IMG/VR virus record: IMGVR_UViG_3300011921_000001 | Coordinates: 1-62,653 of that record | Length of the DNA: 62,653 nucleotides | Source: a virus | Direction: 5' to 3' (one strand) | In this document: positions 1-62,653 of the stretch, in pieces | How positions within the stretch are numbered: position 1 is the first letter of the stretch | How the letters are laid out: each line of letters begins with the position of its first letter | Position numbers and translations under genes: made by a program | The notes under the pieces: model-generated | Told to the model about the DNA's origin: nothing | The model's database searches: none | What the model saw: only the letters and a program-made list of their open reading frames with translations

Positions 1-77
1 GTTGCCAGTGGTTGTGCTACCAGTTGCAACAGCACCAGTGCTGAAGAACAAGTTCGCGCCCACAGCGGCCTGCGTCA
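1..77. repeat. Terminal redundancy of the record: 1-77 is identical to 62577-62653 (circular closure / assembly overlap)
   Basis: Base-by-base comparison of the two window ends; 77 nt exact match. Confidence 0.95.
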
Positions 78-456
78 CGGAGCCAGCGGACTGGACCTGA
101 AACACCACGTTGGGATCGTCAACAACCGACGCCTGGATAACGCCAGTCACACCCGTGGGGTAGTACTGGGAGAAAATCAACTGCCCTTGAGCGTTGTAGT
201 ACGAGCAGCCAACAAACACACCCACGATACCCGTGTTAGCGGTACCGACAGGAAAGCCGTTGGTCGTCGCGTCAGCGCCGGTTGCAGTTGCCACAGCCAA
301 GTAGCCGTTCGCATTCACGTACACGGGCGAGCCGTTGTAAATGGTCGAGGCAGAGCCTGCCGGGTCGATGAGATAAGTACGGGTTGCACCTGCATATGGG
401 GTGCCGCCCAACTGATTTACGGGTTTAAGCCCGTAGGGGGATGCTACTGATGCCAT
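1..456 (-). CDS. Virion structural protein, N-terminal 152 codons of a gene that wraps the window ends (continues 62576->62406; 208 aa total); possible head-decoration protein
   Basis: ATG at 456 preceded by AAGGAG. The frame stays open to position 1 and joins ORF 62406..62639 in frame (456+171 nt = 209 codons). It lies immediately upstream of the major capsid gene, as lambda gpD does. Confidence 0.6.
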   Translation of the reverse strand, partial: MASVASPYGLKPVNQLGGTPYAGATRTYLIDPAGSASTIYNGSPVYVNANGYLAVATATGADATTNGFPVGTANTGIVGVFVGCSYYNAQGQLIFSQYYPTGVTGVIQASVVDDPNVVFQVQSAGSVTQAAVGANLFFSTGAVATGSTTTGN

Positions 457-470
457 TTAAGGACTCCTTG

Positions 471-929
471 TTACTTTAAACCAGAACCAAACCCGACGCC
501 CCGTGTCGTGGAGGATTTTTTCTCCGTGAACAAAGGCATACGAGGGTCGTTGTTACGCAAAAAGTGGTTATCCACTGAGTCCATCTGTCCCTGAGCTTGG
601 TTGTTGTAGTAGTCCTGGCGAGAGCGGAAACGCTCAGTGGGCATTTTGCAAAGCATCAAGCCACCAATTTCCACATTGCCAGTCTTCTCACTGCCCAAAA
701 GCATCAGTTCTGGATGGTCCACGGCCTTTACCGGCTCCCAGCCCTCACGCATCTTTTGAGACACGTTGGTTGGGTTTGACTGCCCGAGGATATGAGTACC
801 AACCCAATGGTAAACCCACCCCGGCTCAGGTGTCGGATCAGGCAAATTACTCGGCGGTGTATACACAGCACGAGCAGATTTTTCGCGTGACTTCAAATCA
901 CGATTGGTGCGGTCTTGCAGTTCAGCCAT
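471..929 (-). CDS. Hypothetical protein of the head-morphogenesis block (152 aa)
   Basis: Track ORF; GGAG upstream of the ATG; start overlaps the scaffold gene stop by 8 nt. Confidence 0.6.
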   Translation of the reverse strand: MAELQDRTNRDLKSREKSARAVYTPPSNLPDPTPEPGWVYHWVGTHILGQSNPTNVSQKMREGWEPVKAVDHPELMLLGSEKTGNVEIGGLMLCKMPTERFRSRQDYYNNQAQGQMDSVDNHFLRNNDPRMPLFTEKKSSTTRGVGFGSGLK

Positions 930-1884
930 TTTGGGACTCCAGTTTTAAAACTTCCTGTGCATACTTTTGCGGATCGAGATTGAACCTCTTAACCAACGCG
1001 GCTTGCGTGGGCGTAAATTCAACCCGTCTCTTGCCTGTCGAGCGACTGGCCGGAGCCACAACAGATGTAGGTTTTTTAGCCGGTGCCGTGGATGAACCTT
1101 GCGACCGTTGCCTGTCTTCCCCAAAAACTTCGGGGAACTTGGACTGTACGCGAGCATTGATCTGCTCGAAATAATCATCACTGCGGGGGTCAACCCCGTT
1201 ATTGACTAGCTTTTGGTGCAGCCCTAGTGCGTAGCTGGTGACTTCCTCAAAACCGTCAGAGCCGAACCACTGGTTTTTTGCCTGCCAGCGCAGTGTTTTT
1301 TCGTCGGCCCGCACAGGTTCTGGTTGCGGTTGCTGAGTTTGTACACGTTCTTGCGACGGCTGTAAAGTGGGTGCACGCATATTTTTTGCACTTTGCGAGT
1401 CCCACTTAGCTTCAGCCAGTGCTTCTTGTGCAGCAATAATGGCGTCAGTATCAAACGCTTCTTGCGCCGCTTTAAGTTCTCGGCGGGCTTTTTCCAGTTT
1501 GGCCTCTGCAGCCTCCTGGGTAAGCGACATGTACTGCTGGGTGCCCGCCTGCACATACTGCTTGAGCCGGTTGTTCTCGTCCACCATTGCGTAGGCCAAG
1601 CGCTCAAGCTCCGCTTTCTCCCGCGCCAGGGACTCTTTAGCCCTGCGCTCGTCGTGGCGTGCGTGCGTCAGCTCTTTGAGGCGCTTTTTAACGCCGTCGG
1701 TGTAGCTGTCCAACTCCTCATCGGTCGGATCATTTACCTCACGGTCCAGTGGCCTGCGGCCTCTGTCACGCTCTGGGGTGTCATCAACAATATCAATCTC
1801 GACATCACTCTCACCGGCTGTCGTGATCTCAATCTTGGACTCGTCATTTTCCTTTTCGTCAGGAAACTTAAAATCGTTTGCCAT
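922..1884 (-). CDS. Putative scaffolding protein (320 aa)
   Basis: Acidic N-terminus, long A/E/K/Q/R-rich coiled-coil-like centre, position between portal and capsid genes, AAGGAG RBS. Confidence 0.6.
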   Translation of the reverse strand: MANDFKFPDEKENDESKIEITTAGESDVEIDIVDDTPERDRGRRPLDREVNDPTDEELDSYTDGVKKRLKELTHARHDERRAKESLAREKAELERLAYAMVDENNRLKQYVQAGTQQYMSLTQEAAEAKLEKARRELKAAQEAFDTDAIIAAQEALAEAKWDSQSAKNMRAPTLQPSQERVQTQQPQPEPVRADEKTLRWQAKNQWFGSDGFEEVTSYALGLHQKLVNNGVDPRSDDYFEQINARVQSKFPEVFGEDRQRSQGSSTAPAKKPTSVVAPASRSTGKRRVEFTPTQAALVKRFNLDPQKYAQEVLKLESQNG

Positions 1885-1893
1885 GATTGCTCC

Positions 1894-2328
1894 TTATGCG
1901 CGGGTTATCCCACGGGGGTCTTGCACTACGGCGTCCACCTGATCGTCGTTAATCAAGCGAAACTCTTTGCCAAAAATCTTAAACCGGGTACCTGAGTACG
2001 TACGGACCAAGACAAAGTCGCCTTTTTTGCACCAAGCGCCGTTGGGAAACTTGGCCTGATCTTTGTAGGCATCAGGGCCAACATCCAAGACGAACAACAC
2101 GGTGGTCGCGTGCTCTTCTTGTTTGATGAACGACGTTGGTTTGACCAAGTCAAGTTCAGTGCCGTCGAGCTTTTCAGACACATCGGGCACGATGCACAGC
2201 AGCTTCCAGCCAGTGGGGATAGGCAAGCTTGTTGCTTTCTCCTCTGCCGCTGCCTCTGGTGCAGGCGCGTGCTTTGGCTGAATGGTGGGCGGCAGACTAA
2301 TGCCGGGGGGCAGGAGGATTTCACTCAT
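1894..2328 (-). CDS. GroES/gp31-like (cpn10-fold) protein, 144 aa from ATG 2328 (track ORF extends to a TTG at 2358)
   Basis: The C-terminal ~100 aa follow the GroES pattern by eye (W-K-L-L-C-I-V ... VLDVGPD ... KKGDFVLV ... G..FKI.G.E..LI..D.V.AVV). ATG 2328 lies next to the upstream stop. Confidence 0.4.
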   Translation of the reverse strand: MSEILLPPGISLPPTIQPKHAPAPEAAAEEKATSLPIPTGWKLLCIVPDVSEKLDGTELDLVKPTSFIKQEEHATTVLFVLDVGPDAYKDQAKFPNGAWCKKGDFVLVRTYSGTRFKIFGKEFRLINDDQVDAVVQDPRGITRA

Positions 2329-2515
2329 CGGATTTTTCAACTTTCTCTGCAAGGTCAAGTAGATGGCGCTCTGCGGTAGCTAGACCCTGAATAACACCGC
2401 AAAGTTTTTGGTACTCGTCAAAAGTGCGACATGCGCCCCCCGCCAAGTCATCGGCGTAGTTGTTCATGTCGGTGCGTAGTTTCTCGCGCAGAACGCGTGC
2501 GAAATCTTGGATCAT
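2321..2515 (-). CDS. Hypothetical protein (64 aa)
   Basis: Track ORF; start overlaps the portal stop (ATGA-type coupling). Confidence 0.5.
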   Translation of the reverse strand: MIQDFARVLREKLRTDMNNYADDLAGGACRTFDEYQKLCGVIQGLATAERHLLDLAEKVEKSDE

Positions 2516-5019
2516 TTAGCGGGCTTTCCTTTTTGCTGTTGCTGCTGCAAGCGCTGCTGCGCCATCTGGTCTTTGCTTTTGGCAATATCTATGCCCATGC
2601 GTGCGCCGTCGCGCTGCTGTTCAGCGGCCAGCCGCTCGTTGTCATAGTGCATCTTGCCTGCGACCTTTGTGCCTTCGAGCTGCATACGTGTGGTCAAGTC
2701 CTCGCGCTTGAGCGCCAGCTCGTCTGCCCGCGCAGCGGCGTCGATGGCCATCTGCTTTTCTTTGATCTGCACCTCTTTGGCTTTGATCTGCACCTCTTGC
2801 GTGCGAATCTGCAGCTCTTGCTGCTGCATCTGGATGAGCGGGTCTTGCTGTTGCTGCTGCGCTTGCTGCTGTGCGGCCATCGCCTGGTTCTGCTGCAGGA
2901 CCTGCTGCGCGGCCTGAGCCATCATGGCGCTGAGCTGCAGCTCGATCTCGGGCGGCAGCTTCTCGTCTTGCGGCGGCAGGGGCATACCAAGCTGCTGCTC
3001 GATCTTTTGGCGGTAGCCGAAGCCAACGTGCTCGGCAATGTGCGCCATCATGGCCGCTTGAATCTGCGGCGCTTTGGGGTTCTGCCCGACAAGCTGCATG
3101 ATGATCGGGTCCTGCATGGCCGAGCTGTGCACCTTGATGTGGGACTCGTGGTCTTGGTACTGGAACGCCTTGAGCGGCTCGCCCTTGAGCGCTGCCATGT
3201 TCTCGGAGACGGGGTCCTTGGGTTTCTGGTCATCCTCCAGAGGCACCAGATCAGCCGCGTTCTTGATGCCCAGCACCTCCAGCATCCCCCGGTGCAGCTT
3301 GGGCAGGTCGTAGATGTCAGGGGCCATCTGCGCCATCTGTATCACCGCTTGGTACTGCACCACGCGCTGGCTCATGGTGGCCGCGTTGGGATCGCTCACG
3401 GGGATGATCTCTACGTGGCTGTAGTCGGCCTTCTTGGCTTTACGTGGCGCATCGACCGGGTCGTAGTCGTAGCTGTCCTCCGTGTAGTCCCTAATGAGCC
3501 CCGCCAAGAGTTTTAGCTCTTGCTTGAACGAAAAGTGCAGACGCGCTGAGACTGCCGTCATCACCTTGAGCTGGCGCTCCAAGAGCGCGAGCGTGGTGCC
3601 CACAGGGGCCTGCGCAGACATGTCTGAGACCTTCATGTCAGCCGTGGCGGCGAACCTGCGGCCCTCCTCGACGATCTTGTCCATGAGCGCTGCCAGCACG
3701 GCAGAGGGCTCTTTGTAGGGCAGGGGCAGGATGTTGTCGCGCAGCGCTCCTGAGCCGATGTCCACATCACGGAACTCACCCGGCGCGATGGGGGTGTCGT
3801 CGCCCTTGATCCGCAAGCCACGGGTCTTCAGACCCCCCGGCAAGTTAGAGAGCGTGCCCGCATCCACCAACTGACGCATGATGCTTGTGGCGCTCTTGGC
3901 GTAGCCACCGATCAGGTGGAACAGCCCGAACCCGTACGCCCCGAAGCCGGGGATGTACTGGTAGTGCACAAAGTGCTGGCGCTTGAGGCACAGCTTGTCG
4001 TCCTCGCTCCAGTTCCTGCGCAGGGACAGCACCTCGTTGCTGCCCTTTAGTATGGTCATCACGTATGGCAGCGTAACGCCAAGGGGCTGGCCGTCATCGT
4101 CCATCTCAGTGTGCTCGTCACCCTTGACCACCAGCGCAACGTGGCTCTCGTACAGGGTGTAGCGGTCATCGTTCAAGTCAGAGAACCCCGTCTCCTTGTC
4201 CTTGGCCTGCTGGATGTCGGTCTTGCTCTTGTCGGGCTCTGGCAGCTCGATGTCGCGGTAGAACCCCGCTTGCTGGAGCTTGATGATCTCGCTCTTGGTT
4301 TTCCTCAGTGTGTGCGTGACGCGGTAGCAAGTGTCCAGGTCCGTCGCCCCGTACGGCAAGATGATGTCTTCAGCCGGTATGAACATGCTGACCTGACGGC
4401 CCAGGCCGGGGTCGTAGTAGACCTTCTTGAACGCAGAGCCCGTGGCGGGCAAGCTCCAGAGCATCCTCTCGTGCTCGGGGCGGAACTCGCGCATGACCTC
4501 GGTCAGCTCGTAGTTCATGTCGTCCTGCACCCGGTCTGCCGCCTCGTCCTTCTCCGGGGTCTGCTTGCCCAGTATCTTGGTCTTGACCGGCCCCTGCGCG
4601 GGGAAGGTCTCCGTGATCGACTCTGACTGGAACCTGACCACGGCTTCCGTAATCATTGGATGAAACACCCCACACGCGCCATCCCACGGCTCCGTGCGCT
4701 CCTCGTACTGCAGGCCCAGCAGCTTGATGCCCTGCACGTAGGACTTCTCCCACTCACGGCGTGAGCCCAGGTCATTGGTAATATCTTCGGACAGCTCGCC
4801 TGCCAGCGTGGTCAGCTCCGCGTCGCTAAGTTCTTCGGCAAGGTTCTGGCCAAACGTGTCCTCGTCCTCGCCGGGGCGTATGGACAGCTCCATGCTGCCT
4901 GCGTGGATGTTGACCTCCTCGGGGTCAATGATCTCGATCTCAATGGGTTCTTCGTCCTGCGCAAGCGCCTCGATGCCCTTGGGCTGCTGGTACAGCGCTT
5001 TGTCGATGTTTGTAGCCAT
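2512..5019 (-). CDS. Portal protein (835 aa) with Gln-rich C-terminal tail
   Basis: Large ORF directly downstream of terL; size and position typical of portals; Q/A/K-rich coiled C-terminus. Confidence 0.75.
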   Translation of the reverse strand: MATNIDKALYQQPKGIEALAQDEEPIEIEIIDPEEVNIHAGSMELSIRPGEDEDTFGQNLAEELSDAELTTLAGELSEDITNDLGSRREWEKSYVQGIKLLGLQYEERTEPWDGACGVFHPMITEAVVRFQSESITETFPAQGPVKTKILGKQTPEKDEAADRVQDDMNYELTEVMREFRPEHERMLWSLPATGSAFKKVYYDPGLGRQVSMFIPAEDIILPYGATDLDTCYRVTHTLRKTKSEIIKLQQAGFYRDIELPEPDKSKTDIQQAKDKETGFSDLNDDRYTLYESHVALVVKGDEHTEMDDDGQPLGVTLPYVMTILKGSNEVLSLRRNWSEDDKLCLKRQHFVHYQYIPGFGAYGFGLFHLIGGYAKSATSIMRQLVDAGTLSNLPGGLKTRGLRIKGDDTPIAPGEFRDVDIGSGALRDNILPLPYKEPSAVLAALMDKIVEEGRRFAATADMKVSDMSAQAPVGTTLALLERQLKVMTAVSARLHFSFKQELKLLAGLIRDYTEDSYDYDPVDAPRKAKKADYSHVEIIPVSDPNAATMSQRVVQYQAVIQMAQMAPDIYDLPKLHRGMLEVLGIKNAADLVPLEDDQKPKDPVSENMAALKGEPLKAFQYQDHESHIKVHSSAMQDPIIMQLVGQNPKAPQIQAAMMAHIAEHVGFGYRQKIEQQLGMPLPPQDEKLPPEIELQLSAMMAQAAQQVLQQNQAMAAQQQAQQQQQDPLIQMQQQELQIRTQEVQIKAKEVQIKEKQMAIDAAARADELALKREDLTTRMQLEGTKVAGKMHYDNERLAAEQQRDGARMGIDIAKSKDQMAQQRLQQQQQKGKPAK

Positions 5020-5028
5020 GTCGTGTCC

Positions 5029-6561
5029 TTAGTAGTACGCCGCGCTGCGGCGTCGAAAAAATCGTGGTGCATCCTGCTCGTCAGTTGCCAGCGAGATGAA
5101 CCCGCCTTGCCTGAACCTGAGCAGTGCTTGGGAGGTCGTGTCCACGAAGTCGTCGTTCTCGCCGTTGGGAAAGGACGCAACTTCCTCAATGACCTCGCGT
5201 GCCCAGCGAGTATCTGGAGCCCACACTGTACTTGATGCAAATAAATCAGCAACCGCGTTCAGACGCACGATCTTGTCGTTGCCCCGGCTGGGGTTGGTCT
5301 CTTGCACGGGTATACCCATGCGCCTGAGTTCTTGTATCAGCGGAGCGCCAGCGGCCTTTTTCTCCACGATGAACGCATCGGGCTCCCACTCTTTGTAGTG
5401 CTTGAGCGCTGCGGCCTTTAGCTCAGGGAACTGCATCCGGTCTTTGAACGCGTCGAGCAAAATAATCTGCGCAGCGTCATTTTCTTCCTCGTTGTAGAAC
5501 ACGCCCCATGTGGTGCACGCCGAATAGTCGGCGCTGGTTTTGGCTTCAAAGGCCGTGTCCCACGACTGGATAATATAGTCACAGCGGGGCGGCTCTTCCG
5601 TAGGCCATATGCGCCAGGACTTGCGGCTGACAATGGCCGCAGTGTTGGATACTGGGTTTTGCATGTACTGCGCGTTCCAGTACTGCGGGTCCAGCGACAT
5701 CTTCTTTTGCTTGAGCGACTCCAGCGGCCACTGCTCTGGCCACAGGCTTTTCTCGTTCTCCGTGTCCTCGTGCAGTATGGCAGGCAGCTCCACCACCTCC
5801 CACGGATCAGCGTCTGGGTTTTTGATCTGGTAGTCCAGCAAGCGCCCTGTCAGGTCGAGCTTGCCCCAGCGCGTCATGATAATGATGATCGCGCCCCCCG
5901 GCATCAAGCGCTGCAGTGGGCCGGTCTGGAACCACGACCATGCAGTATCAAACGCCAAGCGGCTGTTGGCTTTTACGTCCTGCTCACTATGAGGGTCATC
6001 AATAACAAAGAGGTCAGCACCACGGCCCGCCAAAGCGCCACCGACACCAGCAGCGTAGTACTGGCCCCCAGCAGAAGTAGACCACTTGCCCGCAGCTTTT
6101 TGGTCGTCGGCTATTTTGGTGGTGAACAAGTCTTTGTAGTCATCACTGTCGATCAAGTTCCTGACCCGGCGTCCAAAGTCCTCGGACAAGCCCGCAGTGT
6201 GCGTGGCCATGATGATCTTTTTCTCCGGGAAACTGCCCAGAAAGAATGACGGGAACAGGTACGAGCTGAACTCGGACTTGCCCATACGTGGGGCGATGTT
6301 GATGATGACGCGCTTTTTCTTGCCCGAGATCACATCACCGAATATACGCGCCAGTTTCTTGTGGTGCGGCCCCACCTTAAAGCCAGGGTACACGGACTTG
6401 GCAAACTCGATCATGTCGGTGCGTGCCAGCGTGCGCTTTTTCTGATCCTCGGCTTTATCGAGCAGCTCCAGCGCTTCGAGCTTTTCCTCCAAGGACAGCT
6501 TGCCCATGTGCATGAGCATCGCTTTGGCCTGCTCAGGCGTCAGTGTCGGGCTGTTCGTCAT
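5029..6561 (-). CDS. terL: Terminase large subunit (510 aa from ATG 6561; track ORF starts at TTG 6576)
   Basis: Walker A-like APRMGKSEF, Walker B-like DLFVIDDPH, C-terminal nuclease-like acidic motifs (IQSWDTAF, NDDFVDT). Confidence 0.85.
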   Translation of the reverse strand: MTNSPTLTPEQAKAMLMHMGKLSLEEKLEALELLDKAEDQKKRTLARTDMIEFAKSVYPGFKVGPHHKKLARIFGDVISGKKKRVIINIAPRMGKSEFSSYLFPSFFLGSFPEKKIIMATHTAGLSEDFGRRVRNLIDSDDYKDLFTTKIADDQKAAGKWSTSAGGQYYAAGVGGALAGRGADLFVIDDPHSEQDVKANSRLAFDTAWSWFQTGPLQRLMPGGAIIIIMTRWGKLDLTGRLLDYQIKNPDADPWEVVELPAILHEDTENEKSLWPEQWPLESLKQKKMSLDPQYWNAQYMQNPVSNTAAIVSRKSWRIWPTEEPPRCDYIIQSWDTAFEAKTSADYSACTTWGVFYNEEENDAAQIILLDAFKDRMQFPELKAAALKHYKEWEPDAFIVEKKAAGAPLIQELRRMGIPVQETNPSRGNDKIVRLNAVADLFASSTVWAPDTRWAREVIEEVASFPNGENDDFVDTTSQALLRFRQGGFISLATDEQDAPRFFRRRSAAYY

Positions 6562-7141
6562 CAGTACTTTCCCCAAGAGGGGTCACATCTTCAATGTCTT
6601 CGTGCGCAACATCCGTCACGCCCATGAACTTGGCCAGCTTTTCTTTGAGTTTTTTGTCGATCTCGTCTTCCGTGAGGTCTGTCTTTTTGACCTCGATCTT
6701 GTCAGTAAAGAGCCCCACCTCTGTCACCTTGCCCAGTAGGCCCAGCGCTTTGAGCCTTATATTGGCGTTGGGGTTCTGAGATTCCTCCACCAACTTGGCC
6801 ACCGTATAGCCGCGCAGCTCCTTGGCTTGCTGCACAAACTCCCAGTCATAGGCGGTCAGCATCCCCACAAGATGGCGCACGGCTGCGGGGGTTTGTATCT
6901 GGGCGAGCTTGTGGTGGGGGCTGTCCTCGTTCGTGACGACCGCGTTGAAGGCCGTGCGTGCTGCCTGCTGCTCCAGCGCTGAGACAGCGGCGTTGGTGTC
7001 GGGGCACCCCAGGGATGCGAGAAAGTCTGCGGTTGAAACCTGCGCGTCGATCACTTGCGCGGCACTGTGCTTTTCGACAGCGCGTGCTTTTCCATCCTCT
7101 GTGAGAATGTCTGGTTCAAAATCCAACAAGTGTTCAAGCAT
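6533..7141 (-). CDS. terS: Putative terminase small subunit (202 aa)
   Basis: First gene of the late arm, immediately upstream of and overlapping terL; IRLKALGLLGK..GLF resembles small-terminase helices; acidic C-terminus. Confidence 0.5.
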   Translation of the reverse strand: MLEHLLDFEPDILTEDGKARAVEKHSAAQVIDAQVSTADFLASLGCPDTNAAVSALEQQAARTAFNAVVTNEDSPHHKLAQIQTPAAVRHLVGMLTAYDWEFVQQAKELRGYTVAKLVEESQNPNANIRLKALGLLGKVTEVGLFTDKIEVKKTDLTEDEIDKKLKEKLAKFMGVTDVAHEDIEDVTPLGESTDDEQPDTDA

Positions 7142-7252
7142 GTGCGGGTTTAGGCGTGGTGCCCTTGCTTACCGATACGGCGGACTATACACTTAGTGCA
7201 GCAGTTGTCGCAAGACATTTGCTTTCTCCTTGGGAATGGAAGTCCCCTTGCA

Positions 7253-7283
7253 CCCCGTCAGGAAACTGGCGGGGTCTTTTTTT
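7253..7283 (+). terminator. Canonical intrinsic terminator on the + strand with no upstream + strand gene (orphan)
   Basis: Stem CCCCGTC/GGCGGGG (7 bp, one G-U), 8-nt loop AGGAAACT, then TCTTTTTTT. Confidence 0.6.
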
Positions 7284-7320
7284 GCCTGATACTGTCTAGC
7301 GTTAGACACAGATTGCCTGC

Positions 7321-7336
7321 AATTTTTATAAAAATT
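7321..7336. repeat. 16-bp perfect A/T-only palindrome AATTTTTATAAAAATT
   Basis: Self-complementary on inspection; lies in the divergent terS/early intergenic region. Confidence 0.9.
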
Positions 7337-7454
7337 TAGGGGGGTATGTAAAAGGTATTAGGGAAGTTACTGCTTAAGTGTTACAAAAGTTGTGGGAGCG
7401 GGTGTGAAACAGTGTTCATGTTTGGCCGTCAATGTAGGCCCAATTTAGGGGGGT
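7333..7454 (+). repeat. Direct repeat AATTTAGGGGGGT at 7333-7345 and 7442-7454; the second copy extends into a G-run tract
   Basis: Two exact 13-mers 109 bp apart in non-coding DNA. Confidence 0.85.
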
Positions 7455-7540
7455 GGGGGTACGGTGGGGGTCAAAAAGAGCCCTTTTTACCTCGTTTTGG
7501 GTGTCGTCGGGGCCGATCAAATGGGGATGTTCGCACAATA

Positions 7541-7577
7541 GAGGTAGCGGTTAGGGAATCAGCCCTGCCGCTACCTC
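7541..7577 (+). promoter_or_regulatory. 10-bp-stem hairpin immediately upstream of the RBS of the first early gene (5'-UTR structure?)
   Basis: GAGGTAGCGG (7541-7550) pairs with CCGCTACCTC (7568-7577); inner AGGG/CCCT pairing; CAGGAG RBS follows at about 7583. Confidence 0.4.
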
Positions 7578-7596
7578 AAACCACAGGAGAACTTCC

Positions 7597-8016
7597 ATGA
7601 GCAAAATCAATTCAACCCAGCAAGCAGCAGTCACCGCATACACCGCGTTCCTCGCTGCGGGCGTATCGTATGGCGACGCTATGCGCAAAGCCGCACAATC
7701 CCTCGGTGGGACACCGTGTCCCACGTTCCTCGGTGAGCTGGCCAAGGTTCACGCGAGACGCTATGAGTGCAGCTATACGTGGGACGGCCAGGGCCGCGCC
7801 GTGTTCTTTGACGGGGATGAGTCCACCCGTGAGACGCGCAATGACGCGGCCCGGAAATCGTGGGCGCGTAACGTGATGGTTTGGTTCACGCCCGAGCGTG
7901 AGGCCGCGCCGAAGGCCAGCGCCCGCGTCAGCCGTGAGGCTCGCGCAGCGGCAAAGGCGTTGATCGAGTTGTGCGGCTCGGTTGCTGCTGCCAAAGCTGC
8001 TCTGGCGGCAGTTTGA
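7597..8016 (+). CDS. Hypothetical early protein (139 aa)
   Basis: Track ORF; CAGGAG 7 nt upstream of the ATG; contains palindrome copy 1 in frame (GGTPCPT). Confidence 0.65.
   Translation: MSKINSTQQAAVTAYTAFLAAGVSYGDAMRKAAQSLGGTPCPTFLGELAKVHARRYECSYTWDGQGRAVFFDGDESTRETRNDAARKSWARNVMVWFTPEREAAPKASARVSREARAAAKALIELCGSVAAAKAALAAV
7706..7724. promoter_or_regulatory. Palindrome copy 1: GTGGGACA-CCG-TGTCCCAC (intragenic)
   Basis: Exact 8+3+8 inverted repeat. Confidence 0.9.
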
Positions 8017-8038
8017 TAACTTCTTTGAATGACTCGAT

Positions 8039-8057
8039 GCGGGTCTGTCCGGCCCGC
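8039..8057 (+). terminator. Possible weak terminator/hairpin after the first early gene
   Basis: GCGGGTC/GGCCCGC stem (one G-U), loop TGTCC, followed by the T-containing stretch TGTTGCATT (no clean U-run). Confidence 0.3.
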
Positions 8058-8104
8058 TGTTGCATTCCCTGTCTAACAGTTTTCCACTTGGCGCAAAACT
8101 GACG

Positions 8105-8158
8105 CTTTCACTTTTCCGCCCAGCGCAACAATCCCCACGTTGCGCCTTTCACTTTTCC
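8105..8158 (+). repeat. Direct repeat CTTTCACTTTTCC (8105-8117, 8146-8158) flanking hairpin GCGCAAC/GTTGCGC (8123-8145)
   Basis: Two exact 13-mers and a 7-bp inverted repeat, in intergenic DNA just upstream of palindrome copy 2. Confidence 0.8.
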
Positions 8159-8164
8159 AAATCC

Positions 8165-8183
8165 GTGGGACAGCGTGTCCCAC
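8165..8183. promoter_or_regulatory. Palindrome copy 2: GTGGGACA-GCG-TGTCCCAC
   Basis: Exact 8+3+8 inverted repeat; ends 22 nt upstream of ATG 8206. Confidence 0.9.
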
Positions 8184-8205
8184 CAAACCTCTAGGAGCTT
8201 CCATC

Positions 8206-8424
8206 ATGACTACCAAACACACCGGCACCATCTCTATCGGCAACCGCGAGTTCACACTCTACGAGGAGCTGCCCCTTGGCGAGACGCGGCCAGAGTTCTG
8301 TATCTGGCGTGTGGTAGCCAGCACAGGCGAGGAGACCGTGCTCGCGTCTGTGAACGCACTCGAAGGCTGGTTCGTGGGCCAGCAGGCAATGGCTGCTCTG
8401 CGTGGGACTCATGACCGCCGTTAA
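8206..8424 (+). CDS. Hypothetical early protein (72 aa; track ORF 8140.. trimmed to the ATG with an RBS)
   Basis: TAGGAGC 7 nt upstream of ATG 8206. The longer track ORF would read through the palindrome. Confidence 0.6.
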   Translation: MTTKHTGTISIGNREFTLYEELPLGETRPEFCIWRVVASTGEETVLASVNALEGWFVGQQAMAALRGTHDRR

Positions 8425-8563
8425 GCGTCAACATCTAGCGCAGCTTCGAAAGCTGCGCGATGAGCTGTACGCCAAGCTGCCCCCACAAGAGCAGCGGCGT
8501 ATCGACGAGGCCAAGCGTCTGCTGGCCCAACGCACCAAGCAACTGCGCTTGTTCCACCTATGA
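8411..8563 (+). CDS. Possible small basic coiled-coil protein (50 aa)
   Basis: ORF below the track cutoff, translated by hand (MTAVKRQHLAQLRKLRDELYAKL...); weak RBS; overlaps the previous gene by 14 nt. Confidence 0.35.
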   Translation: MTAVKRQHLAQLRKLRDELYAKLPPQEQRRIDEAKRLLAQRTKQLRLFHL

Positions 8564-8588
8564 AACAGATTTTTTACTGTCCAAGACT

Positions 8589-8853
8589 AAAAAGTTTCGC
8601 CAACACCTCGGACACCCGCAAACCCGCGTGGTTGCTGGCGTCTCTCAAAATCCGTCCTTCTATCTATCATTTAAAAAACTTTATAGATAAGGTAAAAAAT
8701 CCTTACACACACGCCCCTTCCTTTGTTTCTTTTTTTCTTTCTTGTTGTATGTCCCGCAAAACGATAGATAGACGGACATTTTGCCGATTTCCGCCCGCAA
8801 ACCCGCATGGCTACTGGGTTTCCGGCTGTCACCAAACATCGGCGAAACTTTTT
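8589..8853. repeat. Large imperfect inverted-repeat structure in a 336-bp non-coding island
   Basis: AAAAAGTTTCGCC (8589-8601) is the reverse complement of 8841-8853. TCCGTC..TATCTATC (8651-8668) pairs with GATAGATAGACGGA (8763-8776). Direct CCCGCAAACCCGC sits at 8615-8627 and 8794-8806, with a partial copy at 8753. A pyrimidine tract spans 8714-8748. Confidence 0.85.
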
Positions 8854-8899
8854 AATCATGGTACACTCCTGAGCGTACCAACACTAAAGGACTTTAATC

Positions 8900-9772
8900 A
8901 TGGACAGTCTAGTCAGTCGCCTCCGAAGCATGAGCTACGGGGACGCGCACAACCACCTCATGACCCTTGACCTTCCTGTAGACCTGCGTGTTTCCCTCGC
9001 AGCGAAAGCCAACGAACTGCGGATGCACGACGCCAAGGAGGGGAAGAACGCCAAGCTCATGCACATACACCGCGCTGAGATGTGGCACCGACTGATCGCC
9101 CCCCTCAAGTACACGCTGAGCAACGCCAGGGTAGGGCTGCGGCTCAAGCCCCAGGCCACTGCCCCCGAACGGCACCTCGCGTTCAGTGAGTACATAACGC
9201 TGCTGGAAAAGCTCTTGCTGGGGCTACAGACGCTACGGACATTGCCGGACAACGGCGAGCGCAGGCCCGTGGACATAGCGCAAGAGCGCGGCCTGCCAAA
9301 CAAAGGCGTGCACTGGACGGATTGGGTAGCGGACAGAACGCGCAGGCGCATCGAAGGCTTGTTCTACGCAATACCGTTCGCGCTGAAGACCAAGCGGTTT
9401 GAGCCCTTCAAGCGCCAGATACCCCCGGACATGTTCAAGCGCGATGTGTCGCTGCTGCAAAGGCGCACGTTTAAGGAGCTGGACATACTGCGCCAGGAGA
9501 TAAAAATTATGCGCAAGATCGACTGCATGACGAACGAGCAGCGGGCGTCGCTTGACAAGATGGAGCAGCAGGAGGAGAACATCGTTGCCGCCATTGAGTT
9601 CATGTCACGGGAGCTGGTAAACGAAGTTGTTCCTTGGTCATGGCACGCCATCAACCCGAACCCTAACACACTACCACTTGATGAGGAGGACGAAGCCGCG
9701 CTGCGCCTACAGCTACAGACAGAGCGCAAACCCGCAAAGAAAACCCGCAGGCCCAAACGCTACAACGTATAG
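8900..9772 (+). CDS. Hypothetical early protein (290 aa), basic C-terminus
   Basis: Track ORF; AAAGGA RBS; no motif recognised. Confidence 0.65.
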   Translation: MDSLVSRLRSMSYGDAHNHLMTLDLPVDLRVSLAAKANELRMHDAKEGKNAKLMHIHRAEMWHRLIAPLKYTLSNARVGLRLKPQATAPERHLAFSEYITLLEKLLLGLQTLRTLPDNGERRPVDIAQERGLPNKGVHWTDWVADRTRRRIEGLFYAIPFALKTKRFEPFKRQIPPDMFKRDVSLLQRRTFKELDILRQEIKIMRKIDCMTNEQRASLDKMEQQEENIVAAIEFMSRELVNEVVPWSWHAINPNPNTLPLDEEDEAALRLQLQTERKPAKKTRRPKRYNV

Positions 9773-9789
9773 GCACTGCTCAAGTAACC

Positions 9790-9808
9790 GTGGGACACGG
9801 TGTCCCAC
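9790..9808. promoter_or_regulatory. Palindrome copy 3: GTGGGACA-CGG-TGTCCCAC
   Basis: Exact 8+3+8 inverted repeat starting 18 nt after stop 9772, followed by hairpin GCCGCACA/TGTGCGGC (9828-9854). Confidence 0.9.
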
Positions 9809-9876
9809 AAAGAAAGAATATGGCCATGCCGCACAGCCATGACAAATGTGCGGCACTTGTAAAAAGGAGAAAGCAA

Positions 9877-10098
9877 ATGACGAATGAAGAAAAGCAACAG
9901 ACCATCGCACAGGTGGCCAACGCATGGGTAGCGCTCGATGCGCTCAACGCAGCCATCATGAAGATAGGCGAGGCCGCGTATGAGGCGGGTGATACCTTGG
10001 TGCAGCACCAGCTAGAGGTCGTGCACCACAACTTGGCCAAGGTCAACCGCGAGCTTGTCTCGACCATCAGCCAGATCAACCACATCAAAGGAGAGTGA
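9877..10098 (+). CDS. Hypothetical protein (73 aa; trimmed from track ORF 9790..)
   Basis: AAAAGGAGAAAGCAA directly upstream of ATG 9877. The longer ORF would start inside the palindrome. Confidence 0.6.
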   Translation: MTNEEKQQTIAQVANAWVALDALNAAIMKIGEAAYEAGDTLVQHQLEVVHHNLAKVNRELVSTISQINHIKGE

Positions 10099-10100
10099 AG

Positions 10101-10370
10101 ATGAATATCGCGGTCAAAGACAAAGAGCTAGGCACAGCGTTGATGCGCAGTCCCACGCAGTTGTGGGGCGCAAGGCTAGGCAAAGCAGTTGACATCATAA
10201 AAGAGGGCACGCTGTGCAGCTACGGCGGTGTGCGTGTGGTCGAGGTGCAGGCGTGGAGCAGGGCTATGAAGATATGCCGGGAGTTGCCAGCAGGCGGGCG
10301 CCACGTTGCGACAGCGCACAGCCGTTTGTGTTTTTGGATAGGTGAAGCAATGAACATCAAAGGAGAGTGA
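10101..10370 (+). CDS. Hypothetical protein (89 aa)
   Basis: AAAGGAGAG RBS, ATG 10101; bracketed by an exact 23-bp direct repeat (10083-10105 and 10355-10377). Confidence 0.5.
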   Translation: MNIAVKDKELGTALMRSPTQLWGARLGKAVDIIKEGTLCSYGGVRVVEVQAWSRAMKICRELPAGGRHVATAHSRLCFWIGEAMNIKGE

Positions 10371-10372
10371 AG

Positions 10373-10540
10373 ATGAAGTACTACGTAGAGTTCAAACGCA
10401 TGGCCTACCTTGAGATCGCGGTGGAGGCCGAGACCCCCAGCGAAGCCGAGAACTTGGCATGGGCTGAGATAGATAAAGACCCCGGCAGTCTCGACAAGGA
10501 CTGGTACGTCAACAGCATCAACAAAGGAGAGATCGAATGA
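10373..10540 (+). CDS. Hypothetical acidic protein (55 aa)
   Basis: Hand-translated (MKYYVEFKRMAYLEIAVEAE...); same RBS block as the previous gene; ATGA overlap with the next gene. Confidence 0.55.
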   Translation: MKYYVEFKRMAYLEIAVEAETPSEAENLAWAEIDKDPGSLDKDWYVNSINKGEIE

Positions 10541-10749
10541 AAGCAAACGATATGAAGAACCCCGACAACCTGCACGACGCACTGTCGCACCTGCATACGC
10601 TCACTATGGGCATCGCCAATGACACAGCCAACCTGATGGAGTCATCAACGATCCGGGGCGGGCACCTTGAACCCATCAAAGACGCAGCATTGGACGCCCA
10701 CCTGCTGGTGACATGGATCAAAGACAACATCAAGGAGCTACACAAATGA
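10537..10749 (+). CDS. Hypothetical protein (70 aa), N-terminus MKANDM
   Basis: Track ORF; AAAGGAGAG RBS; the first 19 nt are identical to the start of the gene at 11089. Confidence 0.6.
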   Translation: MKANDMKNPDNLHDALSHLHTLTMGIANDTANLMESSTIRGGHLEPIKDAALDAHLLVTWIKDNIKELHK

Positions 10750-10928
10750 CAAAGAACCCACTACACCACAACGGCATGTTCGCAACGCCCGATGACATGG
10801 AGGCGCTGATGCAGTACTGCGAGCGCTTCACTGGGGGTGAGAGAGTGGTCGCGTTCGTGGCCGCAGGCATGGCGCTGAACCTAGCGCACAAGTACGTAGA
10901 GCAAGCACTTAAAGGAGAAGACGAATGA
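10746..10928 (+). CDS. Hypothetical protein (60 aa; trimmed to the ATGA-coupled start)
   Basis: ATG 10746 overlaps stop 10749; in frame with track ORF 10713..10928. Confidence 0.5.
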   Translation: MTKNPLHHNGMFATPDDMEALMQYCERFTGGERVVAFVAAGMALNLAHKYVEQALKGEDE

Positions 10929-11092
10929 AAACTGAATGGCTAAAAACTATCCACGCCATGCGTGACGCAGGTTACTTGGTAATCATCTGGTCGCCCGATG
11001 AACTCGGGGACGTTGACGCAAGCCACATTGAGGGCGTGCTGATTGAGCGTGGCAACGACATGATCGAACAACTGCAAGGAGAAACCAAATGA
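10925..11092 (+). CDS. Hypothetical protein (55 aa)
   Basis: Hand-translated (MKTEWLKTIHAMRDAGYLVIIWSPDELGD...); AAGGAG RBS; ATGA overlaps at both ends. Confidence 0.55.
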   Translation: MKTEWLKTIHAMRDAGYLVIIWSPDELGDVDASHIEGVLIERGNDMIEQLQGETK

Positions 11093-11265
11093 AAGCAAAC
11101 GATATGACCGAGTCCCAGCTGTTCAAAGCAGCGTACAAGATGTGCGACCAAGGCGGCAGCTTCGCATTTGCGATAGGGCAAGCGTACTTCTGCGCCGACA
11201 GCACAAACAAAGTGCGGCTGGTTGACGCCTTCGCTGACCTGTTCGAGAGGTACGCCCATGAATAA
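11089..11265 (+). CDS. Hypothetical protein (58 aa), N-terminus MKANDM
   Basis: Hand-translated (..GGSFAFAIGQAYFCADSTNKVRLVDAF..); AAGGAGAAACC RBS. Confidence 0.6.
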   Translation: MKANDMTESQLFKAAYKMCDQGGSFAFAIGQAYFCADSTNKVRLVDAFADLFERYAHE

Positions 11266-11422
11266 CCCACAGCAGTTACGCAACAGGCTCATGGAGCAGG
11301 GCTACACATGGGACGAGGCCGAGCAGCAGGTCACGGACTGGGCATCGGACGCCTACGACCAAGAGCAAGACCGCAAGGCCGACGAGTATTTTCTCAACCG
11401 TAAAGAAGGAGATGGCAAATGA
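11258..11422 (+). CDS. Hypothetical acidic protein (54 aa)
   Basis: ATG 11258 overlaps the previous stop; in frame with track ORF 11222..11422. Confidence 0.5.
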   Translation: MNNPQQLRNRLMEQGYTWDEAEQQVTDWASDAYDQEQDRKADEYFLNRKEGDGK

Positions 11423-11643
11423 ACTACGACCTCAACACCGTAGGGGGCATGAACCGCGCCGTCGAGTGGACGCGCAACCTGTTCGAGAACATCAAAGAGG
11501 GTGGCGTGTGGGTAGTGCCGCGCTCGATGACCATACTCAAAGTCTACAAGTCAGAGCGCCGTGTCTTGCTTGCGCAGGGCATAGTGCCAGACCCATCGCT
11601 GGCCCGCGTCATCAAGGCGATGGGCTGGACAGTTACCGAGTGA
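11419..11643 (+). CDS. Hypothetical protein (74 aa)
   Basis: Track ORF; AAGGAG RBS; ATGA overlap. Confidence 0.6.
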   Translation: MNYDLNTVGGMNRAVEWTRNLFENIKEGGVWVVPRSMTILKVYKSERRVLLAQGIVPDPSLARVIKAMGWTVTE

Positions 11644-11647
11644 AAGC

Positions 11648-11666
11648 GTGGGACACAGTGTCCCAC
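11648..11666. promoter_or_regulatory. Palindrome copy 4: GTGGGACA-CAG-TGTCCCAC
   Basis: Exact 8+3+8 inverted repeat starting 5 nt after stop 11643, followed by hairpin GCCGGGCA/TGCCCGGC (11676-11698). Confidence 0.9.
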
Positions 11667-11720
11667 CAGCGCATCGCCGGGCAGCGCCAATGCCCGGCAC
11701 TAGCAACTAGGAGAAAGCAA

Positions 11721-11921
11721 ATGAAACCGAAGATTTATAGGGCGTGGATAAACCAGCCAAGCACGGCACAACAATTGCACAGACTACACGGCGTGACCTG
11801 CATTGCCGTTGATAACGGCGAGCCTAGCCTGACGCTTTACTTCACCGAAGGGGGCACGCACTCAACGACCGCGCTCAGAGAGTGCATAACAAGCGTAAAG
11901 CTGTCAAGCGCCGAGAAGTAA
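11721..11921 (+). CDS. Hypothetical protein (66 aa)
   Basis: CTAGGAGAAAGCAA RBS. The gene is bracketed by the exact 23-bp direct repeat CACTAGCAACTAGGAGAAAGCAA (11698-11720 and 11923-11945). Confidence 0.55.
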   Translation: MKPKIYRAWINQPSTAQQLHRLHGVTCIAVDNGEPSLTLYFTEGGTHSTTALRECITSVKLSSAEK

Positions 11922-11947
11922 CCACTAGCAACTAGGAGAAAGCAACC

Positions 11948-13327
11948 ATGCGTTTTTACAACAACATCTTCGCCCCCGCATCGTATATCGTCAGCAAGCA
12001 CCGTCCGTGGTTCGACCGCGAGAGACTGCGCAGCGAGCTGCACCCAGCCGTCAAGACCTTGCTTGAGCGTGACCACCGTCCCGTCTACTGGCAGCGTCTC
12101 TTGCTTGAGTGGCCGCATGTCTCTGACACTGACCGTGAGCGCATCGCATACACCCGCGATGAGCGCTCAGGTGAGGCCGACAGGCAGACGATCACCACGG
12201 TGGGCAAGTACTTGTCTCGCCACTTCGACCTGCCTGACCACATCATCCGTGACGCTGTAGCCAGCTACATCGGCAACACGGACAAGTACAAGATGCTGCG
12301 CACGGTCGATGCGATGGTGGATGCGGTCAACAACGGGCCGCACTCGTGCATGAAGTGGACATGTCGTGACAATATACGCTGCACCGATGGCATCGAGCGC
12401 CATCCCTACGCCGCGTATGACCCGCAGTATGGCTGGCACATGGCTGTGCGCATATCACCGGAGGGTGAGATCGTGGGTAGGGCGGTGTTGAATGTGGATG
12501 ATGAGGATGTCAACTATTGGGTCAGATCGTTCGGCTACCAACCGGGCAGCAGCTACTCGCACACCGACCAGAAGTTAGAAGCGTGGCTCAAGGAGCAGGG
12601 GTATGTCAAGTATGCCCACTGGCACGAAGATGCGCAGCTTGCGTACTACAAGGTCAATCGAGCTGACTTCCTCGCGCCATACGTTGACGGCGACCTGCAC
12701 ACAGCGCGGCTTGAGACCAGCCATGCAGATGGCCCCAAGGTGTTCCTCGACAGCGATGGCGACTACGAGCTGCGCAGGCAAGACGGTGTGTCCGAGGAGA
12801 CCAGCAGGTACACCTGCCCTCAATGCGGTGAGCGCGTTGACGCGGACGATATGACAAGTATCGGCTACCACGGCGATGACAGCGCGTGCCAGAGCTGCAT
12901 CGAGAACGACTACACGTTGGTCATGGGCCGTTGCGGTGACTCGTACTACGTGAGCAACGACGACGCTATCGAGGTCGATGGTGACTGGTACGACTGCCAC
13001 TACCTTGAGCGCAACGACATCGTGCAGCTAGAGAATGGCGACTACGCACGCCGTGACAACGCGGTGCTGTGCGTGGACGATGACGAGTGGTACAGCGAAG
13101 ATGACAGCGACATCATTTACTGCGAGTACGACGACAACTACCACCACATCGACAACTGCGTAGAGACCCAGGACAAAGGCTGGGTGCACGAGGACGATGC
13201 GTGGCAGTGCGAGGGCAGCAACAAGTGGTACAGCGACAGCACGGACTTCGTGATCGTCGATGACATGAAGTACCACCCTGAACATGCCCCCGAGATCGAA
13301 GAAACTGAAACCACCACTAAGGAGTAA
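11948..13327 (+). CDS. Hypothetical protein (459 aa) with a Cys- and Asp/Glu-rich C-terminal third
   Basis: Track ORF with a strong RBS; CPQCG...CQSC pairs, then repeated D/E/Y/W-rich segments; no family recognised. Confidence 0.65.
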   Translation: MRFYNNIFAPASYIVSKHRPWFDRERLRSELHPAVKTLLERDHRPVYWQRLLLEWPHVSDTDRERIAYTRDERSGEADRQTITTVGKYLSRHFDLPDHIIRDAVASYIGNTDKYKMLRTVDAMVDAVNNGPHSCMKWTCRDNIRCTDGIERHPYAAYDPQYGWHMAVRISPEGEIVGRAVLNVDDEDVNYWVRSFGYQPGSSYSHTDQKLEAWLKEQGYVKYAHWHEDAQLAYYKVNRADFLAPYVDGDLHTARLETSHADGPKVFLDSDGDYELRRQDGVSEETSRYTCPQCGERVDADDMTSIGYHGDDSACQSCIENDYTLVMGRCGDSYYVSNDDAIEVDGDWYDCHYLERNDIVQLENGDYARRDNAVLCVDDDEWYSEDDSDIIYCEYDDNYHHIDNCVETQDKGWVHEDDAWQCEGSNKWYSDSTDFVIVDDMKYHPEHAPEIEETETTTKE

Positions 13328-13332
13328 TCACC

Positions 13333-14442
13333 ATGCGTAAATCATCTATCCTGTACAAGACCCTGTGCCGTGCGCTGTCCATGAAGCGCCCCCATTACGG
13401 TGAGGGTGCATCGCTCTTCACGGGCTGGCTGTGCGACAACGTGCCGCGCCACCTCGACCTGACCATCGACGTATCTGGCAACGTGCACATTGACGCACGC
13501 ACATCGACCAAGCACCGCACACTCTTTGTCGCGCACGTTGACACCGTGCACCGCGCTGATGGCCCCAACAAGTTCATCAAGGCACACGGCAAGTGGTTCG
13601 CCAAGGACGCGCCTCTCGGTGCTGACGATGGCGCTGGCTGTGCGCTGCTCATGCACCTGCTTCACAGCGGTGTGCCTGGGTACTACATCTTCACGCAGGG
13701 CGAGGAGGTGGGCGGTGTCGGTGCCAAGCACTTGGCCAAGGAGCACGCTGACTTGCTTGCACAGTTCGACCGTGCCATCGCGTTCGACAGACGCGGCATC
13801 GACTCGGTCATCACGCACCAAGGGTATGGCCGCTGCTGCTCCGATGTGTTCGCCCAGGCGCTGTCTGATGCCCTCAACGGGGACGACAGGCTGATGTACC
13901 TGCCCGACGACACAGGTGTGTACACCGACACTGCCGAGTTCACGGGCATCATCCCCGAGTGCACCAACGTGAGCGTAGGGTATGACCACGAGCACTCGGA
14001 CAAGGAGTCGCTCGACACCTACCACTTCATGGCGCTGGCTGACCGTGTGGTGCAGATCAAGTGGGACGAGCTGCCCACCTCGCGTGACCCGCTGGTGGTC
14101 GAGAGCAAGTGGGACAGCAGGTGGGACACCGCCTGGGACACCGCCCTGACGACCAGTGTCAGTGCTCCCCCTGGCAGCACGCAAAAGTACATCGACGGCT
14201 GGACGGGGGAGGACGATGTCAAGGAGGCCATCTACGACGCGCTAGCAGGCTACCCAGGCTACCTTGTGGAGCTGATCTGTGAGTCGGCGTACCCAGAAGA
14301 CCCCGAGCTTGCACGGCGCTACATACGCACAAGCAAGCTGCGCGACCCAGACCTGCTCAAAGCGCACCTCGCTGATCTGTTCACCTACGGCTCCGATGCC
14401 GTGCTTGCACGACTGTTTGACGAGGCGTACGCAGAGGTGTAA
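13333..14442 (+). CDS. Clan-MH (M20/M28/M42-like) metallopeptidase-fold protein (369 aa)
   Basis: Ordered motifs VAHVDTV, LGADDGAGCA, TQGEEVGG and GYDHEHS match the His/Asp/Glu-Glu/His co-catalytic zinc-ligand pattern. Confidence 0.55.
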   Translation: MRKSSILYKTLCRALSMKRPHYGEGASLFTGWLCDNVPRHLDLTIDVSGNVHIDARTSTKHRTLFVAHVDTVHRADGPNKFIKAHGKWFAKDAPLGADDGAGCALLMHLLHSGVPGYYIFTQGEEVGGVGAKHLAKEHADLLAQFDRAIAFDRRGIDSVITHQGYGRCCSDVFAQALSDALNGDDRLMYLPDDTGVYTDTAEFTGIIPECTNVSVGYDHEHSDKESLDTYHFMALADRVVQIKWDELPTSRDPLVVESKWDSRWDTAWDTALTTSVSAPPGSTQKYIDGWTGEDDVKEAIYDALAGYPGYLVELICESAYPEDPELARRYIRTSKLRDPDLLKAHLADLFTYGSDAVLARLFDEAYAEV

Positions 14443-14445
14443 TAA

Positions 14446-14462
14446 TGTCCAACGCTTGACAA
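14446..14462 (+). promoter_or_regulatory. 17-bp motif TGTCCAACGCTTGACAA, copy 1
   Basis: Exact copy of 25181-25197; intergenic, 4 nt after stop 14442; overlaps the UUCG-loop hairpin 14457-14476. Confidence 0.8.
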
Positions 14463-14476
14463 CCTTCGGGTTGTCA
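14457..14476 (+). promoter_or_regulatory. 8-bp stem hairpin with TTCG loop (no U-run)
   Basis: TGACAACC-TTCG-GGTTGTCA. Confidence 0.6.
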
Positions 14477-14505
14477 GGCACCATTCACAACAAGGAGAAA
14501 GCAAA

Positions 14506-14667
14506 ATGAACGTAAGAATGCTGCGCCATGTGCGCCAGATGTGGAACGTGGATCACGTTTCGCAGGAGATCAACCGTTCCAACCAACGCAAGTGGGTGAG
14601 GTCTGTGCGGCTCTTGGGCAACAAGTGGCTGCTTGCACAACACATCGAGAGGAAGACCCATGCCTGA
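14506..14667 (+). CDS. Hypothetical basic protein (53 aa)
   Basis: Hand-translated (MNVRMLRHVRQMWNVDHVSQEINRSNQRKWVRSVRLLG..); CAAGGAGAAAGCAAA RBS. Confidence 0.6.
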   Translation: MNVRMLRHVRQMWNVDHVSQEINRSNQRKWVRSVRLLGNKWLLAQHIERKTHA

Positions 14668-15193
14668 CATTCAGACTGCCCTTAGCCGCGCCCTGACCGA
14701 GTGGTCAAAAGATGAACCAGACCAACAAGTACAACAACCCCAAGAGAAAGCACCTATGCCAAAGCCACACTACGCCATCACCAACAACGTCACCCGCGCC
14801 ACGTTCGAGTTCGTGCGCGACAGGCCGGGGGTTCACTACAAAGCTGCCGTCAACGCGCTCACGGCACAAGGGTTCAAGGAGTCCTCGATCACAGCCCTCT
14901 TCTCACAGATGCGCAGGGCTGGGCTGCTTGTGCGAAGTGCGGATGGCCGTTACACAGCAGTGGGCAAAGAGTACGTACCGATGAAGGCGTCTGCGAAATC
15001 CAACCACAAGTCCGTCAAACACTTCACCAACAAGCCTGCCAAGGCCGCACCTACCCCTGCGCCCCACGAGCAACCCTCTCCAGCCCCTGCGGTGACTGTC
15101 AACGATGTTGACTACTTGCTGAACACCCTACCCATCAAGCAGGCCCGTGAGCTGTACGATGCGCTGCACAAAATCTTTGGAGGTGCGAAATGA
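14660..15193 (+). CDS. Putative winged-helix DNA-binding protein (177 aa; trimmed from 14633)
   Basis: The segment TRATFEFVRDRPGVHYKAAVNALTAQGFKESSITALFSQMRRAGLLVRSADGRYT looks MarR/wHTH-like; GAGAGGAAG RBS before ATG 14660. Confidence 0.45.
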   Translation: MPDIQTALSRALTEWSKDEPDQQVQQPQEKAPMPKPHYAITNNVTRATFEFVRDRPGVHYKAAVNALTAQGFKESSITALFSQMRRAGLLVRSADGRYTAVGKEYVPMKASAKSNHKSVKHFTNKPAKAAPTPAPHEQPSPAPAVTVNDVDYLLNTLPIKQARELYDALHKIFGGAK

Positions 15194-15405
15194 AAGACAC
15201 AGGCGGGCCAGCGTTTCCACGCGACCACGTTCATATGGGTCACAACGGCATGACCCTGCGCGACTACTTCGCAGCCAAGGCGATGCAAACTCTGTTGGGA
15301 AGCGAGTACACCAGCAAGCACGGCCTACACGAAGGTTGGATGTACGCTATGGCGCATGAGTCGTATATGGTGGCAGACGCCATGCTGAAAGCGAGGGGGC
15401 AGTGA
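15190..15405 (+). CDS. Hypothetical protein (71 aa)
   Basis: Track ORF; ATGA overlap; GGPAFP...GMTLRDYFAAKA recalls a common small prophage protein (from memory). Confidence 0.6.
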   Translation: MKDTGGPAFPRDHVHMGHNGMTLRDYFAAKAMQTLLGSEYTSKHGLHEGWMYAMAHESYMVADAMLKARGQ

Positions 15406-15743
15406 ACAACCCCTTTGACTTGGCCAACTACAAGCGCCAGATCACCATGCACAAGGAGAACGCCGCAACAAAGTCGGCGTACCAGCAGACCTCCGTGGTC
15501 AACAGACAGCGGGCCAAGGGCATCGAGCCGAGCCTGCCGTACTCAGACAAAGCACCCGCAGCGGAGCCAGAGAAGTTTGTGGCTGACATGCCGGTGATGC
15601 CTAAATACGACCGCAATGCCGCGAGGAGGCAGAGGAACTATGAGAAGCAGTTGCTGAACTGCAAGCATGTGTGGCTGACCCTTACAGACCTGCCGCTTTA
15701 CAAGTGCAATGAGTGCGGAACTTTTTTAAGGATTGAGAAATGA
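15402..15743 (+). CDS. Hypothetical protein (113 aa) with a C-terminal zinc-ribbon-like CxH...CxxC
   Basis: GTG start in a GTGA overlap; C-terminus NCKHVW...YKCNECG. Confidence 0.55.
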   Translation: MNNPFDLANYKRQITMHKENAATKSAYQQTSVVNRQRAKGIEPSLPYSDKAPAAEPEKFVADMPVMPKYDRNAARRQRNYEKQLLNCKHVWLTLTDLPLYKCNECGTFLRIEK

Positions 15744-17251
15744 CTGAACAAACCGAAGCCCAGCGGCTTGCTGATGAGTTGGTTGCTTTGCACGGATACC
15801 CACTATCCATCAAAGCCGCCGCCGAGCTGCGCCGCTTGGATGCAGAGCTTAAGCGCAAGTCAGAAGCAATACAGCGTCTGTGGGCAGAGCGCGATAGCTT
15901 GAGAACATCAATGGAGCAACTGCTGAAGGCGCTGGAGCCTGACAGGCAACTTCTCCAGCAGGCGCTGGATGCTCTGCAAGGCTTGGCTGACTACAGGTAC
16001 ACAAAGCCTGTAGAGACGACGATGAAAGCTTTGAGCGATAGGCTGGCGCACTGTGACCGCTGCGGTAAGAAGATGGGTGGGGAGGGTGACATACACACTT
16101 GCACCCCAAAGCCAGAGCAGGAGCCTGTGTCGTGCCTAAGCAAAACCCAAGCAAAGGCAATACTTGGTTTGGCGCTTGATTTAGAGAAAACGGGGCGAAT
16201 GGTTGTAATAACGCACGGCCAAGAGCGCACTGATTTTGTTGCTAGAAATAGAAACATTCAGTGCGCTTTGGAGGACGCCTTGCGCAACGCCACCACCCCA
16301 CCCGCAGCACAGCCAGAGCTGGCACTAGAGGGTATGCCCGAGTTTCTGGCCGATCTGACGCGCAGCCGTACAAAGTATCCAGCAAACGGGCGCATGTTCG
16401 ACGGGCTCATGGGTGAGATTGACGAGTTGCGCCGGGCCTATGCTGGTGACGGCGATGTACGCGCCGAGGCATTCGATGTTGCGGTGTGCGCTTACCGAAT
16501 TGCCACAGAAGGGGATGCGGGGGGCAATGCGCTTCTCACCACCCCACCCGCAGCAGCACAGCAGGAGCCTGTGGCGCTTATTCGTACTTGGCACAAGAAC
16601 GGCGACCAGCACGCAGAGCTTGTGGATTGGGGGATGGCCTTGCAATTTTTGCCCGATGGCGAACATTGCCTTTACACCCCACCCGCAGCAGCACAGCCAG
16701 AGCAGGAGCCGGTGGCGTTTGAAAAATGGTGGGAAGACCAAGGGCAGTTTTGTCGGGCTGGCGGTTGGGAATACGTTGCTTTCCGCGCCTGGGAGGCTGC
16801 GCTTGCCACCCCACCCGCACAACCAGCACCTGTGCAGGATCAAAAGTCATGCAAACTTTGCACGCATGAGCAACGGCACTACATGGAAATGACGGGGCCG
16901 TGCAGAGCGTGTCGTTTTTACTCAAACTTTGCTTCTGCCACCCCACCCGCAGCAGCACAGCCAGCAGCATGGGAGCATCACGCAAAGAAACTGACTCAAT
17001 GGCTGCACTGCATGTCGTACAACGACAGCTACTTTGGGGAGCCTGCCGGTCTCGTCAAGCAAGTAACCGCTTCACTGAATCGCCTGATTGGAGCCACCCC
17101 ACCCGCAGCACAGCGCACATGGGTCGGGCTGACGGATGCTGAACTGGCTGACATGCACGCCACGCTAATGGTCAAGCTTCGAGGATGCTACGAGACAAAG
17201 GATTTGTACAAGGCCATTGAAGCCAAGCTAAAGGAGAAGAACAATGGATGA
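15740..17251 (+). CDS. Modular 503-aa protein: coiled-coil N-terminus, then six different small modules joined by TPPAAAQ linkers
   Basis: Track ORF. The linker DNA ACCCCACCCGCAGCA recurs at 16295, 16541, 16676, 16940 and 17096; a shorter 12-nt copy (ACCCCACCCGCA) is at 16808. Confidence 0.65.
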   Translation: MTEQTEAQRLADELVALHGYPLSIKAAAELRRLDAELKRKSEAIQRLWAERDSLRTSMEQLLKALEPDRQLLQQALDALQGLADYRYTKPVETTMKALSDRLAHCDRCGKKMGGEGDIHTCTPKPEQEPVSCLSKTQAKAILGLALDLEKTGRMVVITHGQERTDFVARNRNIQCALEDALRNATTPPAAQPELALEGMPEFLADLTRSRTKYPANGRMFDGLMGEIDELRRAYAGDGDVRAEAFDVAVCAYRIATEGDAGGNALLTTPPAAAQQEPVALIRTWHKNGDQHAELVDWGMALQFLPDGEHCLYTPPAAAQPEQEPVAFEKWWEDQGQFCRAGGWEYVAFRAWEAALATPPAQPAPVQDQKSCKLCTHEQRHYMEMTGPCRACRFYSNFASATPPAAAQPAAWEHHAKKLTQWLHCMSYNDSYFGEPAGLVKQVTASLNRLIGATPPAAQRTWVGLTDAELADMHATLMVKLRGCYETKDLYKAIEAKLKEKNNG

Positions 17252-17576
17252 CATCATTGCAATGGCCCGTGAAGCGGGTGGCCTTGGTTACGTTCATGAC
17301 GCAGGAGATGAACCGCACAAGTGGCAATTCACGCCAACAGAACTGCAAGCCTTTGCAGCCCTTGCTCAAGCTGCTGAACGGAGCCGCCAACATGACGAAA
17401 TTGAGCGACTGACCAATCTGTGCTACGAATACCTGGGCGAGCTTACAGCCTTACGGGCTGTAAAACAGGCGCAGGACATGATGCGGGACGCGTTGACTAT
17501 CGGGTCGGCCTGGGTACGGGACGGAAAGCGCCTTGAACCGACCAGCGTTTACAAGAGTATGGAGGAGGACACATGA
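17244..17576 (+). CDS. Hypothetical protein (110 aa), DDIIAMAREAG / FAALAQAAER module
   Basis: Track ORF; 8-nt overlap with the previous gene; shares both motifs with the next gene. Confidence 0.6.
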   Translation: MDDIIAMAREAGGLGYVHDAGDEPHKWQFTPTELQAFAALAQAAERSRQHDEIERLTNLCYEYLGELTALRAVKQAQDMMRDALTIGSAWVRDGKRLEPTSVYKSMEEDT

Positions 17577-18010
17577 ACCAGCCACTCACACAGGAAGAAT
17601 GGCTGACGTACTTAGACACTACGTGGAAAGAATGTTTAAACAAAGCATGGGACAAGGAGTTGGATAGCATGAACGATGACATCATCCGCATGGCGCGGGA
17701 AGCTGGACCGCTTATAAGCACCCCATTTGATGTTTGGTGCGAACGCTTCGCCGCCCTTGCTCAAGCAGCCGAGCGTAATAAGCTGGCCTCATGGATGATT
17801 GCGCAGGGCTACGCCACCGGCCACGGTGACACGATGGAGGGCTTGCTTGAGGAGCTTGAGCGTGAGATCGGCTTTAAACGTGCAGAGCTTTGGATTAAGC
17901 GCATTAGTGAGGCTGTGCTGGCCGAAAGAGAGGCGTGCCTGAACTGCTACAGCCCAGATGACACAGCCAAAGACTGGGCAGACAAAATTAGAGCAAGGAG
18001 CGACAAATGA
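17573..18010 (+). CDS. Hypothetical protein (145 aa), DDIIRMAREAG / FAALAQAAER / AEREAC modules
   Basis: Track ORF; ATGA overlap; paralogous motifs with both neighbours. Confidence 0.6.
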   Translation: MNQPLTQEEWLTYLDTTWKECLNKAWDKELDSMNDDIIRMAREAGPLISTPFDVWCERFAALAQAAERNKLASWMIAQGYATGHGDTMEGLLEELEREIGFKRAELWIKRISEAVLAEREACLNCYSPDDTAKDWADKIRARSDK

Positions 18011-18297
18011 CACAAGACATACGTATTCGTGGAGCCATTGAGCCAAACCTCACCTTTCTGGCAGGCACAAACACAGAGGTCATGCGCATTCACAAGAACG
18101 GGGTGACTGTCAACCCAGGGATGCCTCTTGACGAGGCTGCACAGCACGTTATCAATGCGCTGGATTCCCACATTAAAAACTTGATACAAGCTGAACGTGA
18201 GGCGTGTGCAAAGGTGTGTGATGCCTTTGAAAGCGATGCAGACCCAGAGGCAGGTGCGGTACTCGCTAAGGCCATCCGCTCAAGAGGACAAGCATGA
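18007..18297 (+). CDS. Hypothetical protein (96 aa), AEREACAKVC motif
   Basis: Track ORF; ATGA overlap. Confidence 0.6.
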   Translation: MTQDIRIRGAIEPNLTFLAGTNTEVMRIHKNGVTVNPGMPLDEAAQHVINALDSHIKNLIQAEREACAKVCDAFESDADPEAGAVLAKAIRSRGQA

Positions 18298-18440
18298 AAA
18301 AACTTCTTTGCTGGATTTTTGGACACCGCAACACCATCAGTTGCATAACCGATTGGGAGGTTACACACGACAGGTGCGGACGATGCGGCACGGACCTACC
18401 CATTGGATACCCGCACCATCAATCAAGGGGAAACACATGA
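18294..18440 (+). CDS. Small zinc-binding-type protein (48 aa)
   Basis: Hand-translated (MKKLLCWIFGHRNTISC...HDRCGRCG...); AGAGGA RBS; ATGA overlaps. Confidence 0.55.
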   Translation: MKKLLCWIFGHRNTISCITDWEVTHDRCGRCGTDLPIGYPHHQSRGNT

Positions 18441-18601
18441 ACGAAGCCGTACACGTCGTGCCACTCAATGATCTGCGCGACCACACTGCCAGCGCCGAAT
18501 GCTGGTGTAAACCTTCAGAAGAAAATGAGTGGCCTGGAGTCTGGGTACATCACTCGATGGATAGGCGTGAGGAGTACGAGCAAGGGAGACAAGCCTCATG
18601 A
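18437..18601 (+). CDS. Hypothetical protein (54 aa), H..(x)..CWC.P ... HHSMDRRE motif
   Basis: In frame with track ORF 18197..18601; AAGGGGA RBS before ATG 18437. Confidence 0.6.
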   Translation: MNEAVHVVPLNDLRDHTASAECWCKPSEENEWPGVWVHHSMDRREEYEQGRQAS

Positions 18602-18780
18602 GCATCCCCTACAACAACGAAACGCGGGAGGCTTACACACAGCGCATGGAACAATCGCATCTGTGGGTGGCACTGGCCCACCACAAGCTAGGTAACGCCC
18701 GATCCATGTGGCTGCAACTCTTTTACTACGCCATGGTGGAGGACATCTATGGCACACACTGGGACAAACTAAATGCTTGA
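18598..18780 (+). CDS. Hypothetical protein (60 aa)
   Basis: Track ORF; ATGA overlap. Confidence 0.55.
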   Translation: MSIPYNNETREAYTQRMEQSHLWVALAHHKLGNARSMWLQLFYYAMVEDIYGTHWDKLNA

Positions 18781-19012
18781 CGACATACCAATCCAGAACA
18801 CCGCCCGTGACAAGGCATGGGAGGCTTTCATCAAACGCAAGCATGTGAAAGAGCTGTTCCCGCAGGAGTTCAAGTTCCCACTTGACCGTGGATACTACGA
18901 GCTGTGGTGTCAGTGCTGGGCAAAGGCATGGAACGCCGGATTTGTAGACGGATACAACGCAGGAACAAATGAAGCCACTAAGACTAACCCCCAACCAAGC
19001 AGCAGCACTTGA
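18773..19012 (+). CDS. Hypothetical protein (79 aa)
   Basis: Track ORF; 8-nt overlap upstream. Confidence 0.55.
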   Translation: MLDDIPIQNTARDKAWEAFIKRKHVKELFPQEFKFPLDRGYYELWCQCWAKAWNAGFVDGYNAGTNEATKTNPQPSSST

Positions 19013-19181
19013 TGCGCTGTGTGAATTCGGCCAGACAGACCTCGCGGCACGGCGGATGAACACTGACAAAAAAGCCATCGAGAACTACGTGCGCAGTTCT
19101 ATGAAGAAGAACGGCTACCCCAACAGACTCACGCTTGTACTGGCGCGAGACCGAGAAAACAGAGCAAAGGAGCAAGCATGA
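18969..19181 (+). CDS. Putative LuxR/GerE-type HTH protein (70 aa)
   Basis: LTPNQAAALDAL..G.T...AA..M....KAIENYV.S.MKK.G..NR follows the GerE HTH pattern by eye. Confidence 0.45.
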   Translation: MKPLRLTPNQAAALDALCEFGQTDLAARRMNTDKKAIENYVRSSMKKNGYPNRLTLVLARDRENRAKEQA

Positions 19182-19408
19182 AAGGTCACGGATTTAGGTG
19201 CACTGTCGCGGAGAACGTGCACGCAGTTAACCCCTACCTGGAAGTCAGGAAGGAGTACGCGAAGCACAAGTCGCTGTGCTGGCAGTGTCAGAAGGACAAG
19301 TCCCTTACAGGCGGGCGTACCAAAACGTACCCAGGGCTGCGCAAGTTCGTGTGCGCGGACTGCTTATCTGCCAACGCCGCTAGAAAAGAAGCAAAGGAGC
19401 AAGCATGA
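19178..19408 (+). CDS. Cys-rich zinc-ribbon-like protein (76 aa)
   Basis: CWQC...CADC. The gene is bracketed by the exact 18-bp repeat GCAAAGGAGCAAGCATGA (19164-19181 and 19391-19408). Confidence 0.55.
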   Translation: MKGHGFRCTVAENVHAVNPYLEVRKEYAKHKSLCWQCQKDKSLTGGRTKTYPGLRKFVCADCLSANAARKEAKEQA

Positions 19409-19638
19409 CAAGCAAAGCCAACGACCTGCAAGTGGGCGGGCAACACTACAAAGACATGCCACTACAGCCGTGGGATGTCATGGAGGCGGTGCTGACCCAC
19501 GAGGAATTTGTTGGGTTCCTCAAAGGCAACATCATCAAATACAGTATGCGCCAGGGCAAGAAGGACAGCGATGACGCAGGCAAAGCCATGCACTACCGCA
19601 TGAAGCTGGAAGAGGTGCTGTATGGCATCAACGCCTGA
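19405..19638 (+). CDS. DUF3310-like protein (77 aa)
   Basis: QVGGQHYKD.PLQPWDV ... GNIIKYSMRQGKK......KA.HY pattern. Confidence 0.65.
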   Translation: MTSKANDLQVGGQHYKDMPLQPWDVMEAVLTHEEFVGFLKGNIIKYSMRQGKKDSDDAGKAMHYRMKLEEVLYGINA

Positions 19639-19906
19639 AGTAAAAGTCAAGAAGCAAATCAGGAAGCTGCTCGATGAGGCAGGCGCTTACTACGCCATGC
19701 CCATCGGCACGGGCTACGGCAACTCAGGCGTGCCCGACTTCTTGATCTGCCACAAAGGCCGCTTCATCGCGGTCGAAGCCAAGGCAGGCAGCAACAAGCC
19801 AACAGCACTGCAAGAGATGCACTTGGCCAAGATATGCGCAGCAGGCGGTATCGCACTCGTAATCAACGAAGACAACATGGACACACTACGAAAGGAACTC
19901 CCATGA
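19622..19906 (+). CDS. VRR-NUC family nuclease (94 aa)
   Basis: GVPDFLICHKGRFIAVEAKAGSNKPTALQ matches the PD..(E)xK VRR-NUC core. Confidence 0.7.
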   Translation: MASTPEVKVKKQIRKLLDEAGAYYAMPIGTGYGNSGVPDFLICHKGRFIAVEAKAGSNKPTALQEMHLAKICAAGGIALVINEDNMDTLRKELP

Positions 19907-20196
19907 ACACCGTAATCACCAGCGCTCAGCAAGAAGCTGAGATGGAGCGCATCGTTGCGCGGCTGCCCGATATTGAGCGTGTGCACCTGCGTGCCATCCT
20001 CTACGCCATCGTCAAGTGCTACGACACGGACAACTCCGACTGCGCTGTACTTGTGCTTGGCAGCGACGCGTCCTTAGATAGCGTCGCCTCGCTTAACTGC
20101 AACAGCATGGTCGCCGCCAGCTTGCTGCAAGGGGCCAATAATTTTCTGGGATTTGTAAACACCAAAGACGCACCACCAAAGGAGATGTTCAATTGA
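19903..20196 (+). CDS. Hypothetical protein (97 aa; trimmed to the ATGA-coupled start)
   Basis: ATG 19903 overlaps stop 19906; in frame with track ORF 19834..20196. Confidence 0.55.
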   Translation: MNTVITSAQQEAEMERIVARLPDIERVHLRAILYAIVKCYDTDNSDCAVLVLGSDASLDSVASLNCNSMVAASLLQGANNFLGFVNTKDAPPKEMFN

Positions 20197-22163
20197 GCGC
20201 ACCATACCAACGCATCGTCAGCATAGATTTTGAAACCCGCTGGGACAAGAACGACTACACCTTGTCCAAGATGACCACTGAGGAGTACATCCGTGACAAG
20301 AGGTTCAAGTCATTTGGGGCATGTATACGCGAGTACGGAAGTGAGGCCGTCACGCAGTGGTACAGGGGAGATGAGCTGCCGCGCATCCTCAGTACCTACG
20401 ACTGGAGCAAGACCGCTATCCTTGCGCACAATGCCCAGTTCGATGTGTCGATCCTTGAGTGGCGATACGGCGTGCACCCCTGCTTCATCTTCGACACGCT
20501 ATCTATGGCCCGCGCCCTGCGCGGTGTGGAGGTTGGCAACAGTCTTGCCAAGCTGGCCAATGACTTCGGCCTGCCCGCCAAAGGCAAGGCTGTGCACAGC
20601 ACCGACGGCTTAGAAGAGATCGACGCACAGATCGAGCACGAGTTGGCGGAGTACTGCAAACATGATGTGTACCTGTGCGAGCAGATATTCGAGCGGCTTG
20701 TAGCGGGCTACCCCAAGTCGGAGCTGCGGCTCATCGACATGACGCTCAAGATGTACACACGCCCGGTGCTGGAGCTTGACCAGAAGATGCTGATCGAGGC
20801 GCTGTCCGAGGAGAGCCAAAAGCGCGAGGGCTTGCTGGCCAAGCTGGGCGTGGACGAGAGCGATCTCGCATCGAACCCCAAGTTCGCAGCGCTCTTAGAA
20901 AGCCTGGGTGTTGTGGCCCCCACCAAGGTGAGCAAGACCACCGGCAAGCCCGCGCTGGCGCTGGCCAAGAACGACGCCATGTTCCAAGCCCTGCTCAACG
21001 GGGACAACGAGGATGTGTCGCTGCTGTGCGAGGCACGGCTCAAGGTCAAGTCCACCACCGAGCGCACCCGTGCGCAGAGGTTCCTGGACATCTCCCAGCG
21101 CGGCAAGCTGCCCGTGCCACTGTCCTACTACGGTGCCAAGTCGGGCCGCTGGACGGCATCCAAGGGCAGCGCCATCAACATGCAGAACCTCAAGCGTGGC
21201 AGCTTCCTGCGCAAAGCCATCATGGCACCAGAGGGACACCAGCTTTTGGTGGGCGACCTCTCGCAGATTGAGCCGCGTGTGTTGGCGTGGCTAGCTGACT
21301 ACGATGACCTGCTCGACATCTTCCGCTCAGGCCAGGACGCATATGCACAGTTCGGCGCACAGATGTTCGGCGTTCCCGGCATGACCAAGGACAGCCACCC
21401 AGACCTGCGCCAGAGCGCCAAGAGCGCGTTGCTGGGGTGTGGGTATGGCCTGGGGTGGGCGAGCTTCGCCTCGCAGCTTCTGGTGGGGTTCCTGGGCGCT
21501 CCACCCGTGCGCTACAGCAAGGACTTTGCCAAGAAGCTGGGGGTCACGCAGGAGTACGTGCAGCGGTTCACGGACTGGGAGGACAACGTCAAGAAAATGC
21601 AGGAGATACCGCACACCTGCACCGAGCGTGAGCTGCTCATCCACTGCGTCGCGGCCAAGAAGATCATCGACATCTACCGGGCCACAGCGCACCCCGTGGT
21701 GAGCTTCTGGGACATGTGCAGCAAGCTGCTGGTGTCATCTCTTGCAGGCGGCGAAGAGGTCGTGTATAAATGCCTGACCTTCCGCAAGGACGAGATTGAG
21801 CTGCCCAATGGGATGAAGCTCTTGTACCCCAACCTGCGCCAAGTCACCGACAAGGAGACCCGGCAAAAGAACTGGGTGTACGGCGAGGACGCGACCAAGC
21901 TCTATGCTGGCAAGATCACGAACAACGTGACGCAGGCACTGGCAAGGATCGTGATGACGGACGGGATGCTACGTACTTCAAAGAAGTACTTTGTGGCAGG
22001 CACAGTGCATGATGAGCAGATCGTCGTAGTGCCCGACGATGAAGTGGATGACGCCAAGACTTGGGTTTTGGCGCAGATGACCGTGGAGCCTAAGTACATG
22101 CCAGGGGTTCCACTGGCCGTCGAGGGCGGTGCACACCGCCGCTATGGGCTGGCAAAGAAATAA
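20193..22163 (+). CDS. Family-A DNA polymerase with 3'-5' exonuclease domain (656 aa, TTG start)
   Basis: Exo I SIDFET; motif A LLVGDLSQIEPRVLAW; motif B KSALLGCGYGLG; motif C GTVHDEQIV; AAGGAG 8 nt before the TTG. Confidence 0.9.
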   Translation: MSAPYQRIVSIDFETRWDKNDYTLSKMTTEEYIRDKRFKSFGACIREYGSEAVTQWYRGDELPRILSTYDWSKTAILAHNAQFDVSILEWRYGVHPCFIFDTLSMARALRGVEVGNSLAKLANDFGLPAKGKAVHSTDGLEEIDAQIEHELAEYCKHDVYLCEQIFERLVAGYPKSELRLIDMTLKMYTRPVLELDQKMLIEALSEESQKREGLLAKLGVDESDLASNPKFAALLESLGVVAPTKVSKTTGKPALALAKNDAMFQALLNGDNEDVSLLCEARLKVKSTTERTRAQRFLDISQRGKLPVPLSYYGAKSGRWTASKGSAINMQNLKRGSFLRKAIMAPEGHQLLVGDLSQIEPRVLAWLADYDDLLDIFRSGQDAYAQFGAQMFGVPGMTKDSHPDLRQSAKSALLGCGYGLGWASFASQLLVGFLGAPPVRYSKDFAKKLGVTQEYVQRFTDWEDNVKKMQEIPHTCTERELLIHCVAAKKIIDIYRATAHPVVSFWDMCSKLLVSSLAGGEEVVYKCLTFRKDEIELPNGMKLLYPNLRQVTDKETRQKNWVYGEDATKLYAGKITNNVTQALARIVMTDGMLRTSKKYFVAGTVHDEQIVVVPDDEVDDAKTWVLAQMTVEPKYMPGVPLAVEGGAHRRYGLAKK

Positions 22164-22174
22164 AAGGAGAAAGC

Positions 22175-22483
22175 ATGAAGCAACTGGTACTGCCCAAGAA
22201 AGTGCAGGTGGGCAGCAAGTGGTATAGCGTCGATGTCGTTGAGTCGATGCGCAGAAAGAGTGAGGTCGGGCGCGTGACTTATGACACGCAAAAGATCGAG
22301 CTTGCACGGCGCACGCATCACGGCATACCGCTCAAACTGACAGCGCTGGAGGAGACCTTCTGGCACGAGCTGACGCACGCCATACTGCACGACATGGGCG
22401 AGCACTCACTGAACAACCGCGAGAACTTTGTCGAAGAGTTTGCGCAACGACTGGCCCGAGCAATACGAACAGCGAGGTTTTAA
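22175..22483 (+). CDS. Small HExxH metallopeptidase-like protein (102 aa)
   Basis: FWHELTHAILHD contains HELTH; strong RBS AAAAGGAGAAAGC. Confidence 0.45.
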   Translation: MKQLVLPKKVQVGSKWYSVDVVESMRRKSEVGRVTYDTQKIELARRTHHGIPLKLTALEETFWHELTHAILHDMGEHSLNNRENFVEEFAQRLARAIRTARF

Positions 22484-23151
22484 TGAAGCCAATCACTTGG
22501 TCACACAGCGCACTCAAAGACTACGAGGGGTGCCCCCGCCGCTACCACGAGGTCAAGGTGCTCAAGAGCTACCCGTTCAAGGACACCGAGGCCACGCTCT
22601 ACGGCAAGCAGCTACACACGGCAGCGGAGTTCTACATCAAGGACGACACGCCGCTGCCCACGCAGTTCGCGTTCCTCAAGGACACGCTCGATGCACTCAA
22701 GGCCAAGCCCGGTCGCAAGCTGTGCGAGCATGAGATGGGCGTGACCAAGGACTTGAAGCCTTGCGGGTTCATGGCCAAAGATGTGTGGGTGCGCGGCATC
22801 GCTGACCTGCTCATCATTGACGACGACAACCTCACGGCCAAGGTGGTGGACTACAAGTCGGGCAACAACAAGTACCCAGACCGCGAGCAGCTCAGGCTGA
22901 TGGCCCTGATGGTGTTCGCCCACTTCCCGCACATCAGGCGCGTTGCTGGAGCACTGCTGTTCGTGGTCAAGGAGGACATGGCCACGGCCAGCTTCATGAG
23001 TGGGGAGGCCCCTGAGTACTGGTGGGACTACAGAGAGCGCGTAGCCCGCATCGAGAGAGCCCACGCATCAGGCGTGTGGAACCCCAAGCCCACGCCGCTG
23101 TGCGGCTGGTGCCCTGTTAATTCATGTGAACACAACCGAAAGAGGAGCTGA
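22483..23151 (+). CDS. PD-(D/E)XK exonuclease, Cas4/RecB-like with Cys cluster (222 aa)
   Basis: N-terminal Cys (EGCPRRY), GIADLLII...VVDYKSG, EQLRLMALMVF, C-terminal CGWCPVNSC. Confidence 0.75.
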   Translation: MKPITWSHSALKDYEGCPRRYHEVKVLKSYPFKDTEATLYGKQLHTAAEFYIKDDTPLPTQFAFLKDTLDALKAKPGRKLCEHEMGVTKDLKPCGFMAKDVWVRGIADLLIIDDDNLTAKVVDYKSGNNKYPDREQLRLMALMVFAHFPHIRRVAGALLFVVKEDMATASFMSGEAPEYWWDYRERVARIERAHASGVWNPKPTPLCGWCPVNSCEHNRKRS

Positions 23152-23152
23152 T

Positions 23153-23386
23153 ATGCAGACGAACGGCAAGCGTGACTACAAGCACGCATACAAGCTACAA
23201 AAAGCAACGGGCGAGACCAAGGACCAAGTCGAGCGCCAACGTGCTCGGCGTGACTACGATGCAAAGGGCATCGAGCGGGCTGGCAAGGACATCGACCACA
23301 TCAAACCACTGCGCAAAGGCGGCAAGTCCACACCGGGCAACCTGCGACTGCGCAGCAAGAGCGCCAACCAAGGAGATAACAAGTGA
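23153..23386 (+). CDS. Small HNH endonuclease (77 aa; trimmed from 23126)
   Basis: DIDHIKPLRKGG..TPGNLRLRSKSANQ is an H-N-(H/N) core; AGAGGAG RBS before ATG 23153. Confidence 0.6.
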   Translation: MQTNGKRDYKHAYKLQKATGETKDQVERQRARRDYDAKGIERAGKDIDHIKPLRKGGKSTPGNLRLRSKSANQGDNK

Positions 23387-23565
23387 GCGACTCCCTACCC
23401 ACACAAGCAAACGCAGTTATCGCATTGCCCAGCTTCATTGTGTCGTGCTCAAAAGACCGAGTAATCATCATACGCACGGAGGGGCCGGGCAAAGGAGAAG
23501 GGGGCCTCTTCGATATTGCAGCGTTCGATGCGGTCGTCAACGAGTTCTTCAATAAGAATTTTTAA
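23383..23565 (+). CDS. Hypothetical protein (60 aa, GTG start)
   Basis: Track ORF; GTGA overlap; AAGGAG RBS. Confidence 0.5.
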   Translation: MSDSLPTQANAVIALPSFIVSCSKDRVIIIRTEGPGKGEGGLFDIAAFDAVVNEFFNKNF

Positions 23566-23583
23566 AACACAAGGAGGAAGCAA

Positions 23584-25143
23584 GTGGAAATAGTTGAAGA
23601 CAAGGCACTCGTCTTTCGAACGCGTAACCCGCAAAGATATAACCTTATCCCCAAGCACAAGATACTTGAGCGCGAGGGTGACACGTACAAAATCGCGGTG
23701 TACTGGGGGCTCGAAGAGGTACGGGTGCTGCGCAACCTCGGCGTCAAAGATGTGCCCTCGCCCATCACGCGGCGCTACAACTGGCCGGGGCGCTACAAGC
23801 CTATGGCGCATCAGGTCGAGACCGCATCGTTCCTCACCGTCAACCGCAAAGCCTTCGTCTTTAACGACCCCGGCACTGGCAAGACGCTTGCAGCGCTGTG
23901 GGCGGCTGACTACCTGATGAACCGTGGGCTTGTGCGCCGTGTGCTGATACTGTGCCCACTGTCGATCATGCACGCAGCGTGGATGAGTGACCTCAACAAC
24001 TCCATCATCCATCGCTCGGCCATCGTCGCGCACCATGCGCAGTCTGCCAAGCGCATCGAGATGATTCAGTCGGACTATGAGTTTGTGATCTGCAACTACG
24101 ACGGGCTCAACCTGATCGCAGATGAGATCAACGCAGACGGCAGGTTCGACCTTGTGATCGTCGATGAGGCCAACGCCTACAAGACCATGACCACTAGGCG
24201 GTGGAAGACGCTCAAGGCCATCATCAAGCCTGACACGTACCTGTGGATGATGACGGGCACACCCGCTTCGCAGTCGCCTGCTGATGCGTACGGCCTTGCC
24301 AAGCTGGTCAACCCACAAGGCGTGCCGCAGTTCTTCACAGCATGGCGTGATCTGGTGATGATGAAGCTCACCATGTTCAAGTGGGGGCCTAAGCCCACGG
24401 CCAAGGACGATGTGTTCAACGCACTGCAGCCCGCCATCAGGTTCACCAAGGAGCAGTGCCTTGACCTGCCGCCTGTCATGACGCTAGTGCGCGAGGTGCC
24501 GCTCACGCCGCAGCAGACCAAGTACTACAACATGCTCAAGGATCAGATGATGGTGCACACAGCCGGAACGACCATCACCGCTGTTAACGCCGCTGCGGGC
24601 GTCAGCAAGCTGCTGCAGATCAGTTGTGGCGCGGCCTACACCGACGAGAAGGAGGTGGTCGAGTTCGACTCAGCGCCGCGCTTGGGCGTGCTCGAAGAGA
24701 TACTGGAGGAGACCGAGCGCAAGGTCATCGTCTTCGCGCTGTTTCGCTCCACCATTGACGCCATCCACACGCACCTGACCAAAAAGGGCATCAAGGCCGA
24801 GGTTATCCACGGCGGTGTGAGCGCGACAAAACGCGCTGACATCATCCACAGGTTCCAGACCCAGCCCGACCCACGGCTGCTTGTCATGCAGCCGCAAGCA
24901 ACGGCACACGGGATTACCCTAACAGCCGCAGACACGGTGGTCTTATACGGCCCGCTGATGTCGGTTGAGCAGTACATCCAGTGCATCGCACGGGCTGACC
25001 GCAAGGGCCAGAACAGCGACAAGGTGACGGTGCTGCACATCCAGGGCTCCCCCATCGAGCGCAAGATGTTCAAGGCGCTGACAGCCCGCGTCACTGACAA
25101 CGACCTGCTCACGGCCATGTTCGAGGCCGAAATTAAATCTTAA
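23584..25143 (+). CDS. SNF2-family helicase/ATPase (519 aa, GTG start)
   Basis: DPGTGKT (motif I), VIVDEANAYK (motif II), C-terminal helicase motif QCIARADRKGQ. Confidence 0.85.
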   Translation: MEIVEDKALVFRTRNPQRYNLIPKHKILEREGDTYKIAVYWGLEEVRVLRNLGVKDVPSPITRRYNWPGRYKPMAHQVETASFLTVNRKAFVFNDPGTGKTLAALWAADYLMNRGLVRRVLILCPLSIMHAAWMSDLNNSIIHRSAIVAHHAQSAKRIEMIQSDYEFVICNYDGLNLIADEINADGRFDLVIVDEANAYKTMTTRRWKTLKAIIKPDTYLWMMTGTPASQSPADAYGLAKLVNPQGVPQFFTAWRDLVMMKLTMFKWGPKPTAKDDVFNALQPAIRFTKEQCLDLPPVMTLVREVPLTPQQTKYYNMLKDQMMVHTAGTTITAVNAAAGVSKLLQISCGAAYTDEKEVVEFDSAPRLGVLEEILEETERKVIVFALFRSTIDAIHTHLTKKGIKAEVIHGGVSATKRADIIHRFQTQPDPRLLVMQPQATAHGITLTAADTVVLYGPLMSVEQYIQCIARADRKGQNSDKVTVLHIQGSPIERKMFKALTARVTDNDLLTAMFEAEIKS

Positions 25144-25180
25144 AAGGAGGCACTTGCACAACCCAAAAATCCATGTACAC

Positions 25181-25197
25181 TGTCCAACGCTTGACAA
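25181..25197 (+). promoter_or_regulatory. 17-bp motif TGTCCAACGCTTGACAA, copy 2
   Basis: Exact copy of 14446-14462; intergenic, ends 18 nt upstream of the TTG start at 25216. Confidence 0.8.
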
Positions 25198-25215
25198 AAC
25201 AACAGGAGAAAGCAC

Positions 25216-25626
25216 TTGACTGAAACTGAAGATGAGGTGGTTCCAATCGACCTCCTCGTGAAAATCCACAGCCGGATTAAAGGGCGCATCGACACGCTGA
25301 CCAAGGAGTACGACACTGCGGTGGAGCAACTCAAGGCACAGCAAGACGAGGTGCGCTTTGCCATCAAAGACAAGATGAAAGCCCTCGGGCTCAAGTCTGT
25401 CAACACCTCCTACGGGACGGTCTCCCTCTCGACCAAGACGCGCTACAGCACGCAGGACTGGGACTCGTTCAAGAAGTTCATTCTTGAGCACCAGATTGTT
25501 GACCTGCTGGAAAAGCGCATCGCACAGACGAACATGGCGACCTTCCTGCAAGAGAATCCGGGGGCTGTGCCTCCCGGACTGAACTCGTACACTGAGTTCG
25601 AAATTCGCGTAACTAAATCCAAATGA
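25216..25626 (+). CDS. Hypothetical coiled-coil protein (136 aa, TTG start); possibly Gam/Gp157-like
   Basis: AGGAGAAAGCAC RBS; N-terminal coiled coil then a beta-rich domain; family assignment is from memory only. Confidence 0.35.
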   Translation: MTETEDEVVPIDLLVKIHSRIKGRIDTLTKEYDTAVEQLKAQQDEVRFAIKDKMKALGLKSVNTSYGTVSLSTKTRYSTQDWDSFKKFILEHQIVDLLEKRIAQTNMATFLQENPGAVPPGLNSYTEFEIRVTKSK

Positions 25627-25633
25627 GTTAACC

Positions 25634-26617
25634 ATGAGCAACATCACACTTTTTAGCGCATCCAACGTCCCCGCCTTCGCTCGCAACAACGAGCTGTCTG
25701 AAACTGCCAAGGCCCTGACGGGCGGCGGTGCTGGCCTGTCCACCAAGCGCATCTCCATCAAGGGCGGCGTCTTCCGTCTGGTGTCTGGTGGCAAGGAGAT
25801 CGCAGCCATCGAAGACCGCCACCTCGATGTGGTGATCGTCAAGGCCGCGCCCAAGGTCAGCCGCATCTTCTATGCAGGCGCATACGACAAGGACGCTGCC
25901 GCTGCACCTCCCAACTGCTGGAGCAATGACGGTGAGAAGCCCGACGCCTCCATCAAGGAGCCACAAAACGCGACCTGCATGGGCTGCCCCCAGAACGAAG
26001 CTGGGTCTGGCAACGGCAACAGCCGCGCCTGCCGCTTCCAACAGCGCTTGGCTGTGGTGCTGGCCAACAACCCCGAAGGTGATGTGCTGCAGCTCACGCT
26101 GCCCGCAACGTCTATCTTCGGCAAGGAGGACGGCGACAAGCGCCCACTGCAGGCATACGCCCGCTTCTTGGCCGCGCAGACCCCGCCCGTCAATCCCGAG
26201 CAGATCGTCACCCGCATGAAGTTCGACACCAAGGCCGAGAGCCCCAAGCTGTTCTTCACGCCCGTGCGCTGGCTTGAGGATGCCGAGTACGAGACCGTCA
26301 TGGGGCAAGCTGACAGTGAGGAGGCCAAGCGTGCTGTGCTGCTGACCGTGGCGCAGGCCGATGGCGTCAAGGCCCCACCGATGGCGATCCCCGGCAAGCC
26401 CACGCAAGCCAGGGCCGTGCCCAAGGTCGAGCCTGAAGCCGAGGAGGTCGTGGAGGAAGAAGCCCCAGCGCCCAAGCCAGCCAAGGCCCCCAAGACCAAG
26501 CCCGTGGCGTCCGAGGACGACGAGCCAGAAGTTCGCAAGGCTCCCTCCAAGGAGACTGCGGTGCCCGCCAAGAAGTCCAAGCTCGCTGACATCGTGAGCG
26601 ACTGGGACGACGAGTAA
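25634..26617 (+). CDS. Putative ssDNA-binding protein (327 aa) with Cys4 cluster and acidic C-terminal tail
   Basis: CWSNDG...CMGCP...CRF Cys cluster, Pro/Ala/Lys-rich linker, terminal DIVSDWDDE; architecture resembles T4 gp32. Confidence 0.5.
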   Translation: MSNITLFSASNVPAFARNNELSETAKALTGGGAGLSTKRISIKGGVFRLVSGGKEIAAIEDRHLDVVIVKAAPKVSRIFYAGAYDKDAAAAPPNCWSNDGEKPDASIKEPQNATCMGCPQNEAGSGNGNSRACRFQQRLAVVLANNPEGDVLQLTLPATSIFGKEDGDKRPLQAYARFLAAQTPPVNPEQIVTRMKFDTKAESPKLFFTPVRWLEDAEYETVMGQADSEEAKRAVLLTVAQADGVKAPPMAIPGKPTQARAVPKVEPEAEEVVEEEAPAPKPAKAPKTKPVASEDDEPEVRKAPSKETAVPAKKSKLADIVSDWDDE

Positions 26618-26746
26618 GGAGTTCGGGGGGAAAGCGGATGCTGCAGCGGGTCGGCCAGACCGCAAGGATGCTCACCTAGCTGGATAAAGAAGCAGCCGTA
26701 TAGCCAGCTATAGCCGCAGACGCAGCGAGTACCCCCACCTATCACA

Positions 26747-27025
26747 ATGCCCTATTCCCAAAAAGTTGTTGACGCTGTAATGTCAGCGCCCAAGACCCCC
26801 GGCAACCAGTTGGGGCGATGGGCTGTCCACCTTGATTTTCCCGTGACCAAAATTGCGATAGCACTGGGCGTTACCCGACAGACCGTGTACAACTGGTTCT
26901 TCGGCAAAGACGTTTTCATCGCATATCAAAATCGCGTGGAGCTTTTACTAACAATCATGAAGTCCTCACGCACAGCAGATGAGGCATGGAGAAGAATATG
27001 TCACGAGTACAACTTGCCAACATGA
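26747..27025 (+). CDS. Helix-turn-helix DNA-binding protein (92 aa)
   Basis: KIAIALGVTRQTVYNWFFG is a classic HTH; no obvious SD sequence. Confidence 0.55.
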   Translation: MPYSQKVVDAVMSAPKTPGNQLGRWAVHLDFPVTKIAIALGVTRQTVYNWFFGKDVFIAYQNRVELLLTIMKSSRTADEAWRRICHEYNLPT

Positions 27026-27150
27026 CAGACGAAGAGTTGCTGCGCCACGCGTACATGGAGAAAGATGACCCGCTTGTGCAGGAGTTGTGCACCCGTGTGG
27101 CCCGCCTCATTGATGAGAACGCCGAACTCAAAGCCAGCCTGACAGACTAA
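27022..27150 (+). CDS. Possible small protein (42 aa)
   Basis: Hand-translated (MTDEELLRHAYMEKDDPLVQELCTRVARLIDENAELKASLTD); ATGA overlap; no SD sequence. Confidence 0.35.
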   Translation: MTDEELLRHAYMEKDDPLVQELCTRVARLIDENAELKASLTD

Positions 27151-27171
27151 CCCCCAGCGCCAAGGAGCCTT

Positions 27172-30144
27172 ATGACACCGCTTGAGTTTCTAGCGGAGGT
27201 TCTGCCGTCGCCGGGTAATGGGTATTACTGCGCCGCTGAGCTTACAAACAAAAAAGAACACGTTTTTAAGGAGACACTTGAAGAGCTAATTCCAACAATT
27301 GAGCGCTGGTCCGCCAAGGGCTACGACACGTACTTCGCGCTGGGCACGTTCGGCACGAGCAAAGACCGCACCAAGGACAACATGCACGCCAGCCAAGTGC
27401 TGGCGGTTGATCTTGACTGCAACCACCCCAAGGACATCCCGCAACCCGACAAGGACACGGGCGAGATGGTCATCAAGCCCAAGGCATACCCAAGCGCCAA
27501 AGCTGCCGCGCAGGCACTTGAAAAGTTCTGTGAAGACACGGGGCTCGCAGCACTGGGCGATCCGTGGATAGTGCACTCGGGCGGCGGCATACACGCGTAC
27601 TGGCCGCTGAGCGAGATGATGTTCAAGGAGGACTGGTTCCCCGTGGCCAAGCGCTTCAAGGAGCTGTGCCACAAGCACGGCCTGAAGATCGACAACGCTG
27701 TGACTGGGGATGCGTCCAGGGTGCTGCGTGTGTTTGATACCACCAATACCGGGGTCAAGAACGGCAAGCGTGTGCGGGAAGCCACCAAGGTTCGCTTCAT
27801 CACTGAGGGCAACCGCTTCGCCGTGGACGACATCGACGCTATCTTGACGGCTGAAGGCATTGACAAAACAGCACCACCGCCCCCACCCACCACGCTGGCG
27901 CTGCCAGGGCAACGTCCGACCAGTGTCAAGGCACTGTCGCCCACGGCGCAGGCCATCATTGGCAACAGCATCACGCGCTTCAAGAAAATCTTGCTCAAGA
28001 CCCGTGACGGCACGGGCTGCGGGCAGATCGCACACTACATCGAGAACGCTGATGAGGATGGCACGGAGCCGCTGTGGCGTGGGCTGCTGAGCTGGACCAA
28101 GGTCTGCGTAGATGGCTCGAAAGCGGCGGTGTGGTTGAGCGACATGCACCCGTACGACCACGACAGGATGTACAGGAAGCTGCACGAGATCAAGGGGCCG
28201 TACTCGTGCGAGGCCATGAACGATGCCAACCCCGGCGTGTGCAATAAGTGCCAGCACAGGGGCAAGATCACAAACCCGCTGGGCTGGGGGCGCGAGGTCA
28301 ATTCAGTGACCGAGGCCGTTGAGATTGAGGTGCAGGTCGAGGATGCGGCACCCCAGAAGCTGTACCGCCCAGAGCCCCCTCGGGGGTATGCGTTCGGCAA
28401 GTACGGCGGCGTGTTCATCGAGAAGGAGGAAGAGGACGGGGACGGCAACACGCAAAAGCGCCAGCACATGCTGCTGCCGTACGATCTGTTCCCCGTGGAC
28501 ATCCTGAACAACAACGGCGTCCATGAGATACACATGCTGGCGGTGCGCAACGAGCATGTGCAAGAAGTGCTGCTGCCGCAAAAGAGCATCGCGGCCAAAG
28601 ACGATGCGCTCAAGCATCTGGCCAGCCAGAACATCATGGCGTCTTTCGGCTCGGGCAATGACAAGAACCTGTACGAGTATGTCCGCGCAAGTGTGGAGAA
28701 GATGAGCACGGAGAAGTCGCCCATACGCATCCCCTCGGCGTATGGCTGGCAAGAGGACGACAGCTTCGTCTTCAACAGCACCATCTTCAAGGCTGGTGCT
28801 GCCCCCGTGTTCGTGCCTATGGCGGGGCTGGAGAACATCGTCTCCAACACCAAGCCCACCGGCTCACTCGACGAGTGGCGCAAGGTCATCAACATGATGG
28901 TGAGGCGCAAACTGTGGAAGCACCTGACGGTGTTCTTGGCGGGCGCGGCGTCCCCCCTCATGCGTTTCACGGGCCTCTTTGGTGTGACGCTGCACTGCGC
29001 CTCGGCAGAGTCGGGTACCGGCAAGTCGCTGGCACTGGACGCTGCGGCATCCATCTGGGGCCACCCGGTGCACTACCGCACGGGCTCTGGCACCTCCGCT
29101 GTGGCCATGCAGCAGCGGCTGGGCCTGCTGCGCAGCCTGCCCCTCGTGACGGACGAGATCACCACCAACAACCGCAACGACTTCGAGTGGTTCCCGGCCT
29201 TTCTCTTTAGTATGTCCGAGGGGCGCGGCAAAGAGAGGATGGAGTCGGGCACCAACCGCGAGCGGCTGAACCTGTCGATATGGGCCGCGTTCGCGCTGAT
29301 GTCTTCCAACCGCCCCGCAGTGGACTACCTGACCAGCGTGCGCCAGCACTCATCGGAAGGCGAGCTGCGCCGCCTGATCGAGATGTCGATGGACGAGAAG
29401 CTGATCTGGGACCCCGCCGAGATCGAGATCATCAAGTCTTTGCAGAGTAACTACGCCGTGGCCGGTGAGGTGCTATCGCGCTACTTTGTGGACAACATAG
29501 GCTACCTCAAGACGCTTGTGCCCCAGACCGTGGCGCAGATGTACAAGGAGTTTGATGCGCCCAACGACGAGCGCTTCTGGATGGCGGGTGCCGGGATCAT
29601 CATTGCCGCTGGCATCCTATTCAATAGCCAGCACACGGGGCTGGTGGACATCCCGCTGCAAGAGATCATCAAGGTGCTTCGCGGCACGTTCGAGAACCAG
29701 CGGGCCAGCATCGCAGGCGGCAAGCGTACGGCAGAGGATGTGCTCAACGCCTACATTCAGGAGTACCAGGGCAAGTTCGTGGTGGTCAAGTTTGGCGAGA
29801 AGGCGGGTGTCCTGGCCGCGTTCAGTGACGGCTCTATCGTCGGCAAGAACACCACGCGCACAGAGATCATGGGCCGCGTCGAGCACGGCGTGGGTGGCGG
29901 TGGTGTGGACTTCTTCATAGAGGAGCGGCTGCTGCGGGCGTACTGCTCGGCCATGAGCTTTAGCTACAACACGTTCCGCGAGCAGATATCCGCGCAGTTC
30001 ATCGTCAGCTTCATGCAGCGCAAGGACATGCTGGCCAAGACGGACGGCCCGCCCATGAGGGTCAGTGCCGTCAAGATCACCAGACGCGCAGAAGACGTAG
30101 ACGATGTCATCCTACAGCCGCTTGTTCCCGTGGCGATCCGTTGA
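27172..30144 (+). CDS. Bifunctional primase-polymerase / SF3 helicase (990 aa)
   Basis: N-terminal PrimPol motifs (LAVDLDC, HSGGGIHAYWPL); C-terminal Walker A SAESGTGKSLAL and Walker B PLVTDEI. Confidence 0.8.
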   Translation: MTPLEFLAEVLPSPGNGYYCAAELTNKKEHVFKETLEELIPTIERWSAKGYDTYFALGTFGTSKDRTKDNMHASQVLAVDLDCNHPKDIPQPDKDTGEMVIKPKAYPSAKAAAQALEKFCEDTGLAALGDPWIVHSGGGIHAYWPLSEMMFKEDWFPVAKRFKELCHKHGLKIDNAVTGDASRVLRVFDTTNTGVKNGKRVREATKVRFITEGNRFAVDDIDAILTAEGIDKTAPPPPPTTLALPGQRPTSVKALSPTAQAIIGNSITRFKKILLKTRDGTGCGQIAHYIENADEDGTEPLWRGLLSWTKVCVDGSKAAVWLSDMHPYDHDRMYRKLHEIKGPYSCEAMNDANPGVCNKCQHRGKITNPLGWGREVNSVTEAVEIEVQVEDAAPQKLYRPEPPRGYAFGKYGGVFIEKEEEDGDGNTQKRQHMLLPYDLFPVDILNNNGVHEIHMLAVRNEHVQEVLLPQKSIAAKDDALKHLASQNIMASFGSGNDKNLYEYVRASVEKMSTEKSPIRIPSAYGWQEDDSFVFNSTIFKAGAAPVFVPMAGLENIVSNTKPTGSLDEWRKVINMMVRRKLWKHLTVFLAGAASPLMRFTGLFGVTLHCASAESGTGKSLALDAAASIWGHPVHYRTGSGTSAVAMQQRLGLLRSLPLVTDEITTNNRNDFEWFPAFLFSMSEGRGKERMESGTNRERLNLSIWAAFALMSSNRPAVDYLTSVRQHSSEGELRRLIEMSMDEKLIWDPAEIEIIKSLQSNYAVAGEVLSRYFVDNIGYLKTLVPQTVAQMYKEFDAPNDERFWMAGAGIIIAAGILFNSQHTGLVDIPLQEIIKVLRGTFENQRASIAGGKRTAEDVLNAYIQEYQGKFVVVKFGEKAGVLAAFSDGSIVGKNTTRTEIMGRVEHGVGGGGVDFFIEERLLRAYCSAMSFSYNTFREQISAQFIVSFMQRKDMLAKTDGPPMRVSAVKITRRAEDVDDVILQPLVPVAIR

Positions 30145-30307
30145 GCGAGGGCAGGGGTTCTTCATCCCCTGCATCGACATAGAAGAGGTGCGGCAAGCAG
30201 GTCTCAAGGAAGCCCTGCGCTGCCGTATCCTCAACGCCCAGGCCCGCCCCAGTATCAGGGACGGGCGGCTTGGCGTGTGGTTTTATCGAGGCAAGGCCAA
30301 GAACTGA
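30104..30307 (+). CDS. Possible small protein (67 aa) spanning the convergent junction
   Basis: Track ORF with good GC3 codon pattern. It overlaps the 3' end of the primase gene by 41 nt and the 3' end of the giant - strand gene by 25 nt; weak RBS. Confidence 0.35.
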   Translation: MSSYSRLFPWRSVERGQGFFIPCIDIEEVRQAGLKEALRCRILNAQARPSIRDGRLGVWFYRGKAKN

Positions 30308-33300
30308 CGGGCAATCTGAACTTTCATTTTGTCAAGCTGCTCTAGGCGCCGGTCTTTTTCTTCCGTGGGCATCGTGGGGCTGGCCTTGATGGCGCGTTCT
30401 TGTTTGGCAAGTTCGCCCAGTTGCTTTTGCACCCGGCCCGAGATGGAAGTCTGTGCAAGGTCGTTGGCGTAGCCTTGCGCAAACTCTTGCGCTTCTGCTC
30501 GCTTGCCTTCCTCAACCAGCTTGTTGTACGAACCCTTGATCCGCTTGATCTCTTGCATCCGGTCGTACGCCTCATCGAGCGTGCCCCGGCCTTCTACCGG
30601 CTGGAACAGCCCGCCAATCAGAGGCACTTTGCTCGGCTTGGTCGAGGGCTCCGCAATCTCTTTCTGGTCAGCCGCCAGTATCGGGTTGGCAAGCTGCACA
30701 ATGGCAATACCGAGCCCGCCGAAGTAGCCACGGATCAGGTAGTCGATGCTGATGGGGGAGATGTCAGACACTTTACCCGTGGCTTGGCCAAGCAGCTTGG
30801 CAACTTCCGTGGTGTTCGTGCGGTACCTGTCAGTGGCCAGTTGCTCTTTCTCCCGCGCAGACTCAATGTCGCCTTGAAAGAACGATTTACCCAGCACCAC
30901 TTCGGTCAAGGGCTTGATGGCCTGCGGCAGCGAGAACGGGTTAGTTTGGTCAAGCAACTTGCCCAGCCCTTTGAGCGTCTTGCCTGCCTTCTCATCGTTT
31001 GCTGCCATGCCGTAGATAGCCTCGGGCAGCGCTTTGAACAAGAAGCCCAGCTCAAACGGGATAGGCACACGCACTGGCTCAGAGACACCGGGGATGTACA
31101 CAAACCAGTTGGCAAAACGCTCCTCTGGTTTGGCGCGTTTGTACGCCTCATCGTCTTCCATCACGGCGGCATACGCGAGCGTGCCCATCGCTAGAAGAGC
31201 GCCGCGTGCCATCATCTTCTCTTTGATCTTCAGCTTCTCACTGTGCGGCATGTCGCCCTTGTACGCCCGGTATATAACGTCCAGACCTTGAATCTGCGCG
31301 TTAAAGAACGGGATCATTATCGACAGCCAGTGCATACTGGGAGAGACGCCGCGCCGCCCGAAGTTCATTGACTCCAAAGTGCGGTTGAGCGCCTCTTGCT
31401 CAGACATGCCTTTGGCCAAAGAGTCTTTGTACACCACGATACGTGTGGCAGCGTCCGCCTGCATTGCAAGCGCATCGGCTTTAGCCAGCGTCTTGGCCCA
31501 CAGCGACTTACCTGCCGAAATGTCTTTGATGAACTTGGCCGTATCGCGCTCATCGCCGCTGAACACGTTGCTGCTGATAGCGCCAGTTTCCATGAGCTTG
31601 CGCTCGGTTTCGTTGCGCCCAGCCACCATGCTGGCCATCTCTTTCATCGAAGACAGCACCGGCACTGCGTCAGTACCTGTGGTCATCCACGCATTCAATG
31701 GGTCACGAATCATCTGGCGTATGGCGTATGCGGGCACACGCGTAACAAACTTGCGCAAGATATCTGACGGGTAGCCCATCAACCGCACGATGCCCGGCAC
31801 CGTGGTCTTGATGCCCTCCATACCCTTGAGGATCAGTTCTGCAGGAATACCGTACAGGTCCGTGTCAATGACAGCGTGATAGTCCTTGCCGTTCTTTTTG
31901 AACCGTACAACATCGGGGCTTGCCGGACCCGCGCCTTCACCTATACGGCTGGCGATGCCCAGCTTTTGCAACAAGAACCCCATCTCTTTGACGGTCTGGT
32001 TGCGCAGCCCCATGTTGGTAATCATGTAGGTGTTCTGCACCGCACTGGTAAAAACCGGCAGTATGTACTCGTTGCCGCCCACAAGCGCCTGCAGTTGTGG
32101 CTCATCCTTGATGTTGGAGATGCGCACGGGCGTCTCCTTGTCAATCATCAACTGCACTTCACCGTTCTTGTTTACGCGGTAGTACGGCACATACGTAACC
32201 GCTTTGAGTTCAGCGGCTTTCTGCGGTGTCATCACGCCCGTCTGCACAAGCCAGTCCATGAGCCCTGCGTTGTACTGCTTGTAGAGTTTGGCAGCGTTCT
32301 CAAACGCGGCCTTAGCGGGCTTGTCGGCGTTAAGCTGCGCCACGATGCCGTCATACTCGGCCTTGGCCTTGCCAGGGTTCTCGAAGTTGAGCTTTTCCCA
32401 ACCAACTTGTTTGGCACGCTCACCGGCCAGATAGACCGTGAACATGTTCTCCAGCTCTGTCGGGTTGGCCATCTTTGCCGCGTTCAACGCCTCGGCTACC
32501 TCGGTCATATTGACGCCCTTGGTGCTGCGAAACAGGCTCTGCGTGAAGCCGTCTTTCTTGGTCAGCTCAAGGCGCATGGGGCCGTTGGTCAGGAACTGCT
32601 GCGAGTACTGGCTGGCGTGCTGCCCAAAGTTAATCAGGTACTGCGCGTTTGTGGCTTCCAACGAGTCTATCTGCCCCTCGTTCATGCCCTTCTTCAGCGC
32701 CTCGCGCAGTGCGCCCCAGCGGTCAACGTACTGCACACGCCCAGCCAGCCCAAAGAGGTTGCCAAAAAACGTGTCAACGATGCCGGGTTCGCGGCCCACA
32801 ACGGAGGAACTCTGCTCTCTGCGCAAGCGAAAAGCCGTCTGCCCATCAGCAGCGCGGTACGGCCCAATCGTTTTGTTGGCAAACGCTTTGCGCGACTGCC
32901 GGAGCACGTTAAACACATCCGATGTAGACAGGCGCGGTAGTGCGGCAAAGCCCATATCGCGCAGCCCCGCCCGCACCATGCCCACCAGCTCTTTAAGCCA
33001 GCGTCCGGCTTTCTCGCGGAACGATTCCGTAACTCGCGCCTCTTCGGTGTGCGCAATGATCTCGCGCAGCGCCTGCAACTTCTGCATTTCCTCGCTGCGG
33101 CCAAGGGCGTCATTAGCTTTGACGACCTGCACCACCTCGGCCACAAGCTTCTTGCCACCAATCTGTTCAGCCAACGCAATCACGTCAGTGTCTTGCGCAA
33201 ACTGGTTGAGGCGTTTTGCACCGATGACCGTATCAACGCCATAGTGGCCGATGATCTCGTGCGCAATTGTTTTCTCAAGGTCTGTGGTATCTGTGTGCTG

Positions 33301-36300
33301 GTCGCCCACAACCAACACGGTGCCGTCAGGAAACACTGCGCCCTGCACCATGCCGTCAGTGGGATCGACGCCTTCAGCCGCCATGCGTTTGAGCAAGCTG
33401 ACCGGGATATTGCGTGCCGTAGGGGCGTATACAAGATTGACGTTCTCGGGGAGCTTCAAGCCGTCAATCACTTTTTGCGCCTCGGCAGCATCGACAGTGG
33501 ACTCGGTCCCGTCTTCACGCAGCCGGTACGCGGTGCCGCCGTCATAGTCATTGGCTTCTTTGACTGCCGTCTCGACGTCTTTTTCAGACATCTTGCTGCC
33601 CGCTACGCGCAATGTTTTGGGTGCCGCGTTTTGTTTTCGTGTTGCCTGCTTAGTGCGCTTGCTTGAGACTTCTTGCTTGCCTGCGGTGGGCAGAACTTCT
33701 TTGAAGTACGCCACCTGTTCTTTGAGCGTGGCTTTGTACTCGGGCGTCTGCTTGCCCAGCGCCATTGCTTTTTCTGGCAGCTCTTTGGCAACTTGCCTGC
33801 GGTATGCCTGCATCTGCGGGTCTTCGTCGCCGTAGCGTTCCTCCAGCGCAAGTATGCGTCTAGTCCGGTCTTTCTCAAACTTGGTGTACGCAGGCGTACG
33901 CTCCCCCAGTTCTATCGCTAGATCGCGCATTTGCTGCGAAGTCTCGGCCTCTTTACGCACGTTTCCCTTGTTGATGCGAGAAGCGGTAGCCGCTGCGCGG
34001 GACTTGGTTTTTTCAGCGCGGCCTTCAGCTTCAGCGGCTGCACGCTTGGCTTCTTTCACAACGCTGGGCTTGGCCAACGGCGTGGTTTCATACAGGCTGT
34101 TTTGCACCGCCAGCACCTGATCGCGGATGGGGGCAACTTTGCCTTCAAGCATCTTGTACTTGTTTTCCAGCGTGGTGATTTTGCGCTGTAAGTTGTACCG
34201 TTCGCTCGCATCCATCAGCCGCGCTGCGGGGGCTTCGCCTTTGCCCAGCTTGGCCTGCACACCGGCCACCTTTTCTCCCATAGTAGGGACAGCAATGCCT
34301 GTCTCCATCTGCTCAGTAAGGCGTGCGTGTTCCGCTGCGGTCTCTACCAACTGCTGGTACAAAGACTTTTTAGCGTTGCCCTGCGGCGTTGTGACCTTGG
34401 CCATCAAGGGCTTAACTTTGTCCAGCACCCACTCATACTCAACGGCAGCAACGCCGCCTTTGTCGTAGAGGTCCTGCAGCGGTTTGTTAGGGTACGTGCC
34501 GTTCTTAAACTTGGTCTTCGCTTCTTGGTCGTAAATCTGGCTAAACAGATCGGCGCGTTCGCGCTTAATTCCAGCGGAATCCAAACGCCCCTCAAGCACA
34601 CTTAGTAAACGGGCACGCTCAGCAGCGGCAGGGTTTTGCGCTTCGCCGCGTGAAATACCGCCCATATCTCGCAGCACATCTTTAAGTTTTGACGGGTCAA
34701 CGTGCCGAGCCAATTCCGTAATTGTTTTGGTGTCACCCCTGCGCAGGGCCTCCTGCATGATGCTGTACGGATCAAAAAGGCCCAGCACTGCGGGTTTGAG
34801 TGCAGGGCGTCCTACGTCTTCTTGAGCGCGACTCAATTCGTAGCTGGTTTTGTTAAGCGTGTCCAAAGCCTGATACAGCTCTGGTGTCTTCACGCCTTTG
34901 GTTTGTGCAAGTTGAGTGACCTGCTGCTCGGCCTGAGCAACTTTTTCTTTAGCCGTCTCGACGGCCTGAAGCTGCGCTGGTTGGATGTTCTCTTCGGCTT
35001 TTGGTTTGGGTGCTTCGGGTACGGCTTCAAGCTGCCCACGCGGCCCCACGTTGGTGTTGGTAAATGCCTGTTTTGCGGACTCTATTTGTGCTTCGGGTCC
35101 GTACAGACCGCGCTCACCTTCAAGCTCAAGCTGCTCTTGCTCTCTTACAGCGTCTTCCGGCGACTTAACCGGAGTAGCCCCACCAAACAACTCACGCGTC
35201 ACACCACGCGTTTGCAGGCCAAGTTGCTTTTCTTGAAGCGCTTGCATACGCTGCTCGTTTGTACTTGCCTGTGTCGTGCGCTCTTGCTGCGCCGCGAGCA
35301 AATCGTCCTTGGCTTTTTGTGCTTTTTCGTAGTCCTTGTCCGCAAGCGATTTTGTGTACGCTGCATTTAACTGCTCCAAGCGCGTATCGAGCGCCTGCAT
35401 TTTTGCACTGGCGTCTTGCTGGAATGCTTCGAGCGTAAGTGGCGATCCGCCGCGCTCTTCAATCAAGGATGCCCGCGCATCAATACGGCGCTGCAAGGTC
35501 TGCCGCTGTGCGTTCAACGCATCAAAAGCTTCTGGGGCCGCGTTGCCGAGTTGCTCCTCGGTACTGGCAAGTTGCCTGCGCAGCGTGTCTTGCTCCAGCA
35601 TCAACTTCTGCACATCCAGCACAGGGTCCGCCGCAGGGATAGGCGCTGCTTGTGTTTGCTGCGTCGGTGCAGTCTCGGCCTCAAGCTTTGCCTGCTGCGC
35701 GGCAAACATCTCGTCAATAGCGCCCTTGCGCTTGTTGTACTCCTGCTCAACGGGTTTGAACTCCGTCTTGAGGAACTCGGTGCGTTGGCTTTCTAGTGCA
35801 TCTTTTTGTTTCTTGGCTTCGATGTACACAGCCTTGTCTTCAGGCGTAGCTTTCTCGTTGGGCTTGCGCAGTCGGAGCCCGTCAAGTTGTGCATCAAACT
35901 GCGCCTTTTGATAGCTCAGTGCTTGGTACTGGTCATACAGTTGGCTCAGTGCCTCGGGCTGGGTACGCGCAGCCTCTTCGGCCTCGACAGCTTTTTGGGC
36001 AGCTTCTTGTTTTTCTGCCTCAACTTGTTGCCGCGCACCACCGCGCTGGCTAAGACGACCTGCAGCACCGAGCGGTGCCAGCAGCCCAACCTGATAGGCG
36101 GTCTGGCCATATTCGGACAGGGCAGCGGCGTCGGTAACAGACAGACCTGCTTGTGCCCGCTCCAGCATCTGCTGGGCAATCTCAGTTGGAATCTCGGCAG
36201 CAGCACCCACAGCGGTGCCTTTGGCCAAAGTGGTCAGCAGTCTTTCTTCAGCAAGCTTTTGTGCGTTGCCCTTGCCCAGAGTCAGCGCTTTCTCCGGGAT

Positions 36301-36975
36301 GCCCGTGAGCTTGCTGACCAGACGCCCACCAAGCGTCAGCGCATAGCCTGCGCCCTCAATGGCAGCTTGGGGAACAGCAGTGGCAGCGGCAGCAGCCCTG
36401 TCAATTGCAATAGGCTCGCCGCGCTCAGTCTGTTCAGCAGCTTGCCGTTGGATGTTGGAGCCAAAGAACTGGGGCAGCATCGAGAGGCCAGCGCCTGCCA
36501 CACCGCCAACAACCGTGCCCACAGGGCCTGCCAAAGAGCCCGCCATAGAGCCCAAACGTGCGCCGCCAAGCACAGCCCCCATCTGCGGAACTTGTTCAGC
36601 AATAGCGCCGGGTATTTGAGAGGCGACTTCCTTGGCAGCGGAGAACAACCCCTGATCCGCATACGCTTTCTTGACGCGCTCAAGACTGGTCGGCTCTGCG
36701 TACTTTTTGGATAGCAGCTCCTGGCGCTCAAGGGCTTGTTTTGCAGCAGCGTTGGGATCGGTTACGGCCCCGGCAGCGGTCTGGTACGCTGACAGCAGCG
36801 ACTCAGCGCCCCGGCCGAATGCGCCAGCAATGCCAGACTTTTGAGTGGGTTGAGCAGGCGTAGCACCAAAAGCATCAGGAAAGTACTTGCGTGCGTCTCG
36901 AACGGCTTCCAGATACGACTGGCCCTCCGCAGCTTCGTAGTACGCCCCGTTTGGTAGCTGTATGTAGTTAGCCAT
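30283..36975 (-). CDS. Giant multidomain virion/ejection-type protein (2,230 aa)
   Basis: Longest ORF and last gene of the late arm. It has a Gly-zipper hydrophobic segment (aa ~130-170), a coiled-coil-like region of about 800 aa, an HEIIGH motif (33244-33261) and a large globular C-terminal half. Confidence 0.7.
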   Translation of the reverse strand: MANYIQLPNGAYYEAAEGQSYLEAVRDARKYFPDAFGATPAQPTQKSGIAGAFGRGAESLLSAYQTAAGAVTDPNAAAKQALERQELLSKKYAEPTSLERVKKAYADQGLFSAAKEVASQIPGAIAEQVPQMGAVLGGARLGSMAGSLAGPVGTVVGGVAGAGLSMLPQFFGSNIQRQAAEQTERGEPIAIDRAAAAATAVPQAAIEGAGYALTLGGRLVSKLTGIPEKALTLGKGNAQKLAEERLLTTLAKGTAVGAAAEIPTEIAQQMLERAQAGLSVTDAAALSEYGQTAYQVGLLAPLGAAGRLSQRGGARQQVEAEKQEAAQKAVEAEEAARTQPEALSQLYDQYQALSYQKAQFDAQLDGLRLRKPNEKATPEDKAVYIEAKKQKDALESQRTEFLKTEFKPVEQEYNKRKGAIDEMFAAQQAKLEAETAPTQQTQAAPIPAADPVLDVQKLMLEQDTLRRQLASTEEQLGNAAPEAFDALNAQRQTLQRRIDARASLIEERGGSPLTLEAFQQDASAKMQALDTRLEQLNAAYTKSLADKDYEKAQKAKDDLLAAQQERTTQASTNEQRMQALQEKQLGLQTRGVTRELFGGATPVKSPEDAVREQEQLELEGERGLYGPEAQIESAKQAFTNTNVGPRGQLEAVPEAPKPKAEENIQPAQLQAVETAKEKVAQAEQQVTQLAQTKGVKTPELYQALDTLNKTSYELSRAQEDVGRPALKPAVLGLFDPYSIMQEALRRGDTKTITELARHVDPSKLKDVLRDMGGISRGEAQNPAAAERARLLSVLEGRLDSAGIKRERADLFSQIYDQEAKTKFKNGTYPNKPLQDLYDKGGVAAVEYEWVLDKVKPLMAKVTTPQGNAKKSLYQQLVETAAEHARLTEQMETGIAVPTMGEKVAGVQAKLGKGEAPAARLMDASERYNLQRKITTLENKYKMLEGKVAPIRDQVLAVQNSLYETTPLAKPSVVKEAKRAAAEAEGRAEKTKSRAAATASRINKGNVRKEAETSQQMRDLAIELGERTPAYTKFEKDRTRRILALEERYGDEDPQMQAYRRQVAKELPEKAMALGKQTPEYKATLKEQVAYFKEVLPTAGKQEVSSKRTKQATRKQNAAPKTLRVAGSKMSEKDVETAVKEANDYDGGTAYRLREDGTESTVDAAEAQKVIDGLKLPENVNLVYAPTARNIPVSLLKRMAAEGVDPTDGMVQGAVFPDGTVLVVGDQHTDTTDLEKTIAHEIIGHYGVDTVIGAKRLNQFAQDTDVIALAEQIGGKKLVAEVVQVVKANDALGRSEEMQKLQALREIIAHTEEARVTESFREKAGRWLKELVGMVRAGLRDMGFAALPRLSTSDVFNVLRQSRKAFANKTIGPYRAADGQTAFRLRREQSSSVVGREPGIVDTFFGNLFGLAGRVQYVDRWGALREALKKGMNEGQIDSLEATNAQYLINFGQHASQYSQQFLTNGPMRLELTKKDGFTQSLFRSTKGVNMTEVAEALNAAKMANPTELENMFTVYLAGERAKQVGWEKLNFENPGKAKAEYDGIVAQLNADKPAKAAFENAAKLYKQYNAGLMDWLVQTGVMTPQKAAELKAVTYVPYYRVNKNGEVQLMIDKETPVRISNIKDEPQLQALVGGNEYILPVFTSAVQNTYMITNMGLRNQTVKEMGFLLQKLGIASRIGEGAGPASPDVVRFKKNGKDYHAVIDTDLYGIPAELILKGMEGIKTTVPGIVRLMGYPSDILRKFVTRVPAYAIRQMIRDPLNAWMTTGTDAVPVLSSMKEMASMVAGRNETERKLMETGAISSNVFSGDERDTAKFIKDISAGKSLWAKTLAKADALAMQADAATRIVVYKDSLAKGMSEQEALNRTLESMNFGRRGVSPSMHWLSIMIPFFNAQIQGLDVIYRAYKGDMPHSEKLKIKEKMMARGALLAMGTLAYAAVMEDDEAYKRAKPEERFANWFVYIPGVSEPVRVPIPFELGFLFKALPEAIYGMAANDEKAGKTLKGLGKLLDQTNPFSLPQAIKPLTEVVLGKSFFQGDIESAREKEQLATDRYRTNTTEVAKLLGQATGKVSDISPISIDYLIRGYFGGLGIAIVQLANPILAADQKEIAEPSTKPSKVPLIGGLFQPVEGRGTLDEAYDRMQEIKRIKGSYNKLVEEGKRAEAQEFAQGYANDLAQTSISGRVQKQLGELAKQERAIKASPTMPTEEKDRRLEQLDKMKVQIARQFLALPR

Positions 36976-37041
36976 TGCTCATCACCCGAATTGTGGTCCG
37001 CCCGTGCGAAGGGCGGCTGTCTTAGCGCACTCTGCCGATTA

Positions 37042-38754
37042 TCAACTGCCCGGAGGCCGAAGTACAGGGGCGTTTTTTGGCGGGGTCACAAAACCGCCGC
37101 CACCGGCTCCGCCCATAGCCGCCATAAACGCCTGAAAGGTCGGAAACTTTTGCTCAAACGCAGGGCCGTTCATTGGGTCAGACACAAGCTTTGTGTACTC
37201 GCCGTACAGGCGCGGTACTTGACCTTCTTGTTTCGACATCCCGTAGCCTTTTAGTAGCGGGCTATCCGGCTTAGCACTGCCCAATGCCTCATACAGATTT
37301 TGCGGTCCTTTGGCAGCGATGTTTGCGGCGACAAGCCGGTTTTGCATCTCTGCAACACTGTTTTCTCTTCTGGACGTCAGCTCTGCGCCCAAGCGCTTGT
37401 CAGCAACATACGCGTCAAACAGCTTGCCTGCTTCTGTCACTTTTAAGCCGTATGCCGTCCGCGCACTGTTAGTCACTTCACGCCTTGTTTGGGAAGCCAC
37501 CTTGTCGGCATCACGCTCAATATCAGACAACTCTTTGTCAGTGAGCATCTTCTCGCTGCGGCGGGCTATATCAAGACGCCCAAAAGCGTCGTCAATTTTT
37601 TCACGAGCATCACCAAGTCGTTCAATCCCCTCGCTGTATTTTTTCAACCCGGCTTGAGCGCCAACACCGATGTTCTGTAGCGCGTTGGGGGATGCGCCTG
37701 ACATCATGGCAAAGCCTGCTTGCAGCAGCGCCATAGGCCCCAGATCGCCTTCTTGTTTGCCAAGTTTTCCTTCGCGTGCTTTCAACCGTTTTTCCTGCTC
37801 AAGCCCAAGCAGCCCCATACCTTCAAGTTGCTGTCTACGCTTTGCGGCGTATTCACGGGCAACTTTTTCATCGGCCTCACCTTGATTGCGAATATCGGCT
37901 TCAAACGGATCAGCCACTTTACCCTGCGGCAAGAACTGGTCAAGCTCTCGTTGGTACGTAGACGGTGTTGACGCCAAACTGTAGATCGACTGGCCAGATG
38001 CTGGCGCTGCCCCGCTGGGACCGCTAAGAAGCTCGATGCCGCTGGGGGGAGGCGCTGGGGGACGTTTGTTTCCCGCACTAGCAACAGGCGCGGCGGGGGG
38101 AGGTGGTTTGAACGCGCCCGCATTCATTGCCATTTGCGTTTCTGCGGCAGAAGGCATAACAGGGGGTATGTTGCGGGGCAGTGCTTGGGCAGCGGAATCG
38201 GCTATTGGGCCTCCGACAGTAGGCGCACCAAACGCCGCACGGCCCGCGCCTGTTGCAGACATCTCCGCTTGGTACTTTTGCTCAGCAGCTTGCAGCGCGG
38301 CCTGTGCGGTCGCCATTTCTTGCTGCGCCGTTTCAAATCCCGTAGGGTCTTGTTGCCGTTGCCGCAACCCGTAGGTGTACAACTTCTGCTGTGCGGCTTG
38401 TGCGCGGGCACGAGCGGAATCCAGCACTCCCCCCGACTGATACCTCGGCACATCGCCGCCGTCAGAGAACGCCACGATGCCGCCTTCGGCATAGTTCATA
38501 TTGCCTGTTGGGAGCTGAGCGATGCCGACGTCCTCGGGCATGGGGGAGGCCATGTCCTGCAGCTCTTGGTCGTTTACTTTAAGTTCTTCAGGCGCGTCCA
38601 TCTGCGCAGCAGTGCGTATTGTCTTGCGGCGATTGGACTCGGTCACAGCTAACGACATGATGTAGGGGTCATGTTTGTGCATCTGCGCGTACTGCTGCAG
38701 CGCTTGGTCGGGCATCCGAGCAAGCTGCGAGGTCATCTGGTTGACGTTAATCAT
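37042..38754 (-). CDS. Internal virion/ejection-type protein (570 aa), Ala/Gly/Pro/Gln-rich
   Basis: Track ORF; low-complexity composition; NYAEGGIVAFSDGGDVP motif; position among internal-protein genes. Confidence 0.55.
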   Translation of the reverse strand: MINVNQMTSQLARMPDQALQQYAQMHKHDPYIMSLAVTESNRRKTIRTAAQMDAPEELKVNDQELQDMASPMPEDVGIAQLPTGNMNYAEGGIVAFSDGGDVPRYQSGGVLDSARARAQAAQQKLYTYGLRQRQQDPTGFETAQQEMATAQAALQAAEQKYQAEMSATGAGRAAFGAPTVGGPIADSAAQALPRNIPPVMPSAAETQMAMNAGAFKPPPPAAPVASAGNKRPPAPPPSGIELLSGPSGAAPASGQSIYSLASTPSTYQRELDQFLPQGKVADPFEADIRNQGEADEKVAREYAAKRRQQLEGMGLLGLEQEKRLKAREGKLGKQEGDLGPMALLQAGFAMMSGASPNALQNIGVGAQAGLKKYSEGIERLGDAREKIDDAFGRLDIARRSEKMLTDKELSDIERDADKVASQTRREVTNSARTAYGLKVTEAGKLFDAYVADKRLGAELTSRRENSVAEMQNRLVAANIAAKGPQNLYEALGSAKPDSPLLKGYGMSKQEGQVPRLYGEYTKLVSDPMNGPAFEQKFPTFQAFMAAMGGAGGGGFVTPPKNAPVLRPPGS

Positions 38755-38755
38755 C

Positions 38756-40978
38756 TCAAGCCCCCATCTTCATAAGTGCCAGCTCGTTCAGACCTGCGCG
38801 TGTCTTGGCCTTGTCCTTGATCGCGCCGCCTTTTTTGCGGTTCATCAAGCCGTATGCGCCTGCTCCTGCAACACCAAGACCTGCCACTTGAGACAGTGCG
38901 CTGGGCGGTGCTTGGTACATCGTGTTCACCGTGCCCAGCGGAGTGCCGCGCATCAGACCTGACAGGTACTCCGTCTGCTGGTACGGGTAGCGCTCTTGGT
39001 TGAGGAAGTCTTGGTACTGCTGGTTGAGCAACTGCTGGCGCTGTTGCTGCTGCTGAGAGCCAAACTGCCCCTGCATCCCGGCAATGTCTCTTTGCTGATT
39101 GAACTGTTGCTGCCCCAGATTGCCCAGTTGCCCGGCACCCTGTGTCGCCGCCTGCAGCCCTTGAAGGCCGTAGCCCGCGCCATACTGGCGTGACTGCTCG
39201 GCAAGCTGCTGCGCGGCTTGGCCGTACTGAGCGCCTTGCCCAGCGGCAGTCATCTGCTGGCCGTAGCCAAACTGACGCGAAGCCTCGCGCTGCTGGAGCA
39301 TGTTCTGGTACGCCTGCTGCTCGGCAAGCTGCGCCTGCATGTTCTGCCCGGAACCTAGCTGCTGGACACCAAGCTGCGCGGCAAGATTTTGCTGCCCGGT
39401 GGTCAAGCCCGCTTGTTGATTGGCGAGCGCTGCCTGCATGGCTTGGCCTGCTGTAAGCCCCTGCGTTTGAAGCTGCGCGGCAAGATTCTGCTGGTCCCGA
39501 GTGAGCCGCGCCGACAGGTTCTGCTGGCCTGTGGTCAAACCCGCTTGCTGATTGGCAAGTGCCGCCTGCATAGCCTGTTGGGCGCTAAGTCCCTGCGTTT
39601 GCAATTGCGCCGCCTGATTTTGGACGTTGGCTTGCTGCTCTGCACTGAGGTTTGCCAGCGAGGTTTGCGTGCCCGTCTGCGTTCTAAGCTGCTGCGCTCC
39701 TTGTTGCGATGCCAGATTTTGCTGGCCCACAGTAAGGCCCGCCTGCTGGTTGGCAAGTGCCGCCTGCATGGCTTGGCTCGCGGACAGACCTTGTGTCTGG
39801 AGCTGCGCTGCTTGGTTTTGTACGTTGGCTTGCTGCTGCGAGGACAGGTTGGCAAGTGCTGTCTGCGCCCCAGTCTGCGTGCCCAACTGCTGGATGCCGA
39901 GCTTGGCCGCAAGGTTCTGCCCGCCGACAGTGAGCCCCGCCTGCTGGTTGGCAAGCTGCGCCTGCATCCGAGCCTGCTGCTCGGTGTTGAACTGCTGCTG
40001 CGCGTTCTGAAACGCCGCCTGCTGGCCGGTGCCATAGATGTCGCTCTTGAGCTGCGCAAGATCACGCGCCTGCGCAGCTTCTGTGACCGCTGTTCGGCCA
40101 CCACCAAACGAGCCCTGCTGAATGGCCCGTGCCCGTTGCTGCCGTCCAGTGAGCGCGGATTGACGTTCGGCTTCGCGTGTCTGCTTATCAACCACGCTCT
40201 GCATGAACGGGTTCATGTAGTCTTCTGCGCTGCCGGGTTGGGTGAAGCTCTGTGTGCTGGCACGTTCGGCAGGCCCCATCTGGTACTGCTGCAGATTGGG
40301 GTTGTAGTCCGTCTGCGCAGCCCGCATCTCAGGGGTAGCGTACTGCCCACCCTGCACTTGTTGTGCAGGCCCCATCTGAAACGCCTCAATGTCAGGGTTG
40401 TAGTCCGTCCTGGCGGTGCGCATCTCAGGCGTGTTGTACCTAGATGCAGGGTTTACCCGCTCAAACGCGCCCATCTCTTGCAGGTTTGCCATCTGCGGCG
40501 CGTCATACTGCCCGCCCCGCACTTGCTGCGCAGGCCCCATCTGGTATTGCTGCAGCTCGGGCGCGTTGATGCCCATGTAGCTGAACTGCTCAGGCCGGTA
40601 CTGCGCGGGGGCCTGGAACTGGTTTTGAAAATTCCCTGGCTGGTACTGCGAGTTCAACGCCCGGTACGCCGCTTGCTGGGTAATGTTTGACGCCTCCCCG
40701 GTTTGTCCGGGGACTTGCATATTGCCAACACTTGAAAACGCTTGTTCCTGTAGCGGAGAGAACTGCGCAATCCGCTCGCCCCCGTACTGCTGGTACGGGT
40801 TTTTATTGATGTCGGTTAGTGCGCTTGCTCTGCCAAGGATTTCCTTGGCGTACGGCTTGGCCCAGTCCGGTACATCCGAGATTTGTGTCTGCGTGGCAGG
40901 TGCGCCTCCACCCCCACTGCCGCCGCCCGCACGGAAGATAAACCACTCCGGGTTGAAGAGCCATTTAAGCAAGTTCAT
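38756..40978 (-). CDS. Gln-rich repeat protein (740 aa), internal virion/ejection-type
   Basis: Track ORF; at least 4 degenerate QAMQAALANQQAGLT.GQQNLA... units; C-terminal NRKKGGAIKDK; ATGA coupling to the upstream gene. Confidence 0.55.
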   Translation of the reverse strand: MNLLKWLFNPEWFIFRAGGGSGGGGAPATQTQISDVPDWAKPYAKEILGRASALTDINKNPYQQYGGERIAQFSPLQEQAFSSVGNMQVPGQTGEASNITQQAAYRALNSQYQPGNFQNQFQAPAQYRPEQFSYMGINAPELQQYQMGPAQQVRGGQYDAPQMANLQEMGAFERVNPASRYNTPEMRTARTDYNPDIEAFQMGPAQQVQGGQYATPEMRAAQTDYNPNLQQYQMGPAERASTQSFTQPGSAEDYMNPFMQSVVDKQTREAERQSALTGRQQRARAIQQGSFGGGRTAVTEAAQARDLAQLKSDIYGTGQQAAFQNAQQQFNTEQQARMQAQLANQQAGLTVGGQNLAAKLGIQQLGTQTGAQTALANLSSQQQANVQNQAAQLQTQGLSASQAMQAALANQQAGLTVGQQNLASQQGAQQLRTQTGTQTSLANLSAEQQANVQNQAAQLQTQGLSAQQAMQAALANQQAGLTTGQQNLSARLTRDQQNLAAQLQTQGLTAGQAMQAALANQQAGLTTGQQNLAAQLGVQQLGSGQNMQAQLAEQQAYQNMLQQREASRQFGYGQQMTAAGQGAQYGQAAQQLAEQSRQYGAGYGLQGLQAATQGAGQLGNLGQQQFNQQRDIAGMQGQFGSQQQQQRQQLLNQQYQDFLNQERYPYQQTEYLSGLMRGTPLGTVNTMYQAPPSALSQVAGLGVAGAGAYGLMNRKKGGAIKDKAKTRAGLNELALMKMGA

Positions 40979-41382
40979 AGCGTGATCCTCATCACTTGAT
41001 GGGTGTTTTCCATGCCCATCTTTTCATACATCTGTACGAGCGTGCCTCTGGCCCAGCACTGCGCTTTTGTCGCGCCATACGCCCGCATCCAGTCCATAGC
41101 TTCTGCAAAAACATGGGTTCTGACAATGCTCTTGCCGCCCATAAGGTTGACATGGGCAACGCGCTCTCGTGGGTAATCCACAAACTCTAACGTCACAGCG
41201 CCTGTAATGCCCACATCGGGCTCTTCCCACACCAGCAAAAACGTCTTGCCCGTACGCACGGCGTACTCAACTTGCTCAATCGTTATCGCGCTGGGGTCAA
41301 GGTCAATGGCTTTTTGCAGCAACGGTGCGGCAGTCGGCCACACCTGCGGCAACTGGTTGGGAGTGATGTGGTACAGAGGCAT
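40975..41382 (-). CDS. GNAT-like acetyltransferase-fold protein (135 aa)
   Basis: Size and C-terminal ...VQMYEKMGME... resemble GNAT motif A/B. The canonical R/QxxGxG/A motif is not evident. Confidence 0.4.
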   Translation of the reverse strand: MPLYHITPNQLPQVWPTAAPLLQKAIDLDPSAITIEQVEYAVRTGKTFLLVWEEPDVGITGAVTLEFVDYPRERVAHVNLMGGKSIVRTHVFAEAMDWMRAYGATKAQCWARGTLVQMYEKMGMENTHQVMRITL

Positions 41383-41384
41383 GT

Positions 41385-42908
41385 TCAGGCAGGAAGATAC
41401 TTATCAGCGCGGGGGTTGTTGGCCACTTTGTCCTTGCCCACGGTCTTGCGCCGCGCTTTTTGCACGCGGTCCATCATGGCGTAGAGCTTTCGAGCGCCAG
41501 CTTCCGTCGAGCCGTTGCCCAGCTCAGAGACGATCCGGGCAGGCACCACGAACTCACCGTCAGCAAGCCGTGCGGGTTGTTTCTCGCCAATCATGGCAGG
41601 GATCGAGTCACTCACGCCATCACCAGGGCCGCGCAGGAGCCTGCCGCCATCCGAGTAGCCGCCCAAGTCGGTGATGCCGCCACCGGCGAAACCATAGGAA
41701 ACACCCGCATACGGGTCAGACACTGCTTCTGGCGCGGCAACGGCGGCGGCAGGAGGAGGCGCAATATTTTTATATGTCTGCGTTACCGGGTCGTACTCGT
41801 ACGTGTACTCACCGGCTGCGACTGGGGGTACGTAAGGCTGTTCAGCGGGGGTAAACCTGTTTGCAGTTGGCATTGCGTCATCGCCCCTGTAGCCCTGTGC
41901 AATCAACTCTTGCCGCTCAAGATCGTCAAGTCGCGCACGCGCCACCGGGTCCTCAACGGGCGCTGCCGCAACCCTGCGCCTGCCAGGAGATGGGGCCGCT
42001 TGTGCAATAGGTGCAAAAGCGTATGCGTTTCCGCTGTACTTGTTGGCATCTGCCTTGCCGCCCTCGGCCATGCGCTCCATGCCTGTGTAGCTGTCGATGC
42101 CCATATCCGAGACGCCACCACGGGCGTTTTGCATATCGAAGATGTTGTTTGCCGACATCTGCTCGACAGGACCACCTTCGGCGTATAGGCGTTCAAAACT
42201 TGGATTAAAGAAGTTGCGCTGCCCACTGACCGGGCCGGTGTACCCGGCTTCAGGGTCTTCCACGCGTCCGGGATCGAACGAGTAGTTGTAGCGCTCCGTG
42301 TCAGGGGCGGGTGGGGTGAACTTGGGCTGCTCAAGCATTGTTGGGGCCGCTGCCGCCGCACCTGAAGCCATCAGTCCTTTTGCCCCACCCATGCCGCCTA
42401 CACTGCCCATAAAGCCCGTGCGGCCCGCTTCTGTGCCTAGAGCGCCCAGCCCTTGGCCCATCTGAGAAAAGTTGGCTCCCACGCTTGGCGCACCCATACC
42501 TACGTCTGCCATAGCCCCCACGGAGTTTGCCGAACTTGCCGCACCAGCACCCATCAGACCTGCACCAAGCCCCGCGCCACCGTAAGCGCCAAGACCTGCC
42601 ATCAAGCCTTTTTGCAGACTGCCCGTGCGAGCAGCTTCAAAGCCACCCATACCAAGGCCAACCATCATGGGCGTTGCAGCGCCACCAGTAGCGGCAGTGA
42701 TACCGGCACCGATAAGCATCGGCAGCATCTTGTCCAAGAAGCCCGCTTCAGGCAGGCCCGTTTGGGGGTTGATGCTCAGTGATCCGCCAGCGGCCATAGC
42801 TAGCGCTTGCAGCCCCTCGACTTCTCGGGGAGACATGTGGACAAGCTGTGAATCTGGGCCGCGTCCTTGCGCTGCCATGCGCTGTGCGGCGAGTTGCTGA
42901 AGGCTCAT
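41385..42908 (-). CDS. Gly/Ala-rich internal virion/ejection-type protein (507 aa from ATG 42908; track ORF extends to 43034)
   Basis: GAGG RBS before ATG 42908. N-terminus carries GPDSQLVHMSPREVEGLQ...INPQTGLPEA. Gly-zipper segment; YAEGG, MAEGG and FAGGG motifs. Confidence 0.55.
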   Translation of the reverse strand: MSLQQLAAQRMAAQGRGPDSQLVHMSPREVEGLQALAMAAGGSLSINPQTGLPEAGFLDKMLPMLIGAGITAATGGAATPMMVGLGMGGFEAARTGSLQKGLMAGLGAYGGAGLGAGLMGAGAASSANSVGAMADVGMGAPSVGANFSQMGQGLGALGTEAGRTGFMGSVGGMGGAKGLMASGAAAAAPTMLEQPKFTPPAPDTERYNYSFDPGRVEDPEAGYTGPVSGQRNFFNPSFERLYAEGGPVEQMSANNIFDMQNARGGVSDMGIDSYTGMERMAEGGKADANKYSGNAYAFAPIAQAAPSPGRRRVAAAPVEDPVARARLDDLERQELIAQGYRGDDAMPTANRFTPAEQPYVPPVAAGEYTYEYDPVTQTYKNIAPPPAAAVAAPEAVSDPYAGVSYGFAGGGITDLGGYSDGGRLLRGPGDGVSDSIPAMIGEKQPARLADGEFVVPARIVSELGNGSTEAGARKLYAMMDRVQKARRKTVGKDKVANNPRADKYLPA

Positions 42909-42957
42909 TGGTGCCTCACAAAGAAGGGGTTGGTCAAGTCTATCATGGGGGTATGTT

Positions 42958-43305
42958 TTAGCCAACTTTCCAGTTGGTCCCGTCAGAGTACACAGGCGTA
43001 AATACTGCACCGCCTCCGGCGACCGTAGCACCAAAGCTAGGCGTCAAAGCGTCAGTCACAAAAGCCCTTGCTCCTGCGCCTGATGTGGCCGCACTGGGTA
43101 GCGCAGCTACGGTGTAGTTTGTCGTTGCCGGGACAATACTGGACACGCCAAACTGGCGCAGTGTGCTGTCAAGCTGGTTAAAGTACAGGCGCAGTATGTC
43201 CGCAAACTGGTTCTGGTACCGCGACTCGTACTCCGTGGGAGCCGCAGGCAAGCGCGGTGCCGTAACGCGGGTGAGCGCAGCGGTAGAGGTGACGATCAGT
43301 GTCAT
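42958..43305 (-). CDS. Virion-associated hypothetical protein (115 aa)
   Basis: Track ORF; position between the 663-aa tail protein gene and the ejection protein genes. Confidence 0.5.
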   Translation of the reverse strand: MTLIVTSTAALTRVTAPRLPAAPTEYESRYQNQFADILRLYFNQLDSTLRQFGVSSIVPATTNYTVAALPSAATSGAGARAFVTDALTPSFGATVAGGGAVFTPVYSDGTNWKVG

Positions 43306-43313
43306 ACGGGTTT

Positions 43314-45305
43314 TTACCTACGACCATCAGGACGCACATCGAGCGAGGGCACGCCCAACTGCCACTGCACACCCAGCCCGTCCGAGCTGATTTTGAACGC
43401 CATCTGCCTGCCACGGATGCGTGTATAGATGATCTGGGTGAACTGCTGCACCGTGTAGTTCCGTTGGCTCTGGTAGTTCTGGGCGCTGGTCACTGTGGGC
43501 GTGCTTGCCGTGTTGTAGTTGGCACCAGGGTTCTGCCGTGGGCGCAGCGTAAACGTGACCTGCGGGTTGTTGACGGTGGAGCCGTCAAACGTGATGTCCG
43601 GGATCATGCGCCAAGCAAACCCGTAGTTGTGGCCGTCACCAATGTCAAAGTCCGCTGACTGAATGTACGCGCTGATTGGCACGGGTGGGTTTACTGAGGC
43701 GTCATTCACGCCGTTCTCATGGTAGACCAGTATGGCGTTGGTGTCGGTTTCTCCCGTAGCTGATGGGAAGTTGCGCAGAGGTGTGTCGAGCCACGCCGTG
43801 CGAGTCAAGTTGCCGTACGACCAGATGCGCTCCAAGTGGTTGTAGATGACGTAGCGGTCAATCACGGTGGAGCTAGCCGAGCAGTAGAACCACCAAATCT
43901 CGTTAAAGCCTTCGTTGGTCCCTGCAAAGAACTGGTACTGCTGCTGCAGGTTGATGTCGCCAAAAATGTACTGGCGAAGCGGGCAGTACAGCGTCTCCAC
44001 GCGGCCTGAGTACATGTAGAACTTATCTAAGCCAAGCCAGTACGTGACGTTGGCTGCAGATGCCATGGCGTTGGGACCGGCAATTGAGATGTTGTCTGCC
44101 AGAATCTGAAAGCCCCAAGCATCGGGTGGCCCGATGAACTGCATGGCGTACAGCGCTGCGTCAGTCCAGATCAAAATCTCCTGCCGTGCCTGCATAGCGC
44201 CTATGATTTCTGAGCCGATGCTTAAACGGTAGAACCCGGCATCATTGGTCTCCAGCGGCTCCCAAACAAGAATGTTCTCTGGGTCAGACCAACGTATAAG
44301 CAGTGGGTCAAGTGTTGTTGACCCCTGCACGTTGCAGCCAAACGCAATGACAAACCGCGATGCGTCAGAGACCATCACAAAGTTGCATATGGTGGGGCAG
44401 TAGCTGTCTGTCAGCCAGTACTGAATACCGTTTTGGGTGTTGGTGTTGGTTGGGCTCAGTATCTGCGCACGGTTAAACACCGTTGGGATGGCATCAACCA
44501 CCCAATAGTACAACGCGCCCCCTCGTGGGTTGAGCACCAAGTTCTGGCCAAAGTTGGCCTCGCTCCACAGACGAAGCTGCTGGCCGATTGTGATACCGGA
44601 AGTAGAAGGCGATCCCCAACCAGAAGGCGTGCTGCTGCCAACAAACCCGCCCCAACCACCTGCCCCCCAACCGACGTTTGAGGTAAACACCGCGCTGCCC
44701 GTAGTAATCTGGTAGGCAAACGTAGCGCTGACCGCTGGCGTGCCGCTGCTTGAGGTCGTACCCGTTACAACTATGGAGTAGGTGCCTGTTGTCAGGTACG
44801 TGATCCGGTGCTCGCCGTTAATGTTGGCCGCAAGGACACCGTTAACTGGCCCGGAGGTGGCCGAGATGGTCACAAAGTCGCCGGTCTGAGCGCCGTGTCC
44901 GGGATCGTTGATGACCAGTGTCGTTTGTCCGCCCGAGTTGGTTGCGGTGTTGGTTGTAAACGCATTGGCCACTGCAACGGCGGTGTCCCTGACTGGCGTG
45001 ATGTCGTAGAAGCCGCCGCCCGTGCCGTTCTGGATGTAGTATTTCAGGTTGGTGCCAAGCCCCAACAAGTTAAAACCAACAAGGTTCAGCCAGTTCCACA
45101 GGGAACGGCACACTCCCCACAGCGTGCCTGTGCTGGGCTGCAGCGTGGATGTGTTGGGGCCGTCGTCTTTGACCCAGCCCCCCAGCTTTTCAGGATAGCC
45201 TGAGCGAAACCGCACCTTGTCCATTTCGAACCACGTACCCTCATTGGCAAGCGTGGTCGATTCGCGGTTGACACCGGGACGCAGTTGGAGTTTTTGAAGC
45301 GGCAT
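43314..45305 (-). CDS. Large tail structural protein (663 aa), possibly tail-tubular-B-like
   Basis: Track ORF; N-terminus LQLRPGVNRESTTLANEGTWFEMDKVRFRSGYPEKLGGW recalls podovirus nozzle/tubular proteins (from memory); AAGGTCC RBS. Confidence 0.45.
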   Translation of the reverse strand: MPLQKLQLRPGVNRESTTLANEGTWFEMDKVRFRSGYPEKLGGWVKDDGPNTSTLQPSTGTLWGVCRSLWNWLNLVGFNLLGLGTNLKYYIQNGTGGGFYDITPVRDTAVAVANAFTTNTATNSGGQTTLVINDPGHGAQTGDFVTISATSGPVNGVLAANINGEHRITYLTTGTYSIVVTGTTSSSGTPAVSATFAYQITTGSAVFTSNVGWGAGGWGGFVGSSTPSGWGSPSTSGITIGQQLRLWSEANFGQNLVLNPRGGALYYWVVDAIPTVFNRAQILSPTNTNTQNGIQYWLTDSYCPTICNFVMVSDASRFVIAFGCNVQGSTTLDPLLIRWSDPENILVWEPLETNDAGFYRLSIGSEIIGAMQARQEILIWTDAALYAMQFIGPPDAWGFQILADNISIAGPNAMASAANVTYWLGLDKFYMYSGRVETLYCPLRQYIFGDINLQQQYQFFAGTNEGFNEIWWFYCSASSTVIDRYVIYNHLERIWSYGNLTRTAWLDTPLRNFPSATGETDTNAILVYHENGVNDASVNPPVPISAYIQSADFDIGDGHNYGFAWRMIPDITFDGSTVNNPQVTFTLRPRQNPGANYNTASTPTVTSAQNYQSQRNYTVQQFTQIIYTRIRGRQMAFKISSDGLGVQWQLGVPSLDVRPDGRR

Positions 45306-45313
45306 TGTGGACC

Positions 45314-45823
45314 TTACGCCATGTCAGTTGACTCGCCTTTGACGCTTGCAAGCCTGCGCATCCAGCCTTTGCCAAACGTATCAAAGGTGCTCAAGCTCTT
45401 GTAGTGGGCTTCGCGCAAAGCGCAGAACGCCTCGATTATTTCATCTGCGGGCTTGGCTGTCACGGCACTTATCGTTTTGGGTCCGATCTGCCCGTCAGCG
45501 GTCACTCCAACAGCTTGCTGAAGAAATTTACTAGCGCGACCAACGCCAGCATTGACAGCAGCATCAAAAACGCACAGATCAACCCCAGAAGGAAGATCGT
45601 CCCCTCGCACAGCATCCCAGTAGCGCGTCTTGTAGAGTGGGCCAACCATTGCAGGTGTGAGCGCCCGCATGTCGGCTTCAGTGGCAGGCTTGCCAGTCCA
45701 TTCTTCCCAGACACGTTTGGTCACTCCTAGGTTGGTCATGCCGCCTGGGTCAGACGGATGGTTGACGTAGCCCCCCTCGTACTTGAGGATGTGCGCCAGT
45801 GCTTCTTCCCAATTGTGTTTCAT
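45314..45823 (-). CDS. Endolysin: GH108 muramidase domain plus PG_binding_3-like C-terminus (169 aa)
   Basis: ILKYEGGYVNHPSDPGGMTNLGVT catalytic-region signature; C-terminal FGKGWMRRL. Confidence 0.8.
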   Translation of the reverse strand: MKHNWEEALAHILKYEGGYVNHPSDPGGMTNLGVTKRVWEEWTGKPATEADMRALTPAMVGPLYKTRYWDAVRGDDLPSGVDLCVFDAAVNAGVGRASKFLQQAVGVTADGQIGPKTISAVTAKPADEIIEAFCALREAHYKSLSTFDTFGKGWMRRLASVKGESTDMA

Positions 45824-46230
45824 TTGCGTGCCTTCATGTCCATGATTTTCTCAAGAGTGCGTCCACCGAAATAGAACGACATGATGAGCATCCCCCACTG
45901 GCCCAGCAGTTCAACGTAGGACTGGTTGGCGTTGTGTCCCCAGGCGCTCATCATGGCAAATGTGAAGTACGCCACCAAGATAAAGATCAGCGTCATGGGC
46001 CTGATGTTCTTGGACAGCCAAGAGTCGCTACCCATATCGGCCTTGTGTCGCTCAGTGACGTTGCCCTGCTCAGCCTTGTAAAGCTCGGTGTCGTTAGCCA
46101 TTTTTGCCAGCTCACCATTCTGGGCCATCCTAGCTAGGTCAAGCTGGGCTTTAGCCTTGGCCTCGGGGTCCGGTATGAGCTTGTCAATAAGCTTGCCACC
46201 GACAGAAAGAATTGCGTCAAGTCCAAGCAT
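45820..46230 (-). CDS. Holin (136 aa), GTA-type 3-TM holin-like
   Basis: N-terminus IDKLIPDPEAKAKAQLDLA, C-terminal hydrophobic helices, ATGA coupling to the endolysin gene. Confidence 0.65.
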   Translation of the reverse strand: MLGLDAILSVGGKLIDKLIPDPEAKAKAQLDLARMAQNGELAKMANDTELYKAEQGNVTERHKADMGSDSWLSKNIRPMTLIFILVAYFTFAMMSAWGHNANQSYVELLGQWGMLIMSFYFGGRTLEKIMDMKARK

Positions 46231-46232
46231 GA

Positions 46233-46688
46233 TTACCCTTTCAGGTCAAAACTAAGGTTGGGGTGGCGCGGGTACTGGACAACGCGCTCACCCTCGGGGC
46301 ACTTGTACTTGATCGTCGCCAGCAGGGTGGCCTTGCCATCAGCAATTTTCTCTTTCTGCACCATCGTAAGCTGGTACGTGAAGGTGTCAATCTCCGGCCC
46401 CGCTGGGCCGCTGAACTTGCTTGCTGTGGTGGTCGCTGCATGGATCATCCCGGCTGCGTCACGGATGCTTGGCGTGAAGCTCTCAACAGAGCAGTCGTCC
46501 CGCTTCTTGATCCGCGCAACGGTGACGTTGATCGGCTTGCCAGCCTCTGCCGTGATCTTGAAGTTCTCCGGCGACCACTCAATGATGGCCCGGTCAAACC
46601 AGCCGAACTTGTCGGCCAAGGTGTAGCTGCCGCCCAGCGCCGCAACGCTGGCGGCAACAGCTCCAATTGCTTTGGTAAGGTCAATCAT
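46233..46688 (-). CDS. N-terminally membrane-anchored protein (151 aa) preceding the holin
   Basis: Hydrophobic N-terminal segment AIGAVAASVAALGG, then a soluble beta-rich part; GAGGT RBS. Confidence 0.55.
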   Translation of the reverse strand: MIDLTKAIGAVAASVAALGGSYTLADKFGWFDRAIIEWSPENFKITAEAGKPINVTVARIKKRDDCSVESFTPSIRDAAGMIHAATTTASKFSGPAGPEIDTFTYQLTMVQKEKIADGKATLLATIKYKCPEGERVVQYPRHPNLSFDLKG

Positions 46689-46700
46689 GGCTTACCTCAC

Positions 46701-49268
46701 TTAGCTTAAACGATACAGCACATACGTGCTGGCCGCAGTTCTGCGGATACGGAATTGCGCGGAAGTGCCCGTTGCAACGGCAAGCGAACCGAGTGTTGTT
46801 ACTCCAGTGCTGGCTGAAAATGTGACGGTTCCAGAGGCCGTGTTAATGACATAAAAGTCGTAACTAACATTGACTGCCGCCCAGCTTGTGACAAGTGTAT
46901 CCAGCGTTGCGCCAGTTGGCATAGCCACGCTAGTCATGGAGCCTGTGGTGTTAATAATTTGCGCTTGGAGGTTTGCGTTTGTAAGCGTTCCATTTGTAGT
47001 AAGCACCTCTGGGGCTGGTGCATACGGCATAACCGCGCCGGTTAGCATTTGCAGATTACCCCCCACATCCAGCGTCATTTCTCGAACCCAAGTAAGGGTG
47101 GTGTTTGCTGTGCCGGAGGGGGCGTTGTACCAAGTGTGTTGGCCGTTAAATGACTGATACCGGGAAGCAGCGGCTGTGATGCCGTAGCGCCATTCAAGGG
47201 CGTTGGACCAAGCGTTGGCCAACAAGTTCACGTTATTGGTTGACGAGCTGGCAAGATTGGAGCCAACACCCCCGAATTCAAACGCTGTAAAGTCAATCCA
47301 AGCACTTGGAGTAGTTACCCCCAAGCTAAGGTTGCCAGCATTATTGAGGCGCATACGCGCAGTGGGAGTTGTAGTGCCCGCAGGAACCGTGTAAAACTCA
47401 AGGCTCGAAGGCTGCGATGTGCCCGCCATCCAAGTGGTATCGGCAATAATTCCAATCATGCCGCCGATATACCCGGTGCCAGTGCCCGCAGATGTACCAA
47501 ACGCAATACGCCCGCCGTAATCACTAGCGGAAAGGCCGCCTGTGGTTGTGTCGCGCAATGCTCGAATTACTTGATCCCCGCCAACTACTTGCAGTTTTGA
47601 TCCCGGCGAATCCGCCCCAATACCGAAATTACCGGAAGAGTCGATAACCGCACGCAGCCCGCCATTGGTTACAAGCCCAAGGGCATGAGCGCTTTGTGTC
47701 CCGACCACAAATCGGTTTGAAAACGGGCTACCAAACGTGGAGCCGCCTGTCCCAACATACCCAACAGCGGAGCCAGATTCGCCTTGGGACCACAGTACGA
47801 TGTTGGCTTGATTATTAGCGGTACTGGTGTTTTTAAAGCTGCCGATAAACGGGCCGCTTGTCATGGCCACATCCAACGTATAAAAAGGCGCTGGCACTCC
47901 AAGGCCCAGTCTTGTGCCGTCAAAAGTTAGGCCCGAACCGTTTGCAAGCGTTCCCGTGCCAGAGGCGTACAGAACCCCATTAAGCGTGTAGGAAGTTTTC
48001 CCCGTACCGCCGTTGGCCACAGGCAGTGTGCCCGTCACCCCCGTGCTAAGTGGGAGCCCGTCGCAGTTGGTCAGCGTGCCCGACGCAGGCGTGCCAAGTA
48101 TTGCGCCTGCCATAAGGGGGGTAATCAGCGTCATGTCTGTGGCCGTAGCGTTGGTGCCCCGCAGAAAGCCCCCCGCAGTGCCGTTGGCGGCAAGCGCCAG
48201 TACTGTAGCTACGTTTGTGCCCAGCCCTGATATGCCGGTACTGACGGGCAGACCTGTGGCGTTGGTCAGCGTGCCCGACGCAGGCGTGCCCAAAGCGCCG
48301 CCATTGACCACGAACGCCCCAACTGAGCCTACGTTGTTACCCAGCGCCGTTATGGCCCCTGTTCCAAACCCCGTAATGCCTGTTGCCAGCGGCAAGCCCG
48401 TGCAGTTGGTCAAAGTCCCGGATGCAGGCACGCCGAGTTGAGGAGTTGTCAGCACAGGGCTGTTGAGCGTCTTGTTGTAGAGCGTCTCTGTGGCGGTCTG
48501 ATTGACCAACGTGCCGGATGCTGGGAGTGTGACGTTGGTTAGGGCAGTGGCAGTCAGCGTAACTGCAAACGCGCCCGAGGTAGTTAGGTTGCCGCCCAGC
48601 GTAATGGTTTTGCCCGAGTTGTTGACGCCTGTGCCGCCGTTTACGCCCAACAAAACGCCAGTCACATCTGCCGTGCTGATATCAATCGCATCCCAGCTCG
48701 TGTTGGTGCCGTCCGACTTGAGGTAGAGCCCAGCCGCCGAAGTCTGCACTGGCGCCAGCGCGTTGAACGCCGCGTTTGCCGTGGTCTGCCCGGTGCCGCC
48801 GTTGGCAATTGGCAAAGTGCCGGTAATGCTGCTGGCCTTGATATCGTAAAAATTAGTGCCGTCGGAAAAGACCACTACGCGGTCGTTGTTGGCAATAGTG
48901 ACACCCGTGCCTGCCGCCGTAGTGTTGCCAATGACGGATGAGTTGTAGATGGTTGCGGCAAACCCGCTGTTGTTCCAAATAATGTACTGCTTAGAGCTGG
49001 GCGGTGCGTAGACGTTAAACGCCGCCCCCGTCGTCGTGGTCAGGCGCAGCGTAGCGTAAATGGACTGGTTAAGTGCGGGGGTGCTAACCGGGCCAGAGTT
49101 GTATGTGAACGCTTGGTTGGCGGCGATGACACTGACCGTCTGGTACCCTGCAATTGCGCTGTCAAAAATGTACGCAAAGTTGTCGTTGGTCGTGTTGCCC
49201 CACGTACCGGCTTGATCGCCGGAGGTAATCAGCTCAACACGCAGACTGGAGGAATAGGTGCTTGGCAT
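46701..49268 (-). CDS. Tail fibre/spike protein (855 aa)
   Basis: Conserved-looking fibre N-terminus ([22 protein letters not shown]), repeated [17 protein letters not shown] units, Gly/Thr/Ser/Asn-rich beta-structure composition. Confidence 0.75.
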
Positions 49269-49287
49269 TTAGTTGTCCTTACCTGAT

Positions 49288-49986
49288 TTAAGACGGTGCA
49301 TCAATGTTGGTCCATCCGGGTGCTCCGGATGGTTGGTCGTTGTTTATCTCAACCCATGCGGTGATGTAGGGTGAGAATGTCCGGCTGTACGTGCCTGCAA
49401 ATGGGAAGCCCCCAAATGTGCCGCCCGCAAAAGTTGCAATTTCCGATATTGTGATGGATGGCAGTACGTCTGTCCAACCCGGCGACTGATCGTCATTGAT
49501 GGGCTCCCACAGGTACCGGATGGAAACGCTGTCAAGGGCGCTGACTGTTTCAGAAACAGTTGCGCGAAATACGGTGTTTGTCTGGGCCGCGTCCAGGGCT
49601 GCGACTGCTTCAGCGGCAGTGACGAGGAAGTTTATGCGTGCGGAGGCGGCATCAAGCGCTGTGGCTGTCTCGGCTGTGTTTGCAAGGAACGTGATGTTCG
49701 AGGCGGCAGTATCGGCAAGGGACGCGGCCTCAAGGACAACGGAGCCAAAAAAGCTGCTGCTAACCGCTTGATCCGAGCCCGTGGCGGTGTCTTGCGCGAG
49801 GGCCGTAAATACTGAAGTTGATGTGGCAGCGTCTTGGCCCGCTGCGCTTTCTTGGGCCTGCGTTGAGTACGTGGGCAGGGCCGCTGTTTGGTCAGCGGCG
49901 GTAGCGGTGTCTACCGTAAATGCGCTGTAGTAAAACCCTACCGAGGTGGCATAGGGCTGTTCCGCAAACGCATATCCGGCAAACAC
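49288..49986 (-). CDS. Repeat protein (232 aa, GTG start) between the two fibre genes; putative fibre-associated structural protein
   Basis: About five 20-aa units F.....E....ALD.......; AAGGACGG RBS. Confidence 0.5.
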   Translation of the reverse strand: MFAGYAFAEQPYATSVGFYYSAFTVDTATAADQTAALPTYSTQAQESAAGQDAATSTSVFTALAQDTATGSDQAVSSSFFGSVVLEAASLADTAASNITFLANTAETATALDAASARINFLVTAAEAVAALDAAQTNTVFRATVSETVSALDSVSIRYLWEPINDDQSPGWTDVLPSITISEIATFAGGTFGGFPFAGTYSRTFSPYITAWVEINNDQPSGAPGWTNIDAPS

Positions 49987-49995
49987 GCGCCGTCC

Positions 49996-50175
49996 TTACT
50001 GGACTTGCTCAGCCTGGGGCACTTCGGGCATGGGCAACTGGGGCATTGCCTGCTCTCGGATGCCTTGGATCAGATCAGCAACTTGCTCAAACGGCTGCTT
50101 TGCCAGAACCGACATGATGTAGTTCACAGCAGGCAGGGGCAACTTGAGTTCGATGTTGATGTTCTTCTCGTCCAT
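49996..50175 (-). CDS. Possible small protein (59 aa)
   Basis: Hand-translated (MDEKNINIELKLPLPAVNYIMSVLAKQPFEQVADLIQGIREQAM...); GGAG RBS. Confidence 0.45.
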   Translation of the reverse strand: MDEKNINIELKLPLPAVNYIMSVLAKQPFEQVADLIQGIREQAMPQLPMPEVPQAEQVQ

Positions 50176-50205
50176 GTGTATCTCCGGGTGGTTAAGGAGT
50201 GAGCA

Positions 50206-50538
50206 TTATGCCGAAGGGGTGGCCCAAGGCAAAGGCGGCTGGATAGTTGGCGGGTTGATCTGGTTGTCGATCTGAGCCTGCACAGCGGCCTCTGTAGCGT
50301 CTTTGTTGACGCCGTTGGCCCAGCACCAGCCCAAGACCTGATCTTGCGTCAGATCGGCGTATGGCGTGAATTGCCCTTCCGTGGGCATCGGGAAAGAGCA
50401 AGTGGAGTACACAGTGCCCGAGTACAGCCCATCAATGCCGGAACAGCGCCAGCCTGCGGTCAGGACAGTCTCAGGAGGGGTTGCAGTGGTGGGAGTGGTT
50501 TGCATCCATTCAATTTGCCAAATCGTAGTTGTAGTCAT
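50206..50538 (-). CDS. Hypothetical protein (110 aa) downstream of the fibre gene
   Basis: Track ORF; AAAGGAAAT RBS. Confidence 0.55.
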   Translation of the reverse strand: MTTTTIWQIEWMQTTPTTATPPETVLTAGWRCSGIDGLYSGTVYSTCSFPMPTEGQFTPYADLTQDQVLGWCWANGVNKDATEAAVQAQIDNQINPPTIQPPLPWATPSA

Positions 50539-50555
50539 GGTGATTTCCTTTAAGG

Positions 50556-52775
50556 TTAGATGCCTGCGGCTGCAAGGCGTTTGCGAAGGTCTTGGATTTC
50601 TGCAACAAGGTCAGCAATGACCTCAGAGGTGCTGGCTTGCATGGACTGGTACACGGGCTTGCCTTCAGCGTCCACAGCGTCTTTAGTGCCGCTTACGCTG
50701 CCTGCGTACACCTCTTGGAACTGGTGAGCCAAGAAGCCACGAGTGCGTGAGCCGCTTGCGTTCCATGTGTACTCAACAGGCTGAAGTGCGTCAATACGCT
50801 GGCCTGCATTTGCCACAGGGCCGATTACTGTTTTGAGGCGATAGTCGGAGGTAGTGCCATAGACAGTAATTGTTCCAGTTGATGAAATATCACCAACGGC
50901 ATTGTTATTACAATAAAAAGTAACAAGAATACCTGATGATGCCTTGTTATTTACATAAAGAGGAGAGCCGGAAGTTCTTGTAAATATGGCGGCTCCAAGT
51001 GTTGAGCCAAAAAGAGTAGTACCCGCCGGGTCTGAAGCAACTCCATTTTGGGGAGTTGTAATCCCAATCAGCAAATTCCCGCCAGAGTCAATACGGGCTG
51101 CATCCGCTGGTGCTGTACCCGCCACTTGAAAAGCGTCAGTTGTGCCAGCAGTTCCTGCGCCCTTTACTCGGAATGTGCCGTCGGAGGAAAACCTTCCGCG
51201 TTCTGTTCCGTTGGGATTAAAAGTTATTGGTAATGCACCAACTGTCCCAAGAATTGCTTGTGACGCGATACTATAAAGATACGCAGTGCTTGTTCCTCCG
51301 ACACGCAAAACAAAAGCCGCATCGCCTGTGCCGTTAACATCTATATTTTTATTTGCAATAGCAGAGGACGATGTAGCCCCAACAACCAAATTCCCACTCG
51401 CATCCAGCGTCATTGCTTGCACTGGAATAAAAGTAGTTCCCGCTGTTCCGGTTGGGCCAATATGCCATTGATGCGACCCTGCGGCCTGGACGTAAAAACT
51501 GGCAGCCTCAGCATTTGTGCGATACCACGCTGAATCATATGTTGCGTTGCTGGCAACATATGGATACCGAGCAGCTACAACAAGCTCTGCATTTGGGCCT
51601 TGGAACATTCGCAGCGTTGAAGCACTCGGAGTAACCCCCAGGCCGAGGTTGCCTACCGAACTGAGATGCATACCCAAAATAGGAGAGCCGCCATCAGCCG
51701 GTACAGTTAGAAATCTCAAATAACCCGCATAATTACCAGCAGTTGCAGATTCTTTTGCGCCTTGAATAAAGCCAAATGGGTATGGTGAAAAAGTATTCCC
51801 AGTTTTACCACCAAAAGTTAATACAGGCCCAACATCTGCCCCTGCTGTTTCTGTTGAAAACAATCCAACAGTTCCAATAGAAGATGCAATTGAACTTGTT
51901 CCATAAAAATTAGCTGTCGTGGGAATAGCAATGGCAGCACCAGTAGGATCGCCAACAGTGAGTTTGGCATTAGGCGAAGCAGTCCCCACCCCCACATTAC
52001 CAGCCACAGCCAAGCCGTTTGTGCCGATGCCTGCGTAGGAGGAATATCCGATCAGTTGGGATTGCTTGATTTCTAGACCACTGCTGGTCAGGCGGGCTTG
52101 TTCGACGTTGGCATTGGCAAAGATAACGCCATCACCACCAGCATTACCAAATGCAACGATGTCGCCTTTTGTGCCGCCTGACAAAATGCTTCCGCTACCG
52201 TTGGTATATGTAGCGACAGGCAACTCAAGACTGCTACTGCTGCGCTGAAGCACCAAAGCTGTGTGAGCAATCAAATTGGAGCGCGAGAGAATTGCGCCGT
52301 TCGCATCAATAAGTTGGGTTGGCGGAATTCCAACACCCAATCTAGACCCATCAAACGTCAGCGCAGAGCCAGTAGCCAATGCACTTGTAGAGCTTGCGTA
52401 CACAACACCGTTGGCTGTGAATGCTGCTGCCCCGGAGTTAATTCCCGTGCCTGCGCCTGTCAAGTAAAGAGCCCTCTCTGCGGGCTGGGTGACAAACACA
52501 TCCTTTGTGCCTGCGGCGAAGTTAACTGCTGCCCCGGCGTTGCTGGAGGACAGGATGGTGTCACGCGACAGCGTACTGCCCGAAGATGTGTATGTGCCAA
52601 GACCCACCTCCCACGCACCCGTGGCGGCATCAGCAATCGTGTAGTACGTGGTGTTTGCGTTGCCAATGGCCGTGCTAAAGCCTTGGAAGCCCGAGACCGG
52701 GCCACCCAACGAGATTGTTCCCGTGCCCGTGGTGGTTGTAGTCTCCCGTACGCGATCCGCCAGTACTAATGCCAT
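50556..52775 (-). CDS. Tail fibre (739 aa) with C-terminal S74-type intramolecular chaperone domain
   Basis: The last ~100 aa (SDYRLKTVIGPV...IDALQPVEYTWN...GFLAHQFQEV...IADLVAEIQDLRKRL) match the auto-cleaving chaperone pattern; fibre-type N-terminus RVRETTTTTGTGTISLGG. Confidence 0.8.
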   Translation of the reverse strand: MALVLADRVRETTTTTGTGTISLGGPVSGFQGFSTAIGNANTTYYTIADAATGAWEVGLGTYTSSGSTLSRDTILSSSNAGAAVNFAAGTKDVFVTQPAERALYLTGAGTGINSGAAAFTANGVVYASSTSALATGSALTFDGSRLGVGIPPTQLIDANGAILSRSNLIAHTALVLQRSSSSLELPVATYTNGSGSILSGGTKGDIVAFGNAGGDGVIFANANVEQARLTSSGLEIKQSQLIGYSSYAGIGTNGLAVAGNVGVGTASPNAKLTVGDPTGAAIAIPTTANFYGTSSIASSIGTVGLFSTETAGADVGPVLTFGGKTGNTFSPYPFGFIQGAKESATAGNYAGYLRFLTVPADGGSPILGMHLSSVGNLGLGVTPSASTLRMFQGPNAELVVAARYPYVASNATYDSAWYRTNAEAASFYVQAAGSHQWHIGPTGTAGTTFIPVQAMTLDASGNLVVGATSSSAIANKNIDVNGTGDAAFVLRVGGTSTAYLYSIASQAILGTVGALPITFNPNGTERGRFSSDGTFRVKGAGTAGTTDAFQVAGTAPADAARIDSGGNLLIGITTPQNGVASDPAGTTLFGSTLGAAIFTRTSGSPLYVNNKASSGILVTFYCNNNAVGDISSTGTITVYGTTSDYRLKTVIGPVANAGQRIDALQPVEYTWNASGSRTRGFLAHQFQEVYAGSVSGTKDAVDAEGKPVYQSMQASTSEVIADLVAEIQDLRKRLAAAGI

Positions 52776-52776
52776 A

Positions 52777-52959
52777 TCAATCTCCAGAAGTCAGCAGTGA
52801 CTCATCAATCCAGCGTTCTTGCGTCTCGCCGTTAACGTCAGTCCACTCAATCAGGCAATACACATTGCCATCCTCATCCATGCGCAAAGCCTTGACCGGG
52901 CCTTGTGGGACCACGGTTTTGACCTTAACCACATCACCTTTTTTGAACATTGTTGCCAT
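52777..52959 (-). CDS. Small beta-barrel protein (60 aa), DUF2158/YodC-like
   Basis: FKKGDVVKVKT..PQGPV......DG.VYCLIEW.D..G pattern; GAGGT RBS. Confidence 0.5.
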   Translation of the reverse strand: MATMFKKGDVVKVKTVVPQGPVKALRMDEDGNVYCLIEWTDVNGETQERWIDESLLTSGD

Positions 52960-52961
52960 TT

Positions 52962-53522
52962 TTACCTCACATCTGCAAAAGTTTTACCGTGAATTATGTT
53001 TAGCACAGTCTTGCTGCAAACACCAAGTTTTTTAGCCAACGCCAGCGCCGTCATTGTCGGGTAATTTGCACGAACATACAACGCATCCGCTGGCAGCAGT
53101 TTGGAGTTAGGGCGCTGCGGGATGGGCTTTGTCACGGCCTCATGCTCTGGCATCCCCGCTTTCAAGCGATTCAAAATGGCTGTGTGGTTGCAGCCAAGCT
53201 GTGTTGCCCACTCTTGCAAAGTTTTTGTTTGCCCATTGGCCGTCAAAAACCGATTGTTGCGCTTGTTACGCGCTTGCTCAGACCGTGTAGCCCACCGGCA
53301 ATTGGACGGGCCGTAATTGGCGTTGTTGTCAATGCGCTCCAACGTGCTGCCCTCAGGGCACGGCCCCATGTCTGCTAAAAACTGCTTGAATCCTTGCGCC
53401 CCTTGCCAACAGGCATCAACAGCAATTCCGCGCCCCCCGTAATCGGGGTAGCATTTTTGATTTTTGTTGTTGCAACGATTGTGCATGGTGCGCCAAACCC
53501 CTAGAAGCCGCTTGTTTGTCAT
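52962..53522 (-). CDS. Free-standing HNH-like/homing-endonuclease-related DNA-binding protein (186 aa from ATG 53522)
   Basis: W.TMHNRC......YPDYGGRGI.V...W ... LERIDNNANYGPSNCRWATRSEQARNKR plus a C-terminal HTH-like segment; TAGGAGGT RBS; the catalytic His is not obvious. Confidence 0.5.
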   Translation of the reverse strand: MTNKRLLGVWRTMHNRCNNKNQKCYPDYGGRGIAVDACWQGAQGFKQFLADMGPCPEGSTLERIDNNANYGPSNCRWATRSEQARNKRNNRFLTANGQTKTLQEWATQLGCNHTAILNRLKAGMPEHEAVTKPIPQRPNSKLLPADALYVRANYPTMTALALAKKLGVCSKTVLNIIHGKTFADVR

Positions 53523-53565
53523 CGTGGTACCTCCTACCAAATAAGGTAAGAGTGTACCCAACTAG

Positions 53566-54147
53566 TTAAGCTGCGTCAAGGGAGAAAGTATAACTAACCG
53601 TCACCGTATCATTGGCCACAACAGCACGATCCCCAGGGGCTGAGAAGTCCACCGCCGAGAACAACGTGCCCGTTGTGCCGCCCTTGGTGTTGCTGGTGGT
53701 CAGGAACGCCCCGCCCACAGTCGTGGTGCCATTGATGGTGTAAACAGCCGGGGAGCCGGAGTTGTCGATGACGGATGGGTCAGCCGTGGTGGCCGTGCCA
53801 AACACCGCCTGTGGGCGAGTCGCTTGGCTGTACGCAGTAACTTCAGTCCAACCAGCGTGCGACGACATCGTGTCCCCGGCAGCGGGGGTGTTGCTTGCCG
53901 CAGCGCCATACAGACCCAGATACCACGTTGCCGTGTAGCTAGAGCCCGTAAAGTATTTGGTGTTCATGTCTTGCAAGCCGACATTGACCACGAGGTTGTG
54001 CTCCTCGACTTCCCACTTCAGGTTGCCCTGAGCGTCATGGCACTGGACATGGAACACGCCGCCTGCTTTGGCAGCGGCTTGAGGGGTTGCACCAACGGAT
54101 GCGGCAGCGATGGCGGTGTCCGTGGATTTTGCTTTGTCGTTCAACAT
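53566..54147 (-). CDS. Virion structural protein (193 aa)
   Basis: Track ORF; AAGGAG RBS; weak resemblance to the adjacent 140-aa protein. Confidence 0.55.
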   Translation of the reverse strand: MLNDKAKSTDTAIAAASVGATPQAAAKAGGVFHVQCHDAQGNLKWEVEEHNLVVNVGLQDMNTKYFTGSSYTATWYLGLYGAAASNTPAAGDTMSSHAGWTEVTAYSQATRPQAVFGTATTADPSVIDNSGSPAVYTINGTTTVGGAFLTTSNTKGGTTGTLFSAVDFSAPGDRAVVANDTVTVSYTFSLDAA

Positions 54148-54156
54148 GGTTGCTCC

Positions 54157-54579
54157 TTAAACGAGACGGATGAGTGCGGATGTGCTGGTGTTTGCAGGCA
54201 TCTGCACGGTAAAAGTGTTGGCCGAGGTCTTGTCGGAGCCGAAGTCCAGCACGCAAACAGCCCCGTTGGCACCGGGCGTGTAGATCAGCGCCCCACGAGC
54301 CGTAATAGCGCCCGTCCATGCGGGGGATGAGAAGCTGATGTAGGTAGTGCTGCCTGCGCCCACAACCACACTGGAGATCGTTGCCGTGACGGGCAGGCCC
54401 GTGGGGCTGTAGTTACCGCCCGTGGCCTCGCCAAGTGTCGTGTACTCGGTGGTTGTCGAGTCCAGCGTTGCCGAGTTGGTGTACAGCGCCAAGTAGAACG
54501 TGTCCGTGGCGAAGTTGATCGTACCGTTGACAAGGCCCGAGCGCAGCGTGTTGCAGGAGTAGTTGCCGGTAAAGGCCAT
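54157..54579 (-). CDS. Virion structural protein (140 aa)
   Basis: Track ORF trimmed to the ATG overlapping the upstream stop. Confidence 0.55.
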   Translation of the reverse strand: MAFTGNYSCNTLRSGLVNGTINFATDTFYLALYTNSATLDSTTTEYTTLGEATGGNYSPTGLPVTATISSVVVGAGSTTYISFSSPAWTGAITARGALIYTPGANGAVCVLDFGSDKTSANTFTVQMPANTSTSALIRLV

Positions 54580-55256
54580 CACTGCACCCCGTTATTCTGC
54601 GGCAGGGGCGCGACACGCGCCTGCCCGCTGCGGTACGCATCGCTGCGCTCCAGACCATCGCCCAGACGTTTAGCCTGCATGAGCGCTTCTTTGTACTTGC
54701 CGTCGTACAGCGCCATCATGTCCGTCTCACCCTTCATGAAGGTGTAGGCTTCTACTAACGAGCCGTAGAGCAGCACGGTGTCAAAGTTGTCACCCAGCCA
54801 TGTCGTGTTGGCCGTGACAATTGATGCCGGGTAGAAGAAGTAGTGCAGCTCAACTTGGTAGTTGAGGTTCGGGGTTGGCCCCAAAATAAACGACAGCTCC
54901 GTGCTAGCACTGAATGTGGGGCCAAACAGCGCGTAGTACCTGGGGGTGCCCGTATCTGTTGGCGTGGGGTACGCCTGCCGGATGAAGTTCACATCCTTGT
55001 TGAGCAGGTATTCGTACGCGCCTGTGGTATCAACCACCGCAATTGAGTACACCGACAAAAAGTCATCCGGGCACGACAGATACTTGTTATTGGGCGTGAG
55101 ATTGCCCGTCACGTTTTTACGCAGTGACGGGAATTGGACCGTGTTGTAGATGCGCTGCTCCGCCTGTTTGACGAAGACAGGGATATTCGCCACGAACTCT
55201 TGCTCGTAGTTCTGGGTGTAATCCTGAATCGCAGCAGACAACGCGGCGTAGTTCAT
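54579..55256 (-). CDS. Putative head-tail adaptor/connector protein (225 aa)
   Basis: N-terminus LSAAIQDYTQNYEQEFVANIPVFVKQAEQRIYN resembles gp6-like connector proteins (from memory); position. Confidence 0.4.
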   Translation of the reverse strand: MNYAALSAAIQDYTQNYEQEFVANIPVFVKQAEQRIYNTVQFPSLRKNVTGNLTPNNKYLSCPDDFLSVYSIAVVDTTGAYEYLLNKDVNFIRQAYPTPTDTGTPRYYALFGPTFSASTELSFILGPTPNLNYQVELHYFFYPASIVTANTTWLGDNFDTVLLYGSLVEAYTFMKGETDMMALYDGKYKEALMQAKRLGDGLERSDAYRSGQARVAPLPQNNGVQ

Positions 55257-55453
55257 GCCATCGGGCCTCTGGCCATCACGCCTTTAGTTGCACAACCCGT
55301 GCCACGGATTTTGATGCCGCTGGTTTTCATGGGCGGGTAGTCTTGACTGCGGGTGTTAGCCACAGCCACATTGGCCTTGCGCATGGTTGTCTTGGCGGGC
55401 TCTTCTCCCACCACAACCGACGCTACCTTTGTTGGTTGTTTGTACGTGGCCAT
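55253..55453 (-). CDS. Small basic protein (66 aa), C-terminus IKIRGTGCATKGVMARGPMA
   Basis: Track ORF; GGAG RBS. Confidence 0.55.
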   Translation of the reverse strand: MATYKQPTKVASVVVGEEPAKTTMRKANVAVANTRSQDYPPMKTSGIKIRGTGCATKGVMARGPMA

Positions 55454-55454
55454 A

Positions 55455-55649
55455 TCAAGCTCCTTTGCGACCGGGCGACTTCTGATTTGCCACTTTGGCC
55501 AGATTGCGACCCATCTTCAGCATGTCGCTGTTGGTTTTGCCGCCAGCCTTCATTTTGGTCAGGGGCTTGCCGGGGTGCAGTGCTTTCTCGTGCTTGTGCA
55601 CAGCCTTTGCCGCAGTTTTCTTGTCCTGCATCAAATCCATTTTATCCAT
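55455..55649 (-). CDS. Small basic protein (64 aa from ATG 55649)
   Basis: AAGGAG 6 nt before ATG 55649; track ORF starts at TTG 55673; Lys-rich, MKAGGK motif. Confidence 0.55.
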   Translation of the reverse strand: MDKMDLMQDKKTAAKAVHKHEKALHPGKPLTKMKAGGKTNSDMLKMGRNLAKVANQKSPGRKGA

Positions 55650-55659
55650 GATCGACTCC

Positions 55660-56088
55660 TTATGTCGTTGCAATTGTTACTGTACCAAGGTTCACGGTCA
55701 AAACCAAATTATTTGGGGTGAGCGCTGCGTCAAAGAAGCTCGATCCCCCCACTGGGTTCCACCCCCACTGAAACACCCGGCTACCGCCCGTGGCCGTGCC
55801 GTCCTCGTCCGGGTCTGTGCCGCTGTTCGGGGCAATCTGCAGCCCGCTGGTGCCGCCCAGTTGATACGTCGTGTCGGGCCTTGGGTTGCGAACAGCCTGT
55901 GGGTCTTCAACCGGGTACATGCCAAGCTGCAACTGCGGATGGTCGGGGTCCCAGCAAATGGTGCACACCAGCATGTTCACGTTCTTGGTCTTGAGCGTGT
56001 AAGTCTTCAGCTCCTTGAGCTTGAAACGAAAGCCGCAGCGATCACACTGCGCAATCGCAAACTTGCCAGACGAAAAACGATTGGGCAT
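55660..56088 (-). CDS. Zinc-ribbon-containing virion protein (142 aa)
   Basis: CDRCG...CTICWDPDHPQ; TAATG coupling to the upstream gene. Confidence 0.55.
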   Translation of the reverse strand: MPNRFSSGKFAIAQCDRCGFRFKLKELKTYTLKTKNVNMLVCTICWDPDHPQLQLGMYPVEDPQAVRNPRPDTTYQLGGTSGLQIAPNSGTDPDEDGTATGGSRVFQWGWNPVGGSSFFDAALTPNNLVLTVNLGTVTIATT

Positions 56089-57032
56089 TAGAACCCCCCG
56101 GCGATGTACTGTCTGCGCGGCACAAACCGCACTGCTGCCTTCTCATGGTCTTCCTGCGAGGCCAAGTCCCAAGCCTCGTCATACTGCTGTTTGAGGATCG
56201 GCAACCGCTCCATCGCCCCTGGCACCTTGAGCGCCATGTAGTAGGACAGCCCTGCCACCATGCAGGGGATAAACCGGAACGGCACATCCATGACGTTGAC
56301 GCCGCCTCCTGCGTCCTGCACACGGCGCATACGCCAGTACACAAACTGGTATGTGGGGTTGCCCACAGTGCCTTGATCTGGCGTTGGCCACACGGTGATC
56401 CGTGGCGTGTTGTTGAGGTACACCGCCGTGCCCACGGCGGGGGTGGTCTGGCTGGTGCCGTTCTGTGCACGAAACACCCCGCCAAGCTGCGTTGCGCTGT
56501 TGATCCAGCCGTAGTAGATGGTCTCAGTGCCGATGTTCAAAAAGCCCAGCGTGGGCAGGTTTGCCGTGGACGAAAGCGTCAGGGTCTGCGCTCCGGTGTC
56601 CGCGCTCTGGTAGGTGTAGCCCGTGGGGGACACTTGGCCATCCAACCGCTGCACCCAGAGCTGGATTGGGCGGGCTTGCGTCAGCTTGTTGGGGATCGTG
56701 GCGTAGGTAGAAACACTGATACGCGTGATGGTCAGGTCAGCTTGGTTGGACTGCTGGTTGGGCTGGGTGCGGATCACGTGATCGAGCAGGTCCACCGTGT
56801 CGTTGGGCAGCGCGTACGTGTTTATGCCTTGGACCAGCGGGATCGTGCCCTGCTCGAAGGTCCACATGTTGACGCCACGGTTGGCCCAGTCGGCAAACAG
56901 CAGGTTCATGGACCGGCGGGCCGTGCGCAGGTCATACCCCGTGCGCATCTCTGAGCCCACGCGCTCAAACGCCTCCTCGACGATCTCAGTCAGATCGAGG
57001 TTGAAACCGGCTGCTCCAGATGTGGTGGCCAT
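56088..57032 (-). CDS. Virion structural protein (314 aa), possibly adaptor/tail-tubular-A-like
   Basis: Track ORF; N-terminus LDLTEIVEEAFERVGSEMRTGYDLRTARRSMNLLFADWANRG recalls podovirus structural proteins (from memory). Confidence 0.45.
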   Translation of the reverse strand: MATTSGAAGFNLDLTEIVEEAFERVGSEMRTGYDLRTARRSMNLLFADWANRGVNMWTFEQGTIPLVQGINTYALPNDTVDLLDHVIRTQPNQQSNQADLTITRISVSTYATIPNKLTQARPIQLWVQRLDGQVSPTGYTYQSADTGAQTLTLSSTANLPTLGFLNIGTETIYYGWINSATQLGGVFRAQNGTSQTTPAVGTAVYLNNTPRITVWPTPDQGTVGNPTYQFVYWRMRRVQDAGGGVNVMDVPFRFIPCMVAGLSYYMALKVPGAMERLPILKQQYDEAWDLASQEDHEKAAVRFVPRRQYIAGGF

Positions 57033-57037
57033 ATGTT

Positions 57038-58039
57038 TTACATTCGTCCAAAACGCCTACGGGGAGGGCGAGCTTGCATCAAACTCTGAATCCCCAACGG
57101 TTGCTGCTGGGGTGGGGCCTGGATCGCAGGTGCGGGTCTGCTCGTTGGCAAGCCCACCATCCGCTGCATCATTTCTTGCGCACTGGCTTTGTCGCCGGAC
57201 TGCATCAGTTTTTGAACGTCAGACATTGTGGGGTTCGCGTTGTAGGCAGGGGCCTGCAGCGGTGGTAGGCCAACGAGCTGCCGCATCGTGTTCTGTGCGG
57301 CAAACTGATCGCCGCCTTTGAGCTGACCAATAGCGGTGGACATGTCTGGCTGTTGCTGTGGTGCTTGCCGGGGGGCCATCATTCCGGGGGGTGGTTCCTG
57401 CAGACCGGGGTACGAAAACTGGCCCTGCAACGGCTGAAGCCCCTGCGGCATGTCCATTGACATTCGCGGGCTGTATGGCTGCTGATACTGCTGCGCCCCG
57501 CTTGCTTCCCGCTGTATGTCAGCCAATGATTTGCGGACTTGACCCCCCATAGTCGAACCCGTAAACATCTGCGTCTGGGGGTCGTACTGATAAGCAACAC
57601 CCGCATCGAGTGCGGATTTCTGCCGTTGCTTGTTTAAGTAGTCCACAACATTTTTATCAAAGCCGTAGGAATCGTATCCTTGTGGCGCTTGAGTCGTACT
57701 GGAAGGCAGGCTTTGGTTAAACGGGGATGGCGACTGCTGCTGTTGCGTCAAATTACCAAAAATACTAGCTATATTTGGCTGCTGTTGCTGCCCCATTTGT
57801 TGCTGCTGCAAGTAGTTCTGCGCAAACTGGGGGACGTTGTTCTGCTGCCCGCCCATAGTCCCGGCAGTCCCAAGGTTGCCGCCGAAGCCGCCCATAGTGC
57901 CGAAGGTCTGATTCTGACCGCCCATGCCGCCGCCAGTGTTCAACGGCGAAGCGCCGCCGCCCATAGGAGTTGATGGGGGTTGCTGTTGCGGCCCAAAAGG
58001 ATTGGGTGTTGCCGCTGGGGTGCCTGCACCGTTTGCCAT
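57038..58039 (-). CDS. Gly/Gln/Pro/Met-rich low-complexity protein (333 aa)
   Basis: Track ORF; extreme composition; TAATG coupling. Confidence 0.5.
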   Translation of the reverse strand: MANGAGTPAATPNPFGPQQQPPSTPMGGGASPLNTGGGMGGQNQTFGTMGGFGGNLGTAGTMGGQQNNVPQFAQNYLQQQQMGQQQQPNIASIFGNLTQQQQSPSPFNQSLPSSTTQAPQGYDSYGFDKNVVDYLNKQRQKSALDAGVAYQYDPQTQMFTGSTMGGQVRKSLADIQREASGAQQYQQPYSPRMSMDMPQGLQPLQGQFSYPGLQEPPPGMMAPRQAPQQQPDMSTAIGQLKGGDQFAAQNTMRQLVGLPPLQAPAYNANPTMSDVQKLMQSGDKASAQEMMQRMVGLPTSRPAPAIQAPPQQQPLGIQSLMQARPPRRRFGRM

Positions 58040-58272
58040 TATCTGTACCTCGCCGTTTTTGCGGCCACTTTGGGGGGCTGTTTCACGAACTGCTTGCCTG
58101 CGGCCTTCCCAGCCCGCTTGGCCTTTGTGGTGGCTGCGTACTCCGCAGGGCTCAAAGACTTGATCGCTGCCTCGGGCAGATACCGCTCCCCCGTCTTACT
58201 CGACGGTTTGCCAGACTTGGTGCGCCATTTCTGGTCCCCCCAGTCCTTGAGCGATTTCTGCGGGGTTTTCAC
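58039..58272 (-). CDS. Small basic protein (77 aa, GTG start)
   Basis: KSLKDWGDQKWRTKSGKPS..TGERYLPEAA pattern of a widespread small-protein family (from memory); GTGA coupling. Confidence 0.55.
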   Translation of the reverse strand: MKTPQKSLKDWGDQKWRTKSGKPSSKTGERYLPEAAIKSLSPAEYAATTKAKRAGKAAGKQFVKQPPKVAAKTARYR

Positions 58273-58667
58273 TTCATTTGACCACGAGTTTTACCACGCT
58301 GGGCGATGCCGTCGGCGCGTTTGGATGCAACTGTACCGCCTTTTTTCATCCCGCGAGCGGCCTCCCGTTGCTCCTGTTTAGCCGCTTCACGCCCCGCTTT
58401 CAAGATGTCTTCATCGTCGTCTTTGTGACGACTGCTCATAGGGTAGTCGGGGGATTTTTTCAAACGTGCTTCTTGTCGCGCACGCTCCGCAGCAGGACTT
58501 ACCTCTGTACCAAAATCTGAGGCACCTGTAAGCGCTTTGTGTAGTGCGCGTCCAGGGCTGAACCTTGTGCTCCCGCGTTTAGTGAGGTCCGCGATGCCCA
58601 AGCCCTCGGCTTCTATCGCCTTTTGCTTCTGCAACATCTTCTCTCGCGCAGTTTCTTTTTCAGTCAC
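58269..58667 (-). CDS. Small charged protein (132 aa from GTG 58667; track ORF to 58886 is probably an over-extension)
   Basis: GGAGGAGG RBS before GTG 58667. The upstream part of the track ORF overlaps the 91-aa gene out of frame. C-terminus GMKKGGTVASKRADGIAQRGKTRG. Confidence 0.5.
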   Translation of the reverse strand: MTEKETAREKMLQKQKAIEAEGLGIADLTKRGSTRFSPGRALHKALTGASDFGTEVSPAAERARQEARLKKSPDYPMSSRHKDDDEDILKAGREAAKQEQREAARGMKKGGTVASKRADGIAQRGKTRGQMK

Positions 58668-58935
58668 GATAGCCTCCTCCGGCTGCTTTGTACTTCTTGG
58701 CCACAAGCTGTGCTTTTCTCGCGCTCCACTGCCCTGCGCCAGTGCCCTGCGTGGCTGATGCCTTGACCTGCGACAAGATGCGCTTGCGCAGCTCGGGCTT
58801 GGTGTAATTGCCAGCCGCGTTGACCTTGCCGCCTTCAGCGTACTGCGTGAAGTCGGTGTCGTCCCTGCGAGCTTTCTTGACCCCACCGGGCATTTTGGAC
58901 GGGAGGATCGCTCCCATCCCGCGACTCGGTCTCAT
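58660..58935 (-). CDS. Small basic protein (91 aa)
   Basis: YAEGGKV...NYTKPELRKRI....GTGAGQWSARKAQLVAKKYKAAGGGY pattern of a widespread small-protein family (from memory). Confidence 0.55.
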   Translation of the reverse strand: MRPSRGMGAILPSKMPGGVKKARRDDTDFTQYAEGGKVNAAGNYTKPELRKRILSQVKASATQGTGAGQWSARKAQLVAKKYKAAGGGYRD

Positions 58936-58936
58936 A

Positions 58937-59305
58937 TCAGCAGGTCTTGCCGCCAGACTTCATGCCCAGAGGCTTGCTGCCGGACATTTTGACCATCTTG
59001 CCTTTGGTCTTGACACTAGAAAGACCGTCTTTGCTAGGCGCTGCGGTGCGAACCGAGCCCATACTAGACATGCCGCCACCAGCCATCTTCTTAGCCGGTG
59101 CGCCTTTTTTCTTGGCCATCATTGCCATAAAACCAGGGTTCATTTTGGAAGCCATAGTATCACCACCTTTTGAAAATTTACGGCCAGTATCGGCCTCACT
59201 AAACTCTTTGCCCACAGTCTGTGGGACCCCCACCTTCTTGGCAAATGCGGGGTTGTTGGCCACCGCTGCCATGAAATTGTGCTGCTTCTTACTCGTGCTC
59301 GGCAT
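58937..59305 (-). CDS. DUF3008-like small basic protein (122 aa from ATG 59305)
   Basis: N-terminus MPSTSKKQHNFMAAVANNPAFAKKVGVPQTVGKEF matches my recollection of the DUF3008 signature; Lys/Gly/Met-rich tail. Confidence 0.6.
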   Translation of the reverse strand: MPSTSKKQHNFMAAVANNPAFAKKVGVPQTVGKEFSEADTGRKFSKGGDTMASKMNPGFMAMMAKKKGAPAKKMAGGGMSSMGSVRTAAPSKDGLSSVKTKGKMVKMSGSKPLGMKSGGKTC

Positions 59306-59492
59306 CTGGCTTTTTCCTGCGGACCATCTCCGCAAAAGGCTTGCCCGAAATCATCTCAGCGATCCGCATCAACGTCCATACCGCACCAATCAAGCCAAAC
59401 ACCGGCGTGAGTAGTTGCAGGAATGATCCAATGGCCGCAAACACCGAGACAATGTCCAGGGTGTTCTTAACGGTTTCGTGGTTCTGGCTCAT
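59289..59492 (-). CDS. Small membrane protein (67 aa)
   Basis: Two hydrophobic segments (IVSVFAAIGSFLQLL, VFGLIGAVWTLM). Confidence 0.5.
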   Translation of the reverse strand: MSQNHETVKNTLDIVSVFAAIGSFLQLLTPVFGLIGAVWTLMRIAEMISGKPFAEMVRRKKPDAEHE

Positions 59493-59493
59493 G

Positions 59494-59748
59494 TCAGCAA
59501 TTCCACGCCCTTAATGATTTGTTGATGCGGCTGTTTGGGTCTTTGGCGGTCTTCTCGCTGGTCCGCTTCTTCTTCATGCCAGTCATCCGGGCACAAAAAG
59601 AGTCGCGCCTGCTGCCGCCCTCGGGTTGGGGGGCTTTCAGTCCGGGTTTTCCCGGATTGGCCTTGTTGTAAGACGCCCGCCCCTTGGCGTTCAAGCCACC
59701 CTTTTCGGATTTGCCTTCCTTGCGAGTCCATGCTGCGGTCTTAGCCAT
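59494..59748 (-). CDS. Small basic protein (84 aa from ATG 59748)
   Basis: MAKTAAWTRKEGKSEKGGLNAKGR...SFCARMTGMKKK...DPNSRINKSLRAWNC pattern of a conserved small-protein family (from memory); ATGGCTAA overlap. Confidence 0.55.
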   Translation of the reverse strand: MAKTAAWTRKEGKSEKGGLNAKGRASYNKANPGKPGLKAPQPEGGSRRDSFCARMTGMKKKRTSEKTAKDPNSRINKSLRAWNC

Positions 59749-60214
59749 AGAACACCGTGCAGTGAATGCTTGCTGCCAAAAATACCCGAATACCGTCAGC
59801 AACCAAGATGCCTTCTCCGGGTATTACTATCGTGTACGCTGTGGCATTTGATGCGTCTGCCTGAAGCAACACCTTGTTGTACACAGTCACGTTACCGCTT
59901 GCTGCGCCTGAATCAGCCACAGTCACCGTAAAGACGTTGGAGTTTGTCACAGTCACTTGGTAAGGGTTGTCAGTCAAATCCCAGTCCAAGTACACCCACT
60001 GACCCGTAGACAAACCGTGATTTGCTGCGGTTACAGTTGCGGTGGTTGTGGCGCGTGTGTACGTACCGGCAATCGAGGTGTTATCAACAAAAGCCGTGTA
60101 GCCCGTAGCACCGCTGAAAGGGAATATTACAGCCCCCTTCAAACGAGTTCGGTACGGAACCATCAAGCCAGAGGTAGCCGCGTGTTGCGACTTAACATCA
60201 AACTGCATCGTCAT
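59741..60214 (-). CDS. Virion structural protein (157 aa)
   Basis: GAGGAG 7 nt before ATG 60214; beta-rich Thr/Val/Ala composition. Confidence 0.55.
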   Translation of the reverse strand: MTMQFDVKSQHAATSGLMVPYRTRLKGAVIFPFSGATGYTAFVDNTSIAGTYTRATTTATVTAANHGLSTGQWVYLDWDLTDNPYQVTVTNSNVFTVTVADSGAASGNVTVYNKVLLQADASNATAYTIVIPGEGILVADGIRVFLAASIHCTVFYG

Positions 60215-60228
60215 AATCAATCTCCTCT

Positions 60229-60249
60229 AAAAAAGGAGCCGAAGCCCCC
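60229..60249 (-). terminator. Intrinsic terminator after the 133-aa structural gene
   Basis: On the - strand: GGGGC-UUCG-GCUCC stem-loop followed by TTTTTT. Confidence 0.55.
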
Positions 60250-60257
60250 GAGATCAA

Positions 60258-60659
60258 TTAAGCTGCAACAGCGCCATTCAGTGAAACGATGTCCCAGCCA
60301 GCCGAGGTGTACACCAGCATAGCGCTATCGCCAACAGCAGTGAACGTGATGGTGGTAAAACCGATCTTGGTGGTGGGGGTCAACACAGCAGAGCCGCCAT
60401 CCACCGCGTGGCTGATGATCTTGATTTCGCCCACAGCGCCGTCAGCCAATGTCAGGGCTTGTGCCGCGCCTGTGGTTGTCAGTTGAGTGAATGCGTTGGT
60501 GATGTCAACTGCGCCAGCGCCGGACAAGGACTGGGTGCCCAGAACTACGTCAGAGCCAAAAGACGAATTGACGGTGACAGCGCCAGTGGTGGCGTTTGTG
60601 GTGATGGACTGAAAGCCGTTCTGCGAGCGAACTGGGCCGTTGAAGGTGGTATTAGCCAT
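60258..60659 (-). CDS. Abundant-type virion protein (133 aa), possibly capsid-surface/decoration
   Basis: Track ORF; GAGGAA RBS; followed by its own terminator; FNGPVRSQNGF N-terminus. Confidence 0.5.
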   Translation of the reverse strand: MANTTFNGPVRSQNGFQSITTNATTGAVTVNSSFGSDVVLGTQSLSGAGAVDITNAFTQLTTTGAAQALTLADGAVGEIKIISHAVDGGSAVLTPTTKIGFTTITFTAVGDSAMLVYTSAGWDIVSLNGAVAA

Positions 60660-60755
60660 GATGATTCCTCACATGCGAGCATTGTGGGCGTTCTGTCTGC
60701 ATGTCGTCAGCCGGGACTGTCAGAACGCCGGGAACCCCGGAATACGGTGTTTGTA

Positions 60756-61358
60756 TCACTGCGTGGGTGGGGTGTCAACAAGCTTGTTCGACTTTATCAA
60801 GTTTTCGTCTTGGGTGATGACCCGCAGGTTCCACGGCACATGCAGGCCGCAAACGGACTCTCCTTGGATTGGCACGATGTGGTCTACAACGTACTGCTCA
60901 CCCGTCGTCCTGCTCATGGTGATGGCAATCTGATAAAGCTGGCGGATTTCAAGTTTCTGTTTGCGGCTAAGCCACGGAGGTGTGGCATCCCGGAAACGCC
61001 TGCGACGAAGACTAGTCAGCGTGTTGTACAGGTCCGGGTTGGCCTCTTTATACCGCTGCTTGTATGCGCGTTTTTCTTCAGGGGGCCGGGCCTGCGCCCG
61101 CGCAATTACTGCGGGCTTGTTCTTTTCGTAATACCGCTCCTTTGCAACCTGCCCGGCTTCTGACTTGTTGTAGCCCTTAAAGTACTCCGCTCTGGTCTCA
61201 AGGGCTTGTGCCCACTCAACCTTTAAACACTCGATGCAGGCCCCCTTGGTTTTGCGGGGGGCGATGTGGCCGTGTTTGCAAGGCTCCCCGGTGAAGTAGT
61301 GCTTGGCTCCGGTCGCTTTGGCCTCGGCTCGGGTTTTGGGTAGATTTTTGGTGTCCAT
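60756..61358 (-). CDS. Free-standing HNH endonuclease (200 aa from ATG 61358)
   Basis: VVDHIVPIQGESVCGLHVPWNLRVITQDENLIKSNK is a clear H-N-N/H core; N-terminal CKHGH...C..C zinc motif; AGGAGC RBS. Confidence 0.75.
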   Translation of the reverse strand: MDTKNLPKTRAEAKATGAKHYFTGEPCKHGHIAPRKTKGACIECLKVEWAQALETRAEYFKGYNKSEAGQVAKERYYEKNKPAVIARAQARPPEEKRAYKQRYKEANPDLYNTLTSLRRRRFRDATPPWLSRKQKLEIRQLYQIAITMSRTTGEQYVVDHIVPIQGESVCGLHVPWNLRVITQDENLIKSNKLVDTPPTQ

Positions 61359-61412
61359 GTGCTGCTCCTGAGTTACGATACAGGTAACAGTGTACGCCAC
61401 AGGCAGACAAAG

Positions 61413-61438
61413 AAAAACGGCCCCGAAGGGCCGTTTTT
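61413..61438 (-). terminator. Strong bidirectional-type intrinsic terminator directly after the major capsid gene
   Basis: AAAAACGGCCC-CGAA-GGGCCGTTTTT; a perfect 6-bp GC stem flanked by A5/T5. Confidence 0.8.
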
Positions 61439-61459
61439 ACTAGGGATTACCCTACAAAA

Positions 61460-62392
61460 TCAGGACGAACCTGACGAACCCCACATGCTCAAGGGGTCAG
61501 ACCAGCCAAAGCTGTAACGCTCGCGGGCCTTGTAACGCACGTTGCCGGTGTCAAAATCCCCGTCCATTGAGTTCGACAAAGGCATACGCTCAAAGTGCTT
61601 CATGCCGTTGGGAACGTCAGTGCACAAGAACCATGCGTTTGGATCGGTCAAGAAGTGGTTGACGGTGTAGCCTTCTGGGATAGCGCCCATCTGCTTGATC
61701 GCGTTGATGTCGTTATCAGCAGTGGAAACCCGCAGCTCGGTGTCAAGCAGACGCTTGGCAACGAACATCAGGGCCGGAGGGATCACCATCTTGCGCGGCT
61801 TGGCAGCAATCAGCAGACCACGCTCATCGGTCCACGCAGCGATTTGAATCACAGCGTTTTCCAGAGCAGTCTCGTTCAAGTCAACACCCGTGGTTGGGCT
61901 GTTGAAGTTGACACCGCCGCCAACGAGTGGGTGGCCAACACGAGTGTTGGAGCTGTTGTTGCCGAACAACGTAACGCCGTCACCGCCGAGATATGCGCCG
62001 TTGAAGCCGTTGTTGACAACGGCTGCAGCTTTGACCTGCTTGGTGTAGGACATGGCGCGGGCCAGAGCTTTGGTGTAACGAGCAGACAGGCTGTCGTACA
62101 GGTTGTCCTCAACCGCCTCTTCGGTGATCGAGAAGCCCAGAGCAATGGTCTCGTGGGTGTAGCGGGCAGTGAACGCCTCTTGCGCATTGTCATAAGCGAT
62201 GGCGGAGCCCTCGTTCTTGACAGGTGCAGCGCTGAAGCCAGCCAGCTTGGTCTCTTCCTCAAAGCTACGCTCCGATTTCTCGGTCTCGTAGAGTTCCTTG
62301 TGCTCTTCGCCGTAGCGAGCGTACTCCATACCGAACAGGGCGTTCAGACCGGGAAGCAGCTCTTTGAGCAGTTGTGCGCGTGAAATAGCCAT
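61460..62392 (-). CDS. Major capsid protein, HK97-fold (310 aa)
   Basis: Size, AAGGAG RBS, following terminator. Overall pattern (N-terminus ...ELLPGLNALFG..., C-terminus ...RYKARERYSFGWSDP) resembles lambda-E/Mu-T-type capsid proteins. Confidence 0.8.
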   Translation of the reverse strand: MAISRAQLLKELLPGLNALFGMEYARYGEEHKELYETEKSERSFEEETKLAGFSAAPVKNEGSAIAYDNAQEAFTARYTHETIALGFSITEEAVEDNLYDSLSARYTKALARAMSYTKQVKAAAVVNNGFNGAYLGGDGVTLFGNNSSNTRVGHPLVGGGVNFNSPTTGVDLNETALENAVIQIAAWTDERGLLIAAKPRKMVIPPALMFVAKRLLDTELRVSTADNDINAIKQMGAIPEGYTVNHFLTDPNAWFLCTDVPNGMKHFERMPLSNSMDGDFDTGNVRYKARERYSFGWSDPLSMWGSSGSS

Positions 62393-62405
62393 TTTTCAAT
62401 ACTCC

Positions 62406-62653
62406 TTACAGACCAACGGCGTTGGTATAGCTGTGGTAGCCGGGGTTGATCTTCACATAGACATCAGTGAAGGCGTCGCCCACAACTGAAAATCCCTGCA
62501 CGTTGGGGAACCCGACAACACGGAAGGCTGCAGTGGTGGTCACAGCCGACGCGCCAGCTACGACAGAAGCCGTAGAGTTGCCAGTGGTTGTGCTACCAGT
62601 TGCAACAGCACCAGTGCTGAAGAACAAGTTCGCGCCCACAGCGGCCTGCGTCA
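62406..62653 (-). CDS. C-terminal part of the wrap-around structural gene (same gene as 1..456; 62577-62653 duplicates 1-77)
   Basis: Stop at 62406; frame is continuous with 1..456 after removing the 77-nt redundancy. Confidence 0.6.
   Translation of the reverse strand, partial: TQAAVGANLFFSTGAVATGSTTTGNSTASVVAGASAVTTTAAFRVVGFPNVQGFSVVGDAFTDVYVKINPGYHSYTNAVGL
62577..62653. repeat. Second copy of the 77-nt terminal redundancy
   Basis: Identical to 1-77. Confidence 0.95.

Follow-up and report, generated by a model that had tools for sequence, protein, structure and literature searches.

Lineage-specific palindromic hairpins at early gene boundaries in a family of environmental phages

The early arm and its four palindromes

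The window analyzed here is the whole 62,653-nt stretch of IMG/VR virus record IMGVR_UViG_3300011921_000001, and it represents a whole phage-like genome with a rightward early/replication arm and a leftward structural arm. Near the start of the early arm we found four exact copies of the palindrome GTGGGACA-N3-TGTCCCAC, whose positions and contexts are given in Table 1 along with the neighboring genes and structured elements. No further copy appears in the window even when 3 mismatches are allowed, with an expectation of 0.00 for exact matches and 0.32 at 3 mismatches. The observation made in the original prediction, that four invariant 19-base palindromes are confined to the first 4 kb of the early arm, is thus confirmed, as are its statements on where each copy lies. 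Isolated half-sites are not enriched in the window, and one cluster of them belongs to a coding repeat.

Table 1. Palindromes and associated features in the window (coordinates are those of the 62,653-nt stretch).
Position	Strand	Feature	Sequence or stems	Context and supporting observations
7534..7539	+	Putative -10 box of the early promoter for gene 1 (inferred from sequence)	CACAAT	The block (T/C)A(C/T)AAT-AGAGG is conserved about 55-60 nt upstream of the gene 1 start in 21 loci
7541..7577	+	5' leader hairpin ahead of the gene 1 ribosome-binding site	GAGGTAGCGG ... CCGCTACCTC	Predicted energy -30.3 kcal/mol; the arms differ yet remain complementary in relatives
7597..30144		Early/replication arm (rightward)		
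7597..8016	+	Gene 1 (139 aa); candidate trans-acting factor (inferred)		Variable N-terminal domain containing the palindrome, conserved C-terminal ~45 aa
7706..7724	+	Palindrome copy 1	GTGGGACAccgTGTCCCAC, center CCG	Inside gene 1, reading GGT GGG ACA CCG TGT CCC ACG (GGTPCPT); at the same codons in 24 relatives
8039..8077	+	GC hairpin plus conserved tail, terminator/attenuator-like	GCGGG...CCCGC; tail CTGTTGCATTCCCTGTCTAAC	After gene 1; a palindrome precedes it in 15 of 20 gene 1 alleles, and the window has lost that copy
8105..8117 and 8146..8158		13-nt direct repeat	CTTTCACTTTTCC	Flanks the hairpin at 8123..8145
8123..8145		Hairpin	GCGCAAC/GTTGCGC	Precedes copy 2
8165..8183	+	Palindrome copy 2	Center GCG	Ends 22 nt before ATG 8206, about 10 nt before the ribosome-binding site (AGGAG)
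8900..9772		290-aa gene		Stop codon at 9770-9772
9790..9808	+	Palindrome copy 3	Center CGG	Starts 18 nt after stop 9770-9772; followed by pseudoknot 1
9819..9854	+	H-type pseudoknot 1	Stem A 9819-9824/9836-9841; stem B 9828-9835/9847-9854	Precedes ACTTGTAAAAAGGAGAAAGCAAATG; no Rfam family matches
11648..11666	+	Palindrome copy 4	Center CAG	Starts 5 nt after stop 11641-11643; followed by pseudoknot 2
11669..11698	+	H-type pseudoknot 2	Stem A 11669-11672/11684-11687; stem B 11676-11683/11691-11698	Precedes ACTAGCAACTAGGAGAAAGCAAATG
14061..14141		Cluster of half-sites		Coding KWD/RWD/AWD repeat
14660..15193		Candidate HTH ORF		Only a weak PaaX-like hit, E 0.02
18969..19181		Candidate HTH ORF		Nothing informative
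26747..27025		Candidate HTH ORF (92 aa)		Sub-threshold HTH/Cro-like Pfam hits (weak HTH_23 and P22-Cro-like)

One correction to the original prediction is needed, as it described the GC-rich 8-bp hairpins after copies 3 and 4 as unrelated. Each of them is stem B of the same conserved H-type pseudoknot, and both stems of this pseudoknot co-vary across 11 sequences.

Distribution and variation among related phages

Conservation in related phages had been named beforehand as a test of the motif, and it proved to be family-wide. Of 80 IMG/VR loci that carry the motif (of 83 stretches hit in all), 45 are relatives, with 111 copies in all. These related environmental phage contigs carry 3-6 copies each, all in the early arm, and 95 palindromes were counted in early regions against 0 in 109,884 nt of late-arm DNA. 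Individual related loci are designated below by L followed by a number.

Relatives retrieved by protein homology carry other palindromes at the same syntenic places (AGAGAGA, GGGGACA, GGGGAGA, GGGGTCA, GGGAAGA, and GGGTAGA), and the two arms co-vary and are always complementary. At the site of copy 3, L204-209 carry AGAGAGAttTCTCTCT and L010 carries GTGAGACAcccTGTCTCAC, with conserved flanks, whereas the site orthologous to copy 4 is canonical in L058 and is GTGAGACAccaTGTCTCAC in L204. Sites are re-typed in place between conserved flanks: the window has GTGGGACA where L204 has AGAGAGA, although the neighboring 290-aa protein is 75% identical. Each lineage keeps its own stem sequence at most sites, but genomes with mixed, quite different palindrome types are common. 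Spacer length also varies within single genomes, being 2 and 3 nt in L021 and 2 and 4 nt in L204. The three within-type variants are transition pairs, and G:T and A:C intermediates are seen, although single mismatches do not favor G:U on the sense strand (about 3 against 7).

The element is under selection at the nucleotide level. In 24 loci that encode the type-A gene 1, every synonymous third position inside the arms of the coding copy is invariant, while the loop codon and the flanking codons vary. In L064, the pairing is kept through GGG>GGA plus CCC>TCC, at the cost of Pro>Ser. The element is also strand-asymmetric. Among 61 non-coding sites, C occupies loop position 9 in 46, against G at position 11 in 17 (p = 3e-4), although these statistics use partly orthologous sites and are not fully independent. 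The asymmetric variant CCGGGACA-N3-TGTCCCAC occurs 17 times, counting duplicate contigs, always facing the same way, and its reverse complement was not found. The statement in the original prediction that the loop bases are variable is thus only half right, as the four loops of the window do vary, but family-wide the sense-strand loop is biased to CCN.

The positions of the sites resemble punctuation. Of 186 sites, 110 have a stop codon within 40 nt upstream, most often 3-5 nt away, and 65 have a ribosome-binding site and start codon within 60 nt downstream, among which the arrangement seen at copy 2, a hairpin 1-13 nt before the ribosome-binding site, recurs. In L219, L211, and L223, the palindrome lies between the conserved -10-like box and the ribosome-binding site of gene 1. 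In 15 of 20 gene 1 alleles, a hairpin lies 3-5 nt (13 nt in one) after the gene 1 stop, followed by a GC hairpin and a T-rich tail. However, T-rich tracts are no more frequent after the palindromes (12 of 61) than A-rich tracts before them (11 of 61), so most copies are not terminators themselves.

Gene 1 itself combines a variable N-terminal domain with a conserved C-terminal domain. In AGAGAGA-type relatives, the N-domain is replaced, while the visibly near-identical C-terminal ~45 aa is kept. The N-domain type does not map one-to-one to hairpin type, as L211 (type B) and L212/L214 (type C) both have GGGTAGA. A structural model of the gene 1 protein (pLDDT 86) has a predicted helix-helix-[GGTPCP turn]-helix-beta-hairpin topology without any significant structural match, and no significant HTH family or fold hit was found for it.

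The same hairpin types were also found in bacteria. Genomic islands (Limnohabitans and others) carry leaders in which these hairpins sit in tandem between a sigma-70-like promoter and an intrinsic terminator, ahead of a gene module, with exact reuse of four types in a bacterial array. This arrangement hints at a host trap or decoy.

Possible functions of the palindromes

The original prediction considered operators for a dimeric HTH protein, RNA hairpins acting as processing or stability elements, and N4-type hairpin promoters, and preferred the first. This interpretation is only partly supported: the inference of sequence-level selection and the doubt about N4-type promoters hold, but the preference for operators is not supported. 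An RNA-level hairpin fits best, although the data do not fix its role. What the analysis itself establishes is that the palindromes are real, conserved, co-varying in their arms, strand-asymmetric, and located at the positions described, whereas RNA as the active form, the existence of a trans-acting factor, the identity of that factor, and an antitermination or processing outcome are inferences.

Our best reading, which remains tentative, is that the palindromes are this phage's copies of a family-wide early-operon hairpin read by a type-specific phage factor. In this view, host RNA polymerase would read the early arm from the putative promoter upstream of gene 1, so that every palindrome would be part of the polycistronic early RNA, where it would fold into an 8-bp stem with a 3-nt loop (predicted -11.7 kcal/mol). 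The hairpins lie at fixed punctuation points, in or just before gene 1, 3-5 nt after stop codons, 1-13 nt before ribosome-binding sites, and in front of a terminator-like hairpin or a conserved pseudoknot leader. The factor would recognize the hairpin mainly through its stem and 3' side, and might then control read-through, processing, or translation of the downstream early genes, in the manner of a lambda nut site with N. A factor is implied by the re-typing of sites in place, and the gene 1 protein is a possible candidate, as it is the first early protein, its gene always carries a hairpin or is preceded by one and is usually followed by a hairpin plus a terminator-like structure, and its N-terminal domain is exchanged between relatives that differ in hairpin type. 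The other stems at the same places in relatives, always complementary, the transition-pair variants, and the variable spacers favor a hairpin over a rigid duplex site. The conserved -10-like box and leader hairpin ahead of gene 1 and the co-varying pseudoknots after copies 3 and 4 point to a transcribed context, and the promoter-terminator frame of the bacterial arrays provides an independent hint for RNA. It should be noted, however, that invariant stems with largely free loops are the usual signature of duplex-DNA operators and not of RNA-protein recognition, which normally reads loops and bulges, and that mixed hairpin types in one genome are awkward for any single specific factor.

The second possibility, which we consider unlikely but not negligible, is that the palindromes are duplex-DNA operators, or stoperator-like roadblocks, bound by a dimeric phage regulator that would shut off or autoregulate early transcription. 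The perfect dyad with invariant arms and a largely free center is consistent with this, as is the constant half-site polarity in all lineages (R-rich, then W-S-A toward the center). The lineage-specific sequences and the exchangeable N-domain on a conserved C-domain in gene 1 resemble immunity-type repressors, and the predicted three-helix plus beta-hairpin topology of gene 1 could equally be a DNA-binding winged helix. The binder could be the gene 1 protein or, of the three HTH candidates named in the original prediction, the Cro-like 92-aa protein with its weak HTH_23 and P22-Cro-like hits (Table 1). In addition, an unrelated gut-phage group uses GTGGGAC as direct and inverted half-site repeats around an AT-rich core, so this sequence can serve as a duplex protein site. 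By contrast, the variable spacers and mixed types within genomes, and the strand asymmetry of the loop bias and of the CCGGGACA..CCCAC variant, do not favor operators. Most sites are also kilobases from any promoter and hug stop codons and ribosome-binding sites, and a promoter and terminator around the bacterial arrays make sense for RNA but not for a single-copy DNA decoy.

It is less likely that these are generic structural hairpins of early mRNA (3'-end stabilizers, attenuators, or translational-coupling spacers) with no dedicated factor, their sequence identity being kept by slow compensatory evolution plus recombination between phages and between sites, as with the PeSL promoter/stem-loop cassettes that mediate gene shuffling in T4-type phages (PMC4122927; PMC2839356). 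The relative Pseudomonas phage KPP25 has ordinary, non-identical hairpins at the analogous places (the 5' leader, after gene 1, and after gene 3), the sites flank small, fast-turning-over early ORFs in frequently mosaic genomes, and variants follow G:U-type transition paths. However, drift does not explain the in-place replacement of one type by a completely different one between conserved flanks, or the within-genome uniformity across sites that share no flanking homology, and gene conversion cannot explain it either because it needs flanking homology. The conserved asymmetric flanks (CC...AC) indicate more than structure, and the exact reuse of four types in a bacterial array implies specific recognition.

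Similarly unlikely is anti-defense RNA mimicry, in which the phage hairpins would imitate those of the host island's leader RNA, which may act as an antitoxin-like or regulatory RNA, in order to neutralize the island during infection. The island layout (promoter, structured RNA array, terminator, and small proteins) resembles type III toxin-antitoxin loci, phage mimicry of an antitoxin RNA is documented for pseudo-ToxI in phage PhiTE (PMC3475682), and the hairpins would be expressed from the first DNA to enter the cell. On the other hand, the syntenic placement at gene boundaries, the copy inside gene 1, and the link to terminator-like hairpins and pseudoknots point to a cis role in the phage's own expression. 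In addition, the array hairpins all differ, unlike antitoxin repeats, and no toxin family was recognized in the island.

Hairpin promoters of the N4 type, extruded from supercoiled DNA and read on the template strand by a virion-delivered RNA polymerase, are very unlikely. The short stem, the 3-nt loop, the 3-6 copies confined to the first-entering early region, and a giant virion protein of 2230 aa would fit, and so would the purine-rich template-strand loop (NGG, with a central G in about 63% of sites), the better conservation of the stem arm nearer the downstream gene, and a short CAAAC-type leader that often runs straight into the ribosome-binding site. However, N4 recognition needs a conserved loop (-11 purine, -10 G), -8 G, and +1 C (PMC4496689), whereas here the loop varies and the template-strand centers in the window are G, G, C, and T. 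The giant protein shows an LPD38 domain and an HEIIGH motif and has no PDB sequence match, N4 vRNAP entries included, and no other ORF of 400 aa or more resembles an RNA polymerase. Moreover, a conserved -10-like box already precedes gene 1, one copy sits inside a gene, and the co-varying pseudoknots point to read-through transcripts.

Comparison with known regulatory elements

Among the closest known systems are the lambda-type nut sites (boxB hairpin) with N protein (PMC2724277). In both cases a short RNA hairpin, here inferred, would lie in early transcripts, in the leader of (or inside) the first early gene and again after the first gene, ahead of a terminator, the hairpin sequence is lineage-specific, and the candidate reader is the first early protein, with a variable N-terminal part and a conserved C-terminal part. 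A competitor can also exploit the hairpin, as HK022 Nun binds the lambda nascent transcript (PMC4124055). However, boxB is read through its loop by an arginine-rich peptide, whereas here the loop is largely free and the stem is invariant, there are 4-6 copies per genome instead of 2, and gene 1 has no detectable similarity to N. No boxA was recognized, as TGTCTAAC only loosely resembles it, and antitermination remains an inference by analogy.

The RNase III processing sites of the T7 early region are likewise several related structured elements in the 5' leader and between the early cistrons of a host-transcribed early operon of a podovirus, and would leave hairpin-protected ends. RNase III substrates are long irregular helices, whereas the element described here is an 8-bp perfect stem, which is too short, and is sequence-invariant rather than structure-conserved. 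The N4 virion-RNA-polymerase promoters share a small hairpin with a 3-nt loop, in a few copies and in the early region only (PMC4496689), but differ in the respects given above, namely the lack of a vRNAP homolog, the variable loop, the invariant stem, the copy inside a gene, and the putative host-type promoter.

Dispersed phage operators, such as the cluster-A mycobacteriophage stoperators, P1 C1 operators, and Cro/CI operators, are also many near-identical short sites scattered through a transcription unit, often at gene boundaries, which are lineage-specific and co-evolve with a regulator. Those sites act on duplex DNA, and stoperators are asymmetric, whereas here we see co-variation of arms, variable spacing, strand-asymmetric constraints, and RNA-type neighbors (pseudoknots). 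Finally, the PeSL cassettes of T4-type phages are repeated, conserved intergenic stem-loop cassettes among small early ORFs and are associated with mosaic gene exchange (PMC4122927; PMC2839356). PeSLs are composite terminator/promoter sequences that include an early promoter (PMC4122927), whereas the elements described here are a bare 16-19-nt hairpin with lineage-specific types, and they are mirrored in bacterial arrays.

Occurrence, conservation and exchange of the palindromes

The palindrome GTGGGACA-N3-TGTCCCAC occurs exactly four times in the window, and no further match was found even when three mismatches were allowed, against a chance expectation of 0.00 exact copies and 0.32 copies at three mismatches. 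The observation made in the original prediction is therefore confirmed, and its statements on the positions of the copies are correct, with one exception: the GC-rich hairpins following copies 3 and 4, which had been described as unrelated, are two instances of one conserved H-type pseudoknot. Half-sites were not found to be enriched, as the additional GTGGGAC(A) sequences encode a WD repeat inside the peptidase-like gene. A literature search for the sequence returned only irrelevant eukaryotic papers.

The window is a complete phage-like genome, in which a leftward structural arm holds the terminase, portal, tail fibre and a 2230-aa LPD38 protein, and a rightward arm, starting at gene 1, holds a family-A DNA polymerase, an SNF2 helicase and a DUF927 primase-helicase. 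It has no close relative among deposited phages, as no DNA similarity was detected by megablast or blastn, and the DNA polymerase is only about 32% identical to those of Rhizobium RHph_TM and Pseudomonas KPP25-like phages. The coordinates of the features are compiled in the following table, in which L-numbers denote retrieved viral or bacterial loci.

Coordinates of the palindromes and of neighboring or related features in the window and in other loci
Sequence	Position	Strand	Feature
Window	7252-7470		Divergent control region
Window	7252-7285	+	Terminator-like hairpin
Window	7293-7308		Palindrome TGTCTAGCGTTAGACA
Window	7321-7336		Palindrome AATTTTTATAAAAATT
Window	7448-7470		G-rich block GGGGGGTGGGGGTACGGTGGGGG
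Window	7597-8016		Gene 1, first gene of the rightward arm
Window	7706		Start of palindrome copy 1
Window	8039-8077		Conserved tail after gene 1
Window	8070-8077		Half-site TGTCTAAC after gene 1
Window	8105-8117 and 8146-8158		13-nt direct repeat CTTTCACTTTTCC, flanking the next hairpin, just upstream of copy 2
Window	8123-8145		Hairpin GCGCAAC/GTTGCGC
Window	8165		Start of palindrome copy 2
Window	8206-8424		Second early gene, encoding N-R-E-F-T-L without a palindrome there
Window	8560-8900		AT-rich, gene-free stretch with nested inverted repeats
Window	9790		Start of palindrome copy 3
Window	9819-9854		H-type pseudoknot after copy 3
Window	11648		Start of palindrome copy 4
Window	11669-11698		H-type pseudoknot after copy 4
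Window	14061-14141		WD repeat containing extra GTGGGAC(A)
Window	26747-27025		ORF with sub-threshold HTH/Cro-like hits
Window	30283-36975	-	2230-aa giant protein
L204	1326-1745		Gene 1 (AGAGAGA-type phage)
L082	8585-9013		Gene 1
L204	2105		Palindrome within the second early gene (AGAGAGA-type phage)
L205	5325		Palindrome within the second early gene (AGAGAGA-type phage)
L204	2429-2460		Overlapping alternative hairpins
L206	5630-5680		Overlapping alternative hairpins
L054	6662-6944		Example of two copies in the unrelated gut-phage group
L225 (Pseudomonas phage KPP25, NC_024123.1)	24021-24885		Early-gene hairpins with differing stems
L110 (Limnohabitans parvus II-B4, NZ_NESN01000001.1)	1895-2275		Island leader with hairpin array
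L467	2880-3500		Island leader with hairpin array
L468	3000-3500		Island leader with hairpin array
L469	1752-2040		Island leader with hairpin array
L471	150-600		Island leader with hairpin array
L472	1652-2016		Island leader with hairpin array
L135 (Pseudomonas sp. LRF_L74)	800-1440		GTGGnnnA-type palindrome array

An exact-pattern scan of IMG/VR hit 83 stretches, of which 80 were listed as loci, and 45 of these are relatives of the window phage, for example with portals up to 88% identical. Together they hold 111 exact copies, typically 3-6 per contig within a few kb. In loci that also cover structural genes, no palindrome of any type lies in 109,884 nt of late-arm DNA, against 95 in early regions. 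A scan of 185,579 species genomes, in which at least 120 hits were recorded, gave mostly single hits in unrelated taxa; about 139 are expected by chance in 596 Gb by our arithmetic. The palindrome appears to be a family-wide element rather than a host repeat of the REP/BIME type, which would have many dispersed copies in the host chromosome. The exceptions were REP-like doublets containing the palindrome in Acidobacteriota MAGs (L084, L112, L118, L140, L150, L155, and L160; TGGGcCAnnCTGTCCC-N8-10-GGGC-GTGGGACAnnnTGTCCCAC), a hairpin array that constitutes the one Limnohabitans hit, and further palindrome arrays. The latter include dense arrays of 7-11 different palindromes of the form AACTTCnnnnCCAAsTTGGnnnnGAAGTT in L117 (an uncultured Clostridiales MAG), L175, and L202, and a GTGGnnnA-type array in a Pseudomonas genome. 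Among the viral hits, an unrelated group of gut-phage contigs (L014, L020, L024, L029, L031, L037, L041, L051, L054, and L069) has two exact copies 218-225 bp apart, together with GTGGGAC direct and inverted half-site repeats around an AT-rich core, between a DUF927 primase-helicase gene and a helicase gene, which looks like an origin or operator. As these contigs share only a distant primase-helicase with the window phage and have no gene 1 homologue, a link through the DUF927 primase was rejected. We consider the gut-phage contigs, the acidobacterial doublets, and the palindrome arrays of L135, L117, L175, and L202 to be independent systems.

Selection acts on the nucleotides as well as on pairing. 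Copy 1 is found at the same codons of gene 1 in 24 loci, and all synonymous third positions within its arms (GGT GGG ACA ... TGT CCC ACG) are invariant, while the third position of the loop codon and the flanking codons vary freely. The relative L064 has GTGGAACA..TGTTCCAC at five sites, and in its coding copy the 3'-arm change costs a Pro>Ser substitution. Within the GTGGGACA group, the compensated variants are GTGGAACA/TGTTCCAC, GTGAGACA/TGTCTCAC, and GCGGGACA/TGTCCCGC, all three of which are transition pairs, with G:T and A:C intermediates present. A strand test based on G:U pairs was uninformative.

As the pattern scan can only recover exact copies, relatives were also retrieved through the 290-aa early protein. 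These 21 loci lack the motif but carry other repeated palindromes at the same syntenic points, with a common shape consisting of a purine-rich 5' arm ending in W-S-A, a 2-4 nt center, and the complementary arm.

Palindromes at the syntenic points in relatives retrieved by protein homology
Loci	Palindrome
L204-L209	AGAGAGA-N2/4-TCTCTCT
L210	GGGAAGA-AT-TCTTCCC
L211, L212, L214	GGGTAGA-NN-TCTACCC
L216-L219	GGGGACA-NN-TGTCCCC and GGGGAGA-NN-TCTCCCC together
L220-L222, L224	GGGGACA-NN-TGTCCCC
L223	GGGGTCA-NN-TGACCCC

The type can be exchanged in place. After the 290-aa gene, the window has GTGGGACAcggTGTCCCAC whereas L204 has AGAGAGAttTCTCTCT at that spot, although its 290-aa protein is 75% identical and its downstream pseudoknot is nearly the same. 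Mixed genomes are common: L071 has 2 AGAGAGA and 3 GTGGGACA palindromes, L050 has 4 and 1, L082/L043 have 3 and 1, and L204 has 5 AGAGAGA and 1 GTGAGACA. Spacer length also varies within genomes, as L021 has three N2 copies alongside an exact N3 copy and a one-mismatch N3 coding copy, and L204 has N2 and N4. It is doubtful that these are generic structural hairpins homogenized by recombination, in the manner of PeSL cassettes, since this fails to explain in-place type switching without flanking homology. In AGAGAGA-type phages, the second early gene has acquired a palindrome inside its coding sequence (K-R-E-F-S-L = AAG AGA GAA TTC TCT CTG in L204 and L205), a site created by mostly synonymous or conservative changes. 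KPP25 has the same genome layout and has hairpins in the leader of the first early gene, after gene 1, and after gene 3, but their stems all differ and their loops contain GGA (C-GGA-G / C-GGGA-G), resembling CsrA/RsmA-type sites.

Context and strand asymmetry within the early operon

Of 186 distinct sites of all types, 110 have the stop codon of an ORF of 40 codons or more within 40 nt upstream, most often 3-5 nt away, and 65 have a ribosome-binding site plus start codon within 60 nt downstream, usually with the ribosome-binding site 1-13 nt after the hairpin. Upstream of gene 1, all relatives share a -10-like box, (T/C)A(C/T)AAT-AGAGG, followed by a leader hairpin whose arms differ but stay complementary, and in L219, L211, L223, L220, and L221 a palindrome sits between that box and the gene 1 ribosome-binding site. 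The elements are therefore very probably transcribed by host RNA polymerase. In 15 of 20 distinct gene 1 alleles, a palindrome lies 3-5 nt (13 nt in one allele) after the gene 1 stop and is followed by a GC hairpin and the conserved, T-rich tail CTGTT..TTCC..TGTCTAAC. The window has the tail but has lost that palindrome, so that only the intragenic copy precedes this structure.

Copies 3 and 4 are each followed by an H-type pseudoknot lying directly upstream of a conserved leader of the next gene, ACTNGNAACTAGGAGAAAGCAAATG. Stem A is 4-12 bp and stem B is GCCGnnnn/nnnnCGGC, and both stems co-vary in 11 sequences, which is hard to explain except as RNA structure. The palindrome itself is predicted to form a stable RNA hairpin (-11.7 kcal/mol). 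In the divergent control region, the palindromes and the G-rich block recur in most of the relatives compared, and the terminator-like hairpin in many of them. The half-site TGTCTAAC of this region recurs after gene 1. The AT-rich stretch downstream of copy 2 contains AAAAAGTTTCGCC near 8580 with its complement GGCGAAACTTTTT near 8845, CGCAAACCCGCgTGG twice, and CTATCTATC/GATAGATAG. In most relatives a palindrome copy directly precedes this region, which may be a second promoter region or an origin. In some relatives (L206 and L204), overlapping alternative hairpins precede it, with GTGAGACgcgcTGTCTCAC sharing its 3' arm with TGTCTCAccaaTGAGACA followed by a T-run, an attenuator-like arrangement in which the palindrome would compete with a terminator stem.

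The element is strand-asymmetric. In 61 non-coding canonical sites, loop position 9 is C in 46, while the mirror position 11 is G in only 17 (p = 3e-4), and CCN loops outnumber NGG loops 29 to 3. In addition, a variant, CCGGGACA-N3-TGTCCCAC, occurs 17 times in six loci, some of them duplicate contigs, always with this polarity relative to the early genes, and its reverse complement is never seen. Deviations concentrate in the outer 5' arm, while the 3' CCCAC is kept. Neither asymmetry is predicted by a symmetric dimer on duplex DNA, although some sites are orthologous and the counts are not fully independent. An RNase P/tRNA-like reading (-1 U, a G-C pair, and a 3' ACCA) was suggested by CCCAC-CA and the CC..AC variant, but was dropped because the other hairpin types lack any ACCA flank.

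Gene 1 is a two-domain mosaic, in which N-terminal domains of at least four unrelated types (A-D) sit on a conserved C-terminal ~45 aa (…SARISREAR…), as seen by comparing the window with L204, L082, L211, L223, and L220. Type A embeds GTGGGACA..TGTCCCAC (GGTPCPT) and type B of the AGAGAGA lineage embeds AGAGAGAATTCTCTCT (ERILS), while other types have the hairpin in the 5' leader instead. The window and L204 differ by an N-domain swap, although their neighboring genes are 63-76% identical. Searches of Pfam and PHROGs gave nothing for gene 1 (only chance-level Pfam hits, E about 0.09), the 72-aa and 290-aa proteins, or the 459-aa and 503-aa proteins. The AlphaFold models of gene 1 (pLDDT 86) and of the 290-aa protein (pLDDT 85, all-helical) had no significant Foldseek match in PDB, and that of gene 1 had none in BFVD. 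The 290-aa protein does not track hairpin type, with 75% identity to AGAGAGA-type relatives against 24-29% to same-type ones.

Hairpin arrays in bacterial genomic islands

The single Limnohabitans hit, on the L. parvus II-B4 chromosome, is a tandem array of seven different hairpins (fold z = -10.9) lying between a sigma-70-like promoter and an intrinsic terminator (CCACCcaacGGTGG followed by six T). Its members are CAGATAGAAgTTCTATCTG, GAGAGAGAATTCTCTC, AACTTTTAAggTTAAAAGTT, GTGGAACAgtaTGTTCCAC, GTGAGACAcggTGTCTCAC, CTGTGAGAaatCTCACAG, and GTGGGACAtcgTGTCCCAC. Four of the seven are the hairpin types that co-occur in the window's lineage, and two of them, GTGGAACA and GTGAGACA, are exact 19-mers with 0 expected. 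The GTGGGACA, GTGGAACA, GTGAGACA, and AGAGAGA types stand side by side. Two hairpins of the array resemble the repeats of the phage's AT-rich stretch. Downstream lie ORFs of 62, 96, 628, and 178 aa, of which the last is SprT-like, and a VWA-domain protein lies upstream. PADLOC recognized no defense system here, and only weak similarity to a type I specificity subunit was found in the 628-aa protein.

The 628-aa protein has 62 homologues. Eight contexts with DNA were retrieved, all of which show a widespread, conserved module encoding proteins of about 60, 97, and 620 aa, or its 620-aa core, in island-like neighborhoods (TnsD/TniQ, BrxR, an EH signature, Macro, HD, and an SNF2 helicase); a ninth context, without DNA, adds an integrase and a PLD-SNF2 protein. 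The module often includes a SprT-like protein. Five of the eight show a clear promoter-array-terminator leader, whereas L470 has a minimal one and L466 shows no terminator. Across these leaders, the arrays comprise 3-14 different palindromic hairpins and contain the phage hairpin types (GTGGGACA, GTGGAACA, GTGAGACA, AGAGAGA, GGGACA-N2/3, GGGGAGA, and GGGTCA).

Hairpins included in the leader arrays of homologous island loci
Locus	Hairpins
L472	GTGAGACAactTGTCTCAC
L468	GGGACAaaTGTCCC; GGGACAtggTGTCCC
L467	GTGAGACAatgTGTCCCAC; CGGGTCAcaTTGACCCG
L471	GGGGAGAaaTCTCCC

Many CTAACA-N-TGTTAG palindromes also occur in the arrays, reminiscent of the phage's GTCTAGCGTTAGAC at 7293-7308 in the divergent control region. 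No protein homology was found between the island proteins and the phage-locus ORFs. Two loose gapped-pattern scans, one viral and one metagenomic, returned only chance hits, and a strict tandem pattern found nothing in viral contigs.

A layout of promoter, hairpins, terminator, and genes makes sense if the hairpins act in RNA, in that read-through could be triggered by a phage factor, or the RNA could act as a decoy, whereas it makes little sense for a single-copy duplex decoy. A more far-reaching view, which we regard as speculative and on balance unlikely, is that the phage hairpins are one side of an arms race. In this view, the array would act either as an infection sensor, in which a phage hairpin-dependent antiterminator forces read-through into the island genes, or as an RNA decoy that soaks up the phage factor, and the diversification and mixing of hairpin types among phages would be escape from this trap. 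The converse, that the phage hairpins mimic the island RNA in a pseudo-ToxI-like manner (PMC3475682), also appears unlikely. The presence of the same "words" strung together in bacterial leaders suggests that hosts read or mimic phage regulatory hairpins, and, if so, this would be a new type of infection sensor or RNA decoy. It would also supply an approach to host assignment, with Limnohabitans suggested as a host for this lineage.

Candidate mechanisms and comparison with known regulatory elements

Overall, the palindrome is a real, strongly selected, lineage-specific cis element of the early operon. Our preferred but tentative reading is a transcribed hairpin recognized by a type-specific factor that controls read-through, processing, or translation of early genes, with the gene 1 protein as the obvious candidate reader. 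While the recurrence, nucleotide-level conservation, exchange of types, and strand asymmetry come directly from the sequences, transcription, action as RNA, and the existence, identity, and effect of a reader are inferred, and the gene 1 N-domain type is not one-to-one with hairpin type. The abundant, uncultured phage group concerned (379 gene 1 homologues; complete genomes of about 62-64 kb) has no functional annotation for its early genes, for which the hairpins provide a concrete, testable code of fixed punctuation points, lineage-specific "words", and a candidate reader. At least ten stem types occur at identical positions, a natural specificity-swap series that is ideal for dissecting how a short perfect stem, rather than a loop, is recognized.

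No Rfam family matched at the gathering threshold anywhere in the window. None of the four window copies is followed by a T-run, and in relatives T-rich tracts follow only 12 of 61 sites, no more than the A-rich tracts that precede 11 of 61, so the element is not in general a terminator. With only 8 bp, the stem also falls short of the extended double-stranded stem, roughly two helical turns, of a T7-type RNase III processing site.

Promoters of the N4 type have hairpins of 5-7 bp with a 3-nt loop in the early region, and the window agrees with this in having an 8-bp stem, slightly longer than in N4, a 3-nt loop, and four copies in the first 4 kb of the early arm. N4 promoters are also characterized by supercoil-driven extrusion, SSB dependence, and a transcript 5' end just downstream of the hairpin. 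However, N4 promoters require conserved template-strand bases (-11 purine, -10 G, -8 G, and +1 C) and a vRNAP, a virion-packaged T7-like RNA polymerase (PMC4496689), whereas the loop here is variable, with template-strand centers of G, G, C, and T in the window and NGG rather than G-R-A family-wide. At the sequence level, the 2230-aa protein shows only LPD38, at its C-terminus, and phrog_9854, without a PDB sequence hit, and no RNA-polymerase family was found in any large ORF. With its long coiled-coil-like stretches and an HEIIGH zincin-like motif, this protein looks like a polyvalent ejected protein rather than an RNA polymerase. N4-type promoters are therefore very unlikely.

The interpretation in the original prediction was partly supported: its doubt about N4-type promoters holds, but its preference for operators of a dimeric HTH protein is not supported. 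Duplex operators remain the main rival, though we consider them unlikely. They are favored by the pattern of an invariant stem with a free center, and all four window copies have the N3 spacing, but the fixed half-site spacing fails in relatives, where N2 and N3 occur together in L021 and N2 and N4 in L204-L206 and L209, and they are contradicted by the exchange and mixing of types, the strand asymmetry, and the island leaders. Furthermore, no sigma-70-like match on the + strand lies near any copy, and the sites hug stop codons and ribosome-binding sites rather than adjoining a promoter. As for a cognate protein, one window ORF has HTH/Cro-like hits that are sub-threshold, and the predicted gene 1 structure is winged-helix-like only in topology.

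The lambda-type nut (boxB) system differs in that an arginine-rich N peptide recognizes the loop specifically, whereas loops vary and stems are fixed in this element. No boxA (NusB/E site) was recognized next to the palindromes, and the conserved TGTCTAAC after gene 1 only loosely resembles CTCTTTAACA, by our own comparison with the textbook consensus. An RNA hairpin downstream of the early promoter, upstream of a terminator, and near the first early gene is a feature of nut sites that is matched by the predicted hairpins in the 5' leader or inside gene 1 and after the gene 1 stop, and the layout parallels lambda nutL-N-tL1 and cro-nutR-tR1.

Follow-up and report, generated by a model that had tools for sequence, protein, structure and literature searches.

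A giant late protein of a podovirus-like phage is an LPD38-class polyvalent protein with a predicted zincin-like metallopeptidase domain in an exchangeable segment

The DNA analyzed here (the window, 62,653 bases) is the complete genome of a podovirus-like phage of ~62.6 kb. Read from the sequence, it contains a single ATG-to-stop open reading frame (ORF) of 2,230 amino acids at positions 30283 to 36975 on the minus strand. As an earlier note on this DNA had stated, this one gene takes up 10.7% of the window (6,693 of 62,653 bases). An SD-like GGGTGA lies 7 to 12 nucleotides 5' of its ATG. The minus-strand late arm runs from terminase through portal, major head protein, tail fiber, endolysin, and low-complexity proteins to the giant gene, which then converges with a primase/helicase gene on the plus strand (27172 to 30144). 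This order bears out its description as the final gene of the late arm. The giant gene is encoded among late and virion genes, as polyvalent proteins are.

The three proteins upstream of the giant gene, previously described as Gly/Gln rich, indeed have odd compositions (A15/G15/P8, Q21/A15/G11, and A15/G10/Q8, in percent). The 135-residue ORF at 40975 to 41382 had been called GNAT-like, a label that we could not substantiate: its sole match was to phrog_22172, a family of unknown function, with none in Pfam at an E value of ≤0.01 or in NCBIfam at ≤0.1. We looked for an intrinsic terminator and a sigma-70 promoter around the 3' end of the giant gene and found neither, and there were no DNA tandem repeats in 30283 to 43100. 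The phage had no DNA-level counterpart in the INPHARED phage collection. Judged by the portal, its nearest cultured relatives have genomes of 52 to 65 kb and infect Pelagibacter, Roseobacter, Caulobacter, and cyanobacteria; among them are Pelagibacter HTVC023P/027P, Roseobacter CRP-901, and Pag-Yong1. These are short-tailed podoviruses. The features of the giant gene are listed in Table 1.

Table 1. Features of the giant gene and its product, in window coordinates
Feature	Residues	Position	Strand	Remarks
Whole ORF, giant polyvalent protein	2,230 aa + stop	30283..36975	(-)	Late arm's final gene
N module	1-320	36016..36975	(-)	42-77% identity, nearly gapless; with glycine zipper
Glycine-zipper segment	131-170	36466..36585	(-)	Overlapping GxxxGxxxG at 138, 142, and 153
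Variable charged region	321-840	34456..36015	(-)	A/E/Q/K/R-rich, proline-punctuated, indel-rich
Moderately conserved gap-free region	841-1120	33616..34455	(-)	Helical; 40-60% identity
Exchangeable cassette, DNA level		32815..33577	(-)	Homology to relatives L003 (~85% identical) and L006 (~66-80%) stops here
HExxxH metallopeptidase-like domain	1157-1360 (~200 aa)	32896..33507	(-)	Alignments A1 and A5; AF2; BFVD
HEIIGH	1239-1244	33244..33261	(-)	Predicted metal-binding/catalytic motif; model helix 110-125
E1305-I-I-A1308	1305-1308	33052..33063	(-)	Invariant Glu and Ala on later helix; Glu is predicted third metal ligand
C module	1365-2230 + stop (866 aa)	30283..32883	(-)	Most conserved, family-defining part
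Pfam LPD38 (PF18857)	1942-2119	30619..31152	(-)	E 8.5e-33; 114.5 bits vs. cutoff of 27
C-module sub-region	~1835-2229	30286..31473	(-)	Common to phi24B gp47 aa 2360-2791; hmmsearch E 1.3e-24

Comparison with 267 relatives divided the giant protein into five parts. The N module was N-terminal in 223 of the 272 proteins searched, and in the relatives it always held that place where it was present. In one distant relative (L010), it forms its own 445-residue ORF directly upstream of a 2,885-residue ORF with ART and LPD38, indicating that the parts are able to function as individual polypeptides. Searching with just the N module yielded no more than 49 proteins, all of them short (185 to 553 residues); among these, L011 lies on a contig of 3x coverage, and the L010 ORF is genuinely separate. 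The sole functional annotation that this search brought up was one "YcfJ" label on a fragment homologue, from one source.

A Gly/Ala-zipper hydrophobic segment had been noted at residues ~130 to 170. The zipper itself was found, with three GxxxGxxxG motifs, but the hydrophobicity of this Gly/Ala-rich segment was mild (best 19-residue Kyte-Doolittle mean, 1.38). The top hydrophobic windows of the whole protein, at residues 149, 1921, and 2084, scored 1.38 to 1.47, and no transmembrane helix was found at a Kyte-Doolittle value of >1.5 over 19 residues. The glycine-zipper segment is thus too weakly hydrophobic to be labeled a transmembrane helix. The proposal of an almost continuous coiled coil of ~800 residues did not hold. 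Within residues 310 to 1130, A/E/Q/K/R make up 36 to 64% of each 50-residue window and 39 prolines are present. In a heptad scan, a crude, home-made test with 50 shuffles that is not equivalent to COILS or MARCOIL, 5.3% of the 28-residue windows, in five short stretches, exceeded the 99th percentile of the shuffles. We therefore rejected a continuous coiled coil on the basis of the scan and the proline count. Nor is this stretch one region: residues 321 to 840 align with relatives at 20 to 38% identity and with gaps of up to 43%, whereas residues 841 to 1120 are gap free and in many relatives are kept together with the downstream domains.

The C module places the protein in its family. The LPD38 domain marks phage-type polyvalent proteins (Iyer et al. 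2017), and its presence, together with that of ART-PolyVal within the same polypeptide as the LPD38-type protein in close relatives, supports the term polyvalent used in the earlier note. Polyvalent proteins combine several unrelated domains in an architecture that varies among orthologues, and here we observed a five-part layout with cassette exchange; they also carry a domain from the polyvalent repertoire, here LPD38, which scored above its curated cutoff. NCBIfam gave no match for the giant protein. A search with residues 1131 to 2230, that is, the C module plus the HExxxH domain, recovered 6,456 clusters (50% identity) at an E value of ≤1e-3, nearly all of which match at the C terminus of proteins of 2,000 to 3,300 residues. 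By sequence comparison, the giant protein is a member of a very large and mostly uncharacterized LPD38 polyvalent family and adds one more example to a known kind.

Structure prediction, which had been suggested as a check, yielded AF2 models of both the HExxxH domain (pLDDT of 73, moderate confidence) and the C module (pLDDT of 76); Foldseek searches of the PDB with these models gave noise for both. For the C module, the fold matches (best E value, 0.11) were noise from transporters and nucleoporins, and no PDB relative was found by sequence either (phmmer/hmmsearch). The role that we propose below for the C module is argued from its conservation and position.

Immediately upstream of the C module lies a segment that is exchanged as a unit. 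Compared by blastn with L003, the window breaks at 33578 and 32814 (L003 13281 to 14771), so that 763 bp of the window correspond to 1,489 bp in L003 between flanks that are ~85% identical on both sides. With L006, the breaks are at 33653 and 32776 (L006 13368 to 16351), and ~2,980 bp stand in place of the window's cassette. At the protein level, boundaries at residues ~1140 and 1365 were seen in ~20 of the 120 closest relatives. The replacement cassettes start with an HExxH domain, followed either by ART-PolyVal or by 700 to 900 residues of unknown sequence, the latter combination forming cassettes of 900 to 1,100 residues. Sorted by peptidase-like type, the 272 proteins comprise 187 with HExxxH, 78 with HExxH, 1 with both, and 6 with neither, 4 of these 6 being shorter than 1,000 residues and almost wholly C module. 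Since only six have neither type, a peptidase-like domain is almost always present immediately before the C module. Together, the N and C modules (~1,200 residues) are far better conserved than the cargo between them. The relatives, of 2,000 to 3,200 residues, lie on 60- to 66-kb contigs in a conserved gene order (endolysin, 135-residue ORF, ~740 residues, ~567 residues, giant gene, and convergent DUF927 primase), and the late-arm synteny of the giant gene is also found in L003 and L006.

The HEIIGH motif reported earlier was confirmed. Of the 120 closest relatives, 98 align to the motif segment, and every one of these has HE[ILM]xGH. In the diverse alignment A5, which reaches down to 13 to 21% identity, H1239, E1240, H1244, E1305, and A1308 are the only invariant residues of the domain. 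E1312 is nearly invariant and R1314 is variable; E1305 and E1312 both fall in predicted helix 175-192. In distant homologues, the Gly of HEIIGH is replaced by V, A, T, or H. A profile search with the domain recovered 181 homologues with an HExxxH motif, and one member of the diverse alignment (P0173) has the canonical HELAH spacing in its place. HExxGH thus looks like a real, conserved active-site-type motif, and the invariant H, E, H, E, and A are a gluzincin-type signature. Zinc binding and proteolysis by this domain would be in agreement with these residues.

The AF2 model runs through a helix, a strand, a helix, two strands, the HExxGH helix, inserted helices, and the E1305 helix, a predicted order that agrees with the zincin core as described (PMC5512222). 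An HEXXXH variant of the zincin-like peptidase has been reported in polyvalent proteins (PMC5512222), and it is to this variant, and not to M49, that the domain appears to correspond. Foldseek against BFVD gave nine matches to the domain model at an E value of ≤1e-3, and those with descriptive names are all large phage multidomain proteins (LPD-containing, annotated as helicase or restriction enzyme, or an Stx-phage MuF-C-domain protein). A Foldseek search of the PDB with the domain model turned up noise but no zincin (best E value, 0.47). The best PDB sequence match by phmmer/hmmsearch was the predicted zincin 3e11, which was weak (E value, 0.043) and confined to the motif, and the Pfam matches DUF2268 and Zincin_1 were both subthreshold. 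The assignment as a peptidase does not reach the usual cutoffs in these standard searches.

The domain had been likened to DPP III (M49), and part of this likeness stands: the HExxGH spacing, the Gly before the second His, and a downstream Glu-bearing helix are all present. The second M49 motif is EEXR(K)AE(D); the window protein has "TEEAR", of which a single Glu is conserved. M49 enzymes are two-lobe cytosolic proteins of ~700 residues, compared with ~200 for the window's domain. Peptidase_M49 was not found at an E value of ≤5 in any of the 23 members searched with Pfam, and DPP III was absent from the PDB sequence and fold matches of the domain. With no profile or fold support, we rejected assignment to M49, the likeness to which stops at the motif spacing.

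The HExxxH domain can also be compared with the HExxH domain of the alternative cassettes. By hhalign, A5 matched the alternative cassette alignment weakly yet in a sensible place (E value, 0.008; probability, 4.8%), whereas the shallow first alignment A1 gave no match to the alternative cassette alignment A4. One protein (P0150) was matched by both profiles over one common stretch. The HExxH cassette profile in turn matched residues 2213 to 2337 of the N4 virion RNA polymerase (vRNAP) (E value, 5e-5), a stretch within the region that Iyer et al. describe as metallopeptidase. An indirect chain may therefore lead from the window's domain, via P0150 and the HExxH cassette, to the N4 vRNAP metallopeptidase region.

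On balance, we lean toward the reading that the giant protein is an LPD38-class polyvalent protein that is packaged and ejected, and that consists of a fixed chassis and a cargo slot occupied by a zincin-like peptidase. The protein would be made late, packed in the capsid, and released together with the DNA at infection. The N module, with its glycine zipper, and the 866-residue C module would form the chassis needed for incorporation and/or ejection, and the segment between them would be the exchangeable slot. Here, the cargo would be only the metallopeptidase domain, with its putative HExxxH site at H1239, E1240, H1244, and E1305. The most probable job of this peptidase would be self-processing, an idea taken from the literature: it would divide the giant chain into functional pieces, either within the head or following entry. 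Cleavage of host proteins seems less likely. That the protein is carried inside the head and passes into the host together with the DNA is probable because its gene ends the structural/ejection arm and because a homologue, phi24B gp47, was found in purified virions by proteomics, where it was abundant and yet invisible in cryo-EM (preprint 10.64898/2026.04.10.717836).

The earlier note had called the protein a candidate effector. This label may understate its role, given that the PTXU04 homologue, gp25, is essential in laboratory conditions and toxic in E. coli (PMC11879866). A bolder version of our reading, which we put forward tentatively as a possibility, is that the N and C modules are an unrecognized, essential genome-delivery chassis with plug-in effector cassettes and a built-in HExx(x)H peptidase that releases them after entry. 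If so, the fold of this chassis would have no relationship to the ejection proteins of T7 or P22, the chassis would be widespread (6,456 clusters, mostly of uncultured phages), and such giant proteins would be a modular injection platform, more than accessory anti-defense factors.

Several other readings were weighed. The protein could be a dispensable DarB/DdrB-like carrier, packaged and injected with the sole job of neutralizing host immunity, its conserved modules serving for packaging only. The ADP-ribosyltransferase cassettes of relatives, a cassette exchange that resembles an arms race, and a Vibrio phage relative that joins DarB-like helicase, methyltransferase, and GNAT domains to the HExxxH domain and C module would all fit. 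We nevertheless consider this unlikely: the window protein has no recognizable anti-restriction domain, its N and C modules are far more conserved than the cargo, the PTXU04 homologue is needed for plaques on laboratory E. coli (PMC11879866), and a Xuquatrovirus relative is reported to be very sensitive to restriction-modification systems (PMC11990801).

Rather improbable, in our view, is a cell-wall peptidase that would open peptidoglycan to make way for a trans-periplasmic conduit formed from the giant protein, as the phi24B authors proposed for gp47 (preprint 10.64898/2026.04.10.717836). The giant gene does adjoin candidate ejection proteins, but the domain shows no likeness to M15, M23, or NlpC/P60 in Pfam, the PDB, or BFVD, the phage already encodes a separate GH108 muramidase, and the related domains of N4 vRNAP and plasmid polyvalent proteins are not tied to wall lysis (PMC5512222).

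We think it very doubtful that the protein serves solely as a structural ruler or core component, its helical region setting a length and its HExxGH being a noncatalytic relic. H, E, H, and E are invariant in more than 180 homologues down to ~15% identity, unlike in a relic, and the ~800 residues of charged, helix-favoring, variable-length sequence that suggest a ruler are the least conserved part. BFVD did return a tape-measure protein at rank 14, a weak match (E value, 0.19). A known tape-measure-like ruler, the outcome that the earlier note had set against its own proposal, was rejected: no TMP family matched in Pfam or PHROG, and the portal's nearest cultured kin are short-tailed phages of 52 to 65 kb. 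A T7-type core (gp14/gp15/gp16) was likewise rejected, there being no fold match of the C module in the PDB, T7 core proteins included, and no N-terminal transglycosylase domain. Least probable of all is a late protein that stays in the cytoplasm and out of the virion, such as an assembly factor or maturation protease, which would fit the absence of gp25 from the identified PTXU04 particle bands but not the abundance of the phi24B homologue in virions (preprint 10.64898/2026.04.10.717836) or a late-arm place beside ejection-type genes, associated with packaging in the polyvalent survey (PMC5512222), and which has no obvious need for a 2,230-residue chain with an exchangeable ART cassette.

No new class of system emerges from the window protein. 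LPD38-class giants fill about one-tenth of the coding capacity of many 35- to 65-kb podovirus-like phages and are abundant in metagenomes; one is essential (PTXU04), and another is a major virion component (phi24B). The window protein is a minimal example, with chassis and peptidase-like domain and no other recognizable enzyme. Close relatives that differ almost only in the cassette offer a natural series for separating chassis from cargo function, and this series could also test whether the peptidase processes the giant protein.

Among named systems, N4 vRNAP (gp50) is a capsid-packaged protein that is injected, with a zincin-like metallopeptidase domain in a region needed for encapsidation (PMC5512222). 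Like the window protein, it is a giant, and this region of gp50 is matched by the HExxH cassette of the window protein's relatives. Unlike gp50, the window protein lacks an RNA polymerase module; an N4-type virion RNA polymerase was rejected, since searches of Pfam, NCBIfam, and PHROGs found no RNAP family and gp50 was hit by neither the C-module profile nor the HExxxH profile. NVP1232O_28 of Vibrio phage 1.232.O (3,292 residues, DarB-like) carries the HExxxH domain (HELVVH), after which comes the LPD38-containing C module, but its upstream SF2 helicase, methyltransferase, GNAT, and ExoX-like_C domains have no counterpart in the window protein. A DarB-type anti-restriction architecture was rejected on the absence of the SF2 helicase and DNA methyltransferase domains.

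PTXU04 gp25 (PTXU04_00025; Xuquatrovirus) is similar in size (2,197 residues) and lies near the late-arm end of a ~61-kb podovirus, where, unlike in the window, two small ORFs still follow. It has HEIIVH at the corresponding position and the C module in full length (24% identity across 833 columns; E value by profile, 7e-82), whereas its N-terminal 1,000 residues are unrelated to the window protein. A small peptide-fingerprinting study of PTXU04 particles assigned four bands, none of them to gp25, which neither supports nor excludes packaging of the giant protein. phi24B gp47 (vb_24B_48, 2,807 residues) differs in having LPD5, LPD1, and MuF_C, in lacking the window's N module and the first half of its C module, and in having a motif His at +4 in addition to the one at +5; the two proteins were not connected by tblastn. 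Nevertheless, gp47 too is of giant size, is encoded where the structural region ends, and has LPD38 near its C terminus. Its C-terminal ~430 residues match the window's C module (E value, 1.3e-24), and its HEIIHH domain (residues 1491 to 1660) matches the window's HExxxH domain (E value, 2.8e-11). Its authors proposed gp47 as an ejection protein (preprint 10.64898/2026.04.10.717836).

By its sequence, the giant protein is a phage-type polyvalent protein in the sense of Iyer et al. (2017), of the LPD38 sub-class and in the form with a predicted HEXXXH metallopeptidase. LPD38 (PF18857) is its sole Pfam domain (E 8.5e-33), which bears out the word "polyvalent" in the earlier note, and PHROGs assigns aa 1561-2225 to one family of unknown function. 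Among 5.8 billion proteins, a word-indexed search recovered 908 relatives; most of the best 120 measure 2,000-3,200 aa, and their contigs reach up to 66 kb. With aa 1131-2230 as the query, an exhaustive HMMER search reached 6,456 clusters (50% identity) at E<=1e-3, 2,206 of them at E<=1e-30, and nearly all matches fell at the extreme C terminus of proteins of 2,000-3,300 aa.

The ORF runs without interruption from its ATG at 36975 to its stop, confirming the reported size of 2,230 aa and 10.7% of the 62,653 bases. The gene closes the minus-strand late arm, its last place there having been stated in the earlier note, and it is faced by a convergent primase/helicase gene. Between the virion structural protein gene and the giant gene lie the genes of three low-complexity proteins and the 135-aa ORF. 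The exact 77-bp repeat at both window ends indicates that the assembly is circular and the genome complete at about 62,576 bp, the repeat itself being probably a k-mer overlap. GC-rich hairpins (CCGCCC ... GGGCGG) directly flank the giant gene; both lack a T-run and were therefore missed by the terminator scan. They may have a role in attenuation or mRNA stability.

Features of the window and of the giant protein
Feature	Coordinates	Strand	Remark
Direct repeat	1-77 and 62577-62653		exact, 77 bp
Portal	2512-5019	-	late arm
Large terminase	5029-6576	-	late arm
Primase/helicase	27172-30144	+	convergent with giant gene
Hairpin	30240-30282		directly 3' of giant-gene stop
Giant gene	30283-36975	-	2,230 aa
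Hairpin	36976-37041		directly 5' of giant-gene start
Gln-rich protein	38756-40978	-	740 aa
135-aa ORF	40975-41382	-	phrog_22172
Virion structural protein	43314-45305	-	late arm
GH108 endolysin	45314-45823	-	late arm
Mosaic protein	46701-49268	-	855 aa
Tail fibre with S74 chaperone	50556-52775	-	late arm
Major head protein	61460-62392	-	late arm, beyond origin from portal
N module	aa 1-320		42-77% identity, gap-free
Variable charged region	aa 321-840		20-38% identity, gaps up to 43%
Gap-free region	aa 841-1120		40-60% identity
HExxxH domain	aa ~1157-1360		59-72% identity
HEIIGH	aa 1239-1244; nt 33244-33261	-	within HExxxH domain
C module	aa 1365-2230		48-81% identity; peak conservation 1561-2040
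G-x-Y-x4-G-x3-F-R	aa 1371-1383; nt 32827-32865	-	cassette/C-module junction
LPD38	aa 1942-2119		within C module

The 135-aa ORF had been called GNAT-like; it has no acetyltransferase match in Pfam or NCBIfam, and its sole match is a PHROG family of unknown function. A counterpart of 134-135 aa occupies the same position in four related loci (L003, L004, L006 and L007). Glutamine makes up 21% of the 740-aa protein, which contains many diverged repeats (QQAGLT(V/T)GQQNLA...LQTQGL(S/T)A.QAMQAALANQQAGLT) with no DNA-level tandem repeat detected by TRF, and whose first ~100 residues weakly match the PHROG "DNA ejection protein" (E 3e-4). Segments of the mosaic protein match proteins of different uncultured phages, annotated as phage hyaluronidase or endo-N-acetylneuraminidase, and tail proteins; it probably serves, besides the tail fibre, as another receptor-binding or depolymerase protein. 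L003, a close relative, additionally harbors a 74-aa gene (21959-22183, minus strand) with a Pfam match to Acb2/Tad1-hairpin, an anti-CBASS/anti-Thoeris sponge family, between 136-aa and 328-aa early genes. DNA identity to the window around it is ~85-92%, and the gene is absent from the window, where 25216-25626 directly precedes 25634-26617, and from L006.

BLAST against the first 120 relatives, together with a conservation profile computed from 33 full-length relatives, divided the giant protein into five parts (Table). The stretch at aa 310-1130 had been read as an almost continuous coiled coil, which we could not uphold: it is rich in A/E/Q/K/R but contains 39 prolines, and only 5.3% of its 28-residue windows exceeded the 99th percentile of shuffles in a simple, home-made and crude heptad scan. 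The proposed Gly/Ala zipper contains three overlapping GxxxGxxxG motifs within aa 131-170, and its hydrophobicity is mild, with 1.38 as its best 19-residue mean on the Kyte-Doolittle scale. The least polar 19-residue stretches of the protein lie at aa 2084, 1921 and 149 (1.38-1.47), and none reaches the usual transmembrane threshold on this scale. In the more distantly related metagenomic phage L010, an ORF of its own (445 aa, 9001-10338) encodes the N module; the TGA of this ORF overlaps the TTG at which a 2,885-aa ORF with ART-PolyVal and LPD38 begins (10335-18992). The split may be genuine, or it may be an artefact of gene calling or assembly; unless it is an artefact, the N module is able to act as a chain by itself.

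For about 20 of the 120 nearest relatives, alignment is lost near aa 1140 and regained at aa 1365 or 1366, the gap being filled by 450-1,100 unrelated residues. In DNA, L003 is collinear with the window over more than 20 kb at ~85% identity except for this cassette, where 763 bp of the window (33577-32815) are replaced by 1,489 bp in L003; L006 has ~2,980 bp at this position, and all three share one order of genes around the giant gene. Replacement cassettes open with a domain bearing LLHE(L/G/A)(S/T)HAA, followed ~65 residues on by (A/S)EF(L/V)AEV. After this HExxH domain, the cassettes carry either ART-PolyVal (PF18760; in P0004, for example, with E 1.8e-25) or 700-900 residues without a Pfam match. 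Among 272 proteins, 187 were of the HExxxH type, 78 of the HExxH type, one of both and six of neither, four of the six being shorter than 1,000 aa and almost wholly C module. By these counts, nearly all such proteins have a peptidase-like domain immediately before the C module, while its companions vary. The Pfam-less cassettes (P0012, P0016, P0022, P0023, P0046, P0054, P0067 and P0081; e.g., L006 13368-16351) contain strongly conserved stretches, among them NNRH.(I/V)AVV, GWQKFDQ, and GTPWCTGAS(V)(G/S)TARSQIE.GDFY(I/V)YY, and look like undescribed effector domain(s). Exactly at the cassette/C-module junction lies the motif G-x-Y-x4-G-x3-F-R (GPYRAADGQTAFR), invariant in a 23-sequence alignment of the cassette region and unstructured in both AlphaFold2 models (pLDDT <50), a candidate processing or docking site.

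HEIIGH was found exactly where it had been reported, and HE[ILM]xGH is present in all 98 relatives aligning to the segment. In a diverse alignment of the domain (A5; 25 sequences, identity down to 13-21%), which includes a Vibrio phage protein and gp25, the giant protein of Escherichia phage PTXU04, the invariant residues are H1239, E1240, H1244, E1305, and A1308, and nothing else, with E1312 nearly so. The position preceding the second histidine is G, V, A, T, or H, and the loss of one residue in P0173 gives HELAH, the canonical spacing. The AlphaFold2 model of aa 1121-1400 (pLDDT 73) runs helix, strand, helix, two strands, motif helix, inserted helices, and a later helix with E1305. This is the order of the zincin core described by Iyer et al., who also report metallopeptidases with HEXXXH sites in polyvalent proteins (PMC5512222).

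Searching predicted viral structures with Foldseek returned nine matches at E<=1e-3; the descriptively named ones are large multidomain proteins of phages, a Stx phage among them. In the 272-sequence search, the A5 profile matched aa 1491-1660 of gp47, the giant protein of Stx phage phi24B (motif HEIIHH, E 2.8e-11). The profile of the alternative, HExxH-type cassette matched aa 2213-2337 of the N4 vRNAP (gp50; E 5e-5), within the region that Iyer et al. unified with zincins (PMC5512222), and both profiles match the same stretch of P0150. On the opposing side, Foldseek of the model against the PDB gave no match (best E 0.47); the best PDB sequence match was 3e11, a predicted zincin, over the motif only (E 0.043). 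Pfam gave sub-threshold matches to DUF2268 in 6 of 23 members and to Zincin_1 in 2 of 23, and hhalign between the two cassette types placed the alignment correctly but at a probability of only 4.8%. On balance, the domain likely has a gluzincin-type site, with a predicted zincin fold and a putative peptidase activity. As for the earlier comparison with family M49 (DPP III), the spacing is alike, but the searches recovered neither an M49 profile nor a DPP III structure, and conservation does not extend to the second M49 motif; we rejected this assignment.

Structure prediction had also been proposed for the C-terminal region. AlphaFold2 yielded a mostly helical model of aa 1365-2230 with a few small sheets (pLDDT 76, pTM 0.70). 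The C module has neither a fold relative (best E 0.11) nor a sequence relative in the PDB. A C-module profile from 214 family members matched a protein of Vibrio phage 1.232.O (aa 2535-3285, E 1e-98), PTXU04 gp25 (aa 1395-2190, E 7e-82), and phi24B gp47, there over the second half of the module only (aa 2360-2791, E 1.3e-24); the N4 vRNAP gave no match to it.

Taking family membership, architecture, invariant residues, cassette exchange, and synteny as established, we propose the following mode of action. With most confidence, the giant protein would be packed in the head and exit with the DNA, as suggested by where its gene lies, by the homologue in phi24B, and by knowledge of the class. Less firmly, the N and C modules would form a conserved chassis for incorporation and/or ejection; their conservation and the essentiality of the PTXU04 homologue argue for more than a carrier. 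More tentatively, the HExxxH domain would bind metal and cut the giant protein itself, as suggested by the near-universal presence of a peptidase-like domain with any cargo, the split versions, and a hypothesis in the literature. Speculatively, a membrane might be contacted by the glycine zipper and by the C-module helices that are mildly hydrophobic. Less likely alternatives are a dispensable anti-defence carrier, a cell-wall peptidase, a structural ruler, and a non-virion late protein.

Modestly new are the delineation of a fixed N module and an 866-aa C module that enclose an exchange slot with precise bounds, the family size, and the lack of a solved structural relative for the conserved parts. 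Earlier work had already pointed out homologues of the giant protein in PTXU04 and phi24B. In a genome-wide knock-down screen, PTXU04 gp25, labelled "putative polyvalent protein," emerged as a fitness gene; single guides against it led to a large drop in plating efficiency, and it could not be complemented, its expression being toxic or interfering with infection (PMC11879866). A small peptide-fingerprint study of PTXU04 particles assigned four bands only, gp25 not among them, and speaks neither for nor against packaging (PMC6563267). phi24B gp47 harbors LPD5, LPD1, MuF_C, and LPD38 domains. It is abundant in purified virions by proteomics and missing from the cryo-EM map, and the authors of that study put it forward as an ejection protein carried inside the capsid (preprint 10.64898/2026.04.10.717836).
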